This document shows, one piece after another, positions 1-64,000 of a stretch of DNA of 64,000 nt. Source of the stretch: an uncultured Candidatus Saccharibacteria bacterium (GTDB lineage: Bacteria; Patescibacteriota; Saccharimonadia; CAILAD01; BJGX01); contig CAYRNO010000001.1 in the NCBI GenBank assembly GCA_964425715.1, forward strand, positions 10,645-74,644, written 5' to 3'. The position numbers were made by a program, and so were the translations under genes. Every line of letters begins with the position of its first letter. Within the stretch, counting starts at the first letter, position 1. The notes under the pieces are model-generated. The model did no database searches and had not been told where the DNA came from. It saw nothing but the letters and a program-made list of their open reading frames with translations.

Positions 1-29
1 CATCACAAACATATGACTCAGTAATTAGA

Positions 30-479
30 ATGGGAGAATTATCTATGGCAAAAGAAGTATTATTTAGAGTCGGCACAGGAGGTATTATCATAAATAGTAA
101 AGACCAGATTCTTTTAGGTTTGCGTGGCTCAAAGGCTCGTGATCAACATTACAAGTGGGAGTTGCTAGGAGGGCTACTCAAAGACGGTGAGACTCCAGAA
201 GAAACTATCAAGAGAGAAGTTTTAGAAGAAGCGGGAATCAATATTGAACCCATAGACATTATTGGAACAAATGTGCGTTATGGTACTGATAATAATGAGT
301 TTTGGGTAGGCATGACTTACAAGTGTAAATATATTTCAGGAAAACCTCATGTCACTAAGTTCGATAGAGTGATAGATCATAAATGGTTGAGCTTAGAAGA
401 ATGCCTCAAGATGGATCTTACTCCTATGACACGCTATCAATTAGATCAATACAAAAGTTGGCTTAGTAGAAATTCCTAG
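30..479 (+). CDS. NUDIX hydrolase
   Basis: 149 aa; Nudix box GX5EX7REVXEEXGI present (GGLLKDGETPEETIKREVLEEAGI). Confidence 0.75.
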   Translation: MGELSMAKEVLFRVGTGGIIINSKDQILLGLRGSKARDQHYKWELLGGLLKDGETPEETIKREVLEEAGINIEPIDIIGTNVRYGTDNNEFWVGMTYKCKYISGKPHVTKFDRVIDHKWLSLEECLKMDLTPMTRYQLDQYKSWLSRNS

Positions 480-1279
480 GCTTTTTTATCTATAATCGGC
501 TCGATTTTATCGACTTGACTTAATAATTGTTCATTAGAATATTTATTTCTATCAATTTTTTTCCATCCAGAATCTGTATCTTTCATCCATGGACAAACGC
601 TTCTTACCCAGCCCAAGTAATGAGTGTTGTTTTTGCCATTTGGGTCGGTCTTGGAATAATGCAATACTTGGGTGTTATATATCTTCATGCTTGGATCTTT
701 GTCAGCTGCGATCCATTGCTCATCATTTAGATATTCTAGTTCGGCCCGCATTGCCCACATAAATTCTCCATGAGTTACTACTATTACTCGTTTGTCCGCA
801 CACTCCCGGTGAAGGGTATCAAAAAAACTCCTTACCCTCATGCGCACGTCGGCGATGGATTCACCGCCTGGAGGTCTCCAGTACAGTGCATCTATCTCTT
901 TACGGAGGGCATTATGAGGAAATATCTTCTTGAATTCAGTCAATGGGATAGCGTCTATGTCACCCCAGTCGCGTTCTCTCAAACGCTGGGATATTCGCCA
1001 TTCTGCACCCTCTATATTTAGTAGTCCCGCAGTTTCTCTGGTGCGAATATATGGTGATACATAGTATCTATCAAATTCTTTTGCTAATTCTGTTGATATC
1101 CACTCACCAGTCTTAGTAGCCTGAACCCTGCCATCATCAGTCAAGCGCCATTGATGTCCAGGTCGCTCTCTAAATTCTGGAGTATAGAAGCTATTATCTC
1201 CGAGCTTGGCGGTTTCAACCGCTAGATTACCTTCGGAGTGCCCGTGTCTTACCAGTATTAAGTCTTTTGGCATTGCCAT
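476..1279 (-). CDS. histidine phosphatase superfamily protein (phosphoglycerate-mutase-like)
   Basis: 267 aa; N-terminal LVRHGHSEGN (catalytic RHG motif); 4-nt overlap with the upstream gene. Confidence 0.65.
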   Translation of the reverse strand: MAMPKDLILVRHGHSEGNLAVETAKLGDNSFYTPEFRERPGHQWRLTDDGRVQATKTGEWISTELAKEFDRYYVSPYIRTRETAGLLNIEGAEWRISQRLRERDWGDIDAIPLTEFKKIFPHNALRKEIDALYWRPPGGESIADVRMRVRSFFDTLHRECADKRVIVVTHGEFMWAMRAELEYLNDEQWIAADKDPSMKIYNTQVLHYSKTDPNGKNNTHYLGWVRSVCPWMKDTDSGWKKIDRNKYSNEQLLSQVDKIEPIIDKKA

Positions 1280-1341
1280 AGCTTTATTATACCAAAGATA
1301 TCTTCTGTACTAATCAGCTATATCTTGTACAATTGAAATAC

Positions 1342-1417
1342 GCCCTGGTAGCTCAGTGGATAGAGCGCCGCCGTCCTAAGGCGGGCGTCGGGGGTTCGAA
1401 TCCCTCCCAGGGTACCA
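1342..1417 (+). tRNA. tRNA-Arg (anticodon CCT)
   Basis: Cloverleaf folded by hand: acceptor GCCCTGG/CCAGGGT, D-arm GCTC..GAGC, anticodon stem CCGCC/GGCGG with loop GTCCTAA, T-arm GGGGG TTCGAAT CCCTC, discriminator A, encoded CCA. Confidence 0.85.
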
Positions 1418-1476
1418 ACTTCAATTATGATTTGTAGTAGAAACTTTAGACACAACTGGTATACAATAGTAGCTAT

Positions 1477-2016
1477 ATGACAAAGAAGACCAAAAAACAT
1501 CGTGCCAAAAGTCGAGCCTTTGCTGGTCAACAAGAAGGTGAAGAAGTAATATTGGTAGCACGCAGATTTCCGATAGTTCTGCGCAGGCAGCTCATAGTTG
1601 GTATGCTGATGATAGTAGTATTTATGTTGCCCTGGGCTATCGCTACAGGCAATGACTACGGGTGGCTGATATACGCAAATTGGTTTCTATTGCTCGGTGT
1701 ACTTGTGCTTGGGTTTTATTGGTTGAGAACTTGGGTTAGTTGGTATTACACAGTATATGTACTTACAAGCTATAGGATAATGATTGTAAAGACTACTGGG
1801 TTTTTTGGCAGAGAAGTTAGTGAACTTGCACTTTCGAATGTCCAGAATGTCAACTACAAGATTAAGGGTATGCAAGCTTCTGTATTTGGATTTGGAGATG
1901 TGGTTGTGGAGACATTATCAGGTGGTGAACCCCTTCAGCTCAACTATATACATAAGCCTGTTCAATTTCAGCAGGCAGTACTTGAAGTAGTACGTCGAGA
2001 AGGCTTGGACAAATAA
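1477..2016 (+). CDS. membrane protein with bacterial PH (bPH_2 / YdbT-like) domain
   Basis: 179 aa; basic N-terminus, two predicted TM helices, then a YdbS/YdbT-like PH region (SYRIMIVKTTGFFGREV...NVQNV...KGMQASVFGFGDVVVET). Confidence 0.45.
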   Translation: MTKKTKKHRAKSRAFAGQQEGEEVILVARRFPIVLRRQLIVGMLMIVVFMLPWAIATGNDYGWLIYANWFLLLGVLVLGFYWLRTWVSWYYTVYVLTSYRIMIVKTTGFFGREVSELALSNVQNVNYKIKGMQASVFGFGDVVVETLSGGEPLQLNYIHKPVQFQQAVLEVVRREGLDK

Positions 2017-2075
2017 CATTTCAGTGTGTATCATATGTATAAGTCGAAATAAATTACGGAGTAAATAAAACTATT

Positions 2076-3158
2076 ATGCCCAAGGATCCAGACATCAAAA
2101 CGTCAAAGAGTAAATCGAAAACTAAATCAACTAAAACATCTAGTAGCACCAAGAAGACTAGTCATCTGGCTAGAAAAGGCGCCAGTGCCAAAGCTGCAAT
2201 CTCCCAAAAAAGCCTTTCTTTCAAGCAAAAGCTTTCAAAACTGGGTGTAGATCCCAAGAAGAATAAAAAAACCATTCGCAATGTTGGCATAATTGCTCTG
2301 GTTGCTTTATTAGTTACTATTACTGTATTCGGAGTACTAATTTACAAATATAAGGTTGCAAATAGAGCAGTCAAGATCGCCAGTAAGGTAGTGCCTTATC
2401 CAGTATCTAGTGTCAATGGCAATATTATATGGAATACCACTAGTTACAATGATTATCTGTTCGAATTAGCCTCAGCTCAAAAATATTTTGCTTCACAAAA
2501 TCAAGACTTCAACTCAGAAGAGGGTAAGAAACAACTTCAACAATTCAAAGAAGAGTTAATCACTCAGCTTGAAAATGAGTTGATAGTCAAACAACAAGCT
2601 GCTAAATATGGCATCAATGTCTCCGGCAAGGAAGTAAATGAGAAATTTGACCAACTAGTCAAGGATGCGGGTGGAATTGACCAAGTAAAAAGAACTCTCG
2701 ACAAGCTATATGGATGGTCAACAGATGACTTCAAGAACAAAATTAGAGAGCAATTAGTACGACAGAAGTTGGCCGACAAGGTTCTAGCCGATCCAGCCCT
2801 AACAGAACCTGCCAAGAAACAAGCTGAGTCAATACTAGCTCAGATTCAAGCTGGTGGAGATTTTGCTACTCTAGCCAAGCAATATAGTACAGACGGAAGT
2901 GCTGCCAATGGTGGTGATTTAGGATTGTTTGGTAAGGGTCAATTGGTGCCAGAATTTGAAGCTGCTGCGTATGCATTGGAGCCAGGTCAAGTAAGCGGAG
3001 TAGTGAAGACACAATATGGCTATCACATCATAAAAGTCACAGAGAAAAATGGAGATCAGGTGCGAGCCTCTCATATTCTTATCAAAGGTGTAGATTTTGA
3101 AAGTTGGCTACGTGATCAACGCAACCAAGCCAAGATTGTTCAGTACTTCCAGCCCTAG
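2076..3158 (+). CDS. PpiC-type peptidyl-prolyl cis-trans isomerase (parvulin; PrsA/SurA-like), membrane anchored
   Basis: 360 aa; K/S/T-rich N-terminal tail, one TM helix, C-terminal parvulin domain ([43 protein letters not shown]). Confidence 0.75.
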
Positions 3159-3440
3159 ACCAACATCAGATCCGTTCAAAATCACTCGTTTATAGGCGAG
3201 TGATTTTGTTTAAGATTAATACTTATGCTAAACTACAATTATTAAGAGGCTGAATAATGTTAATAAACAACAAACACACTACATGGTCATCATTCCAAAA
3301 AAGCCTAGAAACTGCGCAGGAAGGTAGTTTTTAAGCTTATTTATTAGAATTCACATATCATATCTCAAAGACTGCCTTCTCGGGCAGTTTTTTGATTATA
3401 GCCTGAGAGTACCTATACATTCCAAACAAAGGAGCATATC

Positions 3441-3926
3441 ATGCAAGATTTTTCTTACGTGGGCAGGTGCCCTTACGACAACACAGCGGTTGATTCTACC
3501 GAAGGCTGGAATGGTCAGATGTGGTTTTGCCAGAAAGGCCATGAGTGGCAGGATTATAGTGACATTGCGGTACAAAGTAGATGTGAAGGAACATTTAAGT
3601 ATGGTATCAATCAAGATCTACAGCACTCCATATGCCAATGGTGTGGCCAAATAGTGGAGCACATACCATTTTTCCACTTTGAATACGCAGGGCTTATGAA
3701 ATATCACGAGATGAGCCAGCCGTCTACTTGTGGACTAGAGATGGGTGAATGGTTTCATGTCAGCGAGCACCGCGAAATGATAGATGTAGAGTGTGACGGC
3801 TGCTATCGTTCGTTTGAACAGGGTCAGATAGGCGAGGTAGTTGTAGATCGATTGAGTCATCTAGGATACAAGATACATTGTGGTTGCTGGACTAAATTAG
3901 TCCGAAACATCGATAGGAGAACCTGA
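3441..3926 (+). CDS. cysteine/histidine-rich hypothetical protein (putative Zn-binding)
   Basis: 161 aa; many CxxC/CxH pairs (CQWCGQ, CDGCY, HCGCW); local GC clearly above the window background; stop overlaps the start of the next gene (ATGA). Confidence 0.4.
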   Translation: MQDFSYVGRCPYDNTAVDSTEGWNGQMWFCQKGHEWQDYSDIAVQSRCEGTFKYGINQDLQHSICQWCGQIVEHIPFFHFEYAGLMKYHEMSQPSTCGLEMGEWFHVSEHREMIDVECDGCYRSFEQGQIGEVVVDRLSHLGYKIHCGCWTKLVRNIDRRT

Positions 3927-4561
3927 TGGAAATCTTCTTACCTACATTTGGTCCCGAGAACATGGTTAAAGATACTATCAAGCTTGGCTATAGCTTTGAC
4001 ACTCAAGTACTTACCAGGGCATTCTACCTAGATTTGGCTAAAGAAGTATCTGGTGGGCCTTTTGAAGAATTCTTGGATGTATCACTAGGTGTATACCAGA
4101 AGTTTGCTGTTTTCTCACCAGACTATTTCAGCCCTGATACTCGCAATAGGTTTCCACTGCTTAGGGAGTTGGGAGATGCTATTGGCGCTATTGTACGCTC
4201 AAATGCAGCTCAGAATGTACCTCTTCGTAGCTGGCAGCCCAATGATGTTGCTGTGCAGAAGTATTCAGGCAGATACGACGGTATAGGCAGACACCGTGAT
4301 TTCGCTAGTGATATACATCTCGTAGCATCTTTTACGGTGAAGGGGACTGGTGAGATAGGTATACATGACAGACGAGAAGATCCTAACGCAAGCAAGTTTA
4401 TTCAAACTTCTCCCGGAAGCTTATTGCTTCTTAGAGCTCCTGGATTGGTGGAGTCAGATGAAGATCTGCGCATTACTCACTCGGTAAGATCCCCGTATTC
4501 TTCACCTAGAATATCAGTTACTTATCGTCTTGCGACGCTGTTGGGGCTGAAAGGAGCATAA
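3926..4561 (+). CDS. AlkB-like 2OG-Fe(II) dioxygenase
   Basis: 211 aa; HRD...H facial triad (HRDFASD ... ITHSVRS), jelly-roll segment (SPGSLLLLRAP) and AlkB-type C-terminal RISVTYRL (cf. RINLTFR). Confidence 0.5.
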   Translation: MEIFLPTFGPENMVKDTIKLGYSFDTQVLTRAFYLDLAKEVSGGPFEEFLDVSLGVYQKFAVFSPDYFSPDTRNRFPLLRELGDAIGAIVRSNAAQNVPLRSWQPNDVAVQKYSGRYDGIGRHRDFASDIHLVASFTVKGTGEIGIHDRREDPNASKFIQTSPGSLLLLRAPGLVESDEDLRITHSVRSPYSSPRISVTYRLATLLGLKGA

Positions 4562-4726
4562 AAAGAATAAATAATGTATACAGTATAGGCGATTTAGAAT
4601 ATGCCTCTAATAAAGCAAATATTGTAATGTTGGTTTCACAGATCTAAATACAGACTCTAGATACTACTAGGGTCTGTTTTCTTGTATATTTGTCAATATT
4701 TTGCTAAGATTATCTGGTTAGCGCAT

Positions 4727-4803
4727 GGGCTCGTGGTGTAGAGGCCTAACACGCCTCCCTGTCACGGAGGAGATCGCCGGTTCAAATCCGGTCGGGCCCG
4801 CCA
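4727..4803 (+). tRNA. tRNA-Asp (anticodon GTC)
   Basis: Hand-folded cloverleaf: acceptor GGGCTCG/CGGGCCC, anticodon stem CCTCC/GGAGG with loop CTGTCAC, T-arm GCCGG TTCAAAT CCGGT, discriminator G, CCA. Confidence 0.85.
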
Positions 4804-4841
4804 AAGAAAGTGCCTCAGCAAAGCTGGGGTATTTTCTTTGG
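4801..4841 (+). terminator. stem-loop immediately after tRNA-Asp (CCAAAGAAA ... TTTCTTTGG, 9-bp stem)
   Basis: Perfect 9-bp inverted repeat beginning in the tRNA CCA end. Confidence 0.4.
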
Positions 4842-5051
4842 TAGATGCTATTAGTATTGAACTGGCATAGATCACAGCTCGCCGGTTAGACATAAACATA
4901 GTATTATGTCACTATCCGGTACGAGCCAATTAAAATCCAAAAGATTAGATGTAGTTTTCAGTTATCCTTGATAGAAGTATCATCTTGCCCATGCTTTTAT
5001 ATTCTCGCGTTTAGTGTTTAAATATAAGCTGTTAATGCACCTAAAGGAGGC

Positions 5052-5582
5052 GTGATGAAGGTAAAACCAGTAGTACCTACCTGGATGGTATCGGAGGCCA
5101 ACAAGATTTTCTTCGAAATGCTCTGGAACCATGGATACAGAGGTATCCTTTGGGACCTCGAACGGACTCTGATACCACTTGGTTACAGAAGTATGACAGA
5201 ATATGCATTGCAGGTAGTGGAAATGGCAAGATCAGCAGGATTCGTACAGACTTGCTGTACTAATTCCGAATATCCATATGGAAATGATGTTCTCCGGCAT
5301 TTCTGTCACCACTTAGCTCAGCCGGATTCCGATAACGGCATTCTCAAGAAGCCCGATCCCTCCATATTCCTTCTGGGTTGCGAGATTCTCGACCTAGAGC
5401 CTGAGAAAGTCGTGATGGTGGGTGACAAGCTGCTATTCGATACCAGCCCAGCTGCTGCTCTTGGTATGGGTACAGTATTGGTCAATCCGCTTCCTGGTCA
5501 TGATGTGTGGGCCGAATATCTGGCGTTTCGTCGTACTCGAGAGCGCATGGCGCTCAGGCAACTTGGTATCAAAAGACCATAA
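5052..5582 (+). CDS. HAD-superfamily phosphatase (YqeG-like, subfamily IIIA)
   Basis: 176 aa; HAD motifs (ILWDLERTL ... KKPDPSIFLLGCEIL ... VVMVGDKLLFD); elevated local GC; SD AAAGGAGG upstream. Confidence 0.6.
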   Translation: MMKVKPVVPTWMVSEANKIFFEMLWNHGYRGILWDLERTLIPLGYRSMTEYALQVVEMARSAGFVQTCCTNSEYPYGNDVLRHFCHHLAQPDSDNGILKKPDPSIFLLGCEILDLEPEKVVMVGDKLLFDTSPAAALGMGTVLVNPLPGHDVWAEYLAFRRTRERMALRQLGIKRP

Positions 5583-5603
5583 TATAAATATCGTTACATT
5601 GAG

Positions 5604-5640
5604 CCCCAGATAAGCCTAATCTATCTGGGGTTAAATTATT
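5604..5640 (+). terminator. rho-independent terminator after the HAD gene
   Basis: CCCCAGATA-loop-TATCTGGGG followed by TTAAATTATTT. Confidence 0.55.
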
Positions 5641-5659
5641 TACAAACACAAGCGTGTTG

Positions 5660-5688
5660 TTGACATTTATGAATATTTTTGCTAATAT
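5660..5688 (+). promoter_or_regulatory. sigma70-type promoter (TTGACA-17-TAATAT)
   Basis: Consensus -35 TTGACA, 17-nt spacer, -10 TAATAT; about 145 nt upstream of the small ORF at 5834. Confidence 0.5.
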
Positions 5689-5833
5689 AGGGTTAACTTC
5701 TAGAGATGGAGTTCAGAAGTATGTAAACTTCCTACAAGAAGTGTGCAGCTTGGAGGGTGTTTATATCTTTTTGTAGTCAATACAAAAAGAAAAACTAAAA
5801 TTTAATAAAAATAAAAACAAAAGGAGGGCAACC

Positions 5834-6079
5834 ATGCAAGTTGCAATGTTAACATATTATCAAGTCACCAGACCACGTAAGGTAAAGGTGAGGGTGGTAA
5901 AGGCTCATGAACATGTGCCTTATTTGGGTAGTGAAAATGTAATTGATATAAGAGCTTTATCTCAGCAAGGCAAGTCTAGATTTGGGAGATCATTCTTCTT
6001 AAGTCCTAATGAGAGAAAAATCACCGAATACGAAGCTTGGCAAAAGCTATCCAAGAGACTCAAAAAACGCATAGTCTAA
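5834..6079 (+). CDS. small basic hypothetical protein
   Basis: 81 aa; strong SD AAAGGAGGG 6 nt upstream of the ATG; lysine/arginine rich; no family recognised. Confidence 0.4.
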   Translation: MQVAMLTYYQVTRPRKVKVRVVKAHEHVPYLGSENVIDIRALSQQGKSRFGRSFFLSPNERKITEYEAWQKLSKRLKKRIV

Positions 6080-6229
6080 TATTTTAACAGGTAGTACATG
6101 CTAAAATAAAAGTGGTCATAAATAGACCGCTTTTGTTTTAGTAAATTGAATCTAATTCACAAATATGTTATTGAGGCTCTGAAAATTCTTACTTTAGAGC
6201 CTAATAAGCTCGAATGCGCATGTCGAAGC

Positions 6230-6305
6230 GCCACCTTAGCTCAGTTGGTAGAGCGATGCTTTCGTAAAGCATAGGTCATCGGTTCGATCCCGGTAGGTGG
6301 CTCCA
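6230..6305 (+). tRNA. tRNA-Thr (anticodon CGT)
   Basis: Acceptor GCCACCT/AGGTGGC, D-arm GCTC AGTTGGTA GAGC, anticodon stem ATGCT/AGCAT with loop TTCGTAA, T-arm ATCGG TTCGATC CCGGT, discriminator T, CCA. Confidence 0.85.
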
Positions 6306-6365
6306 ATAAGATATCTTCAGCTATTAAATATATCTAATTCTAAGAGTATAATAGATACAACACTT

Positions 6366-6752
6366 ATGAATATTTTTAAAAAACTTAGTAAAGACTTAAA
6401 AGATCAGAATTTCTTCAAAGATAGTTGGTTGGTAGTGTTGCTTATCGCAACCTTGTTGGGTGATGCATTTATTATCATATGGTCAGCTACGCATATAAAA
6501 AATATAGGTATTGATATACCAATAAGATTTACTTCACTTTCAAACTTTGATCAGTTAGGTGCGTGGTATAGTTTGTATGAAATAGCGATTATTAGTATGA
6601 TAGTCACTCTTATAAACCTTTTTTTAGCCATTATTTTGCACAAGAAGAACAGAATACTCAGTATCTTTTTGACTGTTACAACACTTATGATAGTGATCCT
6701 TGCTATAGCAATATTACTAGGATTTACGGTGATAAAATATGGCGCAAACTAA
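6366..6752 (+). CDS. small polytopic membrane protein (hypothetical)
   Basis: Reported ORF 6297 starts inside tRNA-Thr; the first plausible start is the Met at 6366 (MNIFKK...); 3-4 hydrophobic helices; overlaps the downstream GT2 gene start. Confidence 0.4.
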   Translation: MNIFKKLSKDLKDQNFFKDSWLVVLLIATLLGDAFIIIWSATHIKNIGIDIPIRFTSLSNFDQLGAWYSLYEIAIISMIVTLINLFLAIILHKKNRILSIFLTVTTLMIVILAIAILLGFTVIKYGAN

Positions 6753-8403
6753 TACAGAAACATTAAATACAGCTACGAGCTATGTTGATTCAAGATGGTT
6801 TTATAGACTACTAGAGATTATCCCAGGTTCTCTTACTTGGTTACTCTTATTAGCTCCAATCATTTTGAGTTTTTTCTATCCTGTTGCAGTAGCTTACTTC
6901 ATAATTGCTTTTGATATATTCTGGTTGCTCAAGTCAATCAGGATGAGCTTCTCCTTGGTAAGGGGTCATCAAAAGAGTCAAGAGACAGAATCTATCAATT
7001 GGAGTAATAGGCTACTGGAGCTATCAAATATCGAAAGTTCACTAAAAAGTACCACTAAACATTTGGACATGGCCATCAACAGAAAAGCACCAAGGTCGTA
7101 CATTAAAAGCCTCAAGAAGGAAGTAGATAGACTACAGCTACTTGCTGATCATCAAACTATATTATTTGATCCCAGCAGGATTACGCATTGTATCATTATG
7201 CCTTTGTATAATGAGTCGATTGAAGTCATCAGACCCGCCATAGATGCTTTAGCCAAATCAGATTATGATCCCAAGAAGATACTATTTGTTTTTTCCTATG
7301 AACAAAGAGGCGGTGCATCATCTAAGGCAACAGCTATGCAATTGGAAAAAGAATTTAAACATAGCTTTGGTGAGTACGTTACCTATATGCACCCGGATGG
7401 CATAGTCGGTGAACTGAAGGGAAAAGGGGCAAATATTAGCTTTGCTGGCAGAAAAATTCTTCAAAGTATCAAGAAACGAGGTATTCCGACTCAAGATGTG
7501 GTTGTAACCACTCTAGACTGTGATCATAGGGTACACCCCGAATACTTAAGTCGTCTTACATATGCATACTGCACAAACCCCAATCGTAGGCATAGTTCAT
7601 TCCAGCCACTGGCATTGTTTAACAACAACATCTGGGACGTTCCGGCTCCTATGAGGGTAATTGCCACAAGTAATTCATTTTGGGTAATGATAGAAAGCGT
7701 AAGACAAGGTAGACTGCGGAATTTCGCTTCACATGCCCAAAGTCTAGATGCGTTGGAGGACACAGATTTCTGGTCTATAACTAGCCCAGTAGAAGACGGG
7801 CACCAATTTTATCGTAGTTATTTTGCTTTTAATGGAGATTACATGGTAGAACCATTGTTCATACCGATATATCAAGATGCTGTATTGGCAGGAACTTACC
7901 CTAGAACATTTACGGCTCAATTCAAACAACTTCAGCGATGGGCATATGGAATAAGTGACTTTCCTTATGTAGTGAAAAATTCTATCAAGAACAAAGAAAT
8001 ACCCTTAGGTAACAAGTTGATACAGATTGGCCGATTGCTAGAAGGCCATATCAGCTGGTCTACAGCACCTTTGATACTAACTTTTGCGGCATGGGCGCCA
8101 CTGTATCTCAATGTATCTTTCAATAAACAAGCTTTGGCTCACCAACTTCCGATAGTCGCATCCAATATTTTGACATTGGCTACCGTTGGATTGTTTGTGA
8201 CTATATGGATTAGTTTTATAATGTTGCCAAAGCGACCACCTCATCATGGAAGATACAAGATAATATTTATGATCTTGCAGTGGGTGCTTGTTCCAATTAC
8301 GGCTATAGAATTTGGAGCATTTGCAGCGATAAGTGCACAGACTAGACTGATGCTTGGTAAGTATCTCGGATTTACTGTAACTGAAAAGGCTGTCAAGAAA
8401 TGA
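6739..8403 (+). CDS. family 2 glycosyltransferase, membrane-integrated (cellulose/chitin-synthase-like, QxxRW)
   Basis: 554 aa; N-terminal TM helices, TLDCDH (D,D,D block), QLQRWAYG (Q(Q/R)xRW) motif, C-terminal TM helices. Confidence 0.65.
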   Translation: MAQTNTETLNTATSYVDSRWFYRLLEIIPGSLTWLLLLAPIILSFFYPVAVAYFIIAFDIFWLLKSIRMSFSLVRGHQKSQETESINWSNRLLELSNIESSLKSTTKHLDMAINRKAPRSYIKSLKKEVDRLQLLADHQTILFDPSRITHCIIMPLYNESIEVIRPAIDALAKSDYDPKKILFVFSYEQRGGASSKATAMQLEKEFKHSFGEYVTYMHPDGIVGELKGKGANISFAGRKILQSIKKRGIPTQDVVVTTLDCDHRVHPEYLSRLTYAYCTNPNRRHSSFQPLALFNNNIWDVPAPMRVIATSNSFWVMIESVRQGRLRNFASHAQSLDALEDTDFWSITSPVEDGHQFYRSYFAFNGDYMVEPLFIPIYQDAVLAGTYPRTFTAQFKQLQRWAYGISDFPYVVKNSIKNKEIPLGNKLIQIGRLLEGHISWSTAPLILTFAAWAPLYLNVSFNKQALAHQLPIVASNILTLATVGLFVTIWISFIMLPKRPPHHGRYKIIFMILQWVLVPITAIEFGAFAAISAQTRLMLGKYLGFTVTEKAVKK

Positions 8404-9467
8404 AATATATCATACCTGCATTTATGAGCTTTGTAATTGCAGTACTGTTAGTCCCAGTAGTAAAGAAATTCGCTTTTCATGTCGGTGCTGTAGACAAAAA
8501 GCCTGATGAGAAGAATAGTCGTAAAATACATACTAAAAATATGGCTAGGGGAGGTGGAATAGCAATATATCTAGCTTTTCTGATTACTACTCTCATTTTT
8601 TTACCTGAGCACAATCTGGGCTATTGGGGCCTTGTAGTGGCCTCCACCATAGTACTGGTGGTTGGTTTTATAGATGATATTTCACCACTCAATCCCTGGC
8701 TAAAGCTATCAGTACAAATATTTGCGGCTATATTGGCTTATAGCTTCTTCGGCATAAGAGTTGAGGCAATATCAAATCCTATGGGACAAGCAATACTTTT
8801 CGTAGACCCAGATCTTATATTCAATGTATTTAGTTATTCTATTCAGATAAATATTCTAGGACTACTACTAACAACAGTTTGGCTTGTTGGTATGACCAAT
8901 ACTATGAATTTCGTAGATGGGATAGATGGACTTTCAGGGGGTATTGCAGCAATTGCATCGATAATAATGTTCTTTTTGGCCTTAGGACTAGATATATCTC
9001 AGACTCAAACAGCTCTGATTAGTATAATACTGTTTGGGGGATGTGTTGGGTATCTATTGTACAATTTTCATCCTGCCAAGATATTCAATGGCGATTCCGG
9101 CGCATATTTTCTAGGTATGAGTCTAGGTATAATAGCTATTTTCTCAGGGGCCAAGCTCGCTACTGCTGCTCTTGTGCTTGGTGTACCTATTATAGATGCT
9201 GTATGGTCTGCAATTAGGCGAATATTGTCAGGTAAATCACCATTTACTGCAGATAGAGGTCATTTACACTTTCTCTTGCTTGATGCAGGATTTACTCAAC
9301 GACAAGCAGCATTGTTGATATATGCTATTTGTCTTATTTTTGGAGTTATTGCATTGGTAGCTTCTCCGGAGCAAAAAATTATAGCTATTTTTTGTCTCGT
9401 GCTGACTATACTCCTGCTACTTGTGTTGCTCTCAAGTGTTATCAAAAATAAACGTAGTAATAGCTAA
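8400..9467 (+). CDS. polyprenyl-phosphate HexNAc-1-phosphate transferase (MraY/WecA family)
   Basis: 355 aa; DDxxP block (GFIDDISPL), NTMNFVDGIDGLSGG and IFNGDSGAYFLG motifs; about 10 TM helices; sits in a GT2 operon (4-nt overlap), so WecA/TagO-like is favoured over MraY. Confidence 0.7.
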   Translation: MKYIIPAFMSFVIAVLLVPVVKKFAFHVGAVDKKPDEKNSRKIHTKNMARGGGIAIYLAFLITTLIFLPEHNLGYWGLVVASTIVLVVGFIDDISPLNPWLKLSVQIFAAILAYSFFGIRVEAISNPMGQAILFVDPDLIFNVFSYSIQINILGLLLTTVWLVGMTNTMNFVDGIDGLSGGIAAIASIIMFFLALGLDISQTQTALISIILFGGCVGYLLYNFHPAKIFNGDSGAYFLGMSLGIIAIFSGAKLATAALVLGVPIIDAVWSAIRRILSGKSPFTADRGHLHFLLLDAGFTQRQAALLIYAICLIFGVIALVASPEQKIIAIFCLVLTILLLLVLLSSVIKNKRSNS

Positions 9468-9520
9468 TTGACCCTGTTGGATAACTATGCTATGATTTGT
9501 TGTAAGAGGGTATTTAAGAA

Positions 9521-9889
9521 ATGAATGGTAAGAACCTTCAAGAGTTGATTAGCAATCTCCAAATATTTTACAAATGTCCATCGTGTGGTTCTAGATACAA
9601 GCACGATGATATTACTTTTCTAGGGAGAGTCGACGAACATTGTTTTATGCAACTCAGTTGCAATGAATGTTCACTACCTATCTTAGCAACAGTGCTCTTA
9701 GGAAGTCAGTTGACCAAAAAATCCAAAGAAAAAGTTAGTAAGAGCTTTGGAGGAAAAATTCAAAAGAATGATTTGAGTAGTAAGGAGAAAAGGCATTTTT
9801 CTCAATTGTCACCCATTTCAGCTAATGAGATAGCCAATCTACACTTGTATCTTACGAATAATCAAACAGATCTTGATACTCGATTTTAA
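9521..9889 (+). CDS. zinc-ribbon hypothetical protein
   Basis: 122 aa; CPSCGS ... CNEC four-Cys ribbon. Confidence 0.35.
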   Translation: MNGKNLQELISNLQIFYKCPSCGSRYKHDDITFLGRVDEHCFMQLSCNECSLPILATVLLGSQLTKKSKEKVSKSFGGKIQKNDLSSKEKRHFSQLSPISANEIANLHLYLTNNQTDLDTRF

Positions 9890-9896
9890 ATAAATT

Positions 9897-10601
9897 ATGG
9901 ATAAAATAGTTATAACAGCTCGCACACGCGATATATTTGGAAAGAAATTAGCGTCGTCTCGTAAATCTGGTGATTTGCCGGCTATTGTGTATGGACAAGA
10001 AAAAGAGAATGAGCCAGTATTTCTAAACGCACATGAATTTACTCGAATATTCTCACAAGCTGGTCAAAATACTATAGTTGAACTCAAGATAGATCAAGAC
10101 AAATCATCCAATGTACTTATTCAAGATGTTTCAAGGCATCCAGTTACTAGCGATATCTCTCACGCTGATTTACTAAGAATAAATATGAGTCAATCAATCA
10201 AAACAAATGTCCCTCTAAGCTTTGTGGGCGAGGCACCTGCGGTTTATCAATCAGAAGGCACTCTACTTACCAATATTGAAGAAGTAGAGGTGGAGACTCT
10301 ACCTGCTAAGCTACCTTCAAGTATAGAAGTGGATATAAGTGATCTTGATGATTTCGAAAAGTCTATTCATATAAAGGATTTAGTTGTACCAGAAGGAGTT
10401 GAGATATTAGTGGATCCTGATGAGCTAATATGTAAAGTTGAGCCACCTAGATCTCAAGAAGAAATCGATGCGCTAGACGAAGAAGTTGTTGAGGAAATCC
10501 CTGCAGAAGAAGGAGAAGAGTCTACTGAAGAATCGGAAGTTGAAGAAAGTAAAGAAGGTGAGAGTAAGCAGTCTACAAATGATAACAAAGACTCAAACTA
10601 A
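9897..10601 (+). CDS. rplY: 50S ribosomal protein L25 / general stress protein Ctc (bL25) with acidic C-terminal tail
   Basis: 234 aa; N-terminus KIVITARTRDIFGKKLASSRKSGDLPAIVYGQ typical of L25/Ctc; long E/D-rich C-terminal extension. Confidence 0.8.
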   Translation: MDKIVITARTRDIFGKKLASSRKSGDLPAIVYGQEKENEPVFLNAHEFTRIFSQAGQNTIVELKIDQDKSSNVLIQDVSRHPVTSDISHADLLRINMSQSIKTNVPLSFVGEAPAVYQSEGTLLTNIEEVEVETLPAKLPSSIEVDISDLDDFEKSIHIKDLVVPEGVEILVDPDELICKVEPPRSQEEIDALDEEVVEEIPAEEGEESTEESEVEESKEGESKQSTNDNKDSN

Positions 10602-10768
10602 TAAGCTCAACGAATATTAAAAATAGCTCAGGATAGGGCTTTTTTTAATATCAATAATCAAGGCTATTACTATACACAATATATTAGTATGATGTAAGAA
10701 TATTGCTTTACAAAAAGTAAAAAATTGATATTATTAGAAATTATAAATAGAATAATAATATAGTTCAG

Positions 10769-10798
10769 TAAATACATATTAGTACTAATATGTATTTA
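10769..10798. repeat. 30-bp perfect palindrome TAAATACATATTAGTACTAATATGTATTTA
   Basis: The sequence equals its own reverse complement (checked base by base); lies in the AT-rich gene desert after rplY. Confidence 0.9.
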
Positions 10799-11376
10799 TG
10801 GCTCCTTGCAAATATATGAACTAACACAAAATAGCATTCTATAAATGTGGATTATAATCAACACATTCACGGTACTTAGCTGTTTTAAAAAACGAAAACT
10901 CCATTGGGGTAGATAATTACTATTTACAGATATGAGTAAACAGCTCAATTCTAGCTTTTAATTTATATTTTGTATTATTTAATACAAATGTATGTGTACT
11001 AAATTTATTTTAATATTATAAATATAATGATTCAAAAAAAGTATTAATATTTAAATCAACAGGAGTAATGCATTCATACTAAGCAAACATTACAACAATA
11101 GTAAAAATCTTGAAATACACCTCTCTATAAATATCAAAAAAAATATATTAAATACAATATATGAATCAATAAAAATAAAGAAAAATTAATAATAATACAG
11201 ATAAGGTAACTATATAAAAACAAAAAAGTAATTAAAAATAAAAGTTGTAAAAAAAACATAACTATTTTAGCGATATATATAAATCATGATAATATAATTT
11301 CATGCAAAGTTCGCATGATTGTAAACCAGTGCAGGTTAGACTATAATTTTAAAAGTCCTATTTGGATGTGATGTGA

Positions 11377-11453
<77 letters not shown>

Positions 11454-11464
11454 TTTTTATTACA

Positions 11465-11492
11465 TTGTAAATACATTTATAGTTGATATAAT
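11465..11492 (+). promoter_or_regulatory. sigma70-like promoter (TTGTAA-16-TATAAT) for the thrS leader
   Basis: -35-like TTGTAA, 16-nt spacer, consensus -10 TATAAT. Confidence 0.4.
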
Positions 11493-11498
11493 ACAAAC

Positions 11499-11663
11499 TA
11501 GTTGAATAAGACTATACATAAGCCCAACCAACTTATGTGTCTCGATCTAGCAAGCGTTATTGTTAGGACAAAGCGATCCACCAAGGATAAGCCCGGTGGA
11601 ACCTCCCGCGAGAGTGGGACCGGGCATGAGATGGTGGTTTTATTATTTAAAAAAGGAAATATT
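11499..11663 (+). promoter_or_regulatory. thrS leader: putative reduced T-box-like attenuator
   Basis: Stem ACATAAG/CTTATGT with apical loop CCCAACCAA (ACC-A = Thr codon plus purine); GGTGGAACC...CGCG resembles the T-box core AGGGUGGNACCGCG, and its UGGA bulge complements a UCCA tRNA end; nested hairpin (CCACCA...CCCGGT..ACCGGG...TGGTGG) followed by a T-run just before the thrS SD. Confidence 0.35.
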
Positions 11664-13475
11664 ATGGAATACGACAATATGCACAAAATACGACATAGCC
11701 TAGCACATATACTTGCTGCTGTAATGCAAAATAAGCACCCAGAAGCTAAGTTTGGGGTAGGACCTGTGGTTGGGGATGGTTTTTACTACGATATGCTCTT
11801 AAACGAGCCGCTAAAGCTTGAGGAGCTCAAGAGCATTGAAAGTGATATGCGAAAAATCATATCTAGTGGTATAGATTTCGTAAGAGAAGAATGGGCAATA
11901 GATGATGCAATAGAATACTTTAATAAGAAAGGCCAAGTATATAAGGTAGAATTACTAAAAGACCTCAAGCAAAAAGGTACTACTTCTCTTAAGGATGCTG
12001 GGGATAGTGACCTTGTAGATGGTAATGGCAATATAGAAACAGTTACTGTTTACAAAACTGGGGAATTTGTAGATCTATGCAAAGGCCGCCATGTATCAAA
12101 TACCACTGAGCTAGCCAAAATAGGCTTTAAATTGACCAAAATCGCAGGTGCATATTGGAGAGGAAATGAAGCAAATGACCAGTTGCAGCGTATATATGGT
12201 GTTGCTTTTACAACAGAATCAGAATTATCTAAATTCTTAAGTATGTTGGAAGAAGCAGAGAAACGAGACCATCGAAAGCTTGGCAAAGAACTTGATCTGT
12301 TTACATTCTCCGATCTGGTCGGGCCGGGTTTACCAATGTATACCCCTCGTGGAACTGTATTAATCGAAGAGCTTAAGGCTGTGCTCAAGGATTTAGGAGC
12401 AAAGTACGACATGCAGCAAGTTTCAATACCGCATCTTGCCAAAATAGATCTTTACAATACGTCAGGGCATGCTGAGAAATTCGAAGATGAATTATTCATG
12501 GTCCAGAGTCATTACAAGCAAGAATTCGTATTAAAACCCGTCAACTGTCCACATCATACCCAGATATATGCTTCAAGACCAAGAAGTTATCGTGACTTAC
12601 CAATCAGGTATGTAGAGCAGACTATGCAGTATCGAGATGAAAAGCCCGGGGAACTAGGTGGATTACAACGTACTAGAGGGTTTACAGTAGATGACGGACA
12701 TACATTCTGTACCTTAGAACAGATAGAGCAAGAAGTAGAAATGATAATAGAAATCATATCAGGTTTTTATCAATCTCTAGGTCTTTGGGGAAATCATTGG
12801 GTTTCTCTGTCAGTGCGGGACTCAAAAACCCCAGACAAGTATATCGGAGATGATAAAGACTGGGGGCAATCTGAATTTATTTTGGATAAAGTAGCTAAGA
12901 GCAAGGGATTGAATGCAAAACGAATGGACGGCGAAGCTGCATTATATGGTCCAAAGCTAGACTTTATGTTCAAAGATGCTCTAGGCAGAGAGACACAGCT
13001 GGCTACAGTTCAGCTTGATTTTGCTACCCCAAAAAGGTTCGGACTTGTTTATACCGACCAAGAAGGTAATGAGATTAATCCAATAATGATCCATCGCGCT
13101 ATATTTGGTTCATTCGAAAGATTTATCATGATACTTATTGAGCATTTTGCAGGAGCTTTTCCTCTCTGGCTAGCACCTGAGCAGGTAAGGATATTGCCAG
13201 TTTCTGAGAAGTTTGTGGATTATGCCCAAGAAGTTGGGTTAAAACTAAAAGATTCCAATATAAGAGCAGTAACTGATGATAGTTCAGAGTCATTAGGTAA
13301 AAGAATTCGTAATGCTGAGATGATGAAGGTGCCATATATATTGGTAGTAGGTGAAAAGGAGACCTCATCCAAAACTGTGGCTGTAAGAAAATATCAAAAA
13401 GGTGACATAGGATCTAGTACAATAGATGACTTTTTAACAACATTAAAAGAAAAAATCAAAAATCGTTCTCTATAA
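11664..13475 (+). CDS. thrS: threonyl-tRNA synthetase
   Basis: Class II ThrRS: N-terminal MEYDNMHKIRHSLAHILAAV..., catalytic core, C-terminal anticodon-binding domain; start taken at the Met after SD AAGGAAA (the longer ORF from 11502 would read through the structured leader). Confidence 0.9.
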   Translation: MEYDNMHKIRHSLAHILAAVMQNKHPEAKFGVGPVVGDGFYYDMLLNEPLKLEELKSIESDMRKIISSGIDFVREEWAIDDAIEYFNKKGQVYKVELLKDLKQKGTTSLKDAGDSDLVDGNGNIETVTVYKTGEFVDLCKGRHVSNTTELAKIGFKLTKIAGAYWRGNEANDQLQRIYGVAFTTESELSKFLSMLEEAEKRDHRKLGKELDLFTFSDLVGPGLPMYTPRGTVLIEELKAVLKDLGAKYDMQQVSIPHLAKIDLYNTSGHAEKFEDELFMVQSHYKQEFVLKPVNCPHHTQIYASRPRSYRDLPIRYVEQTMQYRDEKPGELGGLQRTRGFTVDDGHTFCTLEQIEQEVEMIIEIISGFYQSLGLWGNHWVSLSVRDSKTPDKYIGDDKDWGQSEFILDKVAKSKGLNAKRMDGEAALYGPKLDFMFKDALGRETQLATVQLDFATPKRFGLVYTDQEGNEINPIMIHRAIFGSFERFIMILIEHFAGAFPLWLAPEQVRILPVSEKFVDYAQEVGLKLKDSNIRAVTDDSSESLGKRIRNAEMMKVPYILVVGEKETSSKTVAVRKYQKGDIGSSTIDDFLTTLKEKIKNRSL

Positions 13476-14347
13476 TGAATAGTAATTCTAAGTTTATAAC
13501 TATACTCGGTCCTACAGCATCTGGTAAGACTGCTATGGCTATACAATTAGCTCAGAATTACAACGGTGAAATTATTTGTGCTGATTCAAGAACGATTTAT
13601 AAAGGAATGGATATAGGAACAGCAAAGCCTACTAAGGAAGAACAAAAAGTAGTTAAACATCATATGTTGGATATTTGCGAACCAAATAGAGTATTTAGCT
13701 CGGCAGAATTCAAAGTGATGGCGCAGAAAACAATTCTAGACATACAACAAAGAGATAAAACAGCATTTCTAGTTGGAGGAAGCGGTATGTACATTGACGC
13801 TGTATTGTTTGATTATAAGTTTAGGAATGATAAATCTAGCGTATCCATAGGTAGACTATCTCAGTATCCACTTGAAAAACTTCAATCCGCTGCTCAAAAA
13901 AAATTCCCAAAAGACTATGAGAAGATTGATAATAAAAACAGACGTAGATTGATACAGCTTATTACAAAAGGACCTAGTAAAGATGAAGATAGAAATAATG
14001 ACATATCCAGCAAATTGGTGCTAGGTATAGATCAGAATAGGCTTATACTGAAGCAAAATATAGAAGTAAGAACAAAATTAATATTGAAGCAAAATTTTAT
14101 ACAAGAAGTTAGAGAGCTAAGGGATAAATATGGCGAGACAGAAGTATTAAGACAAACAACAGGGTATAGTGAAGTATTAGATTATTTGAATGGTAAAATT
14201 AAAAATAAGGACGATTTATTCGGTGCTATAGTTAATTCTACTTGGCAACTATCCAGAAAACAGATGAGCTGGTTTCGAAGAAATAAACACATCGTATGGA
14301 TTTATAACCTAGGCCAAGCCACCAACCTTATAGAGCAATATCTATAA
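13475..14347 (+). CDS. miaA: tRNA dimethylallyltransferase
   Basis: 290 aa; P-loop ILGPTASGKT, ICADSRTIYKGMDIGTAKPT region; start overlaps the thrS stop. Confidence 0.85.
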   Translation: MNSNSKFITILGPTASGKTAMAIQLAQNYNGEIICADSRTIYKGMDIGTAKPTKEEQKVVKHHMLDICEPNRVFSSAEFKVMAQKTILDIQQRDKTAFLVGGSGMYIDAVLFDYKFRNDKSSVSIGRLSQYPLEKLQSAAQKKFPKDYEKIDNKNRRRLIQLITKGPSKDEDRNNDISSKLVLGIDQNRLILKQNIEVRTKLILKQNFIQEVRELRDKYGETEVLRQTTGYSEVLDYLNGKIKNKDDLFGAIVNSTWQLSRKQMSWFRRNKHIVWIYNLGQATNLIEQYL

Positions 14348-14381
14348 AGACACTTCTAATCACCTCTGATACAATAGACTT

Positions 14382-15770
14382 ATGAAGAAAAAGATTGCAA
14401 TATACTCTGCAAAGTTAGCAAAAGCTGCTTCAAAGCTTTCTGGTAAGGGAGGGACAGCACTCCCAGGTTTGTTAGCTGATAAAGTGGACCCAAACTTATT
14501 ACAAAAGCTGGTCAAGGGTAATTTCAATAAAGGCATAATAGTTGTTACTGGTACCAATGGCAAGACCACAGTTAGTATGATGGTGTCTGATATTTTGACC
14601 CATAACAATATTTCTCATATCAGGAATTCAGCTGGCTCAAATATGAAGAGAGGTATATTGTCTACATTACTTGATAATTGTGATAATAATGGAAAATGCA
14701 AGGAGGAAATGGCTGTATTAGAGGTAGATGAAGCCTATATCCCTGTTATTTGTCCTATTATTAAGCCTAAAATTGTTGTGGTAACAAATCTATTTCGAGA
14801 TCAACTCGATAGATATGGTGAACTAGATAGAATAGCAAATAGTTTTCGGGAAGTGTTTGGATCTTTGGATGCTAAAATCATACTCAATGCAGACGATCCT
14901 CTGGTAGCAAGTCTTTCGACAGGTAAAAATACTTCATTTTTTGGCATTTCTGACTACAAAGGTGACAAGATAGAAAATGATCATACATCTGACAGCATAT
15001 TTAATACAAATAATGGAGAAGAGTTGCTATATTCACAACGATATTTCGGTCATATAGGTATTTATAGGTCAAAGGATGGATTAATCACACGACCAAAACC
15101 TCAAGTTGAAGTATTGAAAATGCATGAATTGACAAAAGAATTTTCAAGGATAGAAGTAAAAACAACAACACAAACTAAAAATATAGAAATAAAATTACCT
15201 TTGCCAGGTATATATAATATATACAATGCTATAGCTGCAATATCTGTAGCTGATAGTATGAAGTTACCCAATAATAATACGGTAAAATCCCTTGTAAGTA
15301 CCTTGGCGGCCTTTGGTAGGTCTGAAAATATTACTTATAATAATAAGTCCTTTAAGTTACTGCTTATAAAGAATCCTACTGGTTTCAATCAGATAATTCA
15401 GACTTTTTTGAAGCCAACACCTCAGTCTACAGCAGTATTATTTGCAATAAATGACAAGATTGCAGATGGTAGAGATATATCTTGGTTGTGGGATGTTGCC
15501 ATAGAAGATATATCAAAGTATTCTGGCCATATAGTGTGTTCTGGAACTAGAGCATATGATATGGCATTGCGGCTTAAGTATGCAGGAATAAAAAACTATA
15601 CTATTGAGCCAAACATTACTAAAGCTGTTGAGAAGATTTGCGAAGCTAAAGATTCTAGTAATATTTATGTTTTACCGACCTATACAGCAATGCTAGAATT
15701 GCGCGAGAAACTCACTAGGCAAAAAGATCTCAATAAGATTAATAATAGAGATAAGGTAAAAAGCATATGA
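14382..15770 (+). CDS. murT: lipid II isoglutaminyl synthase subunit MurT (Mur-ligase domain + DUF1727)
   Basis: 462 aa; Mur ligase P-loop VVTGTNGKTT; C-terminal DGRDISWLWDV (DUF1727-like); immediately followed by a GatD-like amidotransferase. Confidence 0.7.
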   Translation: MKKKIAIYSAKLAKAASKLSGKGGTALPGLLADKVDPNLLQKLVKGNFNKGIIVVTGTNGKTTVSMMVSDILTHNNISHIRNSAGSNMKRGILSTLLDNCDNNGKCKEEMAVLEVDEAYIPVICPIIKPKIVVVTNLFRDQLDRYGELDRIANSFREVFGSLDAKIILNADDPLVASLSTGKNTSFFGISDYKGDKIENDHTSDSIFNTNNGEELLYSQRYFGHIGIYRSKDGLITRPKPQVEVLKMHELTKEFSRIEVKTTTQTKNIEIKLPLPGIYNIYNAIAAISVADSMKLPNNNTVKSLVSTLAAFGRSENITYNNKSFKLLLIKNPTGFNQIIQTFLKPTPQSTAVLFAINDKIADGRDISWLWDVAIEDISKYSGHIVCSGTRAYDMALRLKYAGIKNYTIEPNITKAVEKICEAKDSSNIYVLPTYTAMLELREKLTRQKDLNKINNRDKVKSI

Positions 15771-16483
15771 AACCCATAAAAATACTACATCTTTACCCTG
15801 ATAGAATGAGTATTTATGGTGATTATGGCAATATTATAGCTTTGACAAAGCGTATGGAATGGCGCAATATCAAGTGTCAATACCATGCATTATCTGTAGG
15901 TGATAAATTAAAAGAAGATTATGACATCATATTCATGGGGGGAGGACAAGATAAGGGTCAAAGTTATGTTGCACAAGACTTACTTTTACAATCAGGTAAG
16001 ATTCATGAGCATTTTAATCTCAATAAGCCTATTCTTACTATTTGCGGCGGATATCAATTATTTGGTAGGTATTTTATAACTTCTGATGGAAGTGAGTTGC
16101 CCGGTATAGGTATATTCAATATCGTTACCAAAGCCACAAGCAATCGTATGATAGGAAATGTTTTGATCAAGAGTGAGCGTTTTGGAGAACTTATAGGATT
16201 TGAAAATCACAGTGGGGAGACGGAGTTAGATGGCGTAGAAAAGCCTCTTGGTATAGTATTGAAGGGGTATGGTAATAACAAACACTCAAAAAATGAAGGA
16301 GTCATCTCAAAGAGTGCGATCGGAACGTATTTACACGGATCTTTCTTGCCAAAAAATCCAGTAGTTGCAGATTTTCTCATCCAACAAGCTATTGCTATTC
16401 AAGACCCTGAATACAAACTTAGCTCATTAGAAGACATTTTAGAATTAAAAGCCTTTAATTCCGCCAAAAAAAGACCTCAATAA
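15767..16483 (+). CDS. gatD: lipid II isoglutaminyl synthase glutaminase subunit GatD (CobB/CobQ-type GATase)
   Basis: 238 aa; catalytic Cys in ICGGYQLFG and His in YLHGSF; 4-nt overlap with murT. Confidence 0.7.
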   Translation: MKPIKILHLYPDRMSIYGDYGNIIALTKRMEWRNIKCQYHALSVGDKLKEDYDIIFMGGGQDKGQSYVAQDLLLQSGKIHEHFNLNKPILTICGGYQLFGRYFITSDGSELPGIGIFNIVTKATSNRMIGNVLIKSERFGELIGFENHSGETELDGVEKPLGIVLKGYGNNKHSKNEGVISKSAIGTYLHGSFLPKNPVVADFLIQQAIAIQDPEYKLSSLEDILELKAFNSAKKRPQ

Positions 16484-16594
16484 TTATTCAATTCAATAGT
16501 AGTTGTTATTTGTGTTCAATATAATGTATAATCAGCTTTAAGTAAGTAGATATATGGTTGAATAAATATATCAAATACGAGGAGAGGTAGAATA

Positions 16595-17269
16595 ATGTTT
16601 GAACAATTGTTTGGATCAAAGACACGTGTAAAGCTTCTGAGTTTGTTTTATAACAACCCTGAACGTCCTTTTTATGTGCGAGAGATTACGCGTAAAATTG
16701 ACGAGCAAATCAATTCTGTAAGACGGGAACTGCAAAATTTGCTAAACATCGGAATTGTTAGATCGGTCAATCAAGGTAATCGTTTGTATTATGAAATAAA
16801 TCAAAAATATAAGTTTCATAAAGAGCTTCAATCCATTTTTTCAAAAATTCCCTCTAAGTCAAAAGCTATCAAGCAAACTAAAGAAGATGATCAAATCCTA
16901 AGAAGAGTGCAAAAAGCAGGTAATTTACACATCTTATTTTTGACGGGTGCATTTGTAAGAGGTAGCAATCAACAGATTGATATATTCATTGTAGGCGATA
17001 TGAACAAAGCAAAGCTAGCACAAATAGTTGCTGAGATAGAGAAAGAAATGACTAGAGAATTGAACTACACTGCAATGCGTCTGGAGGATTTTGACTATAG
17101 ACGAAATCTCAATGATCGATTTCTAACAGATATATTAGATTCGAAGAAGGTAGTATTGCTAGACAGCTTAGGTATATTCAAGGCAAGTGACGATACAGTC
17201 TTGGTGGGTGAAGAAAGATCAAATGATACAGATGAAAATGGAGCTACTAAGGTGGCGGTAGAGGGCTGA
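16595..17269 (+). CDS. winged-helix transcriptional regulator fused to a minimal nucleotidyltransferase-like domain
   Basis: 224 aa; N-terminal wHTH (KLLSLFYNNPERPFYVREITRKI); central RGSNQQIDIFIVGD resembles the pol-beta NTase GS...D.D motif. Confidence 0.4.
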   Translation: MFEQLFGSKTRVKLLSLFYNNPERPFYVREITRKIDEQINSVRRELQNLLNIGIVRSVNQGNRLYYEINQKYKFHKELQSIFSKIPSKSKAIKQTKEDDQILRRVQKAGNLHILFLTGAFVRGSNQQIDIFIVGDMNKAKLAQIVAEIEKEMTRELNYTAMRLEDFDYRRNLNDRFLTDILDSKKVVLLDSLGIFKASDDTVLVGEERSNDTDENGATKVAVEG

Positions 17270-17282
17270 TAAGGGTATATGA

Positions 17283-18338
17283 ATGAGTTCTCTACCGAGA
17301 AAACCCCAAGCATCCCATAGAACTAGCATAGTAATATCCCCACTTACTTTTATTTATCTACTTCTTACGCTGTTTCTTGTATGGATATCATTTCAAATTT
17401 CAGGAATTATCATTTCTCTTGTGGTAGCAGGAATCTTTGCAGTTGCGCTTAATCCAATTGTGTCTTCAATTGAGAAAAAATTACGCATTAGAAGAGGATT
17501 AGCAGTCGCTATAGTAGTAGTAAGTATAGTAGTGGTGTTTATAACAACAATAGCTCTTATTATACCTAGCCTAATAGAACAAGGCGGCACATTGTCTTCA
17601 AAGATTCCGGAGTATCAAGTGAGGATCCGGGAATATGCTAATGAAAAGACTTATACCAGATACATATACGATAAAACTTCCGAAGCAATTCAGGACAATA
17701 CTAGTCGTGTTTCTTCCAATGTAGCATCAATTTCTGTTGGAGTAGCAGGTAGTATATTTAATTTTTTAACATTTTTTGTTTTTTTAATATATATGCTGGC
17801 AAGTGGCAGGAAGTTTGCAGTTATTCTTTCTAATCTGTTGCCAAAAAAACAATGGCGTAAGCAATTTATCGAAATTTCAAATGATATCTCTAATAAATTG
17901 GGAAGGTGGCTGAGGGGTCAAGCCGTACTGTGTCTGATAATATTTGTTGTTAGCTATATAGGACTTACAATTCTTGGTGTAGACTATGCTTTGACTCTAG
18001 CATTGTTTGCAGGTCTAATGGAGGCTGTCCCAATGGTAGGGGCTTATTTGGGGGCAATACCAGCAGTTGTTGTAGCTTTATTGAGCGGCTCTCCTGTAAA
18101 AGCAGTTATTGTAGCAATATTTTTCTTAATAATGCAACAGCTTGAAGGATCTTTGGTGGTGCCTCAAGTGATGAAAAAAGCGGTAGGCGTACATCCTATG
18201 CTTGTTTTATTGGCAGCCATGATTGGAGGTACGCTTTTGGGTATCGTAGGCGTGCTGATTGCTGTACCTGTAACAGCTGCAGCATCTGTTATTATTGGTA
18301 GTTTATATCAAAAATATAGTGATTCTATTGAAAAATAA
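17283..18338 (+). CDS. AI-2E family transporter (PerM/YdiK-like permease)
   Basis: 351 aa; about 8 TM helices; conserved central/C-terminal region typical of UPF0118/AI-2E. Confidence 0.55.
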   Translation: MSSLPRKPQASHRTSIVISPLTFIYLLLTLFLVWISFQISGIIISLVVAGIFAVALNPIVSSIEKKLRIRRGLAVAIVVVSIVVVFITTIALIIPSLIEQGGTLSSKIPEYQVRIREYANEKTYTRYIYDKTSEAIQDNTSRVSSNVASISVGVAGSIFNFLTFFVFLIYMLASGRKFAVILSNLLPKKQWRKQFIEISNDISNKLGRWLRGQAVLCLIIFVVSYIGLTILGVDYALTLALFAGLMEAVPMVGAYLGAIPAVVVALLSGSPVKAVIVAIFFLIMQQLEGSLVVPQVMKKAVGVHPMLVLLAAMIGGTLLGIVGVLIAVPVTAAASVIIGSLYQKYSDSIEK

Positions 18339-18365
18339 ACTTCAATTTACTGATATAATATAGCT

Positions 18366-18896
18366 ATGGAAATAACCAAGACAGATAATAACGCTTTTCT
18401 TATAAACTCAAAATTATTAACCTTGGCAATAAATTCGTATGCTGCAAAAGCAGAGGTGTTGCTTTTTTCAGGTAAGACCACTGATATAATCAAGAATGCC
18501 GAAGCTAAGGTATTTGATTCTGCGGGTGAGTATGAAGTCAAAAAATGTATGATTGATGCAGTACAAATAGACGAAGAGGTGGGGTTCACTGTTTTGATTG
18601 ATGGAGTTCAATTGGCTTACCTGGGTAATATAAATCAAGTGCTTACAGATAAACAAGTTGAGGTCTTTGCAGCAGTAGATGTATTGATTCTACCTATTGT
18701 TGGGGATAAGGCCGAAATTACTACTAAATTGATTAGCCAGATTGAGCCAAGCATAGTTATACCACACAGCTATACTGAAGATTTGATAGATGTATTTGGT
18801 AAAGAATTTGGATCTGATATAGAGAAGACTTCCAGGTTTAAAATAAGCAAAAAAGATCTGAGCGAGTCAGATAAACAAAAATTAGTTATCCTATAG
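18366..18896 (+). CDS. degenerate MBL-fold (UPF0173-like) protein lacking the HxHxDH motif
   Basis: 176 aa; C-terminal VDVLILPIVGDKAEI...IEPSIVIPHSY resembles the end of UPF0173 metal-dependent hydrolases; no His motif. Confidence 0.3.
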   Translation: MEITKTDNNAFLINSKLLTLAINSYAAKAEVLLFSGKTTDIIKNAEAKVFDSAGEYEVKKCMIDAVQIDEEVGFTVLIDGVQLAYLGNINQVLTDKQVEVFAAVDVLILPIVGDKAEITTKLISQIEPSIVIPHSYTEDLIDVFGKEFGSDIEKTSRFKISKKDLSESDKQKLVIL

Positions 18897-18915
18897 TATT
18901 GCTTGACTATTTTTA

Positions 18916-19164
18916 TTATTTAGCTGATTCTAATGCACTTTTTGCTGGGTTATTAGCTTGCTCAATATTATCTATCTGATTCTGGTATTTCTTCAGAGTA
19001 CGAATAGTTGAAGCAGCTAGCTTGAGTCTGACTTTTTGGCCATCAATTACTAGTGTTTTAGTTTGCAAATTTGGCTTCCAGGCTTTCTTGGTAGCTCGAA
19101 GAGAATGGGAACGATTGTTTCCAAACTGCTTGCCTTTGTTGGTGATGTCGCATTTGTATGACAT
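18916..19164 (-). CDS. rpmB: 50S ribosomal protein L28
   Basis: 82 aa; MSYKCDITNKGKQFGNNRSHSLRATKKAWKPNLQ matches the bL28 N-terminus. Confidence 0.8.
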   Translation of the reverse strand: MSYKCDITNKGKQFGNNRSHSLRATKKAWKPNLQTKTLVIDGQKVRLKLAASTIRTLKKYQNQIDNIEQANNPAKSALESAK

Positions 19165-19216
19165 AAGTATAAATTTAACTTAGTTATCTTAGCATATCGG
19201 TTAGTTTACTGCAAGA

Positions 19217-19921
19217 GTGTGGAGCCATTTGGAGTATATTATTAATTATACTTTATTGAAAGGCTTATTTTTGGTAAAATCGACAGTACCTATGGATTTA
19301 ATAACAATCGCTTTGTATTTAGTAATAGTAGTAATAGCACTTACTATTCATGAATTTTGTCATGCTTGGGCAGGTCATATGCTAGGCGATGTTACTGCCA
19401 AACAAGAGGGTAGGCTTACTCTCAATCCAATGTCGCACATAGACCCGTTTAGCACATTGTTGTTACCTGCAGCATTGATATTTTTGGGTTCACCTGTGGT
19501 GTTTGGAGCAGCCAAGCCAGTTCCGTTCAATCCTTATGCTGTTAGATATGGTAAATGGGGAGCAGCTTTGATTGCTATAGCTGGCCCCACTAGCAATCTG
19601 TTGATGGCAACAGTCGTGGGTTTGTATCTTAGGGTATTTGATGTATCAGGTGTTGCGGGTCAGTTTTTATTGCAATTTGTGCTTATCAATCTAGCTTTTT
19701 TCGTGTTTAACATGATACCTATCCCGCCACTTGATGGATCGAGGGTGCTGTATGCTGTCTTGCCAAGTAGTCTACAGGATATCATGGATCAGATTGAGAG
19801 ATACGGTATTATCGTAATATTTGCATTCTTGTTGATATTTTATCAGTTATTTTCTCCACTTATTATAAGTGCAGTCACTTGGCTTGCCACATTGATACTT
19901 GGGCAGTCTCCAGTTTTATAA
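19217..19921 (+). CDS. site-2 protease family zinc metalloprotease (peptidase M50)
   Basis: HEFCHAW (HExxH) inside a TM helix; polytopic; the true start is probably the Met at 19292 (MDLITIALYLV...). Confidence 0.7.
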   Translation: MWSHLEYIINYTLLKGLFLVKSTVPMDLITIALYLVIVVIALTIHEFCHAWAGHMLGDVTAKQEGRLTLNPMSHIDPFSTLLLPAALIFLGSPVVFGAAKPVPFNPYAVRYGKWGAALIAIAGPTSNLLMATVVGLYLRVFDVSGVAGQFLLQFVLINLAFFVFNMIPIPPLDGSRVLYAVLPSSLQDIMDQIERYGIIVIFAFLLIFYQLFSPLIISAVTWLATLILGQSPVL

Positions 19922-20105
19922 GAATATATTATATACTTAGTAGATAGTCTGCTGCGTTCGAATTTTATAGTCTAATAACTTTTTCTGATTAATCATAACC
20001 ATAGGGAACTCTAGATTACATCTAGCGAAAGTTAGATTGTTGCGGGTACCCACCTAGCTTTTAGCGGGAACGGTTATTAAGAGACTTTACGGCGTCAGCG
20101 GACTT

Positions 20106-20648
20106 TTAAGCACTTATTTTAAACATTTTCATGTATTTCTTATCATTATCGATGTAACTAGCCATTACAAGCTTAATCTCGTATTTTAGCTGATATTGCT
20201 CACGCATTTTATTAATGAGATCTGAGGGATTATATGGATATATCCATATTCCCTTGGAGTATTGTACAAACCCAAATCGCTTTACTATGAGTAGTATTTG
20301 GTTGCGTGTAGTCTTTTTGCTATCCGGAAGGTTTATAGTAATCAAATACCATCTACCATTCCATGCTGCTGGTCGCAAATCAAACTGAAGTAAATCTGCT
20401 TTTTTGAGATGCTCTTGACCCTTGATTGTTATTTTAAATACTTTTTCGTTATCGACATTGCCGACAGATATAAATCCTTTTTTTGCAAGGAGTGTCGTGG
20501 AGTCTATGATCCTCCTTTGAGGGGTTGTAGTTTTGGAGTTATGAAAAAGCTCCAGTAGTACCTTGGAGCTGCACAGATCACTCAAGGAGATGATTTTTTT
20601 ACGAGCAATAGTTTTGAGTATTTGCGCCGTCTTATTCACATTTTTCAT
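20106..20648 (-). CDS. PaaX-like transcriptional regulator (wHTH + PaaX_C-like)
   Basis: 180 aa; N-terminal wHTH; C-terminal WNGRWYLITINLPD...GFVQYSKGIWIYP resembles the PaaX C-terminal domain. Confidence 0.4.
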   Translation of the reverse strand: MKNVNKTAQILKTIARKKIISLSDLCSSKVLLELFHNSKTTTPQRRIIDSTTLLAKKGFISVGNVDNEKVFKITIKGQEHLKKADLLQFDLRPAAWNGRWYLITINLPDSKKTTRNQILLIVKRFGFVQYSKGIWIYPYNPSDLINKMREQYQLKYEIKLVMASYIDNDKKYMKMFKISA

Positions 20649-20882
20649 TGCTGTAGTATTAACTTATTTGCACACTAAAATTACATATTTAGTATGTCAC
20701 AGCATAAGTACTATGTAAATACTTTTATCAAACTTTATTTGATATAATCATATATAAGGTGGTTTTCTTACCATTTTAGTAAATAATTTTACTTATTATT
20801 TGTTAAATTAAAAGGAGAAACTATGCGATATCTACATTATCTAGTAGTATTAGATACGAAATATTTAGCATAATTTCGACGA

Positions 20883-20958
20883 CAGGGTGTGGCGCAGTTG
20901 GTAGCGCGTACGGCTGGGGGCCGTGAGGTCGCAGGTTCAAGTCCTGTCACCCTGACCA
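20883..20958 (+). tRNA. tRNA-Pro (anticodon GGG)
   Basis: Acceptor CAGGGTG/CACCCTG, D-arm GCGC AGTTGGTA GCGC, anticodon stem TACGG/CCGTG with loop CTGGGGG, T-arm GCAGG TTCAAGT CCTGT, discriminator A, CCA; followed by a 9-bp hairpin GTTTATACC/GGTATAAAC. Confidence 0.85.
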
Positions 20959-21174
20959 GAAGTTTATACCTAATTTTTGGGTATAAACCCCTGAATAGTA
21001 TGAGCTAGACCTGTATATATTAATGATGCAAAAACCTGGTAGAATGCATGAAGTCGAAGCGCTGTCCTGTTGCCCTGAACACCGTTTAGTATCTAAGCAT
21101 TGAGTTATTTATGAATTTTTGTATGAATCATAAGCAAGTAGCCAATATAAGCATAAGTTTGTTACAATAACAGC

Positions 21175-21534
21175 ATGTTATTTATGGAATTTTTCTCTTG
21201 GTGGTATACAACGGGGTGGATTCAGTTCTCTAAGTCAACAAAGAACAGAATAATAGAAGTATGGAATATATTCTCGATTCCGATCTTACTTAGAACAATG
21301 TTTTCACCCTGGAAACGCATACAAACAAACCCTGGAAAGTCATTGCAGAGTCATATGCAGGCTTTATTGGACAATATAATATCCAGATTTGTAGGTTTTA
21401 GTATTAGGTTATTGACTATTATAGCCGGCCTATTTTGTATTGTTCTAATTAGTATAATATCTATGTTGACAGTCATAGCTTGGCCTCTAATACCTGTTGT
21501 TATCCCTATGCTAATATTCTGGGGATTATTATGA
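21175..21534 (+). CDS. small membrane protein (hypothetical), translationally coupled to the downstream AAA+ gene
   Basis: 119 aa; two hydrophobic helices; ATGA stop/start overlap with the next gene. Confidence 0.4.
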   Translation: MLFMEFFSWWYTTGWIQFSKSTKNRIIEVWNIFSIPILLRTMFSPWKRIQTNPGKSLQSHMQALLDNIISRFVGFSIRLLTIIAGLFCIVLISIISMLTVIAWPLIPVVIPMLIFWGLL

Positions 21535-23924
21535 GTACAATAACCTATAGCCAGAGTATGAGAGTGAGAAAGGCCAAGTTTGGTTTGCATTTCAAGGGCC
21601 ATGCCATAAATATTGTTTTCTTGATAGCAATAATTGCGATTATAGTAGGAGTAATTCTTGTGGTTCAACAAGTACAGATAGGGTTTACTCTTATAGGTTT
21701 CAGTTTAATTCCGGTTTGTTTTGTTGCTTGGGTTAAATGGGATCTTTCTGATATTAATGCCAAAGTGGATTTGCAACCAAACGGCAGTATTGCACTTGAC
21801 GAAGTGCTTGCAGCTGATATAGTAGGCTCTCTAAATGAGAAAATGACTCCTAGGCAAATATGGGGAGTCATCCATAATCATTGGGAAGTAAAATTTATAC
21901 TTCTCAGATATGAAATAAGTGAGAAATCCATATCAGATATAGTATCTGATAACGTAAGCGATAGTATACTAATCTGGCACACTAGTATTCAGCTAGTAGG
22001 ACAAATGCCAATAACGGAAGTTACAGCTGGAGTCATATTGACCTCTATCATCGTTAGCAATCCTAAAATCGAACCGGTGTTAGATAAATTAGCCTTAGAT
22101 ACTGAAGACATAGTTCAAGGTCTGAGATGGCAAGAGTCATTATTACGCCGAGAGATAGCACCAAAAAAAGACAATCTTTTTGGAGGAATAGGCAGGGATT
22201 GGGCTTCGGGGTTTACTCCGGTATTAGATAATTTCGGTCACAATATTAGTCTAGATATCCAAAAAGGAAATCAGGATTTCTCAGCAGTATCTAGGGGGCG
22301 AGTGCTTAATCAAATGGCCCATAGTTTGGCTAGAGAGAACAGAGGTAGTATTGCTATGGTAGGAGATACTGGGGTTGGTAAGAAACAGTTGGTGTATTCT
22401 CTTGCTGAATCAATGATAAGGGGAGAGTCTGAGGAGAATTTACGATACAAACAAATTGTACAGATAGACCCAACCATAATTACTTCTTCTGTATCAGAAT
22501 CAACTAGTCTAGAAAGTATTTTTGAGCAGATATTTTATGACTCTATAAAGGCCGGCAATATCATATTATTTTTTGATGAAGCACAGTTGTTTTTTGGTAA
22601 TGAACCAGGGACTGTAAATATCGCAAAAGTAATGCTTCCAATTTTGGAGAAGTATAATCTTAATTGTGTTTTGGCTATCAATCACCAAGAATGGCATAAG
22701 ATTACATCGACAGACCCTTCACTTACACAGATGTTTACTAAGGTTGAAATTGAACCAACAGATGAGCAACAGACAATTTCTATTCTTCAGGATTTTGCTA
22801 TTATTTTTGAGTCAAAGTATAAAAGAGCAATCACTTTCAAGGCTCTAAAAGAATCATATGATCTTGCCGAACGCTATATTCGAGATATTGCACAGCCTAA
22901 AAAATCTATTACTCTTTTGGAAGATAGCTGTAACTATCCAGACAATGGATTAATCACTGAGAATTCTGTAAGGCAAGCTACAGAGATTCTTGCCAATGTA
23001 AAAGTCGAAGAGGGTACTCAGACTGAAAAGAATCAGTTATTGAATCTAGAGGAGTTGATTCATAGGAGAATGATTAACCAATCAAGGGCGGTCAAAGTGA
23101 TATCAGATGCTCTTCGTAGATCAAGGGCGGGAGTAAGAAATGAAGCAAGACCAGTCGGGAGTTTTTTATTCCTAGGACCCACAGGAGTTGGTAAGACAGA
23201 GCTAGCAAAATCTTTAGCACAAGTATATTTTGGCGGCGAAAAAAACATAGTTAGACTAGATATGAGTGAATATCAAACTCCTGAGGATGTACATAGATTC
23301 TTATCAGCTGCAGATATTAATAATGCCGGAAGTACATTGCTCCAAGAAATATCTCAAAGACCTTTCTCTGTAGTCTTGTTTGATGAGATAGAAAAAGCAA
23401 ATCCAGATATCTTAGATCTATTATTGCAACTACTGGATGAAGGGGAATTGACCGACGAAAGCGGTAAAAAAGTATCTTTTAGGGAAGCTATTGTAATATG
23501 TACATCAAACGCGGGGGCTGACGAGATAAGGTCAAGGATTGAATCTGGCCAATCACTAGAACAGTTCGAGAAGCAGTTTATAGATAGTATCATCAATCAG
23601 CACTTATTCAAGCCAGAACTTATGAATAGGTTTGATGAAGTAGTGCTGTTTAGGCCATTGAATAAAGAAGAATTGCTCCAAGTTGCTTATCTACTTATCA
23701 AGTCAGTTAATATACAGATGGAGAAACAGAAGATATCAATCTCACTTACTGAAGCCGCCTATCAATTCCTGGTGGAGAGTGGATATGATCCTAGATTAGG
23801 TGCAAGGCCGATGCGTAGAGCAGTACAGAGATTGGTCGAAAATACATTGGCGAAAAGAATATTATCAGGGAGTGTTCAGAAGGGAGCTCAGATAACACTT
23901 GATGTAAATGACTTTCAGGGTTAA
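21531..23924 (+). CDS. Clp/Hsp100-family double-AAA+ ATPase with N-terminal membrane anchor
   Basis: About 797 aa from the Met at 21531; N-terminal TM helices instead of a Clp_N domain; D1 Walker A GDTGVGKK and Walker B ILFFDE; D2 Walker A GPTGVGKT and Walker B VVLFDEIEKA; ClpA/B-type C-terminal D2-small domain (RPLNKEELLQV...GYDPRLGARPMRRAVQ). Confidence 0.65.
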   Translation: MSTITYSQSMRVRKAKFGLHFKGHAINIVFLIAIIAIIVGVILVVQQVQIGFTLIGFSLIPVCFVAWVKWDLSDINAKVDLQPNGSIALDEVLAADIVGSLNEKMTPRQIWGVIHNHWEVKFILLRYEISEKSISDIVSDNVSDSILIWHTSIQLVGQMPITEVTAGVILTSIIVSNPKIEPVLDKLALDTEDIVQGLRWQESLLRREIAPKKDNLFGGIGRDWASGFTPVLDNFGHNISLDIQKGNQDFSAVSRGRVLNQMAHSLARENRGSIAMVGDTGVGKKQLVYSLAESMIRGESEENLRYKQIVQIDPTIITSSVSESTSLESIFEQIFYDSIKAGNIILFFDEAQLFFGNEPGTVNIAKVMLPILEKYNLNCVLAINHQEWHKITSTDPSLTQMFTKVEIEPTDEQQTISILQDFAIIFESKYKRAITFKALKESYDLAERYIRDIAQPKKSITLLEDSCNYPDNGLITENSVRQATEILANVKVEEGTQTEKNQLLNLEELIHRRMINQSRAVKVISDALRRSRAGVRNEARPVGSFLFLGPTGVGKTELAKSLAQVYFGGEKNIVRLDMSEYQTPEDVHRFLSAADINNAGSTLLQEISQRPFSVVLFDEIEKANPDILDLLLQLLDEGELTDESGKKVSFREAIVICTSNAGADEIRSRIESGQSLEQFEKQFIDSIINQHLFKPELMNRFDEVVLFRPLNKEELLQVAYLLIKSVNIQMEKQKISISLTEAAYQFLVESGYDPRLGARPMRRAVQRLVENTLAKRILSGSVQKGAQITLDVNDFQG

Positions 23925-23935
23925 AGTATCTAACT

Positions 23936-24331
23936 ATGGCAACGATATTTACAAAGATTTATAACAAAGATATACCAGGTGAAGTCATATATGACGATAA
24001 GAACGTTTTTGCTATTTTAAGTATTGAGCCTCACAATCCTGGTCATATACTTGTAATACCTCATAAAGAAATTGCTGACTGGGAGGATATACCGAGGCCT
24101 CTATGGCTTAATATCATGAAAGTCTCACAAGATCTCGCAAAAGTGCTCAAAAAGCTCTACAACCCCCCGAAAATAGCTCTGAGTATAGTTGGTTTTGAGG
24201 TACCTCATGTTCACGTACATGTATTTTCTATATTTCAAATTTCGGATATAGATCACACTAAGGCAAATAAGACCAATCTAGAAGAATTAAGTATTGAGGC
24301 TCATAAAATTCGTGAAGAACTCAATAAATAA
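23936..24331 (+). CDS. HIT-family protein (histidine triad nucleotide-binding)
   Basis: 131 aa; HVHVHVF histidine-triad motif. Confidence 0.8.
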   Translation: MATIFTKIYNKDIPGEVIYDDKNVFAILSIEPHNPGHILVIPHKEIADWEDIPRPLWLNIMKVSQDLAKVLKKLYNPPKIALSIVGFEVPHVHVHVFSIFQISDIDHTKANKTNLEELSIEAHKIREELNK

Positions 24332-24343
24332 ACAATATATCTA

Positions 24344-25129
24344 ATGAACCCAATAATACTTATAATTCTTTCAATCACACAAGCAATCACAGAATTCTTA
24401 CCAATTTCATCTTCAGCTCATTTGCTTTTGCTTCCTTGGGTTTTTAACCTTCCCAACCCTGGGTTGGCATTTGATGCGGCATTACACATAGGTACGGCCT
24501 TAGCTCTGGTAGTTTTTTTTGCAAAAGATTTTTTGCGACTTATTAAGAACAAAGATAAAATACTCCTATATATAATAGCTGCTTCTATTCCTGCTGCTTT
24601 ATTTGGGTTTCTAGGTGATAGCATTATAGAGAAATATCTTCATATCAGCTTTTATGCTCCTTTGGTTGTAGGAATAGGGATGATATTTTTTAGTTTGATT
24701 TTGTACTTTGTCGATAAGTACGCAAAACTAGAATCAGAGATCAAAGATGTGGGTTTGAAGCAAAGCTTAATAATTGGTTTTGCACAGGCTCTTGCTCTTA
24801 TTCCAGGTACATCTAGATCTGGCGTTACTATCACTGCAGGATTATGGCTGGGGTTGAAAAGAGAGGATGCAGCTAGATTTAGCTTCTTGTTGGCCACACC
24901 GATATCATTAGCAGCGGGAGTTTATAAAGCTTATGATATTATTCAAGATCCAAGTCCAAGCGTATCTACGCTGAGTCTAGTATTGGCAATCTTATTAACC
25001 TTTATTGTAGGCTTAATAGTGATTAAATGGTTATTGGGATATTTAAAGAATCATTCAATGCTAATCTTCGTAATTTATAGAATTGTAATTGGAACTGGAG
25101 TGATATTGTTATGGCTAATAAAGAGATAA
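24344..25129 (+). CDS. uppP: undecaprenyl-diphosphatase
   Basis: 261 aa; ITEFLPISSSAHL and PGTSRSG motifs of the BacA/UppP family; polytopic. Confidence 0.85.
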   Translation: MNPIILIILSITQAITEFLPISSSAHLLLLPWVFNLPNPGLAFDAALHIGTALALVVFFAKDFLRLIKNKDKILLYIIAASIPAALFGFLGDSIIEKYLHISFYAPLVVGIGMIFFSLILYFVDKYAKLESEIKDVGLKQSLIIGFAQALALIPGTSRSGVTITAGLWLGLKREDAARFSFLLATPISLAAGVYKAYDIIQDPSPSVSTLSLVLAILLTFIVGLIVIKWLLGYLKNHSMLIFVIYRIVIGTGVILLWLIKR

Positions 25130-25515
25130 AAATATTTTGTGATGGTGGTTCAAGAGGTAATCCTGGGCCTTCAGCGGCCGGTGTTGTGATAACTACTACA
25201 GACGACCGAGTATTGGCAGAATATTGTGAATATTTAGGAATTCAGACTAATAATTTTGCAGAATATAGTGCTGTACTACTAGCACTTCGTAATCTAGATG
25301 ATTATAAGGATTATAAGCTAAAATTTTATTTAGATAGTCAATTGGTAGTGCGTCAATTGAATGGTGAGTACAAAGTCAAGAATTCAAATATCAAAGGTTT
25401 GTATCAGCAAATCATAAGTATAATTAAGGACATGCAGATTAGTTTCGAACATGTTTATAGAGAAGATAATAAATTGGCTGACGCCCAAGTCAATAAATGC
25501 TTAGACGCTCAATAA
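25111..25515 (+). CDS. rnhA: ribonuclease HI
   Basis: 134 aa; DGGSRGNPGP ... FAEYSAVLLAL RNase H fold motifs; overlaps the uppP end. Confidence 0.8.
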   Translation: MANKEIKIFCDGGSRGNPGPSAAGVVITTTDDRVLAEYCEYLGIQTNNFAEYSAVLLALRNLDDYKDYKLKFYLDSQLVVRQLNGEYKVKNSNIKGLYQQIISIIKDMQISFEHVYREDNKLADAQVNKCLDAQ

Positions 25516-25552
25516 TAGACAAAAATCATTAATTGTAGTATTATATAACTGT

Positions 25553-25916
25553 AAGTTAGTGGGTAATCGACCGTCAAAGACGGTAGGAAAGTCCGAACAG
25601 TATAGAGTACAGTAGTTGCTAACGGCAACCAGAGGTAACTCTCGGGAAAGTGCCGCAGAAACAATACCGCCTATCACTATAGCGATAGGTAAGGGTGAAA
25701 AGAGTGAGGTAAGAGCTCACAGTTTTGATAGGTGACTATCAGAAGTGGTAAACCCTACTGACTGCAAGATTTTGGGCCCGTCTACTTTTGTAGCAGAGTT
25801 TCTCGCTCTGATTGGGTATATCGCATGATTCGCCATTCGGCGGACACCCGTAAGGGAAGATAGATGATTACCGATTCATCTATGATGGATTACAGAATTC
25901 GGCTTATAGCTAACTT
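25553..25916 (+). ncRNA. rnpB: RNase P RNA (bacterial type A)
   Basis: P4 strands AGGAAAGUCCGAAC and ACAGAAUUCGGCUUA; GGGUGAAAAGAGUGAGGUAAGAGCUCAC conserved region; GUGGUAAACCCUAC; P1 pairing AAGUUAG/CUAACUU; followed by an intrinsic terminator. Confidence 0.85.
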
Positions 25917-25921
25917 ATACC

Positions 25922-25952
25922 AAAATACCCCGTAAATGCGGGGTATTTTGGT
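25922..25952 (+). terminator. rho-independent terminator after rnpB
   Basis: AAAATACCCCG-TAAAT-GCGGGGTATTTTGG. Confidence 0.6.
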
Positions 25953-25971
25953 ATACTAATAGTAGCCTACT

Positions 25972-27387
25972 ATGAAAAAAAGAAGCGAGTTGTTTTTTAG
26001 AGTTCTGCTTATACCTGTTGATTATATTATGATAATCTCCGGCTTTGCTTTGGCTTATATTATTAGAAATGTGCAGGTCAAACCTCTTGCGTACTTGATA
26101 TCTGGTAGGTCGTTCTTGATAATTCTAGTTCCGTTAATTTTAGTCTGGTTAGTTATCTATGCTCTCTCTGGGCTATACGGTATAAAAGCTATTAGATCTA
26201 GGATTTCGGAGTTTAGTAGGATAGTGTCGGCATCTGCATTGGGCGTAATGGTATTGATCATACTTGATTATTACAGCCAAGAGCCATTTTTCCCCTCCAA
26301 ATCAATAGCTATATATGGATTTGTGCTAGCAGTATTTTTTGTGGTAATAGCTAGGAATGTGCTGTATTATCTACAGCAGTATTTATATAGACACAAGATA
26401 GGGGTGCATAATACATTAATCTTAGGAAAGGGGTCGTCTAGAATAAAATTCCAAAACAATCTTTATTCAGAAACTTTACTTTATAAGGTTATCGAGAACT
26501 TAGCTATAAATAATAATTTTGATTTAACTTATATAAAAAAGCTACATACTAATCATTCCTTAGATGACATTTTCATTTTAGAAGATAGAATTTCTAGAGA
26601 AAGTATCAACAAGCTAATCGGCTTTTGTCGCTCCAATCAAGTACAGCTTCATATTGTTCCGACTACTGAAGATATGTATGATACTACATTACATATGATG
26701 CGGATCAAGGATATTCCTGTACTAGAGGTGGTAACCACTCCGCTAGAAGGCTGGGGTAGAATCATTAAAAGGTTGTTGGATTTGATAATCGTAATAATTT
26801 CATTTATTTTTACTATCCCATTAATGGCTATAATCGCTATTTTGATAAAAATCACTGATCCAGGTAAGGTATTCTACCTTCATAGCAGACTAACAAGGGC
26901 CGGTAAGAAAATAAGTGTTATTAAATTCAGGACTATGAAACAAGACTATTGCACAGGCGGTAAATATTCAAATAAAACTGATCAGGAGATTATAGAGCAG
27001 TTTGGGGATCCGACATTGGTAGAGGAATTTAAAAAGACACAGAAACTAAAAAAAGATCCTAGGGTAAGTACCATTGGAAGGTTTCTACGAAAAACTAGTC
27101 TTGACGAGTTGCCTCAGCTATTTAATGTCTTGGTAGGGAGTCTGAGCTTAGTAGGGCCACGCCCCATAGTACATGATGAGCTAGAGAGATATGGAGATGA
27201 ATCGGGGTTATTTCTGCACATTAAACCTGGTCTGACTGGTCTATGGCAGGTTTCTGGTAGAAATGATGTAAGTTATGATAATAGGGTGAAGTTGGATATA
27301 TACTACATAGAGCACTGGAGTATTGGATTGGATGTTGCAATCTTACTTCGTACTATTCCAGCTGTTTTTAAAAGAACTGGATACTAA
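25972..27387 (+). CDS. undecaprenyl-phosphate sugar phosphotransferase (WbaP/CpsE-type priming glycosyltransferase)
   Basis: 471 aa; N-terminal TM helices; C-terminal bacterial sugar transferase domain (DELPQLFNVLVGSLSLVGPRP). Confidence 0.8.
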   Translation: MKKRSELFFRVLLIPVDYIMIISGFALAYIIRNVQVKPLAYLISGRSFLIILVPLILVWLVIYALSGLYGIKAIRSRISEFSRIVSASALGVMVLIILDYYSQEPFFPSKSIAIYGFVLAVFFVVIARNVLYYLQQYLYRHKIGVHNTLILGKGSSRIKFQNNLYSETLLYKVIENLAINNNFDLTYIKKLHTNHSLDDIFILEDRISRESINKLIGFCRSNQVQLHIVPTTEDMYDTTLHMMRIKDIPVLEVVTTPLEGWGRIIKRLLDLIIVIISFIFTIPLMAIIAILIKITDPGKVFYLHSRLTRAGKKISVIKFRTMKQDYCTGGKYSNKTDQEIIEQFGDPTLVEEFKKTQKLKKDPRVSTIGRFLRKTSLDELPQLFNVLVGSLSLVGPRPIVHDELERYGDESGLFLHIKPGLTGLWQVSGRNDVSYDNRVKLDIYYIEHWSIGLDVAILLRTIPAVFKRTGY

Positions 27388-28502
27388 TGCGCGTAGCTAT
27401 AGTACATGATTGGTTGACTAACTTGGGCGGTGGTGAGAGAGTGGTCGACGCCCTAAGTGATGCGTTTCCTGCTGCTCCAATATATACAAGTGTATATAGC
27501 GAGAATGGTATAACGTTATTTAAGGACAAAAAGATTGTTACCTCATTCTTGCAGCGTTGGCCTTTATCGAAAACAAAGCATCAATTATATCCAATGCTTC
27601 GAAAATATGCATTTGAGAGTTTTGATTTCTCTGATTTTGATGTAGTAATATCTTCTTCTAGCGCAGAATCGAAAGGTATTATTACGAGCACAGAAGTGCT
27701 TCATTTAAGTTATATTCATACACCTACAAGATACTATTGGAGCGGTTATAAAGACTATCTGGATTCACCCGGATTGGGACCTTTAAGCCCAATTGCAAAA
27801 TTTATCTTACCAAAAGTTATATATAAAATGCGATATTGGGACTATGCGGCTGCTCAAAGACCAGATTATTTGATAGCTAACTCTCAAACAGTTAAAGATA
27901 GAATTTTTAAATACTACCATCGAGAAAGTAAAATTATATTTCCTCCAGTTGAAATTGATAAATTTGAATTGTCTAGTAAGCAAAATGATTACTACTTGGT
28001 AGTAAGTCGACTTATTCCCTATAAGAGGGTTGATTTGGCAGTACGAGCTTGTTCAGATTTGGACAGAAGGTTGATTGTTGTAGGTAATGGTCCCGAACTA
28101 GATAAGTTGCGAAAGATTGCGTCAGGCAAAATTGATTTTATAGTAGAAGCTGACGATAAGACTGTAAGGGATTTGTATGCAAAATCTCGGGGATTTATAT
28201 TTACAGCATATGAGGATTTTGGAATTACCCCTGTTGAGTCAATGGCAGCTGGAGTACCTGTAATATCATATGGAGAAGGCGGTGGGTCAGAAAGTGTTGT
28301 GAATTATGAGACGGGACTTTTTTTCAAAGATCAGTCCGTAGAATGCTTGAAAAATGCTATATTAAAATTTGAAAAGATTAACTTTTCAAAAGAACAGATT
28401 AGAAAACATGCAGAGAAATTTTCAAGAAAAAGATTTATTGAAGAAATAAAAGATACAATTAATGAGAGATATGAAGAGAAGTACTCAGGACAAGTCAAAT
28501 AA
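27387..28502 (+). CDS. glycosyltransferase family 4 (GT-B, RfaG-like)
   Basis: 371 aa; TAYEDFGITPVESMAAGVPVI (EX7E region). Confidence 0.75.
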   Translation: MRVAIVHDWLTNLGGGERVVDALSDAFPAAPIYTSVYSENGITLFKDKKIVTSFLQRWPLSKTKHQLYPMLRKYAFESFDFSDFDVVISSSSAESKGIITSTEVLHLSYIHTPTRYYWSGYKDYLDSPGLGPLSPIAKFILPKVIYKMRYWDYAAAQRPDYLIANSQTVKDRIFKYYHRESKIIFPPVEIDKFELSSKQNDYYLVVSRLIPYKRVDLAVRACSDLDRRLIVVGNGPELDKLRKIASGKIDFIVEADDKTVRDLYAKSRGFIFTAYEDFGITPVESMAAGVPVISYGEGGGSESVVNYETGLFFKDQSVECLKNAILKFEKINFSKEQIRKHAEKFSRKRFIEEIKDTINERYEEKYSGQVK

Positions 28503-29931
28503 GAAAAACTTTTTTCTAGTAGCTTGTGTAATTTCTGCTTTGATATTGAGTGTTTATGTAGTCAGTATAAAACTAGGTGATTACATAAAAGATATTCAAT
28601 CTCAATCAGAAAAATTCAAAACCTATCAGAATATCTATAAAAGGTTAAGGGGATCTGGTAGTAAGCAAAATACCTTGTTGATATTAGCTAACAATGCGGA
28701 GTTAAGAACCGGTGGAGGATTCATAGGAACAGTAGGTATGATAGAGACAAATGAAGGGAAGGTTGAGACTAAGCCTCTAGTTGGTGTTTATTCGATAGAT
28801 TCAGGTATAGGATGTGATGATAAAAGATTTTTACAACCTAGTTATTTACAGAAATTATCACCTTGTCCGTCCTTGAGAGACAGCAGCAATGCACTTGATT
28901 TTACTAGCAATGCTAGGCAAGCATTGTATTACTATCAACAAAATACAAATATACCTGTAGATAATGTTGTGCAGATTACACCTAGAGCTTTAGAGCTATT
29001 GTTAGACAAAACTGGACCAGTATATCTAAAAGATTATGATATGACAGTTACAAAAGAAAATTTTCGTAATACGGTGCAACTTGAAGTAGAGAGAGGTATA
29101 GATAAGCAGCTCAAAAATGATCCCAAATCAGGTGTGCTAGGTTCGTTAGCTAATCAGATGATCTCTAAATTATTAGTAAAAGATGTATACCAGCTGAAGG
29201 ATTATATAGTAATTTTAGAGCAGTTAATAGATGAAAAACAGTTAACTATGTACAGTAAAGATGATAAAACCCAGGCTCTATTTCGAAGGGTAAATGCAGA
29301 TGGTAGCGTTAAAAGTACAGAAGGTAATTACTTCATGATGACAGAGTCTAATTATTCGGCAAACAAAAGCTCGCCTTATATCAAAAACAAGATTGATATG
29401 CACCAAACAATAGAGAAAGACGGTACTAGTATTATAGATGTTGAGATTAATTCAAGTCATATATCGGACTATAAATATTCATATATTGATCCAAATAATA
29501 ACGCTAAAACGTGGCTGATTGGAGAAAATAACAGTCGAATTACTCTAGTACTACCCAAAGACTCCCAAATACTCAATACTTCACTAAGTCCTGATGAATA
29601 CTCTACATCTGGTGATAATAAAACTATCATAGAATATGATAGATATCTAAAGCCCTTAACCCAGGTATCTGAAACAATTAGATACAGGATACCAACAAGC
29701 TATATATTAAGTAACAAACTTATTATAAATACTTTTATTCAAAAGCAACTGGGTGGTTGGAGCTACGATCTAAACTATTCACTTACCATACCAGATGAAA
29801 AATATAAGCTAGTTGCAGCCAATGTTGAATTAGTCACTAAAGAAACTTTAGCGCCACAGACTATTCATTACTCTGGATCGGTAGATTCGGATAAACTATT
29901 GAGTTTTATCTATGTTCACGAGAGCAATTAA
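28462..29931 (+). CDS. membrane-anchored extracytoplasmic protein (DUF4012-like)
   Basis: 489 aa; N-terminal TM anchor; ILANNAELRTGGGFIGTVG motif; sits in the polysaccharide locus. Confidence 0.4.
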   Translation: MRDMKRSTQDKSNKKNFFLVACVISALILSVYVVSIKLGDYIKDIQSQSEKFKTYQNIYKRLRGSGSKQNTLLILANNAELRTGGGFIGTVGMIETNEGKVETKPLVGVYSIDSGIGCDDKRFLQPSYLQKLSPCPSLRDSSNALDFTSNARQALYYYQQNTNIPVDNVVQITPRALELLLDKTGPVYLKDYDMTVTKENFRNTVQLEVERGIDKQLKNDPKSGVLGSLANQMISKLLVKDVYQLKDYIVILEQLIDEKQLTMYSKDDKTQALFRRVNADGSVKSTEGNYFMMTESNYSANKSSPYIKNKIDMHQTIEKDGTSIIDVEINSSHISDYKYSYIDPNNNAKTWLIGENNSRITLVLPKDSQILNTSLSPDEYSTSGDNKTIIEYDRYLKPLTQVSETIRYRIPTSYILSNKLIINTFIQKQLGGWSYDLNYSLTIPDEKYKLVAANVELVTKETLAPQTIHYSGSVDSDKLLSFIYVHESN

Positions 29932-29932
29932 T

Positions 29933-30274
29933 TTATTTTGATGCCTTAACAATAGCTTCGAATGCAACTGGATTGTTTACTGCTAATTCCGAAAGTATTT
30001 TACGATCAAGTTTAATATCTGCCTTTTTCATACCTTCTATGAATTTTGAATAAGTAGTGTCATTTAACCTTGCAGCTGCATTGATACGACTAACCCACAA
30101 TGAACGCATATCTCTTTTGATATTTCGTCTATCTCTATATTGATAGGCTAGAGCCTTTATGACGGCTTCGTGAGCTTTTCTGTAGCTAGCTCTACGAGTC
30201 TTACTATATCCTTTAGTAAGTTTGATGATTTTTTTATGTCGTTTGTGAGTTGTTACACCACGCTTTACTCTCAT
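29933..30274 (-). CDS. rplT: 50S ribosomal protein L20
   Basis: 113 aa; MRVKRGVTTHKRHKKIIKLTKGY... canonical bL20. Confidence 0.9.
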   Translation of the reverse strand: MRVKRGVTTHKRHKKIIKLTKGYSKTRRASYRKAHEAVIKALAYQYRDRRNIKRDMRSLWVSRINAAARLNDTTYSKFIEGMKKADIKLDRKILSELAVNNPVAFEAIVKASK

Positions 30275-30471
30275 TAGTTTGCTCCTACCATTTTCTTAGC
30301 ATTTTTGCTGTCACCCTTGGCCATCCCATGTTCAAGTGTATAATTTCGTTTTCTTGCGCTCGATTTGAGTGTTAGTTTGTGCGCTCTAGTCGCTTTTCTA
30401 CGCAAAACTTTTCCTGTACCGGATATCTTAATTCGTTTGCTCATAGTCTTACTTGTTTTTTGCTTTGGCAT
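30274..30471 (-). CDS. rpmI: 50S ribosomal protein L35
   Basis: 65 aa; MPKQKTSKTMSKRIKISGTGKV... canonical bL35. Confidence 0.85.
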   Translation of the reverse strand: MPKQKTSKTMSKRIKISGTGKVLRRKATRAHKLTLKSSARKRNYTLEHGMAKGDSKNAKKMVGAN

Positions 30472-30480
30472 AATATTTTT

Positions 30481-31023
30481 TTATTCCTTGATGGGAGTTT
30501 TAATAATTATCTCTTTCTTGAGGCTAGCTAGAGTAGACATGTCTCTACCAGTCATTGAAGTATCACCTTCTAGGGTGGCAATATCACTTAGTCCCTCAAA
30601 GAAATTTTCAAGCACTTTCTTACCAAGTTCTTGGTGGGCCATTTCTCTGCCCTTGAATCTTACTGTGATTTTGACCTTATTGCCATTTTCCAAGAATTTC
30701 CTTGCGGCTCGTCTTTTGACTTCAATATCGTGTGTACCTATCTTGAGTCCCATGCGAATTTGCTTGATCTCAACACTTTTCTGCTTTTTTCGACTTTTCT
30801 GTCTCTGCTTTTCTTGTTCGTATTGGTATTTACCCCAATCTAACAACTTACAAACAGGGGGATTTGCCGATGGAGATACTTCTGCTAGGTCATAACCTTC
30901 TTGCTGTGCAATCTTGAGAGCTTCCGCTAGTGTCACAATACCCAGTTGTTGACCTTCAGCCCCCAATAATCGAATTGAGGTAGCCCTAATTTCATGATTT
31001 AGACGTAGTCGCGGTTTTTTTAT
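30481..31023 (-). CDS. infC: translation initiation factor IF-3, probable non-AUG (AUA) start
   Basis: IF3 N- and C-domains (GEQLGIV..., KVKITVRFKGREMAHQELG); the reported ORF starts at a TTG at 30966, but the upstream in-frame extension encodes conserved ...NHEIRATSIRL and begins at ATA (31021-31023), 5 nt after AAGGAG, right after an in-frame TAA. Confidence 0.8.
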   Translation of the reverse strand: MKKPRLRLNHEIRATSIRLLGAEGQQLGIVTLAEALKIAQQEGYDLAEVSPSANPPVCKLLDWGKYQYEQEKQRQKSRKKQKSVEIKQIRMGLKIGTHDIEVKRRAARKFLENGNKVKITVRFKGREMAHQELGKKVLENFFEGLSDIATLEGDTSMTGRDMSTLASLKKEIIIKTPIKE

Positions 31024-31064
31024 ATTATCTCCTTAAAGCTCCAGACAATATTAACATGACATCA

Positions 31065-31874
31065 TCAGGAAATCAAGCCTGGAGACATGATGGAATGTAT
31101 TTCTTGTCCTCTTTTTACTACTACTCGAATTATTTTCTTATTAAATCCAACGCGAATAGGATTTTTGATGATTTTACCATTTCTATCACTCATGCTCTGG
31201 CTAGATTCGGATATCAGATTTTGAGCAGGCAATCTTAGTTGGAGTATATCGTGTGAGTCGTTTGATATCCCATTAAGTCCTGGAATATTGAGTATATTTG
31301 TAGACTGTTTATGCTTTAGGTTCTTATTGTATATTTCTATCAAAAGCGCAGTATTATGGGGAGTGACTTCTTGGTTGCGATTATGAATAATAATCTTGTA
31401 TGTATCCATCTTTATTTCTAAAGATTTGTCTATTTTTATTATACTTTTTACCGGCTCATTTGACTTATTGTGTTCTGTCTCAAGAATATAATCAAAAAGA
31501 AAATAATGCTGATTAACAGATAAAGCAGTGAGTTCTATGATCTTGCGTTGTGCTACAATTGAAAAACCTTCTTTATAGTCTTTTATGCCAAGCCTTTTCG
31601 ATAGAATATTTCTGGATGTTGGTATATATGAAAAAACTACATCTGATCGTAGTAACCTCGATTCTGCAATTAGTGCTTCGAAATACTCAGGGCTTCCAAT
31701 CGCCACAACAGTACTGAATTTTTCGCCATTTTCCTTTAATATCGTAGTAATATCTTCAACAGTTGATAGTTGATACTCTTGAGTTTGTAGTGAATTTTTT
31801 TGTTTCCAGTTAGATAAGTACTCCAAAAGACTTTTTGAGTCAGTGGCGCTTGTGTCTATAAACAATCCGTACAT
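31065..31874 (-). CDS. hypothetical protein, possibly degenerate DAG-kinase/NAD-kinase-like fold
   Basis: 269 aa; VVAIGSPEYF...IPTSRNILSKRLGI loosely resembles the DAGK_cat GGDGT...P.GT.N region with the glycine motif lost. Confidence 0.25.
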   Translation of the reverse strand: MYGLFIDTSATDSKSLLEYLSNWKQKNSLQTQEYQLSTVEDITTILKENGEKFSTVVAIGSPEYFEALIAESRLLRSDVVFSYIPTSRNILSKRLGIKDYKEGFSIVAQRKIIELTALSVNQHYFLFDYILETEHNKSNEPVKSIIKIDKSLEIKMDTYKIIIHNRNQEVTPHNTALLIEIYNKNLKHKQSTNILNIPGLNGISNDSHDILQLRLPAQNLISESSQSMSDRNGKIIKNPIRVGFNKKIIRVVVKRGQEIHSIMSPGLIS

Positions 31875-32243
31875 CTAATTTCTCTCCATTTTAATCTTGG
31901 CATTCACAATAGCACCCTTATCAATGATTAGATTAGGGGCATGTAGGTTGCCATTAGCGGTAGAACAGCTAGTTAGATGCAATTCATCGGATACAATTGC
32001 ATTACCGCTATAAGTTCCCTCAATAATAGCAGTACGGGCCTTGATGTCTGCATTGATCTTGGAATTTTTGGCCAATTCTATTAGTCCCGATGTATCAATA
32101 GATCCTATGAATTTACCATCGATATAGATATCCTGATCAGTCTTGCAATCTCCTTTGACTTCAACATCAGGGCCGATATAATATTCAGCAAAATTATTAA
32201 ATGGCAGTTCGGTTCTATTTCTATTGATGAATTTAAATATCAT
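31875..32243 (-). CDS. bactofilin-like protein (beta-helical cytoskeletal polymer family)
   Basis: Repetitive beta-helix pattern (GKFIGSIDTSGLIELAKNSKINADIKARTAIIEGTYSGNAIV...LIIDKGAIVNAKI); start taken at the Met at 32243 to avoid overlap. Confidence 0.45.
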   Translation of the reverse strand: MIFKFINRNRTELPFNNFAEYYIGPDVEVKGDCKTDQDIYIDGKFIGSIDTSGLIELAKNSKINADIKARTAIIEGTYSGNAIVSDELHLTSCSTANGNLHAPNLIIDKGAIVNAKIKMERN

Positions 32244-32244
32244 A

Positions 32245-32718
32245 TTACTTTTTGGATTGCTTTTTTTTACTGTTGAGAGCTTTTTGAAGTGAAATAGTCT
32301 CTTCATCTGATAGATTGTACTTGCTCAAACCGTTACTTATCTCTTTGGCATATATTCTAGTAGAAGTGCGTGCATGAACGCTTGAAACTATCACTCCATT
32401 ATTATGATTGTCTAACAATGTTAGTACAAAACTTTGATCTCCACCAGTATCGCCAAAGGGATTGAATCTAATCAGCGATTGTTTGGATATGGAAAATTGA
32501 GCCTGTGTGTGCATCTTAGCCACAAATTCAGCTAGTTCATCTATCTTATGCAGAGCATCATCTACATCTTTTGAATAATTTTTAATAAGTTGTTCGATTT
32601 GCTTTGATTCTGCTCCTTGCAAAAACTGGCCGTAACTTTTTTGTAGCTGAAAAAATTTCCAGAGTGTAAATCCAAAAGCAATTAAAGTCACGACGAATAG
32701 TATAATTATAATAATCAT
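32245..32718 (-). CDS. single-pass membrane protein (hypothetical)
   Basis: 157 aa; N-terminal TM helix, coiled-coil-like middle, K-rich C-terminus. Confidence 0.4.
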   Translation of the reverse strand: MIIIIILFVVTLIAFGFTLWKFFQLQKSYGQFLQGAESKQIEQLIKNYSKDVDDALHKIDELAEFVAKMHTQAQFSISKQSLIRFNPFGDTGGDQSFVLTLLDNHNNGVIVSSVHARTSTRIYAKEISNGLSKYNLSDEETISLQKALNSKKKQSKK

Positions 32719-32803
32719 AATAGTTACTTGTATTTATTATAGCCATCCAAGGTGATAATTAGCAAATAATTGATAAACTGTTAAAATAAAAAAGAGGTAA
32801 AAA

Positions 32804-33118
32804 ATGGCAAAGAAAAAGAAGCATAGAAAAACACGTAAGCAGAAAATCGCTCGAGCAAACCTTAATAAGGCCCAATCTGTAGATACTTCAGAGACAGGAA
32901 GTAGTATATCTTCAGTTGAATCTGAAAGTAAAAGAGTACTAGCAGAAGAATCAAACATAAATCCAGATAAAGAATTCGATTCTGTGTATTATGTTAAAAA
33001 AGATGTGAAAAGTTCACTAATCTTGGCCGGGATAATCATAGGCGTATTTGGTGTGATATATATATTACTATCTCAATCTTCTATTGGTGACCAGGTTTAC
33101 TCAATTATAAAACTGTAG
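32804..33118 (+). CDS. small tail-anchored membrane protein (hypothetical)
   Basis: 104 aa; basic N-terminus, C-terminal TM helix. Confidence 0.35.
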   Translation: MAKKKKHRKTRKQKIARANLNKAQSVDTSETGSSISSVESESKRVLAEESNINPDKEFDSVYYVKKDVKSSLILAGIIIGVFGVIYILLSQSSIGDQVYSIIKL

Positions 33119-34619
33119 TTCTTGCAACTCTATACTGAAGAGCCTCAGTAAAGTGCTTGCTCAGTATATCTGGACTATTGTCTAGGTCAGCTATTGTTCT
33201 AGATACTTTTAGCACTCTCATATATGATCTGGCACTAAGGTTCATCCTATCGATAGCAGTTTTTGCAAGATCTTCTAGCTCTTTATTGAGTTTACAAAAG
33301 CGATGGATATTTTTATTGGTCATTTCATTATTGGTAGATATATCTAAACCATAGAATCGTCTGCTTTGGATGTCTCTAGCATTTTTAATTCTCTGGTGTA
33401 CCTGGTGTGATTTTTCTTCCATTTTATTTTGGATCAAATCATTCGTATCGATTTTATCTACATTTACAATAATATCGATTCTATCGAGTAAAGGACCTGA
33501 AATACGAGTTTTGTATCTGGTAAGTTGGGTGACAGTGCAGCTACAGGTGTTTGTATTGTCGCCAAAATAACCACATGGACATGGGTTTTGAGCTGCTACC
33601 ATCAGAAATTTAGCAGGGAATTGATAGGTAGCTGAGGCTCGACTCACCGTAACTATACCATCCTCCATAGGCTGCCTAAGTACTTCTAAAACACTTCTTT
33701 TAAATTCAGGTAACTCATCCAAGAATAAAACACCTCGATGAGCCAAGCTTATTTCTCCAGGTTTTGGCCATTGACCACCGCCAATTAGAGATATATCACT
33801 AGCAGTGTGATGAGGAGTCCTAAATGGTCTATTTGTTGCTATAGAATCTTTATCTACTCCGACCATGCTATGTACTCTTGTAATCTCAAGCATTTCTGAA
33901 TAACTCGGTTTTGGTAGTAATCCTACAAGTGCTTTAGCCAACATTGTCTTGCCTGAGCCTGGTGGTCCAGATAGCAATATGTTATGATTGCCGGCTGCGG
34001 ATATTTCTATGGCTCGTTTTGCCTGGTATTGTCCATATATTTCAGACAAATCAACTTCTGAACCGGTCGTTTTTCCTACCAGCTTGGTAACGGGCAATGG
34101 AAAAATCGACTTTTCACCAATTAGATGTTGATAAAGTTCAAATAAATTTTTTACAGGGTAAACCTCAATCCCTTCTATTGCTGCGGCTTGTTTGGCCACA
34201 CTACTAGATATATAGAGTTTTTTCAGGCCCATTTGGCTTGCTATTTGAGCAGTAGACAAGGCTCCACTTACTGGTCTTGTAGTACCGTCTAATGCAAGTT
34301 CACCAAAGAATATACAGTCTCTAGAAATATGTTCAACCTGACCACTTGCTACCAATAGACTAACTGCCATTGCTAGGTCAAAACTAGAACCAATTTTCGG
34401 TAAATCTGCCGGTGCCAGATTGAGAGTGATACGACGAGGAGGAAGCATGAGGTGAGAGTTTTTTAGGGCTCCACGCACTCTTTCTTTTGCTTCATCTACA
34501 GCCTTATTTGCCATACCAACGATAATAAAAGCAGGTAGACCATTGTGCATATCTGCCTCAACATCTACCATTTGTCCGTCAAGACCAGTATGACTTATTG
34601 TTTGTACGCTTGATAACAT
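33105..34619 (-). CDS. comM: YifB/ComM family Mg-chelatase-like AAA+ ATPase
   Basis: 504 aa; Lon-like N-terminal domain, Walker A LSGPPGSGKT, MCM/ChlI-type C-terminal region. Confidence 0.85.
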   Translation of the reverse strand: MLSSVQTISHTGLDGQMVDVEADMHNGLPAFIIVGMANKAVDEAKERVRGALKNSHLMLPPRRITLNLAPADLPKIGSSFDLAMAVSLLVASGQVEHISRDCIFFGELALDGTTRPVSGALSTAQIASQMGLKKLYISSSVAKQAAAIEGIEVYPVKNLFELYQHLIGEKSIFPLPVTKLVGKTTGSEVDLSEIYGQYQAKRAIEISAAGNHNILLSGPPGSGKTMLAKALVGLLPKPSYSEMLEITRVHSMVGVDKDSIATNRPFRTPHHTASDISLIGGGQWPKPGEISLAHRGVLFLDELPEFKRSVLEVLRQPMEDGIVTVSRASATYQFPAKFLMVAAQNPCPCGYFGDNTNTCSCTVTQLTRYKTRISGPLLDRIDIIVNVDKIDTNDLIQNKMEEKSHQVHQRIKNARDIQSRRFYGLDISTNNEMTNKNIHRFCKLNKELEDLAKTAIDRMNLSARSYMRVLKVSRTIADLDNSPDILSKHFTEALQYRVARTTVL

Positions 34620-34688
34620 TTACCCCCCTTTTTTTTTAATAATCATATATTAAACGAATAAAAAGCGAAAAACAAGCATCCAATCAAA

Positions 34689-35741
34689 TTATTTTTTATA
34701 CCATTTTGCAGCTGATTCGGGTGGTACGGTATTTATAACTACACCAGTTGCTAATTCGAATCCTCCCCATATATTGGATCTGCCACAAATTTTTATACAG
34801 AACCTATGATTTGAGTTGACCCCATTTTCTAGATATATATTGAAGCTTATCTTATGATTATTGAGTTTTCTTAAATACTGCTTCAAATATTTTGCAATAT
34901 TTTTTAGCTGTTTATTGTTTAGTTCTGTAGATTTAGTTAATTGTTTTTTAGGCATGATCCAAAGCTCAAAAGGCCACTTACTTGCATATGGACAAAATAC
35001 TAAGAAATCATCGTCTTCGCAGACTATTCTTTTTTTTGCTTGTTTTTCGTATTTTATAATGTCATCAAATGGATTTCGGTTGTTATTTTTTATGTACTGA
35101 TCGATGAGTTCAGATTCACGCATGAATTTCTGTGGTATTACTGGAAGTGCAAATATCTGACTATGAGCATGCGCAAGACTTGCTCCTGCCTCATAACCAT
35201 CGTTTCTAAATACCAATACATACTCAATTCCATTTTGCTCAAGCAATTTTTTTGTGCGTTCTTGATATACTTTCAGTACATTGGTAATCTGATCAATCGA
35301 AAGGTGGGAGAGGGGGGTAGACGCAAGAGGGGTATCTATAACAATCTCTTGCTTTCCATATGATTGCGGGTTATCTGAGGTAAGGCTTGGAAATTTGTTC
35401 TCAACAACTTTTACTAACCAATCTCCATTTTCGTCTTTGAGCTGACTGATCTCTACATTTCGATCAAGTCTTGGGCTACTGGCTGTTTCTAGCAATATGT
35501 GGCCAGTGTCTCTTGTGTCATAGGGTCTTTTACCTCGATTAGGGGCTATAATCACAAGATTGTCATAGAGATAATCACGTCGCATCTCAGTTTCTATGCC
35601 ATGTGTATCTAGCTCTATGCCCTTATGTTGAGGAGAAATATGTGGTTCATGAGCTATGTTTTGTTGATTATTTTTGCTTTGTTGTTCTCTATCAACACTT
35701 AGCTTCAAACGCCTAGATGGGGGTAATTTTTTAGACTGCAT
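34689..35741 (-). CDS. galactose-1-phosphate uridylyltransferase-like (HIT superfamily, GalT branch)
   Basis: 350 aa; HAHSQ (HxHxQ) active-site motif. Confidence 0.5.
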   Translation of the reverse strand: MQSKKLPPSRRLKLSVDREQQSKNNQQNIAHEPHISPQHKGIELDTHGIETEMRRDYLYDNLVIIAPNRGKRPYDTRDTGHILLETASSPRLDRNVEISQLKDENGDWLVKVVENKFPSLTSDNPQSYGKQEIVIDTPLASTPLSHLSIDQITNVLKVYQERTKKLLEQNGIEYVLVFRNDGYEAGASLAHAHSQIFALPVIPQKFMRESELIDQYIKNNNRNPFDDIIKYEKQAKKRIVCEDDDFLVFCPYASKWPFELWIMPKKQLTKSTELNNKQLKNIAKYLKQYLRKLNNHKISFNIYLENGVNSNHRFCIKICGRSNIWGGFELATGVVINTVPPESAAKWYKK

Positions 35742-35791
35742 ATATACCTCTTATGGTATCATATTGCTAGTTCTATTCAAAAAAGAGATAA

Positions 35792-36910
35792 TTGAGCTAT
35801 ATGAATAAACCAAAAACAATTTTAGTACTTTCTGCAAAGACCGGAGGGGGGCATCGAGCAGCAGCTCTGGCGACAATTAGTAGTCTCAATGCATTACCTG
35901 GCAAGTACAATATAATCCATCATGACATATTCGAGAATGCTCCACGACCTATCAATAGTATGCCAAAATTTTACTCCAAAATTACAAATGTAAAATCAGC
36001 CTGGGGTGCAATATACAAACTTACAGAGGGGAATCGACAATCTCAACTTACAATTAAAACTGGTGCAAGGCTTTATAAGAAAAATATATATAAGATTCTA
36101 AATGACTATCAACCAGATGTGATACTATCTTTTCATTTTGCAGCAAATGTTTTTCTACAGGAAGCTCAAGCGATGGACAGGCATATACCATTTATTACTG
36201 TAGTTACCGACCTCGCTACTTGTCATCCGATGTGGTTTGATAAGCGCAACGATGTGATCGTTGTGCCTTCTAATGATAGCTATACAAGTGCAAGAAAATA
36301 CGGAATAGCATCTTCAAAAATAAAGATCATTGGTTTGCCAGTTGCAAAAGATTTTTCAAATCACACGAATAAGATGAAAATGAAAAAGTTACTAGATTGG
36401 CCTACAGATATACCTACGATTCTCATAATGGCAGGAGGTGATGGCATGGGCAAAATAGCATCTTTGTGTAGAAAAATCGACAAGACAAAGCTTAATGTTC
36501 ATCTTGCTATAGTCGCAGGTAGAAATGAGAGTCTTTTCCAATCTCTAACACAGCGTAATTTCAAGAATCCAGTTACTATTTATAGATTTTGTGATGATAT
36601 ACCCACTATGATGCATGCATCAGACGTTTTACTCACAAAGGCCGGTCCAGGTACAATAACAGAATCTATTGTAAGTAATCTGCCTATAGTGCTTTATGAT
36701 TTTCTTCCTGGTCAAGAAGAAGGCAATATATTATATGTGGTAGAGAGTGGAGCGGGTGTTTGGGCTTCAACAAACTCCTTAGCTCTAAGGGCTACAGAAG
36801 ATATATTAGACGGTACAATAGAATTTGGTGGAGCTAAATATGAATCTGTACGAAAACAGCATGTTGATGCAGCTGATAAAATATCAAAATTAGTTATTAG
36901 TTATTTATAG
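35792..36910 (+). CDS. GT28-family glycosyltransferase (MGDG-synthase/UgtP-like diacylglycerol glycosyltransferase)
   Basis: 372 aa; N-terminal ILVLSAKTGGGHRAAALA (MGDG_synth GGGH motif); GT-B C-terminal half. Confidence 0.6.
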   Translation: MSYMNKPKTILVLSAKTGGGHRAAALATISSLNALPGKYNIIHHDIFENAPRPINSMPKFYSKITNVKSAWGAIYKLTEGNRQSQLTIKTGARLYKKNIYKILNDYQPDVILSFHFAANVFLQEAQAMDRHIPFITVVTDLATCHPMWFDKRNDVIVVPSNDSYTSARKYGIASSKIKIIGLPVAKDFSNHTNKMKMKKLLDWPTDIPTILIMAGGDGMGKIASLCRKIDKTKLNVHLAIVAGRNESLFQSLTQRNFKNPVTIYRFCDDIPTMMHASDVLLTKAGPGTITESIVSNLPIVLYDFLPGQEEGNILYVVESGAGVWASTNSLALRATEDILDGTIEFGGAKYESVRKQHVDAADKISKLVISYL

Positions 36911-36927
36911 ATTACAATTCAATAATT

Positions 36928-38028
36928 TTAGATAAGGCTCAATAAGAATTTTGATATATCATTGAGGGAACCAGTTTCGGTATATTTATTTAGATTTGTA
37001 GTATATATATTGTAGTGAGTGAGTATATCTGTAATTGCACCAGCTATTTGACTGGGTTCAAGAGCTACAATCCCAAGTCTATTATCTGATATATAAGCTG
37101 CATTACCGTTTTCTTGTCCTGGTATGATCTTGCTAACTACAACGGGTTTTTTCGCTACAATGCATTCCATAATACTTGATCCACCTGCTTTCGTGATAAC
37201 AATATCACTTGCTTTGACAAAGTCAGCCAAGCTACTTGTCCAACTGATAAGCATTGTATCGTTATGTTGTCTTGATTTGAGTTTTTTAAATAATTTATCA
37301 TCTTTGCCTGTAATAGTAATTATTTGAGAATCTATTGCCAATCGATTTATTTCGTTTAAAGTATCCTGGACGAATGATGGTTTCAAGCCGGATGCTAAAA
37401 AAAGGATGGTTTTTTGATTATTAGCTATGCCTAGCTGATTAAGTATTTGCTGACTCTTGCCATGATCGTAAAATGCGCTTTTTACGGGGTAACCCAATAC
37501 TTTAATCTTTATATTTGCAACACCCATAGCATGTAGAGATATTCTTGTCTCTTTGTTGGATACCAAGAAATAGTCTGGTTCTCCTATGATCCACGACGAA
37601 TGTATAGTAACAATATCGGTAACTACTGAGACCATGGGTGTCTTCTTAAACTCTTCTTGTCTTGCTAAGGATGCTATGTATTGCCAATGAGGAGAATTGC
37701 AGATAATCAGATCCGGAGATTTATTTCTAAAAAAGTTTAAAATTTTATCTCTACTAAAAATATAGTTGAGCTCATTGATAGCTTTTGAGGCTATTTCGGT
37801 GTCTGTCAATTCAAAGAAGAGTTTATACAGATAAGGTACGTATTTAGCTGCATCTATGTACATACGTTTTGTGGCTTTGTTTAGAAACTCACTGATTATA
37901 TCTGTAAAATCAACAATATCTACTTCTACTTTTTTGGTATTAACAAGCAATATTCCTTCACGTATTGCTTCTGCTGTAGACATATGGCCATGCCCATAGG
38001 AGGTTGTTAGAATTAATACTTTTTTCAT
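36928..38028 (-). CDS. GT28-family glycosyltransferase paralog (MGDG-synthase/UgtP-like)
   Basis: 366 aa; N-terminal VLILTTSYGHGHMSTAEAI; convergent with the paralog at 35792. Confidence 0.6.
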   Translation of the reverse strand: MKKVLILTTSYGHGHMSTAEAIREGILLVNTKKVEVDIVDFTDIISEFLNKATKRMYIDAAKYVPYLYKLFFELTDTEIASKAINELNYIFSRDKILNFFRNKSPDLIICNSPHWQYIASLARQEEFKKTPMVSVVTDIVTIHSSWIIGEPDYFLVSNKETRISLHAMGVANIKIKVLGYPVKSAFYDHGKSQQILNQLGIANNQKTILFLASGLKPSFVQDTLNEINRLAIDSQIITITGKDDKLFKKLKSRQHNDTMLISWTSSLADFVKASDIVITKAGGSSIMECIVAKKPVVVSKIIPGQENGNAAYISDNRLGIVALEPSQIAGAITDILTHYNIYTTNLNKYTETGSLNDISKFLLSLI

Positions 38029-38063
38029 TACATGTAGTATAGCAAATACGCTATAATTGCCCT

Positions 38064-39248
38064 ATGAAACATCTTGTAATCGGTTCTGACCTGTTTAAAC
38101 CCAGTATAGGTGGAACTGAAACAGTGACAGAGAATATGGCCCAAAACCTATCTAAAAAAGGTTTTCGAGTAACTGTTGTCGCACCAGTATCTAATGGAGG
38201 CAAATTTCCAAGTCTTCACAAAGATAACGGATACCAAATATTGCGAGTCAGATCTATCGGGTTGCCAATTCAAAATAATTTAAGATTTGCTTACAGATCA
38301 TACAGGCAGATTTCAGAATACTTTAGTAAAACAGAGAATAGAGTAGATATTATTCATGTCAATAATCCTTTTCCTTTAAGTAAAACACTACTCAAATATG
38401 CCAAACATAATAGTGTACCTTGTGTGGTTGGTGGGCATTTTATGCCTGAGAGCTTTACAGTGGGGTTAAGAACATTTGGAGATTTCCATAAGTATATTGA
38501 TAATTTAGGATGGAATCTTACAGTACGATTCTACAACAAAGCAAATGCTGTTGTTGCACCCACAAAGACGGCCATAAGTATTCTAAAATCACACGGGCTT
38601 AAGTTACCGACATATGTGATATCGAACGGGATAGATCTAAATTTAAATCATCCATTGAAAATCAATAAAACAGAATTAAAATCCAGAATAGGTTTGTATG
38701 CTAAGTATGTACTGACTTATGCAGGTAGATTAGGAGTAGAGAAGAGGATTGATGTTATAATTACAGCATTGTATAAATTACAGCAGCAGAACTTTGATGT
38801 ACAGTTACTCTTAATAGGTGACGGTAATGCTAAGCAAAAACTTAAAAAACTTGTTCATAAACTAGACATGGATGACAAGGTTATTTTTGCTGGATATGTT
38901 GGTGATACAAGTCAAAAGCAGAGACTATTCGCACTTAGTGACATATTTGTAATAGCATCACCAGTAGAGCTGCAAAGCATAGTGACACTAGAGGCAATGG
39001 CAGCAGGTTTACCTGTTGTTGCTGTCAACGAAGGAGCTTTACCTGAATTGGCCCAAAAAGGAATCAATGGTGATGTATTTCCTGAAGGAGATAGTACATC
39101 AATGGCTCGATGTATAGGGAATATCGTGCTTGATCCAGTAAAACTTAGGCAATATAGCCAATCTAGTCTTAAAATAATTAAGAATCATAATATTGAGGAT
39201 ACTTGGAGTCAATATTCAGATATGTATTTGGAAGTACTTGATTCCTGA
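38064..39248 (+). CDS. glycosyltransferase family 4
   Basis: 394 aa; VTLEAMAAGLPVVAV (EX7E region), GT-B fold. Confidence 0.75.
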   Translation: MKHLVIGSDLFKPSIGGTETVTENMAQNLSKKGFRVTVVAPVSNGGKFPSLHKDNGYQILRVRSIGLPIQNNLRFAYRSYRQISEYFSKTENRVDIIHVNNPFPLSKTLLKYAKHNSVPCVVGGHFMPESFTVGLRTFGDFHKYIDNLGWNLTVRFYNKANAVVAPTKTAISILKSHGLKLPTYVISNGIDLNLNHPLKINKTELKSRIGLYAKYVLTYAGRLGVEKRIDVIITALYKLQQQNFDVQLLLIGDGNAKQKLKKLVHKLDMDDKVIFAGYVGDTSQKQRLFALSDIFVIASPVELQSIVTLEAMAAGLPVVAVNEGALPELAQKGINGDVFPEGDSTSMARCIGNIVLDPVKLRQYSQSSLKIIKNHNIEDTWSQYSDMYLEVLDS

Positions 39249-39261
39249 TCTATAGGAAATA

Positions 39262-40086
39262 TTAATTGCACAATTCATAGTGCCACGGTTCACCCACAAC
39301 AGTTCTGCACAGACCATATTTACGAAATACATCATTTACTCCTGAAGTTTGAGCAAAATCAGTATTTATATCAACTGCCAATCCACGCTCGTGATTGGAA
39401 GTACCTGGTACAGCTACTGGAGCACTACCGCCTTTATTATAAAGACAGCTTTGCTCACTAAAACTACGCCATGCGGTATTGTAAGGTATATCTCTACCAA
39501 GATGAAGTTGTGCGCGCTGTAGTGCAGCAACCAAGTTATTATTTAGGTTAGTATGCCATACTCTAGCAGCCGTACAGTCTCCTCCTACAGCTACTTGGTT
39601 TGTTAATGGCATAAAGTTTCTTTGATTCATTACTACACCGTTAAAAATTGGTTTTCCAGCTCCCGTTTTATTTGCATTGGTTATTTCAAATGCAGTATTA
39701 ATAAATATTCCTCTTGGCGTCGTGTCGTTATTGGGATTGGCTAGTATCCAGTATCTTGCAATTCCTTTGGTGGCAAGTCCAGCGCTTTTTGTTTCTGTTA
39801 GAGGTGCTAGGGACTGTATTGCTTGCCCTGTATTTAAATTATAAACAGTAGCTTGATCCCATACTCTAATTTTTTTGTCAGCACTAAACATACTGCAGTT
39901 CAGACCTGGAGTTGAACATTTTATATTGTTGGCAGCGAAGCTATTATATATCAGTATAATACCTGTAACGGCTATAAGAAAAGTTACAACGAACAAAACA
40001 ATTCTAGATATTTTCTTTTTAGGTAAAAATTGAGTTTTTTTTACTCTTGATCTTGTAGATTTTGTAGGTTTTTTCTTAGACGGCAT
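39262..40086 (-). CDS. membrane-anchored D-alanyl-D-alanine carboxypeptidase (peptidase M15B, VanY-like)
   Basis: 274 aa; N-terminal TM anchor; Zn-ligand motifs SNHERGLAVDI and EPWHYE. Confidence 0.7.
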   Translation of the reverse strand: MPSKKKPTKSTRSRVKKTQFLPKKKISRIVLFVVTFLIAVTGIILIYNSFAANNIKCSTPGLNCSMFSADKKIRVWDQATVYNLNTGQAIQSLAPLTETKSAGLATKGIARYWILANPNNDTTPRGIFINTAFEITNANKTGAGKPIFNGVVMNQRNFMPLTNQVAVGGDCTAARVWHTNLNNNLVAALQRAQLHLGRDIPYNTAWRSFSEQSCLYNKGGSAPVAVPGTSNHERGLAVDINTDFAQTSGVNDVFRKYGLCRTVVGEPWHYELCN

Positions 40087-40548
40087 ATCGATAGAGCTTA
40101 TGTTGAATATGATAGCCTTATAATATGCAGTAGAGTTAATAATGTCAACAAACTACATAATAATTGACAATAATAACAATTGAGTGTAAAATATTCCTAA
40201 TGGGGCTGACTAGCTTTGACATAGAGAACATTAAAATATATTTGCGAGCCGGGCTGGAATGCACGTTAGCCGTTCCAAAAACTTAAGTGCAAATACACTT
40301 ATTAGTAAGATAAAAGCAGCGTTTACGTTGCCAACTCTTGCACCAGCATACGCTTAATTGAGTATGCCGTCTAACTTACTGACACCAGATAGATAAGTAG
40401 GCGCCAATTATCTGGTTGCTACATATTCGCCTAGTGCCGAAGATGGGTAAGCTCATAGTACTAGGAAGAGATCTACTTGTTTGTTGATTTATAGAGTAGA
40501 TATCTTTGAAAACAATTTCAAATCAACTATGCTTGTAGACGATATATA

Positions 40549-42093
40549 TTAATTCTTCATGGACGAGGGTGCGATTCCCTCCAGCTCCACCAAAAGGGAC
40601 TTTCGAGTAATTCGGAGGTCTTTTTTGTTTGGGGTCAACCTGTACAGGGTGCATATTGAGTTAGTGCTAACTTTTTTATTTGAGTTGAAGATAATTCCAT
40701 CAGGGAATAGCAATTGTTGGCACAAAGTGCGTTCATCTTGATTTAGTTCCCACCAATCTGTTTTTAATCTGTTACTATATTCCAGCCCAAACTTAACAAA
40801 TTCTACCAAATCCCCCTGTAGTTTATTTGAATCTGCTATTTGTTTAGATAACTCGCTAATCTCTAGCTGTATCTTTCTAATTTCAGCCTGTATACCGTCT
40901 TTGAACTCAGACGTCACTTTAGCAAGTTCTCTATATAGCCCAGACAACTCTATTTCGAGCGATTCTCGCTGCCTTTGAAGCGTTTTAAGACTTCTGATGT
41001 TATCTTGTTGCTTCTTATTCCAAACAGTTGCTAAAGCTCTCATAAAGTCTTTCTGTTGAGCATTTTGATAATTAACTTGCAGTAGTATATTAGTAATAGC
41101 CTTGTGTACATCTTGTCGATGATATTGTTTACCACATTTTCTGCAACGATACTTTGGGTAAAACTTACCATTACCATTACCTTGATTTGAACCTGTAAAC
41201 TTAGCTCCTGGTTGACAGTCGTGAATTAGTAATTTGTTCATTGGAAAGTTGGGGTTGTACTGCAATTTTCTAAAAGACCGAATCTTACGACCATTTATTA
41301 CCTCAACTATACTATCGTGTTCCTCCTTTGAAATCATTGGTGTGTGTAAACCATTCTCGCACCTTGCATTCACTTGTTTACCCACAACTATAATGCCGCA
41401 ATAGTAAGGGTTCACTATAAACTTTACGAACTTATCTATCTTCATTGGTGTTCTGCCGTTACTAATGAATTCGGTTTTGTTGAGTTGCTTTAGTGCTTCA
41501 GATGGTGTAGCCATCCTGTTTGCGATGCTTTTTAGTGCTTGTTGAAAAGGTACTCCCTGAATCGGGTGGAAAACGTGTACTCCTGGCTTATCGCTATGCA
41601 TATAACCTGGCAAAGGTGGGAAAGTATAACGACCTTCTTTGACTGCAGCCCTATGACCAGTAACTGACTTTCTTTGTCTTTCCTCGTTACTGCTTTCAGC
41701 AGCAAAGTATTTCATAAATTTCATAAGCTTAGCTGTCATATCGTCAGTGTTTAGTTCAGGGTCAGAGGCATACCACACTTTTACACCAACCATTCGAAAT
41801 TCAACCTCAAAATGAAAAGCTTCATCTACAGACCTCATAAACCTATCAGGTTCGTCAACGATAAGATATTTGACTGCTCGATTTTTTCTGCAAAAATCTA
41901 ACATTTCTCTAATGTCTCTACGCTTAACATTTGTTCCTGCTTTACTCGAAACATCGCCAGACCATTCTTTAATAATCTCAGCATCAAGTTCTTGAGACGC
42001 TCTCATAACAGAACTCTGTTGTCTGTTTAGGCTATTGCTTTGCTTCTGTTCAGCAGTCGAGACCCTACAGTTTGCTATTGCTTTTATTTTCAC
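40549..42093 (-). CDS. large serine recombinase (phage-integrase type)
   Basis: 514 aa; N-terminal catalytic block IANCRVSTAEQ (serine recombinase RxSTxxQ); zinc ribbon CRKCGKQYH; C-terminal coiled coil. Confidence 0.85.
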   Translation of the reverse strand: MKIKAIANCRVSTAEQKQSNSLNRQQSSVMRASQELDAEIIKEWSGDVSSKAGTNVKRRDIREMLDFCRKNRAVKYLIVDEPDRFMRSVDEAFHFEVEFRMVGVKVWYASDPELNTDDMTAKLMKFMKYFAAESSNEERQRKSVTGHRAAVKEGRYTFPPLPGYMHSDKPGVHVFHPIQGVPFQQALKSIANRMATPSEALKQLNKTEFISNGRTPMKIDKFVKFIVNPYYCGIIVVGKQVNARCENGLHTPMISKEEHDSIVEVINGRKIRSFRKLQYNPNFPMNKLLIHDCQPGAKFTGSNQGNGNGKFYPKYRCRKCGKQYHRQDVHKAITNILLQVNYQNAQQKDFMRALATVWNKKQQDNIRSLKTLQRQRESLEIELSGLYRELAKVTSEFKDGIQAEIRKIQLEISELSKQIADSNKLQGDLVEFVKFGLEYSNRLKTDWWELNQDERTLCQQLLFPDGIIFNSNKKVSTNSICTLYRLTPNKKDLRITRKSLLVELEGIAPSSMKN

Positions 42094-42117
42094 AAACTAT
42101 CTCCAAAAACCATAAAA

Positions 42118-42164
42118 GGCAGTCTCTGGGATACGTCGTTATGACACGACAAACAGAGACTGCC
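42118..42164 (-). terminator. 11-bp perfect inverted repeat (GGCAGTCTCTG ... CAGAGACTGCC) between the cargo genes and the recombinase
   Basis: Perfect 11-bp stem with a 25-nt loop that is itself partly self-complementary; on the minus strand it is followed by a U-rich tract, so it likely terminates the 92-aa gene upstream of the recombinase. Confidence 0.45.
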
Positions 42165-42334
42165 ATTTATAAATTCTAGATTAAGAACCAAGCTTGTCAT
42201 AATTTGTATCCTTAACCATTATCTTATTTTTACCTGTTGAATGCAACTTTTTTATATTAATATATCTTCCATATAAGAAGTTTGCCCACTCAGTTAACTC
42301 CTCTTGACTTAAAGGTTTTTGTTTAGTTTTGGCA

Positions 42335-42613
42335 TTACTTTTCACTAAAACTCAACCCTTCAATAATATCATCTGCAATACTTTGTATTTTATCCACTAA
42401 CTCAGCTGATTTGAGCCGTATTTCAGCCTTGTTTGAGACATTAACAATATACTCAGCTGTTTCTGTTAAAACACGGCATTCAAATAGTCCTAATACAGCT
42501 TTTTCTAAGGTAGGGTAGTAGCCATCGGTATTCCATTGAGAGCCAGCTTGTTTCTGTACCATATAGCCGTGCAGGTAACTTTTTATTCGATAGTGTTTGT
42601 ATCTGATAGTCAT
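42335..42613 (-). CDS. hypothetical protein (island cargo)
   Basis: 92 aa ORF; no recognisable motif. Confidence 0.35.
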   Translation of the reverse strand: MTIRYKHYRIKSYLHGYMVQKQAGSQWNTDGYYPTLEKAVLGLFECRVLTETAEYIVNVSNKAEIRLKSAELVDKIQSIADDIIEGLSFSEK

Positions 42614-42673
42614 ATACCAAGACTACCAATGGAGTCTATAGGTGTATAACCAGTTATCTACCTATGTTGCTGG

Positions 42674-43501
42674 TTAGACATCTATCTTATTTTGTTGCTT
42701 AATAAATCTATCTGCAAGTTTTTGGAGGTTTACATATGACAAATCTAAACTTGAAGTATCTAGGTCTGCATATTCTTCTGCTAGTTTTGCCTCAACTGTT
42801 CTCCAGGTATTATATTTGCTTTCATTCTTCAAGAGCCAAGCCATTTGTCCAATCTTAAGGTTAAGGGGGTCAATACCTACCTTTGGCTTAGTTGGCAATT
42901 GGCTTAATGCCTTATCTATTTGTGACTTGTTGTCATCCAGGTACTTTTTTATTCTAGAGATAGAAGTTCTGTAGTTAAAATATATTAGCGGTGTATACAG
43001 ATAGTTTTTTGCATACGATTTTTCGATACTAGACTTTATGAGTCTACCTTTAATGCCTTTGAGTGGTCCTGGTGGTATATATAATCCAAGCGGTTGGTCT
43101 GGAGGTATAGGGAGGGTGTGAGTTAATATTACAACTTCTATAGAAAATACCCAATTTCTAGGAAGTTTATATCTGCTAGCTAGCCACTCTGCCCAACCTT
43201 TTGTGCCATATTCAAATTCTTTATTTGCTGTATGAACAAATTCTACAAGCTTTTCTAGGTTATTTTGCTTTGGGAAACTGTATAATTTTTTCATTTTAAG
43301 CTTGTTACGAATCCTGTCGAGCTGGTCATAAAAGCTATCACACCAAGATAAAACCTCAGCTAACTTATAATCCGACAAATCATAGCTGTTTTTAGAATAG
43401 CCAGGCAAATAAGTTATTTCAAAATCCCTGTCGTTATCTAGACTTTTGATTGATGAGTCATTCATATTAACTAATATACAGCTTAATTGTCTAATAGGCA
43501 C
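42674..43501 (-). CDS. hypothetical protein (island cargo)
   Basis: 275 aa ORF; no recognisable motif; the start may be the internal Met (MNDSSIK). Confidence 0.35.
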   Translation of the reverse strand: MPIRQLSCILVNMNDSSIKSLDNDRDFEITYLPGYSKNSYDLSDYKLAEVLSWCDSFYDQLDRIRNKLKMKKLYSFPKQNNLEKLVEFVHTANKEFEYGTKGWAEWLASRYKLPRNWVFSIEVVILTHTLPIPPDQPLGLYIPPGPLKGIKGRLIKSSIEKSYAKNYLYTPLIYFNYRTSISRIKKYLDDNKSQIDKALSQLPTKPKVGIDPLNLKIGQMAWLLKNESKYNTWRTVEAKLAEEYADLDTSSLDLSYVNLQKLADRFIKQQNKIDV

Positions 43502-43915
43502 AGCGTAACAAATATGTTTTTGTAAGTAGTTATACAGGTGTAGTCAGTGTATACACAGTATCGTAATTTCACACAGCCATTTATCAACTCAAAGGATACC
43601 TACAAACAACAAACTATATTATATATATCAAAGCATAGTGTCTTTGTTAGAGAGTAAAACAGGGGATATACCACCTGTATAGTTAAGCAATGTTAAGTAA
43701 AAGTAACTACAAAGCAAGTTAAACAAGTAGCCTTACATATTCTTGTAGCCATTTGTATTGCTACTCTGGACATATTCAGATAACCATTTATCGCTTCACA
43801 TATACAAAAATTATATATATAAACTCGGTTTGCCTATCAAGACACTGGTATATATGCCTATATGAGCCTGTATCTGTATATTAAGATATGCCCTAGAAAC
43901 TTCTTTTCTATATAT

Positions 43916-44086
43916 TTATAACTTTGGGAGTAGCTTTTCAGCCTTTAGTTTACTGAGGGGTGTGTCTTTGAGTTGTTGGAGTTTAGCGAATATCTTTTTG
44001 GCTCCAACAGGTGTGTCGGCATAGACAACTATCTGGGTTAACTCTTTTTTATCTTTAAGCCAGACATTGTAAAAGTATTTTGTCAT
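43916..44086 (-). CDS. small hypothetical protein (56 aa), tightly packed behind the 174-aa gene
   Basis: Hand-translated: MTKYFYNVWLKDKKELTQIVVYADTPVGAKKIFAKLQQLKDTPLSKLKAEKLLPKL; its ATG lies 3 nt after the stop of the upstream gene; below the 60-aa cut-off of the ORF track. Confidence 0.3.
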   Translation of the reverse strand: MTKYFYNVWLKDKKELTQIVVYADTPVGAKKIFAKLQQLKDTPLSKLKAEKLLPKL

Positions 44087-44089
44087 AAG

Positions 44090-44614
44090 CTACCTAACGA
44101 GTTCGTGTTGTTCCATCCATTCAATTAGAGGTTTGCATATAGCCTCGGTAAGTAGCATATTAAGCTTTAACATAAAAATCATACTACTACTAGGTTCACT
44201 TATTATTTTTGACTTTTCAGTTAGTAGTAAAGTTACTAAATCAGAATTCACCCCATCGTAACCTGCCAGTGGGTTCGTATCAACATCTGAATAATAGGTA
44301 TATATCTGGATAAATTCAATTACTAATTTGTATATTACTTTTCCCACATCGTCTTTGATAAATAAATCTTTAATATATTGTTCTATCGTATTATACGAAG
44401 GTTCACCATATTGATTTTTAACTACAGTCAGCTTAATCGATACTAAATACGCCCATAAACAATTTTTAATTCTATTATTATTATGGAGTTTTGCATCAGG
44501 GTCTGCTTCCTGAATAAGCCTAATAATTACCTCTGAATAAGTATCAATTGATTTATAAGATTCGTTGTATATATAAGTCGCAACAGAGCTCTCAGTTATT
44601 TCTTTCTTTTTCAT
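44090..44614 (-). CDS. hypothetical protein (island cargo)
   Basis: 174 aa; start overlaps the stop of the upstream membrane protein gene. Confidence 0.35.
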   Translation of the reverse strand: MKKKEITESSVATYIYNESYKSIDTYSEVIIRLIQEADPDAKLHNNNRIKNCLWAYLVSIKLTVVKNQYGEPSYNTIEQYIKDLFIKDDVGKVIYKLVIEFIQIYTYYSDVDTNPLAGYDGVNSDLVTLLLTEKSKIISEPSSSMIFMLKLNMLLTEAICKPLIEWMEQHELVR

Positions 44615-45315
44615 TAAGAACCCACTGCACCAGCAAGTATAAGATTTAAGATTGCAAACACAAAGATTATAGTCGTAATTACAACATAAACTTTTAGTGT
44701 ATTTATGACTGTTCTTTTTTTACCTTTGGGGTAAAATTTCTCGTGCCTCACCATATTGTAAAGACCACCCATTAATAGCCCAATGATTATAAATACCCCT
44801 ATTGCAAGTGCAGGTCCAATTATGTGACCACCCCAGCTGTAACTTTCATTTATAGAACCAACTGTAACGTTGTAAATTAGAGTAATAAAATAAGACATCA
44901 ATAGTAGAACTGAAAGGGTTATAGTATCCTTGTCGTTCTTCTTATCTTTCTTTGAAGTTTTATAGTTACTTTCTTTAGATAACTTTTCATCAAGCAATTC
45001 TGTAAAATAACCAGATATTAGCATAAATGGGGTGGTCATCAAGCTCATAGCGATAACTATTAAATAACCACCAATAACCACAAACAGCACAAAATGTAAA
45101 AAATTAGAGAAGAAAAGACCCCACGCTACATATAGATAATATATCCCGACTATAAAATACAAGATATTCATTACCACCACTGATAAACCATATATAGTTT
45201 TCATTACTGCAGCTTTCTGTAGAACTAGTGATATTAAGTAACCTATAAAGCAAATTATTGTCCAGATTAAAAGGTATAGAACAAAAATTACTAAAAAGTA
45301 GAATATTGGATGCAT
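44614..45315 (-). CDS. polytopic membrane protein (island cargo)
   Basis: 233 aa; about 6 hydrophobic helices with a K-rich cytoplasmic loop. Confidence 0.4.
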   Translation of the reverse strand: MHPIFYFLVIFVLYLLIWTIICFIGYLISLVLQKAAVMKTIYGLSVVVMNILYFIVGIYYLYVAWGLFFSNFLHFVLFVVIGGYLIVIAMSLMTTPFMLISGYFTELLDEKLSKESNYKTSKKDKKNDKDTITLSVLLLMSYFITLIYNVTVGSINESYSWGGHIIGPALAIGVFIIIGLLMGGLYNMVRHEKFYPKGKKRTVINTLKVYVVITTIIFVFAILNLILAGAVGS

Positions 45316-45345
45316 ATATCTCCCAATCTAGAAGCAACAGTATTT

Positions 45346-45900
45346 TTAATAAGACTCACAACCATATCCATCATAGTCGCCATCCAGCCTGTGTTTATCG
45401 TATCCATATACTTCAACTGTGTAGCCTATATCTGCACAATCAAGGTCGTATGATACGTTAGGTACACAACCAGAGTAGTTTGTGTCGCAGTTCGGAGGTG
45501 GGGGTGGTTGTTTTGTGCCTATTGCAGTTCTTTCTGAGACTGGCTGAGTTGTAACTGCCTCACTAGCTACTACACGGCTTATCTCAACTCCATTCTCTAG
45601 AGTAACTGTATATGTTGTAGTTTTCTCACCGTTTATACATCCTTGCGTGACATTTGATTTGCCAACCAGTAAGTTTGGGTCATTATACTGTTCCTTAGTA
45701 CAAGGTATAGGTGTTTTTGTAGTAGTAGTTGTTGTTTCTATTTTTTTGGTTTGTTCTGCGTTATCAGCCTTAGGGCTATTTGACTGATAATTCGAGGCAA
45801 ATGCAGCAACAGCAAACAGTGGCACTAGAGCAGAAAGAGCAATCAAGCCTAATCTGCTTTCTTTGGATAAACTCTTAAACCACTTTATTAACTTTTTCAT
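45346..45900 (-). CDS. secreted protein with Thr-rich linker and C-terminal Excalibur (Ca-binding, DxDxDGxxCE) domain
   Basis: 184 aa; signal peptide/anchor MKKLIKWFKSL...LFAVAAFA; TTTTTKTP linker; PPPPP; C-terminal LDGDYDGYGCE Excalibur motif. Confidence 0.55.
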   Translation of the reverse strand: MKKLIKWFKSLSKESRLGLIALSALVPLFAVAAFASNYQSNSPKADNAEQTKKIETTTTTTKTPIPCTKEQYNDPNLLVGKSNVTQGCINGEKTTTYTVTLENGVEISRVVASEAVTTQPVSERTAIGTKQPPPPPNCDTNYSGCVPNVSYDLDCADIGYTVEVYGYDKHRLDGDYDGYGCESY

Positions 45901-46216
45901 CTAATTCAACCTTTAATTCGATACTAGAGCATAATATTGCTTTTTGCAAGCATACGGTTATAGCTTAGTGTAATTCACTCCGTGCACCTCTATACATCCG
46001 TTAAGCTTGTATCTCACATATTGTGAATACAGTAACTCTTTCCAGTTGTTTACATTTTCAGAAATACTGTGCCAACTTTTATCTATTCGCTCCACCAAAA
46101 AACGATCAAGATTGAGACTTGGTCTTTTTTTGTGTCTAGATACCTCGAGCTATAGAGTCTTTCAGCAAGAATTAAACCAGACTATTATAGGTCTGGTTTT
46201 TTGATAGAAACGTATT

Positions 46217-47239
46217 TTATTGGGGTGGGATTGATCTAGGACGGAGCTTCATGAGCTCCCCCTTAAGGGTGTAGGCACTATTGGGCACATCCCAGTGGCA
46301 CATATCACGAACTGGGCAAGACCCACAAAATTGTCTATATCTCTCAAGTTCAGACCCGCTCCAGATGGGTATGTAAGCGGGAGTCTCAGTCTGGCGAGCA
46401 CGATATTGTCTAGACAGGGTTCTATTGCCGGGGTTCTTGGCGCAACCCACGCTAGAAAGCAGCCAGACGGCATTACAGAGCTCTATAGGGCTTATGTTGT
46501 GACGATTGCAGTAATCGGCGAACAAACCCCTTAGGACCGTCTGAAGGTGCTCAGAATAGATATTTCTACCTATTGATTCGCCAGAGAACTTCACCATCTC
46601 AGTCTCTATGCATACTCGCATGACATGAAAGTCGATCGGTATTGGGAAGGGGATTGGCTCGATTATATCTGTAGCTATGTAGAAATACATAAGCATACTG
46701 ACCATCTTATACTGGAAACCCATAAACCCCTGTCGGTGAGTAAACTCTTTGGTCTTTCTGTGCCGTCTGCTCTTATTGCGAATACGATCACAGGCTTCCT
46801 CATAGCTCTCTACACCGACGAATATTTTGCGAGGGTCTCCATCATACCAATCCAACAATCTTTGAGCGTTCTCAATCCAATGTGGCGGAGCGGATCTCTT
46901 GAGGTATCTCAGATCAACTCTTTCTAATGATGCGGTGATAGATTCTGGTTTGATCCTAACTATCTCATAAGGATCAAATAACCTTGGCCTTCTGGAGTAA
47001 AGACGAGCAAGCTGTTTGGCGGCGGTGTTACTCTTAATACCGCCTTTCATATATAGACATAGTACAAATAGAAACATTGCATGCTCGACGGAGCCCAACT
47101 CCAATCTTCTTTCGAGATCAGCCACTTCATGAGGTAATTGGGTGGTCGGAAGACCATATATAAATCTCCCGTCTCGGTATGAATCCAAGAGAGTTCCTAG
47201 GACTTTCTCAACGCGATCATGGTCGACTGTGATCTGCAC
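46217..47239 (-). CDS. endonuclease III-like HhH-GPD family DNA glycosylase homolog (divergent), GC-rich foreign gene
   Basis: 340 aa; PIDFHVMRVCIETEM matches the Nth PVDTHIFRVCNRTQ active-site helix; C-terminal C-x2-C-x5-C (CGSCPVRDMC) resembles the last three Cys of the EndoIII [4Fe-4S] loop; GC about 50% against about 35% background. Confidence 0.45.
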   Translation of the reverse strand: MQITVDHDRVEKVLGTLLDSYRDGRFIYGLPTTQLPHEVADLERRLELGSVEHAMFLFVLCLYMKGGIKSNTAAKQLARLYSRRPRLFDPYEIVRIKPESITASLERVDLRYLKRSAPPHWIENAQRLLDWYDGDPRKIFVGVESYEEACDRIRNKSRRHRKTKEFTHRQGFMGFQYKMVSMLMYFYIATDIIEPIPFPIPIDFHVMRVCIETEMVKFSGESIGRNIYSEHLQTVLRGLFADYCNRHNISPIELCNAVWLLSSVGCAKNPGNRTLSRQYRARQTETPAYIPIWSGSELERYRQFCGSCPVRDMCHWDVPNSAYTLKGELMKLRPRSIPPQ

Positions 47240-47460
47240 AACAGCTCCTATCGTAAGGTACTAATATAATTATTGATTAATAATAAATGTATTGCAATAA
47301 ATCTATAGGACAAAGAATAAAGTCTAGTATTTTAGAAGTATTTATGCTATACTATATCTCAAGTAGGTTTCTTTCTTTAGCGCTCTTGATTCAAGATGAC
47401 ATAGCAAGAATAGAAGTGGTCGTCCTGCTCCAAGAGAATTAAAAGGAAAAAATAATCTAG

Positions 47461-47718
47461 ATGAAAAAGTTATTTGTTGGCAACTTGCCATACACAGTTA
47501 CTTCAGAACAACTTAGCGAAATATTCGGTGAGTACGCAGAAGTAACTTCTGCAAATGTTATTACAGATCGTATGAACGGTCGTAGTAAAGGCTTTGGTTT
47601 TGTCGAATTAGCTGAGAGTGCAGATCTAAATGCTGTTATCGAAGCTACTAATGGCAAAGAGATTGAAGGACGAGCTATCACAGTTAGTGAAGCACGACCA
47701 CAACAACCTCGCGACTAA
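47461..47718 (+). CDS. RRM-type RNA-binding protein
   Basis: 85 aa; RNP2 LFVGNL and RNP1 KGFGFVEL. Confidence 0.8.
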   Translation: MKKLFVGNLPYTVTSEQLSEIFGEYAEVTSANVITDRMNGRSKGFGFVELAESADLNAVIEATNGKEIEGRAITVSEARPQQPRD

Positions 47719-47730
47719 GCTACATTATAA

Positions 47731-47772
47731 AAAACAGGTCAATGAATTTAAATTTCGGGCCTGTTTTTTTGT
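47731..47772. terminator. bidirectional rho-independent terminator (A-run, AACAGG/CCTGTT stem, T-run)
   Basis: AAAAACAGG...GGCCTGTTTTTTTG; a second A-run/ATCTTG-CAAGAT/T-run hairpin at about 47813-47850 serves the convergent FBA gene. Confidence 0.5.
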
Positions 47773-48025
47773 ATTAAGTATTCTTAGTTCAAAGCAATTT
47801 AAATCGTATACAAAAAAAATCTTGAAAAATAATTTCCAAGATTTTTTTAAATGAATTAATAATTTACAAAACAAATTGGCGTCGCCTTGTGAGCTTCGCC
47901 AATCTGTTGAAAAGAGCTTTGTTTTTGTTTTGAGTAATTTTAGTGTGCAGCACTACATCCATAATAAAGCCTAAGCATAAGCCTTGTCAACAACTTTTTT
48001 GAAAGTTTTTATAAGATTTTTTGAA

Positions 48026-49030
48026 TTATAATTTGCCAAGTCGTGCATTTGAATTTTGTTTGAGGTGTTTTTCAAATATATTTTGGGCATTTTTTTCATT
48101 TTCTGTCTTGCCAAGCCAAGTCCTAAGTGCTGGCTCCTGTAAAGCTCTAGAAAATGAGAATGTAATAGGAATCGATAGTTTAGACTGGCTTTCTATAGCA
48201 TTTAGATTAGCTGTAGCTTGTTCTGGGGTTTGCCCACCAGATAAGAATACAATACCGGCGATATCTGTAGGTACTCTTTTTGAAAAGATATCTAGAGTAT
48301 GATTAGCAACTTCTTCTGGTGAGGATTGTACTTTATAGGATTTTCCAGCCATAGACATACTTGTTTTTAGTATTACAGCACTTAGATCTACTTTGTAGGC
48401 TAATAGTAATTCAAACAAGACTCTATAGACCTGAGATAATACCTGGCCACATTCTTCGATGGTGTGCTCACCATCATATAAAACTTCTGGCTCTACTATA
48501 GGGACTATTTCGTTACTCTGAGCAATGCTTGCATATCTTGCCATAGAATTTAGATTAGAGTGGAGGGCTGTAGAGGTTGGTAGTTTTTTATTGGCATCTA
48601 CAGTAAATACGCAACGCCATTTTGTAAATTTGGCTCCTAGGCTACTATATTCTTTAAGACGTTCGGACAATCCGTCGAGCCCTTCTGTATACATTTCATC
48701 AGGGAAATTATCGAGCGACACAAGACCCTTGTCTACCTTGATACCTGTCAATATGTTGTTTTTCTTGAATAGTTCCGCAAAAAGTACTCCGTTATCAGTT
48801 TTTTGGTGTATTGTCTCTTCATAGAGTATAACTCCACTTATATATTTTGCGAAGTTGGGCGTAGTGAAGAGTAATTGACGGTATTGCCTACGGGTCTCTG
48901 GATCCTTGGTAATACCTAGTTCATCAAAACGCTTGTCGCATGTTTTATTGCTCTCGTCAGCCGCCAATATGCCCTTGGGTGACTCCATTAGCTGTTTTGC
49001 AGTACTTTGAAGTGAATTATTAGTCATCAT
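48026..49030 (-). CDS. fructose-bisphosphate aldolase, class I
   Basis: 334 aa; KGILAADES N-terminal motif and overall class I FBA pattern. Confidence 0.85.
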   Translation of the reverse strand: MMTNNSLQSTAKQLMESPKGILAADESNKTCDKRFDELGITKDPETRRQYRQLLFTTPNFAKYISGVILYEETIHQKTDNGVLFAELFKKNNILTGIKVDKGLVSLDNFPDEMYTEGLDGLSERLKEYSSLGAKFTKWRCVFTVDANKKLPTSTALHSNLNSMARYASIAQSNEIVPIVEPEVLYDGEHTIEECGQVLSQVYRVLFELLLAYKVDLSAVILKTSMSMAGKSYKVQSSPEEVANHTLDIFSKRVPTDIAGIVFLSGGQTPEQATANLNAIESQSKLSIPITFSFSRALQEPALRTWLGKTENEKNAQNIFEKHLKQNSNARLGKL

Positions 49031-49206
49031 TTATCCTTAAGATAAATAATATCATAGCATAAGCACAAATACACCATACATAACAAAATATTACAACATA
49101 AATATAGTGCTACAGCATTAAATGTATGTAATTAAAACGTACTATTACAGGTTACAAGATACTTATTTTACTAAATTGAAAATGTCCTAAGAACTACATA
49201 TGTATT

Positions 49207-49656
49207 CTATTTCTTGTTTTTGATATCACGACCAGCGTCTCTTAACATATCTCGTATTTTGATAGATTCACGTTTGTCGTAGCGTTTTTTGCTTTTACCT
49301 ATTATAAGCTCTACCTTTACTAGGCCTTTTTGAATACCGATATAGAGAGGAACGACAATCTTTCCTTCCGATTTTATAGCGTTTAGTAGGCTTGCAATCT
49401 CTTTTTTGTGTAATAATAGTTTTCTATCTTGAGTGGGTTCATATTCTTCAGTAGCAGATGCTAACTTATATCTGTTAATATGAGCATTTTTCAGGTATGC
49501 TTCATTGCCTAATATCCCAATATAACTTCCTTTGAGACTTACATTGCCTAATTTGACACTCTTGACCTCTTGACCTGTTAATACCACACCAGCTATTAGG
49601 TGATCGGTAATTTCATAATCGTATTTTACTCGCCTGTTGATTGCTACTTTCTTCAT
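49207..49656 (-). CDS. smpB: SsrA-binding protein
   Basis: 149 aa; KKVAINRRVKYDYEI...GQEVKS canonical SmpB. Confidence 0.85.
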   Translation of the reverse strand: MKKVAINRRVKYDYEITDHLIAGVVLTGQEVKSVKLGNVSLKGSYIGILGNEAYLKNAHINRYKLASATEEYEPTQDRKLLLHKKEIASLLNAIKSEGKIVVPLYIGIQKGLVKVELIIGKSKKRYDKRESIKIRDMLRDAGRDIKNKK

Positions 49657-49690
49657 ATCTGCTATTATAACCTACCAAAATATCAAATAG

Positions 49691-51442
49691 GTGCAAAGAA
49701 TGACTATAATTAGCTATAATATAATAATGAAAAGCTTAAAATCAGATGTATACGATATAGTTGCTAGCATTTTTGTGGAAGTATTTAGTACCGATCCAGT
49801 TGAATTTAACGTAGATTATTGTGATCTCAAATACGGGCATTTTGCCTGCAATGTTGCTCTTACAAATTCGAAGAATCTTAAGCTCAACCCTGTGGTAGCC
49901 GCAAATCAGTTGGTAAAAAAACTGAAAGATGATGATTGGATGAAGAATGTAGAAGTTCAGAAACCAGGATTTATTAATATTTCCCTCAAAGACAAAATAC
50001 TACTAGAGGCTTTGTATAATAGGTATCCGGATGAAATCCGGCAATATATAGAGATGGGTGGTACCGATCAGACAGTTGTAATCGATTATTCACATCCGAA
50101 CATTGGCAAACCTATGTCAGTACATCATTTGCTTTCTACGGTCATAGGAGATGCTATTAAACTAATCTATAAAGACACTGGGCATAATGTCATAGCAGAT
50201 AATTTTGTTGGTGATATGGGCACTCAGTTTGGCAAATTGATATATGCTATCAAGACTTGGGGTGATATGCAGGCTATAGAGGCTAATCCAGTACCAGAAC
50301 TATTGGCGCTTTATGTGAACTATCATGTAGAATCCGAGAAGAACCCAGAGCTAGACGATTATGCTAGATTGGAATATAAAAAGATTGAGGACAACGATCC
50401 AGAGAATAGGGCATTACTAACAAAAGTACAGGCTTGGAGTATGGCGGAAATGGAGATGATTTATAGACTTCTTGGTGTGGTATTTGATTATTATAATGGT
50501 GAGAGTTTTTATGAAGATAAACTAAAAGACATAGTGGATCTCGGTATCAAGAAAGGAATATTTGTAAAAAGCGAAGGTGCATTGGTCTGTGAATCAGATA
50601 ATCCAGATGATCCGCCAGCTCTTATTCAGAAGAAAGATGGAACTAGTTTATATCTCACAAGAGACTTGGCGAGAGTTGCATATTGGGAGCAACAGTGGCA
50701 TCCAGATCTCATGATAAATGTGGTAGATGTGGCCCAAACTCTTCAGATGAGCCAAGTATATTCAGTTTCAGAGAAGCTAGGTCTCACGGATGCCAGAAAC
50801 ATCCATGTAGTATTTGGAAGGATGGAGTTCAAGGATAAATCTATGAGCACTAGAAGGGGTAATGTAATATTTATTACCGATCTCATAGATGAAACAAAAC
50901 GCAGAGTGCTTTCTCAAATAGTTTCACTTTCTAAATCTTTGAGTAAGGATGATCAAGTACAACTTACAGATATATTGGCTATCAATTCGATTAAATACAA
51001 TATACTTAAGCAGAATCGGTCATCCAGTATAATCTTTGATTGGGATAATATGTTAAATATCGAAGGAAATAGTGCTCCATATCTGGCATATACAGCAGTC
51101 AGGATGCAATCTATTATAAGAAAGAGTGAAGGATATATCGACAAATCAGATAGTACTAACAGTAAAGCTCTTGAGGAATTAGAACTGGCTGAAATCAAAC
51201 TTATTTTGCATGTTGATAAATTAGCTGAATCTTATCATGAAGCTAAGAACAATTTTCAACCAAGCATACTTGCAAGTTATTGTTATGATATCTGTAGGCT
51301 ATACAACAGCTGGTACAACAGTTATAAGATAATTGAAGAGAGTGATGCAAAACCACACAGGATAAGGCTCAATTGTTTAACTCTAAAGGTGGTTAAACAG
51401 TGTTTTGAGTCTCTCGGTTTGAGAATTCCAAACAAGATGTAA
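49691..51442 (+). CDS. argS: arginyl-tRNA synthetase
   Basis: Class I ArgRS: SHPNIGKPMSVHHL (HIGH-like), catalytic core, C-terminal DALR anticodon-binding domain; the start may be the Met at 49727. Confidence 0.85.
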   Translation: MQRMTIISYNIIMKSLKSDVYDIVASIFVEVFSTDPVEFNVDYCDLKYGHFACNVALTNSKNLKLNPVVAANQLVKKLKDDDWMKNVEVQKPGFINISLKDKILLEALYNRYPDEIRQYIEMGGTDQTVVIDYSHPNIGKPMSVHHLLSTVIGDAIKLIYKDTGHNVIADNFVGDMGTQFGKLIYAIKTWGDMQAIEANPVPELLALYVNYHVESEKNPELDDYARLEYKKIEDNDPENRALLTKVQAWSMAEMEMIYRLLGVVFDYYNGESFYEDKLKDIVDLGIKKGIFVKSEGALVCESDNPDDPPALIQKKDGTSLYLTRDLARVAYWEQQWHPDLMINVVDVAQTLQMSQVYSVSEKLGLTDARNIHVVFGRMEFKDKSMSTRRGNVIFITDLIDETKRRVLSQIVSLSKSLSKDDQVQLTDILAINSIKYNILKQNRSSSIIFDWDNMLNIEGNSAPYLAYTAVRMQSIIRKSEGYIDKSDSTNSKALEELELAEIKLILHVDKLAESYHEAKNNFQPSILASYCYDICRLYNSWYNSYKIIEESDAKPHRIRLNCLTLKVVKQCFESLGLRIPNKM

Positions 51443-51604
51443 TTATAATAGTATTAATTACAACTTAAATAATTATTCGATAATTAACAGATTAGAATAG
51501 TGTTGTTCAAAATGCTTGTATATTATAGGTAGCAAAATAGCAATATTACTTTTATGATACATTCAAATAGTCCTTCTCAGTTTAAGTAGTATAATATTGA
51601 TATA

Positions 51605-54436
51605 GTGAAAGAAATTATATTAAACTCTGCTCAAAAGAAAGCTGTGACTCATACAGTGGGCCCTATGATGGTAGTAGCTGGTGCCGGCACAGGGAAGACT
51701 GCAATCATTACACTTAGAATTGCAAACTTGATACAGAATTTTGGTGTTAAAGGTGAGAGTATCTTAGCTTTGACTTTTACAGATAAGGCTTCCGAGGAGA
51801 TGGAGGAAAGGGTTGATCAATTATTGCCTTATGGCTACACAGATGTCAGTATTCATACTTTTCATGCGCTTGGTGATATGATCTTACGGGAATATGGTAA
51901 TGAAATAGGTATTTCATCTGATTTTATCGTAATGACTAAATTTCAGCAGGTGATTATGATGCAAAACATAGTCAATAGTTCAGAGCTTATATATCATAGG
52001 CCTTTAGGAGACCCGTATAGTTTCGTGGATGATCTAATCAAATTTGTTTCTAGGCTCAAAGATGAGAATGTCAGCCCTAAGGATTTTGCTGAATTTGTAA
52101 TAAAAAACAAACCAGAAGATAAGCAAGAAGCCCTAAGACAGAGAGAACTATCAATAATCTACCAACTATATTCCGATACTTGTCTAAAACAACAAATGTT
52201 GGATTTTGGTGATCAAATAGTACTTTGTATCAAATTATTAGAGTCTAGACCAGAGATTAAGAAAATACTAAAAAGAAAATATCAGTTTATTATGGTGGAT
52301 GAATATCAGGATACCAATTACGCTCAATCATATTTGCTAAAACTGTTGGTGAATAAACAACAAAATATTATGGTTGTAGGTGATGACGATCAGTCTATTT
52401 ATAGGTTTCGAGGTGCAGCAGTTTCAAATATATTAAAATTTATGGAAGAATATACCAATGCAAAACAGATAGTGATAAGGAAGAACTACAGGTCATCTCA
52501 GAAGATATTGGATAAATCATATCAACTAATTCAAAATAACAATCCATATCGTCTAGAAATACGTAATAAACTTAATAAGAAACTAATAGGCAGCAAAGGA
52601 TACTCAGAAGTTGGTATTGTGGGAGCACAAGATATCTTAACTGAGATGGATACTATAACTGATAAGATAGAAGTATTGATAGAATCCCAGAATATTGATT
52701 ATAGGGATATAGCCGTTTTAATAAGAAAGAATAACCAATCTAAGTCAGTTGCAAATGCACTACTTAGGGCAAAAATTCCATATGTCATATCAGAAAGTCA
52801 AAATCTTTTTGAGCAGTCCGAGATAAGACTGATTTTAAATTTTATACATGTGATTAATAACCCTAATGCTTCAAATTCATTATACGGTCTACTTGTATCC
52901 GATATGTATAAATGCAATTTGAATCATATAGCTCATCTAAGCGGTCGAGCAAGGCAGGCAAATTTATCTTTGGAAAGATTTTTGATTGAAACTAATGAAG
53001 AAATTCCGGTCGAGTGTAATAAATTACTGGAAATGATTAAAAAATACCGTGAGATTTCCAAAGATCAGAATGCTGGCTCCTTGATCTATGAATTTATAAA
53101 AGAGACGGGTTATTTACAATCTTTGATAGAAGATTCGCATAAGAATGCTTCTGCTGCGCAAAAAATTGCTAATATTACACAGCTATTTGTAATTATTGGA
53201 GAATTTGAACAAGTCAATAGATTTGATCCTCATATTTATGCTTTGTGGCAGCATTTAAGCGCAATAGAAGAAAGTGGTGCAGAAATAACTGTCCAACCAT
53301 CACCACTAGATATCAATGCAGTCAGAATCATGACTATTCATAAGGCTAAGGGTTTAGAGTTTGAAGCTGTTTTTATACCTGATATGACTGAACAGAATTT
53401 CCCATCTAGGAAAAGAACAGACAGAATAAGAATGCCAGACGGCCTGATAGAAAACAAAAAAGATGAGAGTATTGAATGGAATATACATGAAGAACGCCGA
53501 CTGCTGTATGTAGCAATAACAAGAGCGAAAAAATATCTATATCTTACTTATTCATATGATCACGGAAAGAAAAGATTGAAAAAACCATCTAGATTTTTAC
53601 AAGAGTTAAAAGGAACAATTCTCGATAAACCCTCGATAGACAAAGTGAATAATATCAGTACTATACAAAGTTTCTCTAGTTTGCCTAAGGAAAGGATAGA
53701 TCCTCTTAGGAGATTTATATCTGAAGATGGGTGGTTGCATATTAGTACCAATCAACTAGCTAATTATCTACGTTCGCCAAAGGAATTTTGGTATTTTGAT
53801 GTCTTGAATTTACCTAAAGGGCCGTTTCATACACTGGTTTATGGATCGGCAATACACTCAGCTCTTGAATTTTTTTATAATTCGATGCTTTCATATAGCT
53901 CTATTAGTATCGAGGACGTACTGCAGGTATACGAAAATAGTTGGAAAAATGAGGGATTTGTCTCTTTGGAGCATGAACTTGATAGGTACAAGCAGGGCCA
54001 ACAGGTCCTTAGGGATCTTTATAAAAGAGAAATAATTGTAAAAAGATTTCCGGAATATGTCGAAAAGCCATTTAGGTTAACAATAGACTCTATGAAGATA
54101 AAAATAAGTGGTAGGTATGATGCAATATACAACGATAATTCAAAGATTGAGATAAGAGATTTTAAAACCGGTAGTGTGACCGAAGTGGCAAGTGCAAATA
54201 AAAGATTAAGGGACAGTCTCCAGATGAAGATTTATGCATTGTCTTGGACAATTAATGAGACTTTACCACTCGATTCAATTAGTTTGTATTTTGTTGAAAG
54301 CGATATCTTGGCTAAAACAAGTAAAATTAACAACGATAAAACTATTGAGCTACTCAAATTGATAGCAACAAACATTAGAAATAGAAATTTCGATGATATT
54401 GGTCAGAGCAGATTGAACTTCGAGGCTTTAATATGA
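51605..54436 (+). CDS. UvrD/PcrA-family helicase fused to a C-terminal RecB/Cas4-like PD-(D/E)xK nuclease (AddA-like architecture)
   Basis: 943 aa; helicase motif I GAGTGKT, motif II VDEYQDT, later UvrD motifs; C-terminal GRYDAIY...IEIRDFKTG and QMKIYAL (RecB-nuclease motifs II/III). Confidence 0.75.
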   Translation: MKEIILNSAQKKAVTHTVGPMMVVAGAGTGKTAIITLRIANLIQNFGVKGESILALTFTDKASEEMEERVDQLLPYGYTDVSIHTFHALGDMILREYGNEIGISSDFIVMTKFQQVIMMQNIVNSSELIYHRPLGDPYSFVDDLIKFVSRLKDENVSPKDFAEFVIKNKPEDKQEALRQRELSIIYQLYSDTCLKQQMLDFGDQIVLCIKLLESRPEIKKILKRKYQFIMVDEYQDTNYAQSYLLKLLVNKQQNIMVVGDDDQSIYRFRGAAVSNILKFMEEYTNAKQIVIRKNYRSSQKILDKSYQLIQNNNPYRLEIRNKLNKKLIGSKGYSEVGIVGAQDILTEMDTITDKIEVLIESQNIDYRDIAVLIRKNNQSKSVANALLRAKIPYVISESQNLFEQSEIRLILNFIHVINNPNASNSLYGLLVSDMYKCNLNHIAHLSGRARQANLSLERFLIETNEEIPVECNKLLEMIKKYREISKDQNAGSLIYEFIKETGYLQSLIEDSHKNASAAQKIANITQLFVIIGEFEQVNRFDPHIYALWQHLSAIEESGAEITVQPSPLDINAVRIMTIHKAKGLEFEAVFIPDMTEQNFPSRKRTDRIRMPDGLIENKKDESIEWNIHEERRLLYVAITRAKKYLYLTYSYDHGKKRLKKPSRFLQELKGTILDKPSIDKVNNISTIQSFSSLPKERIDPLRRFISEDGWLHISTNQLANYLRSPKEFWYFDVLNLPKGPFHTLVYGSAIHSALEFFYNSMLSYSSISIEDVLQVYENSWKNEGFVSLEHELDRYKQGQQVLRDLYKREIIVKRFPEYVEKPFRLTIDSMKIKISGRYDAIYNDNSKIEIRDFKTGSVTEVASANKRLRDSLQMKIYALSWTINETLPLDSISLYFVESDILAKTSKINNDKTIELLKLIATNIRNRNFDDIGQSRLNFEALI

Positions 54437-54933
54437 GCAAAATGTTAATCAAAGATAGTTATAGGGACCAAGAATGGCTTGAAAATATGCTAGCAGACAT
54501 ATGGTTTAGGTATTTCAACGATATAGAACAGATTAATGATGTATTTATAAGATATGGAAGAAAAGCAAAGAGAAGACTAGGCTCGATTGGGGTTGACCGA
54601 AAAGACATGAGCTCTACCATTATCACTATAAATCCACTCTATCAAGATACCAGTATACCTGAATACGTAGTAATTGCTACAATAGTACACGAGATGACTC
54701 ACTATGCTCACGGATTTAACTCACCTCATGATCAAAAACAACGACATCCACATAGCGGGGGAGTTATAAGAAAGGAATTTGCCGAAAGGGGGCTAGAAAG
54801 TCTATATACTAGGCAAAAAAAGTGGCTTAAAAACAATTGGCAAGACATCATAGATAAATATTTCGATAATAATACAAGATTATACATACCAAATCGTACA
54901 ATTATCATTAAGCAGCCTTGGTGGATGAGATGA
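54433..54933 (+). CDS. zincin-fold metallopeptidase, DUF45(YgjP)/SprT-like (HExxH)
   Basis: 166 aa; RRLGSIGVDRKDMSSTIITINPL ... YVVIATIVHEMTHYAHG matches the rrWGSC...I.lN..L...YVv.HEl.H pattern; ATGA overlap with the helicase-nuclease gene. Confidence 0.5.
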   Translation: MSKMLIKDSYRDQEWLENMLADIWFRYFNDIEQINDVFIRYGRKAKRRLGSIGVDRKDMSSTIITINPLYQDTSIPEYVVIATIVHEMTHYAHGFNSPHDQKQRHPHSGGVIRKEFAERGLESLYTRQKKWLKNNWQDIIDKYFDNNTRLYIPNRTIIIKQPWWMR

Positions 54934-55101
54934 GTAATATTGTAGTGCAAATTTATATAACTTGTAATCTATATTAACCCGTTATAAAAGAAAAAAACGT
55001 ATATACTTCATTATTTAAAAAATACCAAAAATTTCTATAAGTAAGCGATATTTATAATAGTTATTATTGAAAAATACTTATATATGTTATATAGTTAGAG
55101 C

Positions 55102-55449
55102 ATGAGAGCTAAAACTAGAACAGTAAAGAGATCTAAATCTAGTGACATTAAATATATGTCTAATTCTGGCTATTCGAAAGCTAAAAAAGCACGAATTCGT
55201 TCCTCGCAGAGGGCTAGTAAGCTAGCTATGTCTAAAGCAAGGCAGTATCTGATCTATGCTATAGGGTGTTTTGTCTCTATTCAGCTAATAAAATTTATTA
55301 TGTATAGTATCGTATTTACGGGAGACTCTAGTCCTTCGGGCTTGGTATTCTTGTTCATTATATGGTTACAAACAGGTCTACTTGTGGCTACTTTTATATT
55401 TATAGTAATGGCTACTATCAAGGCTTTATCAAGGCTCTTAAAAGAGTAA
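55102..55449 (+). CDS. small membrane protein (hypothetical)
   Basis: 115 aa; basic N-terminus, two hydrophobic helices. Confidence 0.3.
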   Translation: MRAKTRTVKRSKSSDIKYMSNSGYSKAKKARIRSSQRASKLAMSKARQYLIYAIGCFVSIQLIKFIMYSIVFTGDSSPSGLVFLFIIWLQTGLLVATFIFIVMATIKALSRLLKE

Positions 55450-55524
55450 GATATAATACAGATATCTTAAATAATTCATGTTTTGTACGCATAGAGTTCG
55501 TAAAAGTTATGTTATACTTATCAT

Positions 55525-56613
55525 ATGAACGATGTTTTAGTATTTGTCGTATTAATAATGAGTGTTTTGTTGCTGATAATGCTCATATTGGTATATTTAA
55601 AGCTTCGTACTTCTCAAAGCTCTACATCTGTAGGGGATCTAAAAAGTGATATACAGAATTTGAGCGCAAGTTTAACTCAGAGCCAGAACCAAATACATAA
55701 TAGAATAGATACAAACAATATCAGTATTCAAGCTAATCTGCATAAGCAGATGAGTGAATCTGCCAAATTAATCGCTGATGTAACACACAGACTAACAAAA
55801 CTTGATGAAACAAACAAAAGAGTAGTAGATGTGGCGGATGAATTAAAGACTTTACAGAATGTTCTATCAAATCCTAAGCAGAGAGGTGTGCTAGGTGAAT
55901 ATTATTTAGGGAGTGTACTAGAGAATGCGCTTGGACCAGAACAGTATAAGTTGCAATATAAGATTGGAAGGGGAGATGACGGTAAGGATTTGATAGTAGA
56001 CGCAGCTGTATTCCTGCAAGATAATAAGGTGTTGCCGGTTGATTCTAAATTCAGTCTAGAGAATTATAATAGATTAATTGAAACTAAAGACCTGGTAGAG
56101 AAAAAGAATATAATCAAGCAATTCAAAGCAGATCTAAAGCACAGGATTGATGAAACAAGTAAATATATACAACCCGACAAGAACACTATGGATTTCGCTT
56201 TTATGTTTATACCTTCTGAGGCGATATACTATGATCTATTGGTGAATAAGATAGGGACACTCGAGACTAGCTCACAGGACCTAATAGAATATGCATTTCG
56301 TGAAAAGAGAGTAATTATAGTATCTCCCACATCATTTTTGGCATATCTACAGACTGTCCTTCAAGGGTTGAGAAGTTTACAGATAGAGGAGCAAGCTAAA
56401 GAAATCCAAAAGAGAGTTGGACTTCTGGGTAAGCATATAGGTAATTATGATGAGTACATGCATAAACTAGGTAATTCTCTTGGTACTACTGTAAATCATT
56501 ACAATACAGCACATAAAGAACTGAAAAAAATCGATAAGGATGTTGTGAAGATTGCTGCAACAGATCCTGCGGTAGAGAGTATTTTGGTGGAAAAACCTAA
56601 GCTAGAAGATTAA
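55525..56613 (+). CDS. rmuC: DNA recombination protein RmuC
   Basis: 362 aa; N-terminal TM helix, coiled coil, RmuC core (DAAVFLQDNKVLPVDSKFSLENY, FMFIPSEAIYYDL). Confidence 0.8.
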   Translation: MNDVLVFVVLIMSVLLLIMLILVYLKLRTSQSSTSVGDLKSDIQNLSASLTQSQNQIHNRIDTNNISIQANLHKQMSESAKLIADVTHRLTKLDETNKRVVDVADELKTLQNVLSNPKQRGVLGEYYLGSVLENALGPEQYKLQYKIGRGDDGKDLIVDAAVFLQDNKVLPVDSKFSLENYNRLIETKDLVEKKNIIKQFKADLKHRIDETSKYIQPDKNTMDFAFMFIPSEAIYYDLLVNKIGTLETSSQDLIEYAFREKRVIIVSPTSFLAYLQTVLQGLRSLQIEEQAKEIQKRVGLLGKHIGNYDEYMHKLGNSLGTTVNHYNTAHKELKKIDKDVVKIAATDPAVESILVEKPKLED

Positions 56614-56632
56614 TTTCTGATATAATAAATCT

Positions 56633-57619
56633 ATGAATCGTATAGTATCTGGTATAAAGCCTACTGGTGAAGCTCATATAGGAAATTACTTGGGTGCAAT
56701 GAGGTTGTGGCCAAGTTTTCAATCTGATGAAAATCAAGTTTTGTACTTTGTGGCAGATCTGCATAGCTTAAACACTCGACAAGATCCAAGCGAGTTGCAA
56801 AGACGTACATTGGATCTTGTAGCATGGCTTATTACGGTTGGCGTTGATCCTAAAAGAAGTATTATAATGGTACAATCGATGGTTTCCGCACATAGCGAAC
56901 TTTGTTGGATACTTAACAACTATGTCACAATGGGCGAGCTAAGTAGAATGACTCAATTTAAAGATAAAGCCAAAAAAGGCTCATCAGATGGTCAACTTGT
57001 AGGATTATATACATACCCAATACTTATGGCTGCTGATATTTTACTATATGACGCCAATGAAGTTCCTGTTGGTAATGATCAGGCTCAACATGTCGAGCTT
57101 ACACGAGTTATTGCCGAGAGACTAAATAATCTATATGGTGAACTATTTACAATACCAAAAGCTGTACACACACCAAATGCTACTAGAATAATGAGCTTAC
57201 AGGATCCGGTAAAGAAGATGAGTAAAAGTGAGTCTGATAGTAGCTTCGTACTTTTACTAGATACAAAAGATAGTATTATAGATAAATTTAAGCGTGCTGT
57301 GACAGATTCGGATAACAAAATATGTTACGACAAAGCAAAAAAACCAGCAATTACTAATCTTCTTGAAATTTTTGCTGGTTTTAGTGACTATAAGATTGAA
57401 GACATTGAAAAAAAATATGCAAATAAAGGTTACGCAGAGTTTAAGTTAGATCTTGGAATACTTGTAGCTGATAAATTAGGTGTACTTCAAGAATCATTTA
57501 AATCTATACGTGCAGACGAGTCAAAATTGATACATATAATTGAAAAAGGAAACGCTCAAGCATCTAATATTGCAAGAAAGAAGCTAAAAGAAGTTAAAGA
57601 AAAGATAGGGTTGTTGTAA
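56633..57619 (+). CDS. trpS: tryptophanyl-tRNA synthetase
   Basis: 328 aa; SGIKPTGEAHIGNYLG (HIGH region) and KMSKSES (KMSKS). Confidence 0.9.
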   Translation: MNRIVSGIKPTGEAHIGNYLGAMRLWPSFQSDENQVLYFVADLHSLNTRQDPSELQRRTLDLVAWLITVGVDPKRSIIMVQSMVSAHSELCWILNNYVTMGELSRMTQFKDKAKKGSSDGQLVGLYTYPILMAADILLYDANEVPVGNDQAQHVELTRVIAERLNNLYGELFTIPKAVHTPNATRIMSLQDPVKKMSKSESDSSFVLLLDTKDSIIDKFKRAVTDSDNKICYDKAKKPAITNLLEIFAGFSDYKIEDIEKKYANKGYAEFKLDLGILVADKLGVLQESFKSIRADESKLIHIIEKGNAQASNIARKKLKEVKEKIGLL

Positions 57620-57671
57620 TATAAACAATATCTATCAACAGGTAAGATTGTAATAATTACGTTAATTTGTA

Positions 57672-57700
57672 TTGACATAAGCATAAGCGTTTGATACAAT
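57672..57700 (+). promoter_or_regulatory. consensus sigma70 promoter TTGACA-17-TACAAT with no protein gene immediately downstream
   Basis: Perfect -35, 17-nt spacer, near-perfect -10; the next credible CDS is 850 nt away at 58551. Confidence 0.5.
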
Positions 57701-58550
57701 ATAGTTACATTGTTCTTTAAAACAAAAATAAAAAAATAAAAATATGCCACACACATATATTTATTACATTTCGATAGGTGATCCATGAACTCTAATTGGA
57801 TAACCGTAACCTAACAGTAGAGGAAATCTGGTTCATAAAAAGCAGCCCCCTTGCTTTTTGTGACCAGTTTTTCCCTACTGTTCGAGGTAAGCTATCAGTT
57901 ATACAGTATTTTTTGCACCTTAAGTAACTGATATGCACTATCATTCCGTCGGAGACAACCAGAGTCTGCGCTCTACTTTTTTGGGGCGCGCACTCTGGTT
58001 GTACTACCAGAAGAGTGGTAGGGAAGTCGTCAACAGCACTTCACTACATATGAATGTATATGTGTTGATTGACTACACCCATACTACCTTAGGATCATAC
58101 CTAGGGGAGTTCTCGGGCCAGCGTGTGCCAGTTAAAGTTATACTTTCAAAGGGCAGATACGTTGGCCCGTAACCATAAAGGCATTATAATCTACCAAGCC
58201 GCTATTTTTTAGCGGTTTTTTGTTTATAAAATGTTATTCTTATTTGACACAATTATATATATTAATGTTAGTAAATGCTGACAATATGTCGTGAAGTTAT
58301 ACACATTTGTCCACAGCAAATGAATTGATATAAATAATTGTGTATCAAATAGCTTGCAATAAAATTCAATTTCAGCAACTAATATTAATTAAAAAATCAA
58401 AGAGTAATAATATTGTTCAAAATATAATGCCATAATATCACTATCATAAAAGTTGTTCAAAATTGAATACTTTTATAACGCTAATAAAATATACTTAGAG
58501 TAAGTGTACAATTGAGCATATTTATCGGATAATAAGTAGAGAAATGTATT

Positions 58551-58937
58551 ATGAGAAATAGAGCGATATTATTTATAGAATTAATGCTTTTTATCCTACT
58601 TATAGGATCTCTAAGTATAGACGTGTATATGATGATTAACTTTACTCCTAAACAGCTTGGTCCTGCGGCAATAACTTTTTGGTTTATAGGTGTAGCTATA
58701 TTTATTGCAAGTCTAGTGACTTTGGTGGAATACAACCTGAAACTCAGGAAAGAAGCTAATAGAATGCAGCCTAGGAAAGTTTTGATAAAAACATTGCGAA
58801 CAGGTATATTGCTAGGCTTGACTATTACAATCTTACTAGCATTATCTAGCTTGAGAAGTCTCAGCTTGCGAGATATAATACTCTTTATACTTACCGTAGT
58901 TATAATAGAATTATATTTCCGTACTCGTAAAGCTTAA
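58551..58937 (+). CDS. small polytopic membrane protein (hypothetical)
   Basis: 128 aa; four hydrophobic helices; directly upstream of pheS. Confidence 0.4.
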   Translation: MRNRAILFIELMLFILLIGSLSIDVYMMINFTPKQLGPAAITFWFIGVAIFIASLVTLVEYNLKLRKEANRMQPRKVLIKTLRTGILLGLTITILLALSSLRSLSLRDIILFILTVVIIELYFRTRKA

Positions 58938-58941
58938 CTTC

Positions 58942-59937
58942 ATGAAATCCAAACTAAAATCAATTACAGATGAATATTTGATAGAAGCAATAACTGCTTT
59001 TGATAAAGCTACAACTAAGATGCAGTTAGATCAAGCTAAAGCTAAATATTTGGGAATAAAAAGCGTACTTGTTGAAGAGCTTAAAATGATTCCTCAAATA
59101 AATATAAATGATAGGGCAGAGGTCGGTAAATTACTAAATGATCGAAGGAACGAACTGAACAATCTGTATCGGCAGGCAGTTGATAAGAGTAGTGAAGAAA
59201 CAAGTGATTATTCAATAGACATGAGTAGACCTTTTACACCTGAAGAATATAGCTATGGTCATTCACATCCTACAAGCAGAGTACTGGAGCAGACTTTTGA
59301 AATATTTACGCGATTAGGATTTGCGATAATAGACAGTGAAGAGATAGAAACTGATTGGTATAATTTTGAAGCACTGAATATGCCGAAAGAACATCCTGCT
59401 CGTGATATGCAAGATACCTTTTATATAGATAATGGTAAGATGAATCTACTACCTAGATCTCATACATCAGGGATGCAAGTTCGTTTTATGGAGGATAATA
59501 AGCCGCCTTACAAGATAATAGTACCCGGAAGAGTGTTTCGTAATGAAGATGAAGATGCCACACATGCCTGGATATTTAATCAAGTAGAGGGATTGGTAGT
59601 GGGGGAGGGTGTATCGATGTCGGATCTTAAGGGTACTCTCCTAGAGGTAGTTAGGGGGTTACTAGGTCCAGATGTAAATATAAGATTTAGGGCGAGCTAC
59701 TTTCCATACACAGAGCCATCTGTAGAGCTCGACTGTAAATACAAAGGGAAGTGGCTCGAGCTAGGTGGGGCAGGGATGGTACACCCTCAAGTCCTTAGAA
59801 ATGGTGGTGTAGATCCGGATAAATACACTGGTTTTGCGTTTGGTTGGGGTGCAGAAAGATTTGCAGTAATAAAATATGGACTCAATGACTTGCGTGAACT
59901 TTGGCGACCTAGATTTGACTTCTTGGAGCAATTTTAA
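58942..59937 (+). CDS. pheS: phenylalanyl-tRNA synthetase alpha subunit
   Basis: 331 aa; class II motifs (FRNEDEDATHAWIFNQVEG, GFAFGWGAERFAVIKYGLNDLR). Confidence 0.9.
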   Translation: MKSKLKSITDEYLIEAITAFDKATTKMQLDQAKAKYLGIKSVLVEELKMIPQININDRAEVGKLLNDRRNELNNLYRQAVDKSSEETSDYSIDMSRPFTPEEYSYGHSHPTSRVLEQTFEIFTRLGFAIIDSEEIETDWYNFEALNMPKEHPARDMQDTFYIDNGKMNLLPRSHTSGMQVRFMEDNKPPYKIIVPGRVFRNEDEDATHAWIFNQVEGLVVGEGVSMSDLKGTLLEVVRGLLGPDVNIRFRASYFPYTEPSVELDCKYKGKWLELGGAGMVHPQVLRNGGVDPDKYTGFAFGWGAERFAVIKYGLNDLRELWRPRFDFLEQF

Positions 59938-59950
59938 ATATGTAAATATT

Positions 59951-62731
59951 ATGAGAATACCTATAAATTTAATAAATGAATACTTAAAGATTAAACTTAC
60001 TACTAATGAAGTAGTAGAGTGTTTAGAAAAAACCGAAATTGAAGTAGAAGAGATAATTGCTGCAAAAAGCCTGCATAAGAACATAGTCACTGCTAGGGTT
60101 ATAAAAATTGATAAGCATCCCAATGCAGATAGGCTGAAGTTAGTATTGCTTGGTTTGAAAGATGATAAAACTGTAAAAGTAGTGTGTGGTGCATCTAATG
60201 TAGAATTAAATCAAATGGTGGCGTATGCGAAGCCGGGTAGTGTACTCCCGGATGGGAGCAAAATAAGCAAAGCAGTAATAAGAGGTGTGAATTCTGCCGG
60301 AATGCTGTGTTCGCCTAGAGAGTTAGGTAAGTCAGATGATCATGAAGGGATAGCTGTTCTCGACCCTGACCTCCCCCATGGAATATCATTGTGCGACATA
60401 GAAGATACGCAAGATATCATAGACATTAAGACCCCCGCTAATCGCTTTGACATGCTTTCCTTCGTCGGTATCGCAAGAGAAATATCTGCAAATTCTAAAA
60501 ATAATTTATTACTAGAACCTAAAAGCGTAAATTTATTGTTTGATAAAAAAGAGCAAACAAAAATTGAAGATAAACAAATATGTAAAAGATTTATAAGTGC
60601 AAGAATAAAAATCAACAATAAAGTAAAGTCACCACAATGGCTTGTGGATAACTTATTGGCAGCAGGGATGAGGCCAATCAGTCCAGTAGTAGATATTACC
60701 AACTTTGTAATGCTAGAAACAGGACAGCCCTCTCACGCATATGATGCAAATAAATTGAAAAGTGACTTACAAGTAAGATTTGCTAAGAAAAATGAAAGAT
60801 TAATCACCCTAGATGGAAGCTCATTGGACTTAGATAAATCAGATCTAGTAATAGTAGACAAAAACAAACCTATTGGGTTAGCTGGAGTGATTGGTGGCAA
60901 AGATACGGAAACCGATGAAAAAACAGATGAGGTAATATTAGAAGTTGCCAACTTCGATAAAACTACAGTTCGTAAGGCTGCGCTTAGACATGGCATAAGG
61001 ACTGAGGCAAGTTCAAGATTTGAAAAAGGCCTTCCACTCCCCCTTCAAGAATATGCAATCAAAAGACTGATATATTTGTATAAGAAAATTTGCAAGGGCG
61101 AATTGGTAGGCGAAGTAAATGACCAACTTTATTCCTGGCCTTGGATTCAACACGTTGGTCTTAGAATTCGAAAAGCTGAAAAATTTTTAGGAATGACACT
61201 GGATGAAAAGCAAATACTAGTAGGACTCAAAAAAAGAGGATTCGAAGCAGAGCACTTCTCTATAGTAAAAGAAGCTAGAAAACATTTAGGTAAACCTTAT
61301 AAATGGGGAGCTAATTTTAAACAAGACGGCATTGATGCTTTTGACTGCGGATATTTTGTTGACTACGTTTACTCTCTGATCGGAGAAATGGTAGGCCATC
61401 AATGTTTGCAGCTTTTTGAGTCTGGACAGCCAGTAGAAGTGAAAGATCTAAAGCCTGGAGATACAGTCTTTAGAGATGGACCATGGGAAAAATTGACAAG
61501 AAAAGAAAGAAAAGGCCTTTCGCATGTCGCCATATATATTGGAAATGGGAAAATAATTCATGCTGCCGATACATATAGAGGAAAAGATGGAAAATGGAAA
61601 AAATATCCTAAAGATAAGCAAGTAGTAATCGAGGAATCAGTTGAAACTATTACTAAAGACCCAGACTATAGAGGAGCTAGAAGGTATGTTGATAATTTTA
61701 ATCACATCCTTGCAATAACAGCACCCTGGTGGCGCGAAGATGTTCGTATAGAACAAGATATCTATGAAGAAATTGCAAAAATAGTGGGTTACGATAATCT
61801 GCCTGCTACTCTCCCCTCACTTCCTCCAGAATCATATAATGAACATCAGATGATGATGAGAATGACCAAATTACGAAATTTACTTGTAGATAGAGGATTG
61901 TTTGAAGTAATGTCATATTCATTCGTTAGCCACAAACATCTGCAAAACGATAATCTAGATCAGGATAAACATCTCAAGGTAGTAAATCCATTGAGCACTG
62001 AACAAGAGTTTCTTCGCACAACCCTTATGAGTAGTCATGTGCAGATAGTAAAGAACAACACAAACTACTCACAAGATAGATTTGGATTCTTTGAAATATC
62101 AAGAGTATACGAGAAAATATCTTCAAAACATGAAAAATCGGAAAAATGGCTATTGGCAATAACGGTCGTTGGCGATGAGGGTTATGTGAAAATAAAATCT
62201 TTGCTAGATGCGTTAGATTCGAAGTACGTTTGGGATTTAAAATACGAACCATTACAGAATAATAGATATCAAAAAGGAATTGCTGCAAATATTCTAGTGG
62301 GTGAAGAATTAGTAGGAAATTATGGTCAACTAAGCAAAAACCAATTAAAGAAACATTATAAAAATCCAAGGCCAATTAGTTATTGCGAAATAGATATTGA
62401 TAGATTAGATATAAGTATGAAAGATTTCAAAGTCCAAAACATAGCAAATTATCAACTCATAAGTCGTGATGTTACCCTTGAGATAGATAATGATATTTGG
62501 TGGCAACAATTGCAAGATAGCATAAAGCTAAATGAAGAATTAAAAAAAATAGAATATATAGATGAGTTTATAAATGATGATCTTGAAAAAGCTAATAAAA
62601 AACGAATAAGTTTCAGGCTAATATTAGATCTAGGAGCTCAACCTACCAGTCAAGAAATAACGAATATTGTTGATAATATTACTAAAAATCTACTGAAAAA
62701 AGAATTATTTAAAAACTCGACAGTTATCTAA
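59951..62731 (+). CDS. pheT: phenylalanyl-tRNA synthetase beta subunit with an inserted NlpC/P60-like domain
   Basis: PheT N-terminal and tRNA-binding domains, B3/4, B5 (LGMTLDEKQILVGLKKRGFEAE ... APWWREDVRIEQDIYEEIAKIVGYDNLP), C-terminal B6-B8; start taken at the Met at 59951 (MRIPINL). An insert of about 155 aa (61253-61721) inside B5 has NlpC/P60 hallmarks. Confidence 0.85.
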   Translation: MRIPINLINEYLKIKLTTNEVVECLEKTEIEVEEIIAAKSLHKNIVTARVIKIDKHPNADRLKLVLLGLKDDKTVKVVCGASNVELNQMVAYAKPGSVLPDGSKISKAVIRGVNSAGMLCSPRELGKSDDHEGIAVLDPDLPHGISLCDIEDTQDIIDIKTPANRFDMLSFVGIAREISANSKNNLLLEPKSVNLLFDKKEQTKIEDKQICKRFISARIKINNKVKSPQWLVDNLLAAGMRPISPVVDITNFVMLETGQPSHAYDANKLKSDLQVRFAKKNERLITLDGSSLDLDKSDLVIVDKNKPIGLAGVIGGKDTETDEKTDEVILEVANFDKTTVRKAALRHGIRTEASSRFEKGLPLPLQEYAIKRLIYLYKKICKGELVGEVNDQLYSWPWIQHVGLRIRKAEKFLGMTLDEKQILVGLKKRGFEAEHFSIVKEARKHLGKPYKWGANFKQDGIDAFDCGYFVDYVYSLIGEMVGHQCLQLFESGQPVEVKDLKPGDTVFRDGPWEKLTRKERKGLSHVAIYIGNGKIIHAADTYRGKDGKWKKYPKDKQVVIEESVETITKDPDYRGARRYVDNFNHILAITAPWWREDVRIEQDIYEEIAKIVGYDNLPATLPSLPPESYNEHQMMMRMTKLRNLLVDRGLFEVMSYSFVSHKHLQNDNLDQDKHLKVVNPLSTEQEFLRTTLMSSHVQIVKNNTNYSQDRFGFFEISRVYEKISSKHEKSEKWLLAITVVGDEGYVKIKSLLDALDSKYVWDLKYEPLQNNRYQKGIAANILVGEELVGNYGQLSKNQLKKHYKNPRPISYCEIDIDRLDISMKDFKVQNIANYQLISRDVTLEIDNDIWWQQLQDSIKLNEELKKIEYIDEFINDDLEKANKKRISFRLILDLGAQPTSQEITNIVDNITKNLLKKELFKNSTVI

Positions 62732-62795
62732 GAATATCTAGATTTCTAGATAAATTATATTACCCTTGTTTGGTAAAAGTTGTATAATAGTTCTA

Positions 62796-64000
62796 ATGGT
62801 TCGTCACGACAAAAATAAAACTCACTCTCATTTTTTGCATTTACCAAAATTTATTTCTAAGTCTGGAATAAAGCCTAGTAAAAAAGCAAGAATCAATTTT
62901 ATAATCATATCTTTAATCCTCTTATTTTGCCTATTTGATCTGGCTATAACAGCCCTTACTATGGGAGGTATGTTCCCGGGAGTGTCAATAGCAGGTCATG
63001 ATGTGAGTTATAAGACTAGAGAACAAACCTTTGAATATCTCAAGAATCAGAAACTTCAAAGAAATTTTACAGTGCGAGTAAATGAAAAAGTTTTCAGTAC
63101 TACATCGGATGAATTGGGTGCGGGATATGATATATCCACTACTGTCGATACTGCCTATAAACTTGGTAGAAATAATTCATCACCATTATTGGGACTTTTC
63201 GACATAAAGAATCAAGGACAAATAGGCTATGCTTATAATGTTGATCAGACCAAACTAAAGAATTTTGCAGATTCGGTAATAAAATCTGTTGGTTACAGCG
63301 CACAAAATGCCTCGCTGAAAGTAGAAAATGGAACTGTGACAGTTGTGCCTGATAAGGATGGCTTGAGGGTGGATCAAAAATACCTGAATAAGATATTGTC
63401 TACATCATTGGCTGATGCAAAAGATCAAAATATAGTTTTACAGCCCCAAACTCTTAAGGCTGATATTTTGACTCAAGATACGTTGGAGGCCAAGCAACAG
63501 GCTGAAAATTTCTTGAGTAAGACTGTAACATTGAACTTTGAAGGAAAAAGCTTTGTAGCCGATAAGACTGCGATGGGATATATGGTCTCATTTAATGAGG
63601 TACCTGGTGTAAATGGAAAGCCTAAATTGCAGGCAAATATCTCAACAGACCAAGTTGCAGGATATGTACAATCAATTGCTAATCAAATAGATATCTCCCC
63701 TATCAATAAGAAAGTAGTGGTACGCAATGGTGCTGAATCTGTAGAGAGAGAAGGTAAGGATGGACGAGCTATTAATCAAAAGTCAGTAATAGATGCAATA
63801 GTAAGTGGTTTGCAAAATAATCAAAACGTAGAGGTAAACTTAACCTCAAGCCCAGTAGCATTTAAGACCGAATACAATAGAACAGTTAGCCTGGACTATA
63901 GTAGATATATTGAGATCAATCTAAGCCAACAAAGGCTATGGGCTTGGCAGGACAACCAAGTTATCTTCTCTACTCCAATCACAAGCGGTGCAACGGCGTA
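62796..64000 (+). CDS. membrane-anchored PG_binding_4/VanW-like protein ending in an L,D-transpeptidase (YkuD) domain; partial, runs off the window
   Basis: Hand-translated open frame of more than 400 codons with no stop before the window end; N-terminal TM anchor (INFIIISLILLFCLFDLAITAL); final residues YIEINLSQQRLWAWQDNQVIFSTPITSGA match the start of the YkuD catalytic domain; extended -10 TGTATAAT ends 8 nt before the ATG. Confidence 0.5.
   Translation, partial: MVRHDKNKTHSHFLHLPKFISKSGIKPSKKARINFIIISLILLFCLFDLAITALTMGGMFPGVSIAGHDVSYKTREQTFEYLKNQKLQRNFTVRVNEKVFSTTSDELGAGYDISTTVDTAYKLGRNNSSPLLGLFDIKNQGQIGYAYNVDQTKLKNFADSVIKSVGYSAQNASLKVENGTVTVVPDKDGLRVDQKYLNKILSTSLADAKDQNIVLQPQTLKADILTQDTLEAKQQAENFLSKTVTLNFEGKSFVADKTAMGYMVSFNEVPGVNGKPKLQANISTDQVAGYVQSIANQIDISPINKKVVVRNGAESVEREGKDGRAINQKSVIDAIVSGLQNNQNVEVNLTSSPVAFKTEYNRTVSLDYSRYIEINLSQQRLWAWQDNQVIFSTPITSGATA

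Follow-up and report, generated by a model that had tools for sequence, protein, structure and literature searches.

A putative, much reduced T-box attenuator in the thrS leader of a Saccharibacteria contig and its CPR relatives

We consider it likely that the thrS leader of this Saccharibacteria (CPR) contig is a much reduced, tRNA-Thr-responsive T-box transcription attenuator. The window (the whole stretch of DNA that was analyzed, 64 kb, whose positions serve as coordinates throughout) carries a T-box anatomy at 11509-11648, and the parts of the leader, thrS, and the tRNA-Thr gene described here lie on its + strand. An earlier note on this DNA had suggested that thrS is controlled by a reduced T-box whose specifier is apical, and the suggestion is now backed by the threonine specifiers of related leaders, a conserved UGGAACC bulge, covariation of the helices, and specific though sub-threshold matches of homologous leaders to the Rfam T-box model. 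The element is most likely a variant of the known T-box riboswitch, with tRNA binding as a putative property.

The leader is preceded by a sigma-70-type promoter (11465-11492), which had been read correctly before as TTGTAA and TATAAT separated by 16 nt (-35 box, 11465-70; -10 box, 11487-92). It has 10 of 12 matches and an extended -10 (TGaTATAAT, with TG ahead of the hexamer), and similar -10 boxes are found at equal distance in relatives. Transcription is predicted to start at about 11499, giving a thrS leader of approximately 11499-11663. A Shine-Dalgarno sequence, AGGAA (11654-58), stands ahead of the thrS ATG at 11664 (stop, 13475; 603 aa; gene region including the Shine-Dalgarno sequence, 11654-13475), and the regulated gene is identified as thrS by TIGR00418 (634.9 bits, compared to a cut-off of 383.65), whose profile alignment begins at residue 10 of the short form. 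No stop codon interrupts the frame between a TTG at 11502 and the ATG, so that the leader might be read as encoding an N-terminal ThrS extension of 54 residues. We find this reading scarcely credible, and the long open reading frame had been suspected of being wrong from the start. It is judged spurious because relatives carry in-frame stops shortly upstream of the ATG: 3 to 12 codons upstream in most of them and 4 codons upstream in L001, the closest relative (ThrS 93% identical). Substitutions in the leader take the form of compensatory base pairing and are not codon-like, and the Shine-Dalgarno sequence, the profile alignment, and the relatives all favor the start at 11664. The leader folds better than shuffled sequences (z = -2.95), and because of this value and, more weightily, because the covarying architecture recurs upstream of thrS in dozens of relatives, we regard its structure as beyond chance.

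The 5' part of the element is a truncated Stem I of 34 nt (11509-11542), comprising a 4-bp basal helix (AGAC/GUCU), a 5' bulge (UAUA), and an upper helix (CAUAAG/CUUAUG, 11517-22 / 11532-37) closed by a 9-nt terminal loop, CCCAACCAA (11523-31). The stem-loop with an apical ACC followed by A, described in the earlier note as having 7 to 9 bp, is present, at 11517-37. At the 3' end of the terminal loop lies the candidate specifier, the threonine codon ACC (11527-29), together with a conserved 3' purine, A (11527-11530 in all). The window copy of Stem I has no AG bulge, distal loop platform, or GA (K-turn) motif; the GA motif is retained by most relatives. The basal helix was recovered independently by RNAalifold on a plain MAFFT alignment, and two-sided changes occur in 10/10 Stem I pairs in a covariance-model alignment of 37 leaders.

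Conservation of the ACC loop among thrS leaders had been put forward as a check, and the outcome is that only threonine codons occur: all 48 readable leaders have one at this position (43 ACC, 4 ACU, and 1 ACG), with variation confined to the wobble base and with A (45 leaders) or G (3 leaders) as the next base. Within the 27 subfamily leaders, the A and C of the codon and the following A are invariant, and the third base varies (24 C, 2 U, and 1 G). The specifiers of the 21 other CPR leaders are ACC in 19 cases and ACU in 2. The contig having the ACG specifier also encodes tRNA-Thr(CGU). A conserved hairpin loop in a thrS leader would also be expected of an operator of the Escherichia coli thrS type, where ThrRS represses its own production by binding to hairpins that mimic the anticodon arm of tRNA-Thr. 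We consider such an operator extremely unlikely here, as the loop shows a codon (ACC, ACU, or ACG) rather than an anticodon-like NGU, is separated from the downstream ATG by about 135 nt rather than placed beside the Shine-Dalgarno sequence, and is accompanied by an invariant UGGAACC bulge in an A1/A2 architecture, in a family whose homologous leaders match the Rfam T-box specifically.

To return to the T-box reading, Stem I is followed by a putative pseudoknot of the Stem IIA/B type (11543-11566). Stem II itself is missing, as the IIA/B element begins after a spacer of just one nucleotide downstream of Stem I. Helix IIA would pair CG (11543-44) with CG (11555-56), the latter held in an F-box-like loop, GCGUUA (11554-59), and IIB pairs CUAGCAA (11547-53) with UUGUUAG (11560-66). 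The IIB hairpin occurs in 27/27 subfamily leaders, with a stem that is variable yet complementary and a loop CG that is invariant; another invariant CG lies upstream of the hairpin. The two IIA pairs never vary and consequently give no covariation signal; a third IIA pair is formed in 17/27 leaders, and IIB is only 59 to 71% paired in the broad alignment. The Rfam T-box model aligns the matching part of two homologous leaders, L038 and L020, to the IIA/F-box positions, with Stem II deleted. Stem III and its purine string occupy 11571-11590, in the order AAGCG (11571-75), AUCC (11576-79), a loop ACCAA, GGAU (11585-88), and AA (11589-90). This has the form RRRxG-Stem III-AA, a purine motif that is a feature of T-boxes (PMC7583486), and the motif is kept family-wide. 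Stem III is 100% paired in the 27 subfamily leaders and 95% paired across 37 CPR leaders, with two-sided changes in 4/4 pairs.

The antiterminator-type element (11591-11625) contains the T-box core AGCCCGGUGGAACCUCCCGCG (11590-11610) and is made up of A1 (GCCCGG/CCGGGC), the bulge UGGAACC (11597-11603), and A2 (UCCCGC-GAGA-GUGGGA). A1 and A2 have 6 bp each; the bulge between them measures exactly 7 nt, and no base opposite it is left unpaired. This fold, with its bulge sequence invariant in the 27 subfamily leaders, bears out the T-box-like core with UGGA that had been pointed out previously. In the MAFFT alignment, A1 is 99% and A2 95% paired, and two-sided changes are found in 9/13 pairs. 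The basal A2 pair of the window is U11604-A11619, not G·U; it is U-A in 24 and C-G in 3 leaders of the subfamily, and among the 37 CPR leaders there are 19 cases of U-A, 6 of G·U, and 6 of G-C. It had also been predicted that UGGA would match a UCCA end, given the discriminator U of the tRNA-Thr in the window. That gene, tRNA-Thr(CGU) (6230-6305, ending in U73-CCA), encodes an isoacceptor of the presumed ligand, and the 3' end UCCA is present in 6/6 tRNA-Thr genes (window, L092, L095, L100, L110, and L111), in keeping with the prediction. Among the six tRNA types examined, U73 is shared with tRNA-Thr only by Gly, the discriminators being A73 for Arg, Val, and Pro and G73 for Asp. The reader of ACC, tRNA-Thr(GGU), is absent from the 64-kb window.

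A T-box covariance search, which the earlier note had suggested, had a divided outcome: the window itself is not matched, and homologous leaders are matched specifically, though below threshold. Neither the window nor 40 related loci matched the Rfam T-box at the gathering threshold (RF00230, 93 bits), and the window leader and that of L008 had no match even at E<=10. (A match to HPnc0260 at 11415-11542 on the - strand is merely the complement of tRNA-Val.) L038 scored 54.4 bits (E=1.6e-11, sub-threshold) with only upper Stem I and Stem II deleted, 7 nt standing in place of 74 Stem I model positions, and the sole match of L020 scored 24.2 bits (E=8e-4, sub-threshold). A covariance model built from the 27 subfamily leaders, R1, gave scores of 93.7 bits for the window, 54.8 for L020, and 24.2 for L038. 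Because this chain of homology links the window to leaders that match Rfam, we consider the missing match of the window, which the earlier note had listed among the findings that would speak against a T-box, to be overridden.

R1 found one copy in the 64-kb window and, at one per locus, copies in 36/80 CPR thrS loci and 21 metagenome contigs. The matches are on the thrS strand, upstream of the thrS match at genome loci and with a ThrS N-terminal motif downstream on metagenome contigs. Other stretches from a metagenome pattern scan (16/37) were rejected by R1 as chance matches in GC-rich coding DNA. Further T-boxes within the window were likewise rejected, since the other TGGNACC matches fall within coding sequence (the one at 5124 in an unannotated ORF of 176 aa, 5052-5582, and the one at 50059 in argS) and R1 gave no second copy. 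Pairing in the MAFFT alignment extends to 96% of cells, compared to 84% for shuffled and no more than 44% for slid alignments, with two-sided changes in 14/24 pairs. Upper Stem I and IIB had been misaligned by MAFFT (indels) and were realigned with the covariance model; the resulting alignment of 37 leaders is 87% paired (58% when shuffled) and has two-sided changes in 32/32 modelled pairs. We regard it as very unlikely that the leader is simply a conserved structured RNA with a constitutive terminator or processing site and no tRNA sensing, in which ACC and UGGA are coincidental. The window's own lack of an Rfam match would suit this explanation, but it has to contend with threonine codons at 48/48 specifiers that vary only at the wobble base, with an invariant UGGA that complements U73 of 6/6 tRNA-Thr genes, and with a purine string, F-box-like loop, and 7-nt bulge that are all at T-box positions.

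The T-box reading gains a further element in the terminator at the 3' end of the leader. Its helix joins CCACCA (11578-11583), which takes in the 5' bases of the final two Stem III pairs and most of the Stem III loop, to UGGUGG (11632-37), which directly adjoins the U-tract UUUUAUUAUUU (11638-48; strand and tract together, 11632-11648). The nested hairpin and T-run had been taken for an intrinsic terminator, and this view holds, with the CCACCA/UGGUGG helix present, the U-tract adjoining it, and covariation in relatives. A helix of 5 to 10 bp that terminates at the U-run is found in 28/28 subfamily leaders in 11 sequence versions (e.g., CCGCC/GGCGG, CCAGU/ACUGG, and CUCACC/GGUGAG), and in a permutation test of covariation the observed value was reached in 0/2000. 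With the 3' strand present, the predicted minimum is the outer helix with intact A1/A2 (-29.2 kcal/mol, compared to -24.9 for Stem III with A1/A2), which puts the terminator fold ahead by about 4 kcal/mol in the absence of ligand. With no more than 6 bp beneath a 7x6 interior loop, the stem is atypical for an intrinsic terminator; a simple terminator scan did not flag the composite structure because the loop exceeds 8 nt.

Folding of antiterminator and terminator alternatives, also suggested beforehand, upheld the terminator fold but not a separate antiterminator competing for the A1/A2 strands: no downstream complement to GUGGGACCGGGC was found, leaving no strand that competes for the A1/A2 3' halves. 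An off-state pairing UCCACC of Stem III with GGUGGA at the bulge was tried and rejected (weak, about -8 versus -29 kcal/mol, with L010 and L003 not supportive). The antiterminator hairpin appears instead to be nested within the terminator, whose 5' strand is supplied by the apex of Stem III and not by the 3' halves of A1/A2; competition appears to come from Stem III. By their pairing patterns, Stem III and the terminator helix are predicted to be mutually exclusive and both under selection.

Terminators differ among the CPR leaders, and the differences bear on a rather unlikely alternative, namely, that the leader is a T-box in which CCACCA:UGGUGG is not the off-switch. The helix would then either belong to the ligand-bound fold, as a pseudoknot that joins the 3' tail to the loop of Stem III, or be a terminator that works constitutively but leaks, and control would be exerted by another route (RNA stability, pausing, or translation). 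This would fit with A1/A2 being intact in both predicted folds and with L107 and L114, where the terminator 5' strand lies entirely inside an enlarged Stem III loop and could therefore pair without opening Stem III. It would also fit with L015, L020, L025, and similar leaders, in which the terminator is a separate, abutting hairpin that overlaps no T-box helix. However, the helix ends precisely at the U-run in 28/28 subfamily leaders, as is characteristic of intrinsic terminators, and a stronger form of the Stem III arrangement recurs in other CPR lineages (L023, L032, L037, L039, L041, and L045), where the 3' strand pairs with all of the Stem III region over 15 to 20 bp around an intact A1/A2, a pairing that excludes Stem III. 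Nothing visible points to translational control, as every predicted fold leaves the Shine-Dalgarno sequence unpaired. The abutting terminators of L015, L020, and L025 are explained by neither the Stem III nor the canonical model. The distant leaders L044 and L076 use the canonical terminator arrangement, and L038 apparently does so too, as read from its sequence.

For a T-box in which the terminator is the off-switch, we propose the following mechanism. The GGU anticodon of uncharged tRNA-Thr would pair with ACC and its 3' UCCA with UGGA, and this binding would latch Stem III and the purine string onto the discriminator. As long as this latch lasted, CCACCA would be kept from the terminator strand, and RNA polymerase would therefore continue into thrS. 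If the tRNA were charged or absent, Stem III, which is weak at 4 bp, would be displaced and CCACCA would pair with UGGUGG, closing one long hairpin that still holds A1/A2, and termination would follow at 11638-48. We infer that the switch element is Stem III and not the 3' halves of A1/A2; the canonical switch logic would not apply, because the terminator leaves A1/A2 undisrupted. Several observations count against a T-box reading: the window has no Rfam match, the distal platform, Stem II, and basal G·U are absent, tRNA-Thr(GGU) lies outside the window, and the terminator stem is short and atypical. We see about an even chance that CPR bacteria harbor a widespread, unrecognized class of transcriptional T-boxes without elbow platform or Stem II, with a Stem III-coupled terminator and an A1/A2 that persists in both states.

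T-boxes are the textbook example of an RNA that reads the identity and charging state of tRNA, and gene regulation in Patescibacteria has been little studied. A full-text literature search found no paper that connects T-boxes with CPR, Patescibacteria, or Saccharibacteria. What the comparative sequence data describe is a thrS-leader family that has neither the Stem I platform nor Stem II and yet ends in a predicted intrinsic terminator. Because the family does without both features and is nonetheless conserved and covarying across many CPR lineages, the minimal requirements for tRNA recognition become directly testable. If confirmed, a terminator built from Stem III would represent a different coupling of aminoacylation sensing to gene expression, in which aminoacylation is read via the engagement of Stem III and the purine string and not via annealing of the A1/A2 3' strands. 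The element would be among the smallest natural tRNA-sensing switches and would add a cis-regulatory mechanism in Patescibacteria. The family also shows that an entire branch of the T-boxes is overlooked by the standard Rfam model.

Compared to canonical transcriptional T-boxes (RF00230; e.g., Bacillus thrS and tyrS), the element in the window shares a cognate-codon specifier followed by a purine, a putative counterpart of the IIA/B pseudoknot with its F-box, the RRRxG-Stem III-AA string, an A1/7-nt UGGNACC/A2 arrangement with N matching the discriminator base, and an intrinsic terminator with a U-tract. The canonical F-box is CCGUUA or CCGUCA, whereas the loop here is GCGUUA. In canonical T-boxes, Stem I is long and contains a K-turn, an AG bulge, a specifier loop in an internal position, and a distal, interdigitated T-loop platform for the tRNA elbow; here Stem I is 34 nt, the codon is in the terminal loop, and upper Stem I is absent. 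They also have Stem II, which is missing in the window along with the GA (K-turn) motif, and a G·U pair at the base of A2, described as the main (steric) aminoacyl sensor, in place of which the window has U-A. The canonical terminator uses the 3' halves of A1/A2, in contrast to the strand taken here from the Stem III apex, and unlike canonical T-boxes the window element scores below the reporting limit of RF00230. Transcriptional T-boxes have been reported to need the distal T-loop platform of Stem I for quick tRNA capture, and Stem II has been reported to be essential when Stem I is truncated (PMC7583486).

Closer in some respects are the ileS T-boxes of actinobacteria (Mycobacterium and Nocardia), which have an ultrashort Stem I; our description of this class rests on PMC7583486 and TBDB (PMC7778990; class II). 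Common to both are a truncated Stem I without an elbow platform (PMC7583486) and a complete discriminator, and the putative IIA/B pseudoknot of the window also has its counterpart in the ileS class. The actinobacterial elements have a long Stem II with an S-turn and are translational, sequestering the Shine-Dalgarno sequence (PMC7583486). The window, in contrast, has no Stem II, a free Shine-Dalgarno sequence, and a U-tract terminator, and it concerns thrS in Patescibacteria. For the specifier of the ileS class, Sherwood and coworkers are said to have reported, in 2015, a position in the terminal loop. The glyQS T-boxes are naturally without Stem II and are nevertheless transcriptional switches (PMC7583486). 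They differ from the present element in keeping a long Stem I with a distal platform, in having no IIA/B pseudoknot, and in a terminator that competes with A1/A2 in the canonical manner. The thrS operator of E. coli has in common with the window the same gene and a structured 5' leader. There, ThrRS regulates its own synthesis, the protein binding anticodon-arm mimics beside the Shine-Dalgarno sequence, whereas the loop in the window displays a codon, is remote from the Shine-Dalgarno sequence, and is joined with a T-box discriminator and a terminator.

The leader of thrS is a genuine and functionally coherent attenuator of a predicted T-box type, probably responsive to tRNA-Thr. The reduced T-box that an earlier note had read here is supported by covariation across a subfamily of related leaders, specifiers that encode only threonine, a match between UGGA and UCCA, and a link between R1, a covariance model built on subfamily leaders, and RF00230, the Rfam T-box model. 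The leader lies between tRNA-Val(GAC) (11377-11453) and thrS (11664-13475, forward strand), which encodes a ThrS of 603 amino acids (634.9 bits, TIGR00418) whose closest relative, 93% identical, derives from a Saccharibacteria MAG (locus L001). By its ThrS relatives, the window belongs to Candidatus Saccharibacteria (TM7, Patescibacteria/CPR). The gene starts at ATG 11664, preceded by AGGAA. The same note had called the longest ORF, from TTG 11502, probably wrong; it is fortuitous, as in-frame stops fall 3 to 12 codons before the ATG in most relatives, including L001 (4 codons upstream). The ThrS N terminus begins only 9 residues ahead of TIGR00418 profile position 1, near the HxxxH editing-domain motif. 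It follows that the N-terminal TGS domain is apparently missing from this protein, but is probably retained in several relatives whose T-box sits 200 to 400 nt further upstream. Many Saccharimonadia loci carry a tRNA-Val(GAC) gene within ~1 kb ahead of thrS, directly adjoining in the window and L001.

All the leader elements that the earlier note described are present in the sequence: the promoter (TTGTAA-16-TATAAT, 11465-11492, with TG ahead of the -10 hexamer), the hairpin capped by CCCAACCAA (11523-31), a core resembling that of T-boxes, and the nested hairpin followed by a U-run. On the forward strand, Stem I (11509-42) has the base AGAC/GUCU, a UAUA bulge, the upper helix CAUAAG/CUUAUG, and a loop displaying ACC-A. 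It is followed by a IIA/B pseudoknot (11543-66, loop GCGUUA), the purine string AAGCG (11571-75), Stem III (AUCC/GGAU, 11576-88), and AA (11589-90), an arrangement that conforms to the 5'-RRRxG-Stem III-AA-3' rule (PMC7583486). The antiterminator consists of helix A1 (GCCCGG/CCGGGC), the T-box bulge UGGAACC (11597-603), and helix A2 (UCCCGC-GAGA-GUGGGA, last base 11619). A linker, AUGAGA, separates it from the terminator 3' strand UGGUGG (11632-37), the U-tract (11638-48), and the Shine-Dalgarno sequence (11654-58). The fold is more stable than shuffled controls (z = -2.95).

Among 80 thrS loci from CPR genomes, [AG]TGGAACC occurs 50 to 400 nt upstream of thrS in about 45, and most of these leaders parse cleanly into A1, the 7-nt bulge UGGAACC, and A2, leaving no base unpaired on the 3' side, while their stem sequences are highly diverse. 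A further 21 true thrS leaders came from scanning metagenomes with the pattern of the subfamily. R1 was built from a MAFFT alignment (alignment A2) of 27 nonidentical subfamily leaders, in which the codon A and C, the next A, both IIA CG dinucleotides, the Stem III flanks, and UGGAACC are invariant. It gives a single match in the window (11504-11625, 93.7 bits, E = 2e-23), one thrS-strand match each in 36 of the 80 CPR loci, and one per contig in the 21 from metagenomes, while it rejects 16 chance pattern matches. Neither argS (49691-51442) nor pheT (59876-62731), both on the forward strand, has a T-box-like leader, with no R1 match and no TGGNACC upstream. Five loci (L024, L032, L038, L044, and L076) combine a CPR-type ThrS and the same leader with record titles of Bdellovibrionales or Gammaproteobacteria; their bins are probably mislabelled.

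Pairing statistics were taken from the MAFFT alignment, which was fitted to no structure. In it 96.1% of cells are paired, compared to 84.0% after shuffling and at most 44% with partners slid; two-sided changes occur in 14 of 24 pairs, a score reached by 0 of 500 shuffles. RNAalifold independently finds the Stem I base, Stem III, A1, and A2 in these 27 leaders, with compensatory changes in 13 of its 21 pairs. In an alignment of 37 CPR leaders that is model-fitted, and hence biased towards the model, 87.2% of cells are paired (57.7% shuffled) and all 32 pairs show two-sided changes (0 of 500 shuffles as high).

The ACC loop is conserved: across 48 readable leaders the triplet is ACC in 43, ACU in 4 (L003, L065, L071, and L107), and ACG in 1, every one a Thr codon with variation confined to the wobble base. 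The base after the triplet is A in 45 leaders and G in the other 3. The sole ACG leader (L092, 12498-12629) shares its contig with a tRNA-Thr(CGU) gene (2202-2277). The bulge is UGGA in every leader, and all six tRNA-Thr genes examined end in UCCA, including the window's tRNA-Thr(CGU) (6230-6305), for which discriminator U had been correctly noted; the discriminator is A73 in the tRNAs for Arg, Val, and Pro and G73 in that for Asp. There is no tRNA-Thr(GGU) gene within the 64-kb window.

Rfam does not itself recognize the element. Searches found no T-box at the gathering threshold in the window and none at E ≤ 10 in its leader alone, a result that, taken by itself, counts against the T-box reading by the earlier note's own reckoning. 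No Rfam 15 family matches the leader, none of the related leaders searched reached the gathering threshold, and L008, to which the window leader is closely related, gave nothing in permissive mode. In that mode the L038 leader matches RF00230 (54.4 bits, E = 1.6e-11) with deletions only in upper Stem I (74 model positions reduced to 7 nt) and Stem II, retaining the Stem I base, IIA/F-box, AAAGUG string, Stem III, and antiterminator; the L020 leader matches RF00230 alone (24.2 bits, E = 8e-4). R1 matches both L020 (54.8 bits) and L038 (24.2 bits), and thereby ties the leader studied here to ones in which Rfam sees a T-box-like element. A subthreshold HPnc0260 match (11415-11542, reverse strand) is merely the complement of tRNA-Val(GAC). 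Other RNAs in the window, all on the forward strand, are a putative 6S RNA (19943-20108; 47.8 bits, barely above the gathering threshold of 46.4), RNase P class A (25551-25922, 219 bits), and tmRNA (40202-40592, tag ANTLISKIKAAFTLPTLAPAYA).

Folding yields two alternative states. Nothing downstream in the window leader is complementary to the A1/A2 3' strands. In 28 of 28 subfamily leaders, the 5 to 10 nt just 5' of the U-run are complementary to the Stem III apex. This terminator helix occurs in 11 sequence versions (including CCACC/GGUGG, CCGCC/GGCGG, CCAGU/ACUGG, CCAGUU/AGCUGG, CUCACC/GGUGAG, and CACUCGCCGU/ACGGUGGGUG), and the observed complementarity was attained in 0 of 2,000 permutations. 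Without the terminator 3' strand, the predicted fold has Stem III and A1/A2 (-24.9 kcal/mol); with it, an outer helix surrounds unbroken A1/A2 (-29.2 kcal/mol), with outer-helix pair probabilities of 0.62 to 0.69 when the full leader is folded. Six leaders of other CPR lineages (L023, L032, L037, L039, L041, and L045) pair the entire Stem III region, and in some of them the end of the purine string as well, with a distal 3' strand, forming a long terminator stem around an intact A1/bulge/A2 hairpin. From the subfamily pairing data and these six leaders, we infer that Stem III and the terminator that consumes it are both under selection, as a two-state switch with exclusive helices predicts. 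Seven other Saccharimonadales leaders (L015, L016, L020, L022, L025, L065, and L077) fit neither the Stem III nor the canonical model. Their U-tract terminator hairpin is self-contained, starts 0 to 1 nt past the A1 3' strand, and overlaps neither A1/A2 nor Stem III, which is wholly missing in L015 and L025. In L107 and L114, the terminator 5' strand lies wholly inside an enlarged Stem III loop.

Uncharged tRNA-Thr would bind through codon-anticodon and UCCA-UGGA pairs, and the bound state would latch Stem III and the purine string onto the discriminator, as in canonical T-boxes (PMC7583486). The latch would withhold CCACCA and permit polymerase read-through; with no latch, the 4-bp Stem III would be displaced and the terminator would close. 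Full-text searches covering part of the literature returned no paper tying T-boxes to CPR, Patescibacteria, or Saccharibacteria, and an earlier description is possible.

Transcriptional T-boxes generally require a long Stem I with a distal T-loop platform, Stem II is reported to be essential where Stem I is truncated, and the aminoacyl group is sensed sterically, in the main, by a basal G·U pair in A2 (PMC7583486). In contrast, the window leader lacks both the Stem I distal platform and Stem II, and its basal A2 pair is U-A, as in 24 of 27 subfamily leaders. Despite these absences, its predicted output is a U-tract terminator, with the Shine-Dalgarno sequence left unpaired. The leader is a probable variant of known T-boxes, in which an apparently Stem III-coupled terminator is combined with a strongly reduced tRNA-recognition apparatus.

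Follow-up and report, generated by a model that had tools for sequence, protein, structure and literature searches.

A probable integrative mobile element of Candidatus Saccharibacteria that encodes a large serine recombinase and occupies the CCA end of ssrA

The ssrA locus and the extent of the element

The window analysed here comprises 64,000 nucleotides of an uncultured Candidatus Saccharibacteria bacterium (contig CAYRNO010000001.1), and the features of the segment of interest are listed in Table 1. The open reading frames (ORFs) named in an earlier sequence-only reading are all in place, including the VanY-like gene and an RRM protein gene at 47461. The stretch 40090-40548, described in that reading as GC-rich and non-coding, actually holds the tmRNA gene ssrA, which was found by ARAGORN and matches the full-length Rfam model at 126.7 bits. 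Its putative promoter, which stops 10 nt short of the tmRNA start, agrees with the consensus at 11 of 12 positions. On the opposite strand, the ORF of a large serine recombinase overlaps the last 44 nt of the tmRNA.

Table 1. Positions of the element, its cargo and the flanking host features in the window
Feature	Position	Strand	Basis or remark
VanY-like gene	39262-40086	-	ORF list
Sigma-70-like promoter of ssrA, host (TTGACA-17-TAAAAT)	40164-40192	+	consensus match only
tmRNA gene ssrA	40202-40592	+	ARAGORN; Rfam RF00023; tag ANTLISKIKAAFTLPTLAPAYA then stop
Large serine recombinase, integrated truncated-tail form, 514 aa	40549-42093	-	Pfam, PHROG
attL core	40584-40595		left copy of the direct repeat (12 bp, GCTCCACCAAAA); comprises the final 9 nt of tmRNA and 3 further nt
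Putative replacement intrinsic terminator for tmRNA	40598-40630	+	hairpin 40598-40605/40613-40620, then TTTTTTGTTT
54-aa protein	42181-42345	-	directly upstream of recombinase; motif E..E[FW]A.FLY..Y
92-aa cargo protein	42335-42613	-	called as 75 aa in other assemblies
275-aa cargo protein	42674-43501	-	no detectable relatives
414-bp intergenic region inside element	43502-43915		between two minus-strand gene blocks
Tightly packed cargo trio	43916-45315	-	
56-aa protein	43916-44086	-	cargo trio
174-aa protein	44090-44614	-	cargo trio
233-aa polytopic membrane protein	44614-45315	-	cargo trio
184-aa secreted or anchored protein	45346-45900	-	G5 domain; C-terminal Excalibur-like DxDxDGxxCE motif
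Detached 3′ end of recombinase ORF	45958-46098	-	free-form tail (L)VERIDKSWHSISENVNNWKELLYSQYVRYKLNGCIEVHGVNYTKL then stop
attR core	46089-46100		right copy of GCTCCACCAAAA
Displaced native ssrA terminator, host DNA	46104-46134	+	GATCAAGATTGAGACTTGGTC then TTTTTTTGTG; terminator scan
340-aa GC-rich gene, outside element, host	46217-47239	-	99.1% identity to the copy in element-free L089

The 12-bp direct repeat has exactly two exact copies in the window, against a chance expectation of 0.2 at up to one mismatch, and bounds an element of 5,505 bp (40596-46100 or, equivalently, 40584-46088); the extent of about 7 kb given earlier (40100-47300) is thus wrong. The crossover lies within this 12-bp core. 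For the crossover dinucleotide, half-site palindromic symmetry was searched for and none was found. The gene ssrA is the integration target, with attB at its 3′ CCA end. Att sites had been suspected in 40090-40548 or 43502-43915, but neither region contains one, and attP sits within the recombinase ORF.

Empty site and free circles

Comparison with the nearest relative, Candidatus Saccharibacteria AMR_MDS_0256 (L089), revealed a site without the block. This genome is collinear with the window over 32509-40600 and 46167-59028 and has about 57 bp at the element's place, the order being tmRNA, terminator and the 340-aa GC-rich gene, with a hairpin and T-run directly after the tmRNA CCA end. The two ssrA genes encode an identical tag peptide and differ at 22 of 391 positions, none of them in the last 84 nt. 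Because the 340-aa gene is present in this empty site, it is host DNA, and this "EndoIII-like" gene is not cargo, as it had been taken for; its assignment as a glycosylase is backed by sub-threshold matches only. Among the signs of a resident block named in the sequence-only reading, presence in all relatives is contradicted by L089, whereas GC content is indeed ordinary (35.2% in the element and 36.2% in the window, no difference).

A circular contig from an independent metagenome (L098; ENA ERZ27258552, contig k141_138053) is 5,646 nt long with a 141-nt terminal overlap, and its 5,505-bp unit shows 0 mismatches to the predicted excised circle; its attP junction is as predicted, and its 546-aa recombinase ORF is intact. 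Since this exact circle was found in another metagenome, precise excision happens in nature. An assembly artefact was considered and is unlikely, as the length, the junction and the perfect identity were predicted before the circle was found. The contigs L001, L002/3/4 and L005, which have terminal overlaps and long-tailed recombinases, are further free circles, and L002/3/4 are identical circular permutations out of three sequencing runs. That the block is a fixed relic island, no longer mobile, is barely credible: its host-like composition would fit, but an intact recombinase, two perfect cores and an open tail remnant speak against it, and such a relic is already contradicted by the exact circle and the absence of the block from L089.

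Taken as a whole, the locus is very probably best explained as an integrative mobile element of Candidatus Saccharibacteria whose own large serine recombinase directs it to the 3′-terminal CCA end of ssrA. Insertion at this end regenerates the tmRNA gene intact because the attP core equals its last 9 nt plus 3 nt. Integration parts the tmRNA from its native terminator, now 5.5 kb away at 46104, whose place is taken by an element-borne hairpin and T-run, and it splits the recombinase ORF, converting a free form of 546 aa into an integrated form of 514 aa.

A split recombinase gene and a putative replacement terminator

The 514-aa recombinase matches Pfam Resolvase (5.3e-17) and a PHROG integrase family (1.3e-41). 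The catalytic serine, for which closer alignment had been advised, is present in an intact enzyme: R10, V11, S12 and Q16 of the RVSTAEQ motif are invariant over 24 and 57 homologues. The protein follows the domain order of the phage integrases Bxb1, phiC31, TP901-1 and A118, with a catalytic domain, a long helix E, a recombinase domain and a zinc ribbon with a coiled-coil insertion, although identity does not go beyond 13-15% and the catalytic domain alone matches solved structures at sequence level. In those phages, attP lies outside the int ORF, and the targets are protein genes or intergenic sites.

Here, attP is located within the recombinase ORF, some 45 codons short of the stop. The free circle encodes a conserved helical tail, whereas the last 12 residues of the integrated form (LEGIAPSSMKN plus stop) are an antisense read of the tmRNA 3′ end. 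The detached tail at the far end of the element shares 48% identity over 27 aa with the tail of the homologue P0027, aligns with the recombinase tails of circular contigs, scores 2.7e-18 with a tail HMM and is joined in frame to the remaining ORF in L098. Tail-coding remnants occur in 43 integrated loci, 3.6-10.1 kb upstream of the recombinase end and on the same strand. The AlphaFold model of P0027 has a mean pLDDT of 87.6, and in Foldseek it matches full-length serine integrase-DNA complexes, including that of Bxb1 (E about 6e-12).

The tail swap would presumably make the integrated-state and free-state enzymes functionally different. It is nevertheless quite conceivable, at somewhat below even chances, that the altered C-terminus is a neutral by-product of having attP in the ORF, the 514-aa and 546-aa forms being alike and the tail non-regulatory. 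In integrated copies, the tail is simply dictated by the antisense strand of the tRNA or tmRNA and varies in length between 3 and over 30 residues, and the recognised recombinase domains all lie upstream of the crossover. Against neutrality, the free-form tail is homologous and conserved across clades sharing only about 40% identity and is predicted to be helical at pLDDT 82-92; its coding remnant stays open in the 43 integrated loci, and throughout the family attP keeps its place in the ORF, even where the target has changed from tRNA-Gly to tmRNA.

The replacement hairpin lies immediately within the junction, on the strand opposite the recombinase codons N-K-K-D-L-R-I-T-R-K-S. Folding of 40585-40640 gives -24.3 kcal/mol (z = -4.85 relative to dinucleotide shuffles), and a hairpin with a T-run recurs in 54 of 59 unique family sequences, with a mean z of -3.7. 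Base pairing holds for 97.1% and 96.1% of the cells of two alignments, with compensatory changes in 6 of 8 and 4 of 6 pairs, respectively, a covariation score reached by none of 500 shuffles; G-U wobble pairs occur on the tRNA-sense strand only. Structure and covariation together suggest that the hairpin terminates tmRNA and tRNA transcripts and would therefore guard both the RNA 3′ end and the recombinase gene from read-through. As it overlaps one attP arm, the hairpin may also act in recombinase binding.

Cargo, recurrence in the family and related systems

The 54-aa protein (clusters 1, 12, 21 and 24) is the sole conserved companion gene of the recombinase, with tblastn matches in L002-4, L006 and L008; among 82 loci, 47 have a small ORF with its motif upstream of the recombinase. 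We regard this protein as a candidate directionality factor or regulator, and the other genes are probably exchangeable accessory cargo. As had been surmised, this cargo has no recognisable function: among billions of proteins, the 275-aa protein is its own sole match (with an uninformative AlphaFold model, mean pLDDT 39), a search of 1.84 billion cluster representatives with the 174-aa protein recovered that protein alone, and the 92-aa protein has near-identical matches only. The trio belongs to no Pfam, PHROG or PADLOC family at threshold, and PADLOC returned nothing for the cargo. The supposed secreted Excalibur protein is indeed a 184-aa secreted protein with a visible DGDYDGYGCE motif, but its significant domain is G5 (Pfam, 1.3e-17), Excalibur being sub-threshold at 0.02; G5 proteins are also found in sister elements L001 and L015. 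The region 43502-43915, once thought to hold an att site or ncRNA, yielded no att site and no Rfam match; it contains promoter-like sites and three copies of an [AC]CCATTTAT motif and is probably regulatory.

These features bear on whether the element is a plasmid-like episome, its circle replicating itself (e.g., with the 92-aa or 275-aa protein and the 414-bp region as origin) and ssrA integration being one state. In several independent metagenomes, circular forms came out as contigs of their own, and the recovery of one of them from three runs points to appreciable copy number; the intergenic region has repeated motifs, and the 92-aa protein has one weak PHROG match (phrog_154, "replication initiation protein", 1.8e-5). 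We consider this unlikely, given that Rep, relaxase, primase and partition domains are absent from the element and from 145 sister-element cargo representatives, that the 92-aa protein, for all its weak match, is without detectable relatives, and that conservation across the family is limited to the recombinase and the 54-aa protein, leaving no conserved replication module.

The PHROG search found no capsid, portal, terminase, tail or packaging genes in the element; together with the intact recombinase, this bears out the sequence-only reading of a mobile element rather than a prophage. The same absence speaks against a phage satellite or miniature-virus remnant packaged by a Saccharibacteria helper phage, which we hold to be quite improbable even though sizes of 3.6-10 kb would suit a satellite, an Sf6-type small terminase-like gene is present in one sister element and three family members lie on contigs listed as viral by IMG/VR. 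Those contigs measure 37-45 kb, the 7.4-kb element being only part of the one mapped (L086), and defence-type genes dominate the family's cargo.

The integrative design with the att site in the recombinase ORF is seen again in over 50 metagenomic loci, most of them at tRNA-Gly(GCC). Target overlap among 83 loci involves tRNA-Gly in 46, tmRNA in 7 and tRNA-Glu in 2; tmRNA is the target of the clade nearest the window, and tRNA-Gly(GCC) that of most family members. The shared junction cores read TGGTGC(GGG) or TGGTGGAG(CT) and are reverse-complementary to the 3′ ends of tRNA or tmRNA. The variable slot of sister elements is often filled by defence genes (among them Gabija, restriction-modification, HEPN and STAND NTPases), and sister-element cargo comprises GajA (4e-118) together with GajB (1e-126), HEPN, methylases, Mrr, nSTAND3 and KAP NTPase. 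By analogy, the cargo described here may lean towards a role in defence or at the cell surface, any functional statement being analogy because the cargo is without detectable relatives.

Among the closest counterparts, compared by description, are the ssrA-specific islands of Dehalococcoides (McMurdie et al. 2011, PMC3146451), which share a large serine recombinase (DsiB) of about 520-540 aa, insertion at the single-copy tmRNA 3′ end, a reverse-strand recombinase gene adjoining attL, variable cargo and a lack of transfer genes. In those islands, the insertion point is the T-loop, the repeat measures 20 bp, and a module of six genes is present (the small recombinase DsiA, RecF-, ParB- and Mom-like genes, pseudo-tRNA), whereas the present element crosses over at the CCA end, its core is 6-12 bp long, a second recombinase is lacking, the sole conserved partner is a protein of about 55 aa, and attP falls within the recombinase ORF, which is not reported for theirs (PMC3146451). 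As in tyrosine-integrase islands of the Islander/TIGER class (PMC4383910), the 3′ part of a tRNA or tmRNA gene is the target, the displaced segment is carried, the gene is restored and a direct repeat marks the ends, but the enzyme here is a serine recombinase and the repeat only 6-12 bp. An attP in a protein-coding gene of the element, with state-dependent C-termini, is shared with two tyrosine-recombinase systems. In mycobacteriophage BPs, whose immunity is integration-dependent, the split gene is the repressor (136 aa free, 103 aa integrated; PMC4557955). In archaeal "suicidal" SSV-type integrases, described in a review as exclusive to archaea (PMC8371274), it is the integrase itself, as here; those enzymes are cut into inactive halves, whereas this bacterial serine integrase loses only its last ~45 residues.

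The element has no recognisable transfer machinery, and its circle probably moves by DNA uptake or hitch-hiking. The family to which it belongs is large and apparently undescribed, the search for prior descriptions being weak on subscription-journal literature. Because the integrase gene spans its own att site, integration restores the RNA gene, supplies a putative terminator and alters the integrase tail.

The ssrA insertion site and its host flank

The sequence-only reading, which took this region for an integrative island carrying a serine recombinase and cargo of no recognisable function, was right in kind: all of the open reading frames (ORFs) that it listed are present, the recombinase is intact, and an empty site occurs in a relative. 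Its boundaries are redrawn by a 12-bp direct repeat and that empty site, and what it listed as a non-coding stretch, GC-rich in part, proves to be the tmRNA gene ssrA, identified by both ARAGORN and Rfam. On the opposite strand, the recombinase ORF overlaps the tmRNA 3′ end by 44 nt, and it closes with LVELEGIAPSS, which is the T-arm and acceptor stem of the tmRNA translated in antisense. The repeat, GCTCCACCAAAA, which was missed by a repeat search at a minimum length of 14, occurs in exactly two copies in the 64-kb window, and a 32-nt search allowing up to 3 mismatches found no second copy of the tmRNA 3′ end. The hairpin and T-run that directly follow the right repeat are read as the native ssrA terminator, displaced 5.5 kb by the element. 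Palindromic symmetry in attP (the joined site of the free circle) and attB (the empty host site), sought to place the central dinucleotide, was uninformative (at most 10/24 matches).

Features of the element and its surroundings (window positions)
Feature	Position	Strand	Remarks
Host 6S RNA	19943-20108	+	47.8 bits, just above gathering score
Host RNase P class A RNA	25551-25922	+	219 bits
tmRNA gene ssrA, tag ANTLISKIKAAFTLPTLAPAYA	40202-40592	+	ARAGORN; Rfam 126.7 bits, full model length
Recombinase, 514 aa, intact	40549-42093	-	Large serine recombinase; Pfam and PHROG
Left repeat (attL core)	40584-40595		Last 9 nt of tmRNA plus 3 nt
Element	40596-46100		
Proposed terminator hairpin and TTTTTTGTTT	40598-40620 plus T-run	tRNA/tmRNA sense	
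54-aa ORF	42181-42345		Motif E..E[FW]A.FLY..Y
Intergenic stretch	43502-43915		414 bp
Motif [AC]CCATTTAT(C), three copies	43568-85, 43735-54, 43775-92		Within the intergenic stretch
Detached recombinase 3′ end	45958-46098	-	Reads (L)VERIDKSWHSISENVNNWKELLYSQYVRYKL...; just inside right end of element
Right repeat (attR core)	46089-46100		Displaced tmRNA fragment: only the 9 terminal nt within the 12-bp repeat
Hairpin and T-run after right repeat	46104-46134		Terminator scan
340-aa host ORF	46217-47239	-	46.4% GC in a 36% GC genome

The search for an empty site in a syntenic genome, proposed in the sequence-only reading, was carried out as a genome scan with the flanking aldolase and led to a close relative, Ca. 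Saccharibacteria bacterium AMR_MDS_0256 (L089), which is collinear with window positions 32509-40600 at 86.5% nucleotide identity and with 46167-59028 at 94.7%, and in which about 57 bp replace the 5.5 kb. Its tmRNA encodes the same tag peptide and is directly followed by a terminator hairpin and then by the 340-aa gene; the locus is an empty site (attB). The GC-rich 340-aa ORF, previously counted among the cargo, is present there at 99.1% identity; it is therefore host DNA, and was rejected as cargo. Ordinary GC and presence of the same block in all relatives had been named as grounds against an island: the GC content is indeed ordinary (35.2% vs 36.2%, host-like), but the block is absent from L089. 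Compositional islandness was rejected, the GC content being the same as that of the host. A prophage, already discounted in the sequence-only reading, was likewise rejected for lack of structural genes, as PHROGs searches found no capsid, terminase, portal or tail genes inside the element, where the only matches were integrase/invertase for the recombinase and weak ones for the 54-, 92- and 275-aa ORFs; a host VanY-like gene outside the element accounts for the endolysin and tail matches.

Regarding the flank itself, the identity of the 340-aa protein compares with 85-96% for neighbouring proteins, and it has a C-terminal Cys cluster and a sub-threshold similarity to archaeal 8-oxoguanine glycosylase (AGOG); it may have been transferred recently, or the gene, beside the tmRNA site, may be under unusual constraint. 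The 6S and RNase P RNAs are ordinary host genes with no bearing on the element.

The catalytic domain of the recombinase is recognized by Pfam (PF00239 Resolvase, 5.3e-17, above cut-off) and PHROG (integrase, 1.3e-41). In an alignment of 24 homologues, R10, V11, S12, Q16, D80 and R84 are invariant, as are C293, C317 and C320, and the first four residues are also invariant among 57 homologues, so that S12, the catalytic serine singled out for checking, is retained in both sets. By its sequence, the enzyme has the N-terminal resolvase domain, nucleophilic serine and conserved Arg, Gln and Asp residues of a large serine recombinase. Its C-terminal Pfam Recombinase domain is sub-threshold (0.0056). 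P0027, a homologue of full length, was modelled by AlphaFold (mean pLDDT 87.6); its catalytic domain is followed by helix E, a recombinase domain, a zinc ribbon and a coiled-coil (helices at 351-430), and the model matches full-length serine integrase-DNA complexes (9y66, 9dxd, 9iu2), including Bxb1. The C-terminal recombinase domain, zinc ribbon and coiled-coil that mark large serine recombinases are assigned on this model and on the three invariant cysteines. An exact look-up of the window recombinase and of protein P0001 returned nothing on record.

The recombinase tail and the free circle

Homologues of the recombinase (569 clusters at E ≤ 1e-10) fall into three classes by their C-termini, namely a tmRNA class with antisense-tmRNA endings (...LVEL[ERAV]G[IT]AP.S), a tRNA class with antisense-tRNA endings (...LVRV[KRQ][RG]L, then a stop), and a long-tail class (...LV...KS.HSI..E...RWR..L...Y). 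Of these, the long tails are the match for the detached ORF of the window, which shares 48% identity with P0027 over 27 aa. Every long-tailed recombinase looked up lies on a small contig with terminal overlap, and because of these overlaps the contigs are taken to be circles, of 4,719 nt (L001), 6,537 nt (L005) and a 4,606-bp unit found as identical circular permutations in three separate runs (L002/3/4). Since long tails occur on circles and the detached ORF resembles them, it was predicted that circularization of 40596-46100 would rebuild a 546-aa ORF. A contig retrieved after this prediction, by look-up of the G5 cargo protein, bears it out: L098 (ENA ERZ27258552, contig k141_138053; 5,646 nt with a 141-nt terminal overlap) has a 5,505-bp unit with 0 mismatches to the predicted circle, and holds the predicted junction and the 546-aa ORF, ending ...KSLLVERIDKSWHS...NYTKL and a stop. 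The attP junction had no match in IMG/VR. Integrated copies identical to the window are present in SRR14932634 and SRR9852197, and a tail hidden Markov model (HMM) detected a tail-coding remnant in 43 integrated loci, on the same strand and 3.6-10.1 kb upstream of the recombinase 3′ end. The C-terminal tail of the recombinase exists only in the free state. In silico, attL and attR with their common 12-bp core, the empty attB of L089 and the exact attP circle of L098 fit conservative site-specific recombination between short sites, precise in both integration and excision.

Two Logan contigs of the element stop at or near the left junction. L097 (SRR9852197) corresponds to window 43813-40584 and ends exactly at the last core base, and L096 (SRR14932634) corresponds to 43817-40567 and ends 17 nt further, inside the tmRNA, both with 100% identity. 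Such ends fit an assembly-graph branch at the att site, with mixed integrated and free or empty forms, and are not counted as evidence. Additionally, serial tail-coding remnants lie upstream of a single recombinase gene in two loci (three in L081, 1226-3297; two in L075, 3987-4980), which suggests that one site either took up several insertions in turn, with decay, or carries tandem arrays.

An attP inside a gene has been described for the BPs repressor (PMC4557955) and for archaeal 'suicidal' tyrosine integrases, which were called exclusive to archaea (PMC8371274). Tentatively, and with odds that we consider to be against it, the family may be one of self-sensing integrases, in which integration would remove a conserved helical tail and the chromosomal 514-aa and circular 546-aa forms would differ in directionality, stability or partner needs, giving a built-in integration/excision switch coupled to the dual-coding terminator segment. 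Integration-dependent immunity offers an analogy to such a tail switch of a serine integrase. If true, these would be natural serine integrases with a near-universal tRNA or tmRNA 3′ end as attB. Tail relocation on integration provides a testable mechanism for directionality control.

Target genes and a proposed replacement terminator

The loci examined, 83 in all, came from metagenomes, IMG/VR and the window itself. In antisense, the recombinase ORF runs with its 3′ end into that of tRNA-Gly at 46 of the 83 loci (45 GCC, 1 CCC), of tmRNA at 7 and of tRNA-Glu at 2; the tmRNA loci form a clade 48-64% identical to the window enzyme, with the exception of L070 (~38%). The sequence common to both junctions, TGGTGC(GGG) or TGGTGGAG(CT), is the reverse complement of ...GCACCA or ...CTCCACCA, and because junction cores are RNA 3′ ends, crossover is placed at the extreme 3′ end of the RNA gene, within a few nucleotides that take in the encoded CCA.

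A sub-clade of five loci (L039, L056, L066, L067 and L081) has the core CTGCACCA and ORF endings ..LVQ[HD][SR] before the stop, with neither tRNA nor tmRNA at the junction, where Rfam (L066, L067, L081) and ARAGORN (all five loci) detected no tRNA. The junction lies at ~11,530-11,560 in 21-kb loci, and the DNA beyond it is conserved between loci and resembles the last ~35 codons of a same-strand protein gene (..DAFQTAAIDAQEDYKLKHLVEQFQLSG, then a stop); the sub-clade may have switched to a protein-gene target. The only family members in the viral collection are L086-L088 (IMG/VR sample 3300045988), on 37-45-kb contigs beside tRNA-Gly. L086 was the one mapped, and there the element makes up 7.4 kb of the contig. 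These contigs may be fragments of a host, or else larger prophage regions, that were labelled viral.

On the sense strand of the tRNA or tmRNA, a stable hairpin followed by an invariant T-run lies 5-13 nt past the CCA in every correctly anchored member (54 of 59 unique sequences), with a family mean z of -3.7 against mononucleotide shuffles. In the window, the segment 40585-40640 folds at -24.3 kcal/mol (z = -4.85, dinucleotide shuffles). The T-run is the opposite strand of conserved K-K codons, and the hairpin lies within an otherwise variable D-x6-K-S segment. Covariation was assessed in two gap-free alignments: in A5 (26 sequences), 97.1% of cells are paired, with compensatory changes in 6 of 8 pairs, and in A4 (17 sequences), 96.1% are paired, with such changes in 4 of 6; the score was reached by 0/500 shuffles in either alignment, and slid-register controls were all clearly below the observed score. 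U-G pairs are frequent (e.g., 21/26 at one position) and pair on the tRNA-sense strand only, which favours an RNA structure formed by the transcript of the tRNA or tmRNA gene. From this structure, we infer that the element supplies its own terminator for the invaded RNA gene. The same ~45 nt would be recombinase residues on one strand and a covarying terminator for a host RNA on the other, a clean natural example of dual coding, to which the N-K-K-D...K-S motif may owe its otherwise odd conservation.

Companion gene, cargo and related systems

Only two genes are conserved across the elements, the recombinase and a ~55-aa protein directly upstream, represented in the window by the 54-aa ORF and comparable to ORFs in at least 47 of 82 loci; it is a candidate directionality factor or regulator. 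Representatives of 145 clusters of sister-element cargo include Gabija in 5 loci (GajA 4e-118, GajB 1e-126), a Cthe_2314-type HEPN protein, an ADP-ribosylglycohydrolase, N6 and C5 methylases with Mrr, HNH or MutH-like nucleases, nSTAND3, a KAP NTPase and a protein kinase, and no Rep, relaxase or capsid. For the window cargo, the G5 domain of the 184-aa secreted protein is the sole domain match at threshold, with nothing further from Pfam, PHROGs, NCBIfam or PADLOC, the last of these being a defence-model check that the sequence-only reading had proposed. Homology searches with the 275-aa, 174-aa and 92-aa proteins gave only themselves or near-identical copies, and the 275-aa protein, modelled by AlphaFold without an alignment, had an unusable pLDDT of 39. 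By analogy, defence or the cell surface would be our guess for this cargo.

Several further observations concern the cargo region. P0123, from a 589-nt ENA contig, is a variant of the 92-aa protein (83% identical), and therefore at least one diverged sister of the window element is in circulation. The intergenic stretch, once suggested to hold an att site or non-coding RNA, was rejected as either, and a permissive Rfam search of the element matched nothing but the tmRNA. It carries the repeated motif along with TATATATA runs, is the starting point of two of the element's Logan contigs, and could be an operator or origin. LOOT RNA (RF03000) was matched above gathering score in L006 (2670-2777, minus strand, 69 bits), inside a sister element (115-4752), and in L070 (2591-2703, plus strand, 61 bits); the window element is without it.

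Tyrosine integrases are the textbook enzymes of genomic islands at tRNA and tmRNA genes. The window element has the intact tmRNA gene and displaced fragment by which Islander defines the bounds of an island, whereas that definition calls for a tyrosine-family integrase and the sole recombinase of the element is a serine one; according to the Islander paper, no serine recombinase was known to target tRNA genes (PMC4383910). In the literature searched, one case of serine-recombinase islands at such genes was found, the Dehalococcoides ssrA islands, in which the serine recombinase DsiB inserts at ssrA (PMC3146451). Their arrangement is alike, with the recombinase next to attL on the reverse strand; however, they have a T-loop crossover and a 20-bp repeat rather than the CCA end and 12-bp repeat seen here, and domain searches of the window element found no counterpart of their DsiA small serine recombinase or RecF-, ParB- and Mom-like genes. 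Within an incomplete coverage of the literature on serine recombinases with Saccharibacteria, Patescibacteria and tmRNA/tRNA targets, the family, the split ORF and the antisense terminator appear to be undescribed.

The interest of the element lies in its integration module, not in its cargo: a serine integrase directed to tRNA or tmRNA 3′ ends, whose own reading frame contains attP and the proposed replacement terminator. It belongs to a family of small elements of compact, conserved design, apparently centred on Saccharibacteria and other candidate-phyla-radiation bacteria, which widens the target range of serine integrases to a whole set of small elements at tRNA and tmRNA genes. Their attB sites, short, natural and placed in conserved RNA genes, could help the genome engineering of hard-to-manipulate bacteria. 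Furthermore, as exchangeable carriers of defence genes in tiny genomes with few known mobile elements, they bear on the acquisition of accessory functions by these epibionts.

Follow-up and report, generated by a model that had tools for sequence, protein, structure and literature searches.

A probable HhH-GPD glycosylase of a Patescibacteria-wide family with a predicted iron-sulfur site, encoded beside and not within an ssrA-associated island

Little is known of the DNA-repair repertoire of the CPR/Patescibacteria, whose genomes are tiny. In the 64-kb stretch of Saccharibacteria DNA analysed here (the window), an open reading frame (ORF) next to a serine-recombinase island encodes a protein that the first-pass annotation described as a GC-rich, divergent, endonuclease III (Nth)-like HhH-GPD glycosylase carried by that island. 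This raises the question of what kind of protein it is, and of whether its gene belongs to the mobile element at all. Our preferred answer, to which we assign a probability of roughly 0.6, is that it is a functional chromosomal HhH-GPD DNA glycosylase of a distinct, uncurated family occurring throughout the Patescibacteria, which would act as a bifunctional base-excision glycosylase/AP lyase, and that its gene was probably gained laterally but is not island cargo. The gene and the signals that flank it are:

46217 to 47239, minus strand: glycosylase ORF, 340 aa, GTG start; member of a family with a predicted Fe-S site and an HhH-GPD fold, found Patescibacteria-wide
47269 to 47297, minus strand: match to a sigma-70-like promoter (TTGCAA-17-AATAAT), some 30 nt 5' of the GTG start
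46174 to 46199, minus strand: terminator-like hairpin directly past the glycosylase stop codon

The ORF is a genuine gene under strong purifying selection. It is supported by its homologs, by an AF2 model (pLDDT 92.7, pTM 0.90), by Foldseek matches of this model to EndoIII and MutY, and by a dN/dS far below 1 (dN 0.00 and dS 0.12 against strain L003; dN 0.09 and dS 1.7 against L004). The promoter is a consensus match only, of a kind that is no commoner in this region than in shuffled sequence, and a hairpin equivalent to that past the stop codon is also found 3' of the orthologs in L001 and L003.

The relation of the gene to the island follows from the arrangement of four features:

40202 to 40592, plus strand: tmRNA gene (ssrA), the integration target, with the proximal repeat copy at 40584-40595
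40596 to 46088, no strand assigned: strain-specific island of about 5.5 kb, comprising a large serine recombinase (40549-42093, minus strand) and six small ORFs; the glycosylase gene is not included
46089 to 46100, plus strand: distal copy of the 12-nt repeat, corresponding to the tmRNA 3' end; it forms the island's right border and lies 117 nt from the stop codon of the glycosylase gene
46104 to 46124, plus strand: terminator hairpin adjoining the distal repeat

The repeat, GCTCCACCAAAA, was noticed on reading the sequence and confirmed by a DNA search, being shorter than the 14-nt minimum of the repeat search; it occurs in exactly two copies in the 64 kb (40584-40595 and 46089-46100), with 0 expected by chance. 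The recombinase ORF, which matches the Pfam Resolvase profile (E 5e-17), overlaps the repeat and reaches into the 3' end of the tmRNA. Strain L003, with flanks that are 97% identical, lacks positions 40601-46166 yet keeps the glycosylase gene, there 114 nt from the tmRNA gene, and the gene is also present in L001 and L004. Because it lies outside the repeats and is retained in the island-free L003, it is not part of the island, contrary to what had been proposed. The hairpin at 46104-46124 resembles the post-tmRNA terminators of L003, L001 and L086 and is, therefore, probably the displaced native ssrA terminator. A decayed second copy of the tmRNA 3' end beyond the glycosylase gene, which would have marked an older island, was sought but none was found. 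Adjacency to tRNA or tmRNA genes as a trait of the family as a whole was considered and rejected: 30 such genes in 60 loci is, by a rough estimate, about what chance gives for a 1-Mb genome.

The composition of the gene does contrast with that of its host, as had been noted, although its GC content is 46.4% and not about 50%. The whole window has 36.2% GC, and the GC3 of the gene is 0.48 compared to 0.24-0.35 in the neighbouring genes (about 0.30 in the flanks). In syntenic, more distant relatives (L084-L086) the glycosylase gene is missing and its place beside the tmRNA gene is taken by acyl- or sugar-transferase genes, i.e., the gene occupies a variable slot beside ssrA. The atypical GC3 and these other occupants together make an older lateral gain likely, so that the earlier impression of a foreign gene survives in part while that of an island-borne one does not. 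From these sequence comparisons, the gene was probably acquired from a GC-richer CPR donor by an ancestor of this Saccharibacteria subclade; elsewhere among the CPR, the GC content of the gene tracks that of its flanks in most genomes. GC3 is constant at 0.47-0.49 across lineages with saturated synonymous sites and, therefore, simple amelioration fits only with a very GC-rich donor. In several unrelated CPR lineages SmpB is encoded at most 8 kb from the glycosylase gene, which would also allow the position to be ancestral and the gene to have been lost in L084-L086, instead of a gain. At 85% and 80%, the identity of the protein to its orthologs exceeds the 66-77% seen for aldolase, SmpB and ArgRS.

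The glycosylase belongs to a large family. A word-indexed search retrieved 44 full-length homologs and an exhaustive search 865 clusters at 50% identity, spread across the Patescibacteria. NCBI labels its members "hypothetical protein", and two carry the label "endonuclease III" at JGI. Residue conservation was computed over 178 sequences; since at least 99% of these have K178, D203 and the four cysteines of the predicted cluster site, and given the 44 homologs and 865 clusters, the resemblance to Nth is not a chance match. The N-terminal 120 aa, previously taken for an extension unrelated to Nth, are conserved throughout the family, the protein aligns with Nth from residue 75 onward (Nth residue 49 onward), and the additional length relative to Nth is due to several internal insertions. 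A scan for specificity-changing substitutions that set the clade of the window apart from the rest of the family gave T324 (Y elsewhere) as the only standout. The anti-restriction or defence role suggested before finds no support in the databases: no family of the PADLOC defence models matched the glycosylase even at E up to 10, PHROG matches were at chance level only, and the phage, plasmid and IMG/VR collections searched gave no relatives. In a literature search, likewise, nothing relevant turned up on a CPR, an AGOG-like or an Fe-S glycosylase family.

Membership of the HhH-GPD glycosylase superfamily is supported by the fold, by D203 and K178, and by the four-cysteine site. The best Foldseek matches of the model in the PDB are MUTYH, EndoIII and MutY (E 1e-4, probability 1.00, target TM 0.59-0.72), and it superposes on EndoIII-, MutY- and OGG2-type structures (3N5N, 1ORN, 1KG2 and 3KNT) with a probability of 1.00 and E 1e-4 to 5e-4. 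Searched against the viral library, the model matches a haloviral EndoIII best (E 1.5e-6, target TM 0.74). AGOG is matched more weakly than EndoIII (E 9.6e-3, TM 0.39 and 0.50).

Curated sequence profiles give a different picture, and on this point the description as a divergent Nth does not hold. PF00730 (HhH-GPD) gave no match even at E up to 10, no NCBIfam family matched, including nth, and EndIII_4Fe-2S reached only E 6.8 (7.6 bits, cut-off 20.5). This match and a weak one to WhiB both fall on the cysteine segment. The only curated family or solved structure related to the glycosylase at the sequence level is AGOG (PF09171): the window protein itself scores below its gathering threshold (E 0.034, 14.0 bits, threshold 26.1), but 16 of 45 family members match the profile (best E 4.7e-4), and the family profile matches Pa-AGOG (1XQO) with E 5.6e-4, over 66 residues only. 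The canonical h-P-G-h-G hairpin is absent, the hairpin of the glycosylase being G171-F-M-G174-F. This does not exclude the protein from the superfamily, because the AGOG hairpin is non-canonical too, with a long second helix (PMC3397491).

The active site is predicted to comprise:

46616 to 46729, minus strand: HhH-GPD core, residues 171-208, GFMGFQYK178MVSM...PFPIPID203FH205VMR208, which contains the GFxGF hairpin, Lys178 as candidate Schiff-base residue and Asp203 as catalytic Asp
46463 to 46465, minus strand: Trp259, invariant in the family and aligned with Trp222 of Pa-AGOG

In local mode with low mact, hhalign gave a colinear alignment of the family with E. coli Nth (residues 6-320 against 2-209, E 1.1e-3) at a probability of only 20%, a value that reflects an Nth template of three sequences and the lack of secondary-structure scoring; over its full length, colinear from residue 6, this alignment is of low confidence. 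In two hhalign runs, K178 coincided with K120 of Nth and D203 with D138. The stretch PIPIDFHVMRVCIETE aligned to Nth TIAVDTHIFRVCNRTQ such that D203 meets the catalytic Asp138, and the resemblance to the Nth active-site helix noted in the first-pass annotation, catalytic Asp included, is thereby borne out. K178 occurs in all 178 sequences and D203 in 177 of them. Both HMMER and the family profile against 1XQO put D203 on Asp172 of Pa-AGOG, and in an ungapped alignment K178 falls one residue off its Lys140. Lys140 and Asp172 are the catalytic residues of Pa-AGOG, in which Trp222 stacks on the flipped base and Gln31 and Trp69 read 8-oxoG (PMC3397491). Equivalents of Gln31 and Trp69 were not identified, as the N-terminal halves of AGOG and of the family did not align in any search. 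At family position 37, within this half, 127 of the 178 sequences have Q and 36 have H, the residue of the window protein. The Lys occupies the bifunctional position, which together with the catalytic Asp makes K178/D203 the candidate pair of a glycosylase/AP lyase.

Five cysteines are conserved, four of them in a predicted cluster site:

46298 to 46444, minus strand: predicted [4Fe-4S] site, C266-X38-C305-X2-C308-X5-C314; its first two ligands are separated by an enlarged basic loop
47057 to 47059, minus strand: Cys61, a fifth conserved cysteine (97%), motif LC(Y/L)YM(R/K)GGI(K)S

The C-terminal CxxCx5C motif had been recognised earlier as matching three of the four EndoIII ligands. The motif is real, FCGSCPVRDMC (C305-X2-C308-X5-C314) aligning with RCGSCIIEDLC of Nth, but the fourth ligand is not missing: it is C266, which hhalign placed on Nth C187 (with C305, C308 and C314 on C194, C197 and C203) and which a 38-residue insertion separates from C305. 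The C-X6-C-X2-C-X5-C spacing of Nth is, therefore, not matched, the cluster loop of the glycosylase being 32 residues longer. Each of the four cysteines is present in 177 of 178 family sequences. CX2CX5C is common to the EndoIII and WhiB profiles; judged on all four positions, the EndoIII-type site appears complete and is predicted to hold a [4Fe-4S] cluster. Cys61 falls on Nth Val36, in the low-confidence part of the hhalign alignment.

Most family members end in a motif resembling those that bind the sliding clamp. Q-x-x-[LIMF]-[FL] occurs within the last 25 residues of 59 of 177 members, and [LIMF]F within the last 12 residues of 95 of 177, examples being the tails PPQLSLF, directly before the stop codon, and PPQMSLF. 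This QxxLF tail is probably a tether to the beta sliding clamp. With its C-terminus of RPRSIPPQ, the window protein has no such pentapeptide, and the tail would appear to have been lost in it and in its closest relatives. The family combines an AGOG-like active-site sequence, a predicted EndoIII-like Fe-S site with unusual spacing, and a probable clamp-binding tail.

If our preferred reading is correct, the enzyme may work as follows. A [4Fe-4S] cluster held by C266, C305, C308 and C314, with its enlarged basic loop, and the non-canonical HhH hairpin would bind the DNA backbone, while the damaged base would be flipped into a pocket formed by the invariant W259 and other conserved residues. K178, activated by D203, could then attack C1' and form a Schiff base, and the strand would be cut by beta-elimination, i.e., the chemistry of a bifunctional glycosylase/AP lyase that EndoIII, OGG and AGOG also use. 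An oxidised base (8-oxoG or an oxidised pyrimidine) would be the likeliest substrate. In the family members that possess it, the QxxLF motif, absent here, would probably tether the enzyme to the clamp.

An unlikely alternative is that the substrate is a non-damage base, either a modified or epigenetic one, as for DME/ROS1, or a mismatched base or uracil, as for Mig and MBD4, perhaps in concert with adjacent nucleases in other CPR. DME/ROS1 and Mig-type enzymes use the same catalytic K/D and Fe-S architecture, Foldseek matched the model to the Mig thymine glycosylase 1KEA (E 1.1e-2), and nuclease-like neighbours recur: in 24 of 82 loci from other CPR an HNH-like or PD-(D/E)xK-like gene lies close by, in most cases immediately next to the glycosylase gene. 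However, these neighbours occur in both orientations and, like ParB, their families are found nowhere in the 64-kb window; selfish free-standing genes, therefore, fit better than an operon. Furthermore, no methyltransferase or modification gene was noticed beside the glycosylase gene in the window or in the 82 loci, and its nearest sequence relative, AGOG, is a damage glycosylase. In line with the DNA context of our preferred reading, a chromosomal ParB/Spo0J gene lies near the glycosylase gene, usually adjacent, in 21 of the 82 loci. A module of the glycosylase with a ParB-like nuclease (neighbour in 17-21 loci) was considered on this basis and discarded, since that neighbour is an ordinary chromosomal ParB/Spo0J (E 8e-35 to 1VZ0).

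We regard it as quite improbable that the protein is a Qng1/DUF2419-like N-glycosidase that acts on free nucleosides or nucleotides, e.g., in the salvage of queuosine or another base. Such a function would suit the salvage-dependent lifestyle of the CPR, Qng1 structures score as strongly as MutY in Foldseek (E 1.4e-4, TM about 0.5 in both normalisations), and PDB entry names (K199C, D231N) indicate that a Lys and an Asp are functionally important in Qng1. These scores come with an RMSD of 6-13 Å, compared to 4.3-5.6 Å for EndoIII and E. coli MutY; the DUF2419 profile does not match even at E up to 10, the sequence similarity is to the DNA enzymes AGOG and Nth, and both the EndoIII-type four-cysteine site and the clamp-binding-like tail of the family point to DNA.

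It seems just as improbable that the gene is the far-diverged canonical Nth ortholog of the organism, even though JGI names two members "endonuclease III" and the colinear alignment keeps the K, the D and all four cysteines. Next to the failure of the PF00730 and NCBIfam profiles, the hairpin, the two spacings and the length all depart from Nth (see below), and the distribution is patchy, the gene being absent at this locus in syntenic relatives.

Cargo of a mobile element, serving as an anti-restriction, DNA-modification or defence effector, is hardly credible any longer: the proximity to the island border, the atypical GC3 and the nuclease-like neighbours of other CPR loci speak for it, but the empty-site comparison with L003, where the gene stands outside any island with its own terminator, contradicts it, as do its presence in L001 and L004, the PADLOC, PHROG and viral or plasmid searches, the absence of ParB, PD-(D/E)xK-like and HNH-like partners from the window, and a conservation exceeding that of the flanking housekeeping genes.

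A bolder extension of the chromosomal-glycosylase reading, which we consider doubtful, would make the family a fourth, CPR-specific OGG-like type devoted to the repair of oxidised guanine in reduced genomes. It would be the first bacterial relative of AGOG, which has been described as exclusively archaeal (PMC3397491), with an EndoIII-type Fe-S module with an enlarged loop and a QxxLF clamp tether, and its gene would have moved laterally among CPR, possibly helped by the free-standing HNH and PD-(D/E)xK nuclease genes at about a quarter of the loci, a mobility that would account for the foreign composition seen here. If its combination of AGOG-like and EndoIII-like features is confirmed biochemically, the family would constitute a new branch of the HhH-GPD glycosylases and a test case for the function of the Fe-S cluster loop. 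In practical terms, the first-pass reading of the window is to be corrected: beside an integration hot spot lies a conserved repair-type gene of the chromosome, which is neither island cargo nor a defence effector.

Among known systems, Qng1 (DUF2419; queuosine-5'-monophosphate glycosidase, 7UGK, 7U07) resembles the glycosylase in size (ca. 320-340 aa), in its glycosylase-like fold and in its Lys/Asp pair, but it has no Fe-S cysteines or clamp motif, is not known to carry an Fe-S cluster, and acts on a free nucleotide instead of DNA. AGOG (PF09171; Pa-AGOG 1XQO, 1XQP) shares with the family the motif FPIPVD-(F/Y)-(H/R)V-R on Asp172, the position of W259 on Trp222 and a non-canonical HhH with a long second helix, although only the C-terminal half aligns; AGOG is not known to have an Fe-S cluster, whereas the family has a predicted Fe-S site. 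Nth and MutY (2ABK, 1ORN, 1KG2, 3N5N) are the best structural matches and can be aligned colinearly, the Lys of the glycosylase falling at the Nth K120 position; in common with the glycosylase, they have the catalytic Asp in an xVDxHxxRV helix, a CGSCxxxxxC motif and four aligned Fe-S cysteines. The glycosylase differs from Nth in its hairpin (GFxGF instead of LPGVG), in its K-to-D spacing (25 instead of 18 residues), in the spacing of the first Cys (X38, with the 38-residue insertion, instead of X6) and in being ca. 130 residues longer through several insertions, while the conserved fifth Cys (C61) and the C-terminal QxxLF tail of most family members set the family apart from both Nth and MutY. 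In EndoIII and MutY, the loop of the Fe-S site contacts DNA.

The 340-aa product of the glycosylase gene is best explained, on its sequence and modelled structure, as a bifunctional base-excision DNA glycosylase/AP lyase that is encoded by the chromosome and not by the island beside it. The first-pass annotation had the coordinates of the ORF exactly right. Its GTG start is credible since the N-termini of the protein and its homologs match, and the promoter-like site and terminator hairpin that bracket the gene suggest a monocistronic unit.

Features of the glycosylase gene and the adjacent island in the window
40202-40592: tmRNA gene (ssrA), identified with ARAGORN
40549-42093, minus strand: large serine recombinase (Pfam Resolvase, E 5e-17)
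46199-46174, minus strand: terminator hairpin
46217-47239, minus strand: glycosylase ORF, GTG start, 340 aa
47297-47269, minus strand: promoter-like site

The GC content of the gene is 46.4%, not about 50% as first described, but the contrast with its surroundings stands (GC3 0.48 against 0.24-0.35 in neighbouring genes; whole window 36.2% GC). Compared with the ortholog in strain L003, dN is 0.00 and dS 0.12, and with that in L004 these values are 0.09 and 1.7. The protein is 85 and 80% identical to its orthologs in L004 and L001, respectively, and the identities for aldolase, SmpB and ArgRS are 66-77%. The gene is functional and constrained.

The serine recombinase ORF runs into the 3' end of the tmRNA gene, sharing its last 44 nt, and is followed by six small ORFs reaching 45900. 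Among the products of these small island ORFs are a membrane protein of 233 aa and a secreted G5-domain protein of 184 aa. Exactly two copies of the 12-mer GCTCCACCAAAA are present in the window, one at the tmRNA 3' end (40584-40595) and one at 46089-46100, with none expected by chance, and the distal copy is followed by a terminator resembling the post-tmRNA terminator of relatives. The repeat bounds a strain-specific island of 5.5 kb at the tmRNA 3' end (40549-46100). In L003 (DAOLHK010000004, Candidatus Saccharibacteria), which encodes a protein 99% identical to that of the window and so assigns the window to Saccharibacteria, the alignment runs at 97% over window positions 55239-46167 and resumes at 40600; this strain is without the approximately 5.5 kb in between (40601-46166) and retains the tmRNA gene and, at a distance of 114 nt, the glycosylase gene and its terminator. 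L001 has the same SmpB-aldolase-RRM-glycosylase arrangement and a different insert of 0.83 kb at the same ssrA site (L001 3877-4745); this insert carries a GC-rich ORF of 162 aa that has no Pfam match. Because the repeats end before the gene, and L003 and L001 both keep it in the absence of this island, the glycosylase gene is chromosomal and lies 117 nt outside the element; its description as island cargo, and with it the mobile-element angle, has to be abandoned. The different insert in L001 and the two terminator types after the tmRNA CCA end, which are swapped between L001 and the window (40593-40626 and 46101-46135), suggest repeated island turnover at the ssrA site. An island-borne role in defence or anti-restriction, as had been proposed, is contradicted by the retention of the gene at the empty site of L003, and for the protein PADLOC returned nothing and PHROGs chance-level matches only.

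In the more distant syntenic relatives L084-L086 (aldolase 59-62% and tmRNA 75-85% identical to those of the window) the gene order is GT4 - tmRNA - slot - RRM - aldolase - SmpB - ArgRS. The glycosylase gene is absent from their slot between the tmRNA and RRM genes (L084 5074-7001; L085 5403-7001; L086 1630-4588); two of these slots are taken up by an acyltransferase (PF01553) and the other one by a sugar transferase (PF02397). Since other genes reside there, the ssrA-to-RRM stretch is variable, as would be anticipated next to an integration hot spot. In L003, L004 and L001 the gene exceeds its flanks by 7-11 points of GC; in the majority of the remaining CPR genomes the GC content of the homolog tracks that of the flanks (mean difference +2.5 points), and GC3 of the homolog is 0.27-0.31 in several low-GC CPR genomes. 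This GC excess is particular to the clade of the window. The variable slot and this clade-specific excess favour lateral acquisition of the gene by the ancestor of the window's subclade, from a CPR donor of higher GC content. Between the window and L004 or L001, synonymous changes have reached saturation (pS 0.67-0.82) and GC3 of the gene is nevertheless 0.47-0.49 in the window, L003, L004 and L001 (flanking genes 0.25-0.42), which needs either a very GC-rich donor and parallel amelioration or a gene-specific constraint. No second, decayed att copy was found beyond the gene. Alternatively, the position could be old and the gene later lost in L084-L086, because SmpB lies within 8 kb of it in six or more CPR lineages that are unrelated to each other.

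A word-indexed search yielded 44 full-length homologs and an exhaustive profile search 865 clusters at 50% identity, of which 308 score E below 1e-30. The GTDB species genomes contain 88 stretches with a gene for a relative, and almost all of these belong to Patescibacteria (Saccharibacteria, Paceibacteria/Parcubacteria, Zambryski-, Lipton-, Wolfe-, Kaiser-, Campbell-, Kerfeld- and Falkowbacteria). Two members occur on MAG contigs labelled 'Gammaproteobacteria' (L060) and 'Nanoarchaeia' (L062), which may reflect errors of binning or labelling, or a rare presence outside Patescibacteria. No member of the family turned up in the phage, plasmid and IMG/VR collections searched, NCBI names its member 'hypothetical protein', and our literature searches found no description of it. 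The family represents a repair-type enzyme that is widespread in CPR and carries no annotation; its Fe-S spacing is unusual and it has a probable clamp motif.

Comparison of 82 loci with a family member revealed the following recurrent neighbours.

Neighbours of the glycosylase family
21/82 loci: chromosomal ParB/Spo0J (E 8e-35 to 1VZ0), usually directly adjacent; e.g., L049 9083-10204, L038 9147-10355
15/82 loci: PD-(D/E)xK-like protein of ~250 aa with invariant D...E-V-K...Q, mostly adjacent; e.g., L007 9136-9936, L008 3054-3854, L022 9311-10057
11/82 loci: SmpB within 8 kb, in several CPR lineages
9/82 loci: HNH_3-like protein of ~250 aa (weak Pfam match), next to the gene; e.g., L053 4396-5115, L054 9208-9909, L061 407-1198
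6/82 loci: probable DHFR, assigned from sequence only

The PD-(D/E)xK-like family had no Pfam or PDB sequence match, and neither it nor the ParB and HNH_3-like families occur within the 64-kb window. The nuclease-like neighbours lie in one orientation or the other depending on the locus, and the HNH_3-like proteins may be free-standing homing-type nucleases. Seven of these nine end in [I/V/C]-P-F, which resembles the acidic C-terminal tip of SSB (...DDIPF). The proximity of ParB and SmpB suggests a loosely conserved neighbourhood, and the context is of a housekeeping type, not of defence.

Most family members (P0014-P0071, L006-L079) end in ...PPQxxLF, ...TLF or ...PLF (e.g., PPQLSLF*, PPQMSLF, PPQLILF). 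Q-x-x-[LIMF]-[FL] is present in the last 25 residues of 59 of 177 sequences and [LIMF]F in the last 12 residues of 95. Bacterial beta-clamp-binding motifs follow the consensus QL[SD]LF/QxxLF, which these tails fit, so that tethering to the clamp is probable for the relatives; the window protein and the relatives closest to it (P0001-P0013) stop at ...PPQ* or similar and lack the LF tail.

A confident AlphaFold2 model computed from the family alignment (pLDDT 92.7, pTM 0.90) matched MUTYH, EndoIII and MutY best in the PDB (Foldseek E 1e-4, probability 1.00, target TM 0.59-0.72), followed by Qng1/DUF2419 and then by OGG2 (3KNT), AGOG (1XQP, E 9.6e-3), Mig and MagIII; the single significant BFVD match is to an endonuclease III from a halovirus (E 1.5e-6, target TM 0.74). 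For a bifunctional glycosylase/lyase, the predicted Fe-S domain and a non-canonical HhH would bind DNA, the pocket that receives the flipped target base would contain W259, and activation of K178 by D203 would lead to a Schiff base and subsequent beta-elimination. The substrate is most likely an oxidised base because of the affinities to AGOG and Nth; a glycosylase for modified bases or mismatches was also considered. So was a highly divergent Nth ortholog; judged by sequence, the family falls outside both Nth and AGOG, yet has active-site features common to both. A Qng1-like nucleotide glycosidase has the fold score in its favour (E 1.4e-4) but superimposes with an RMSD of 6-13 A.

For the glycosylase/lyase, conventional chemistry is expected. 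The analysis shows the fold, the residue equivalences, their conservation and the selection; the cluster, the chemistry, the substrate and the clamp tethering of relatives are inferred. The only Pfam matches to the window protein were AGOG (E 0.034, 14 bits; cut-off 26.1), WhiB (E 0.095) and EndIII_4Fe-2S (E 6.8); PF00730 (HhH-GPD), which the first-pass annotation had named together with the latter, gave no match in Pfam, and NCBIfam none. The nearest solved relative by sequence is Pa-AGOG (140-sequence family profile against 1XQO, E 5.6e-4), a family reviewed as exclusively archaeal, with Lys140 and Asp172 as catalytic residues and Trp222 stacking on 8-oxoG (PMC3397491). The family motif FPvPvD203fHvlR aligns with FDIPIPVD172YRVAR of AGOG, and W259 with Trp222. 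With E. coli Nth (sequence of PDB 2ABK, identical over all 211 residues), hhalign gave a colinear alignment of residues 6-320 with 2-209 (E 1.1e-3, probability 20%, three-sequence template), in which the active-site and cysteine motifs quoted at first pass align as proposed. In it GFQxK178MVSM aligns with GVGRK120TANVV and D203 with D138. The N-terminal 120 aa, initially taken for an unrelated extension, are an integral, conserved part of the fold in the family and Nth alignments. Among 178 family sequences K178 is invariant, and D203, W259, C266, C305, C308 and C314 are each at least 99% conserved. A fifth cysteine, C61 (97%), falls on Nth Val36 in a low-confidence part of the Nth alignment, at the position of the MutY catalytic Glu37, and may serve as a lead only. 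The fourth predicted Fe-S ligand, not seen at first pass, is C266: it aligns with Nth C187, and C305, C308 and C314 with C194, C197 and C203, the family differing from Nth in a 38-residue insertion where Nth has a 6-residue Fe-S cluster loop.
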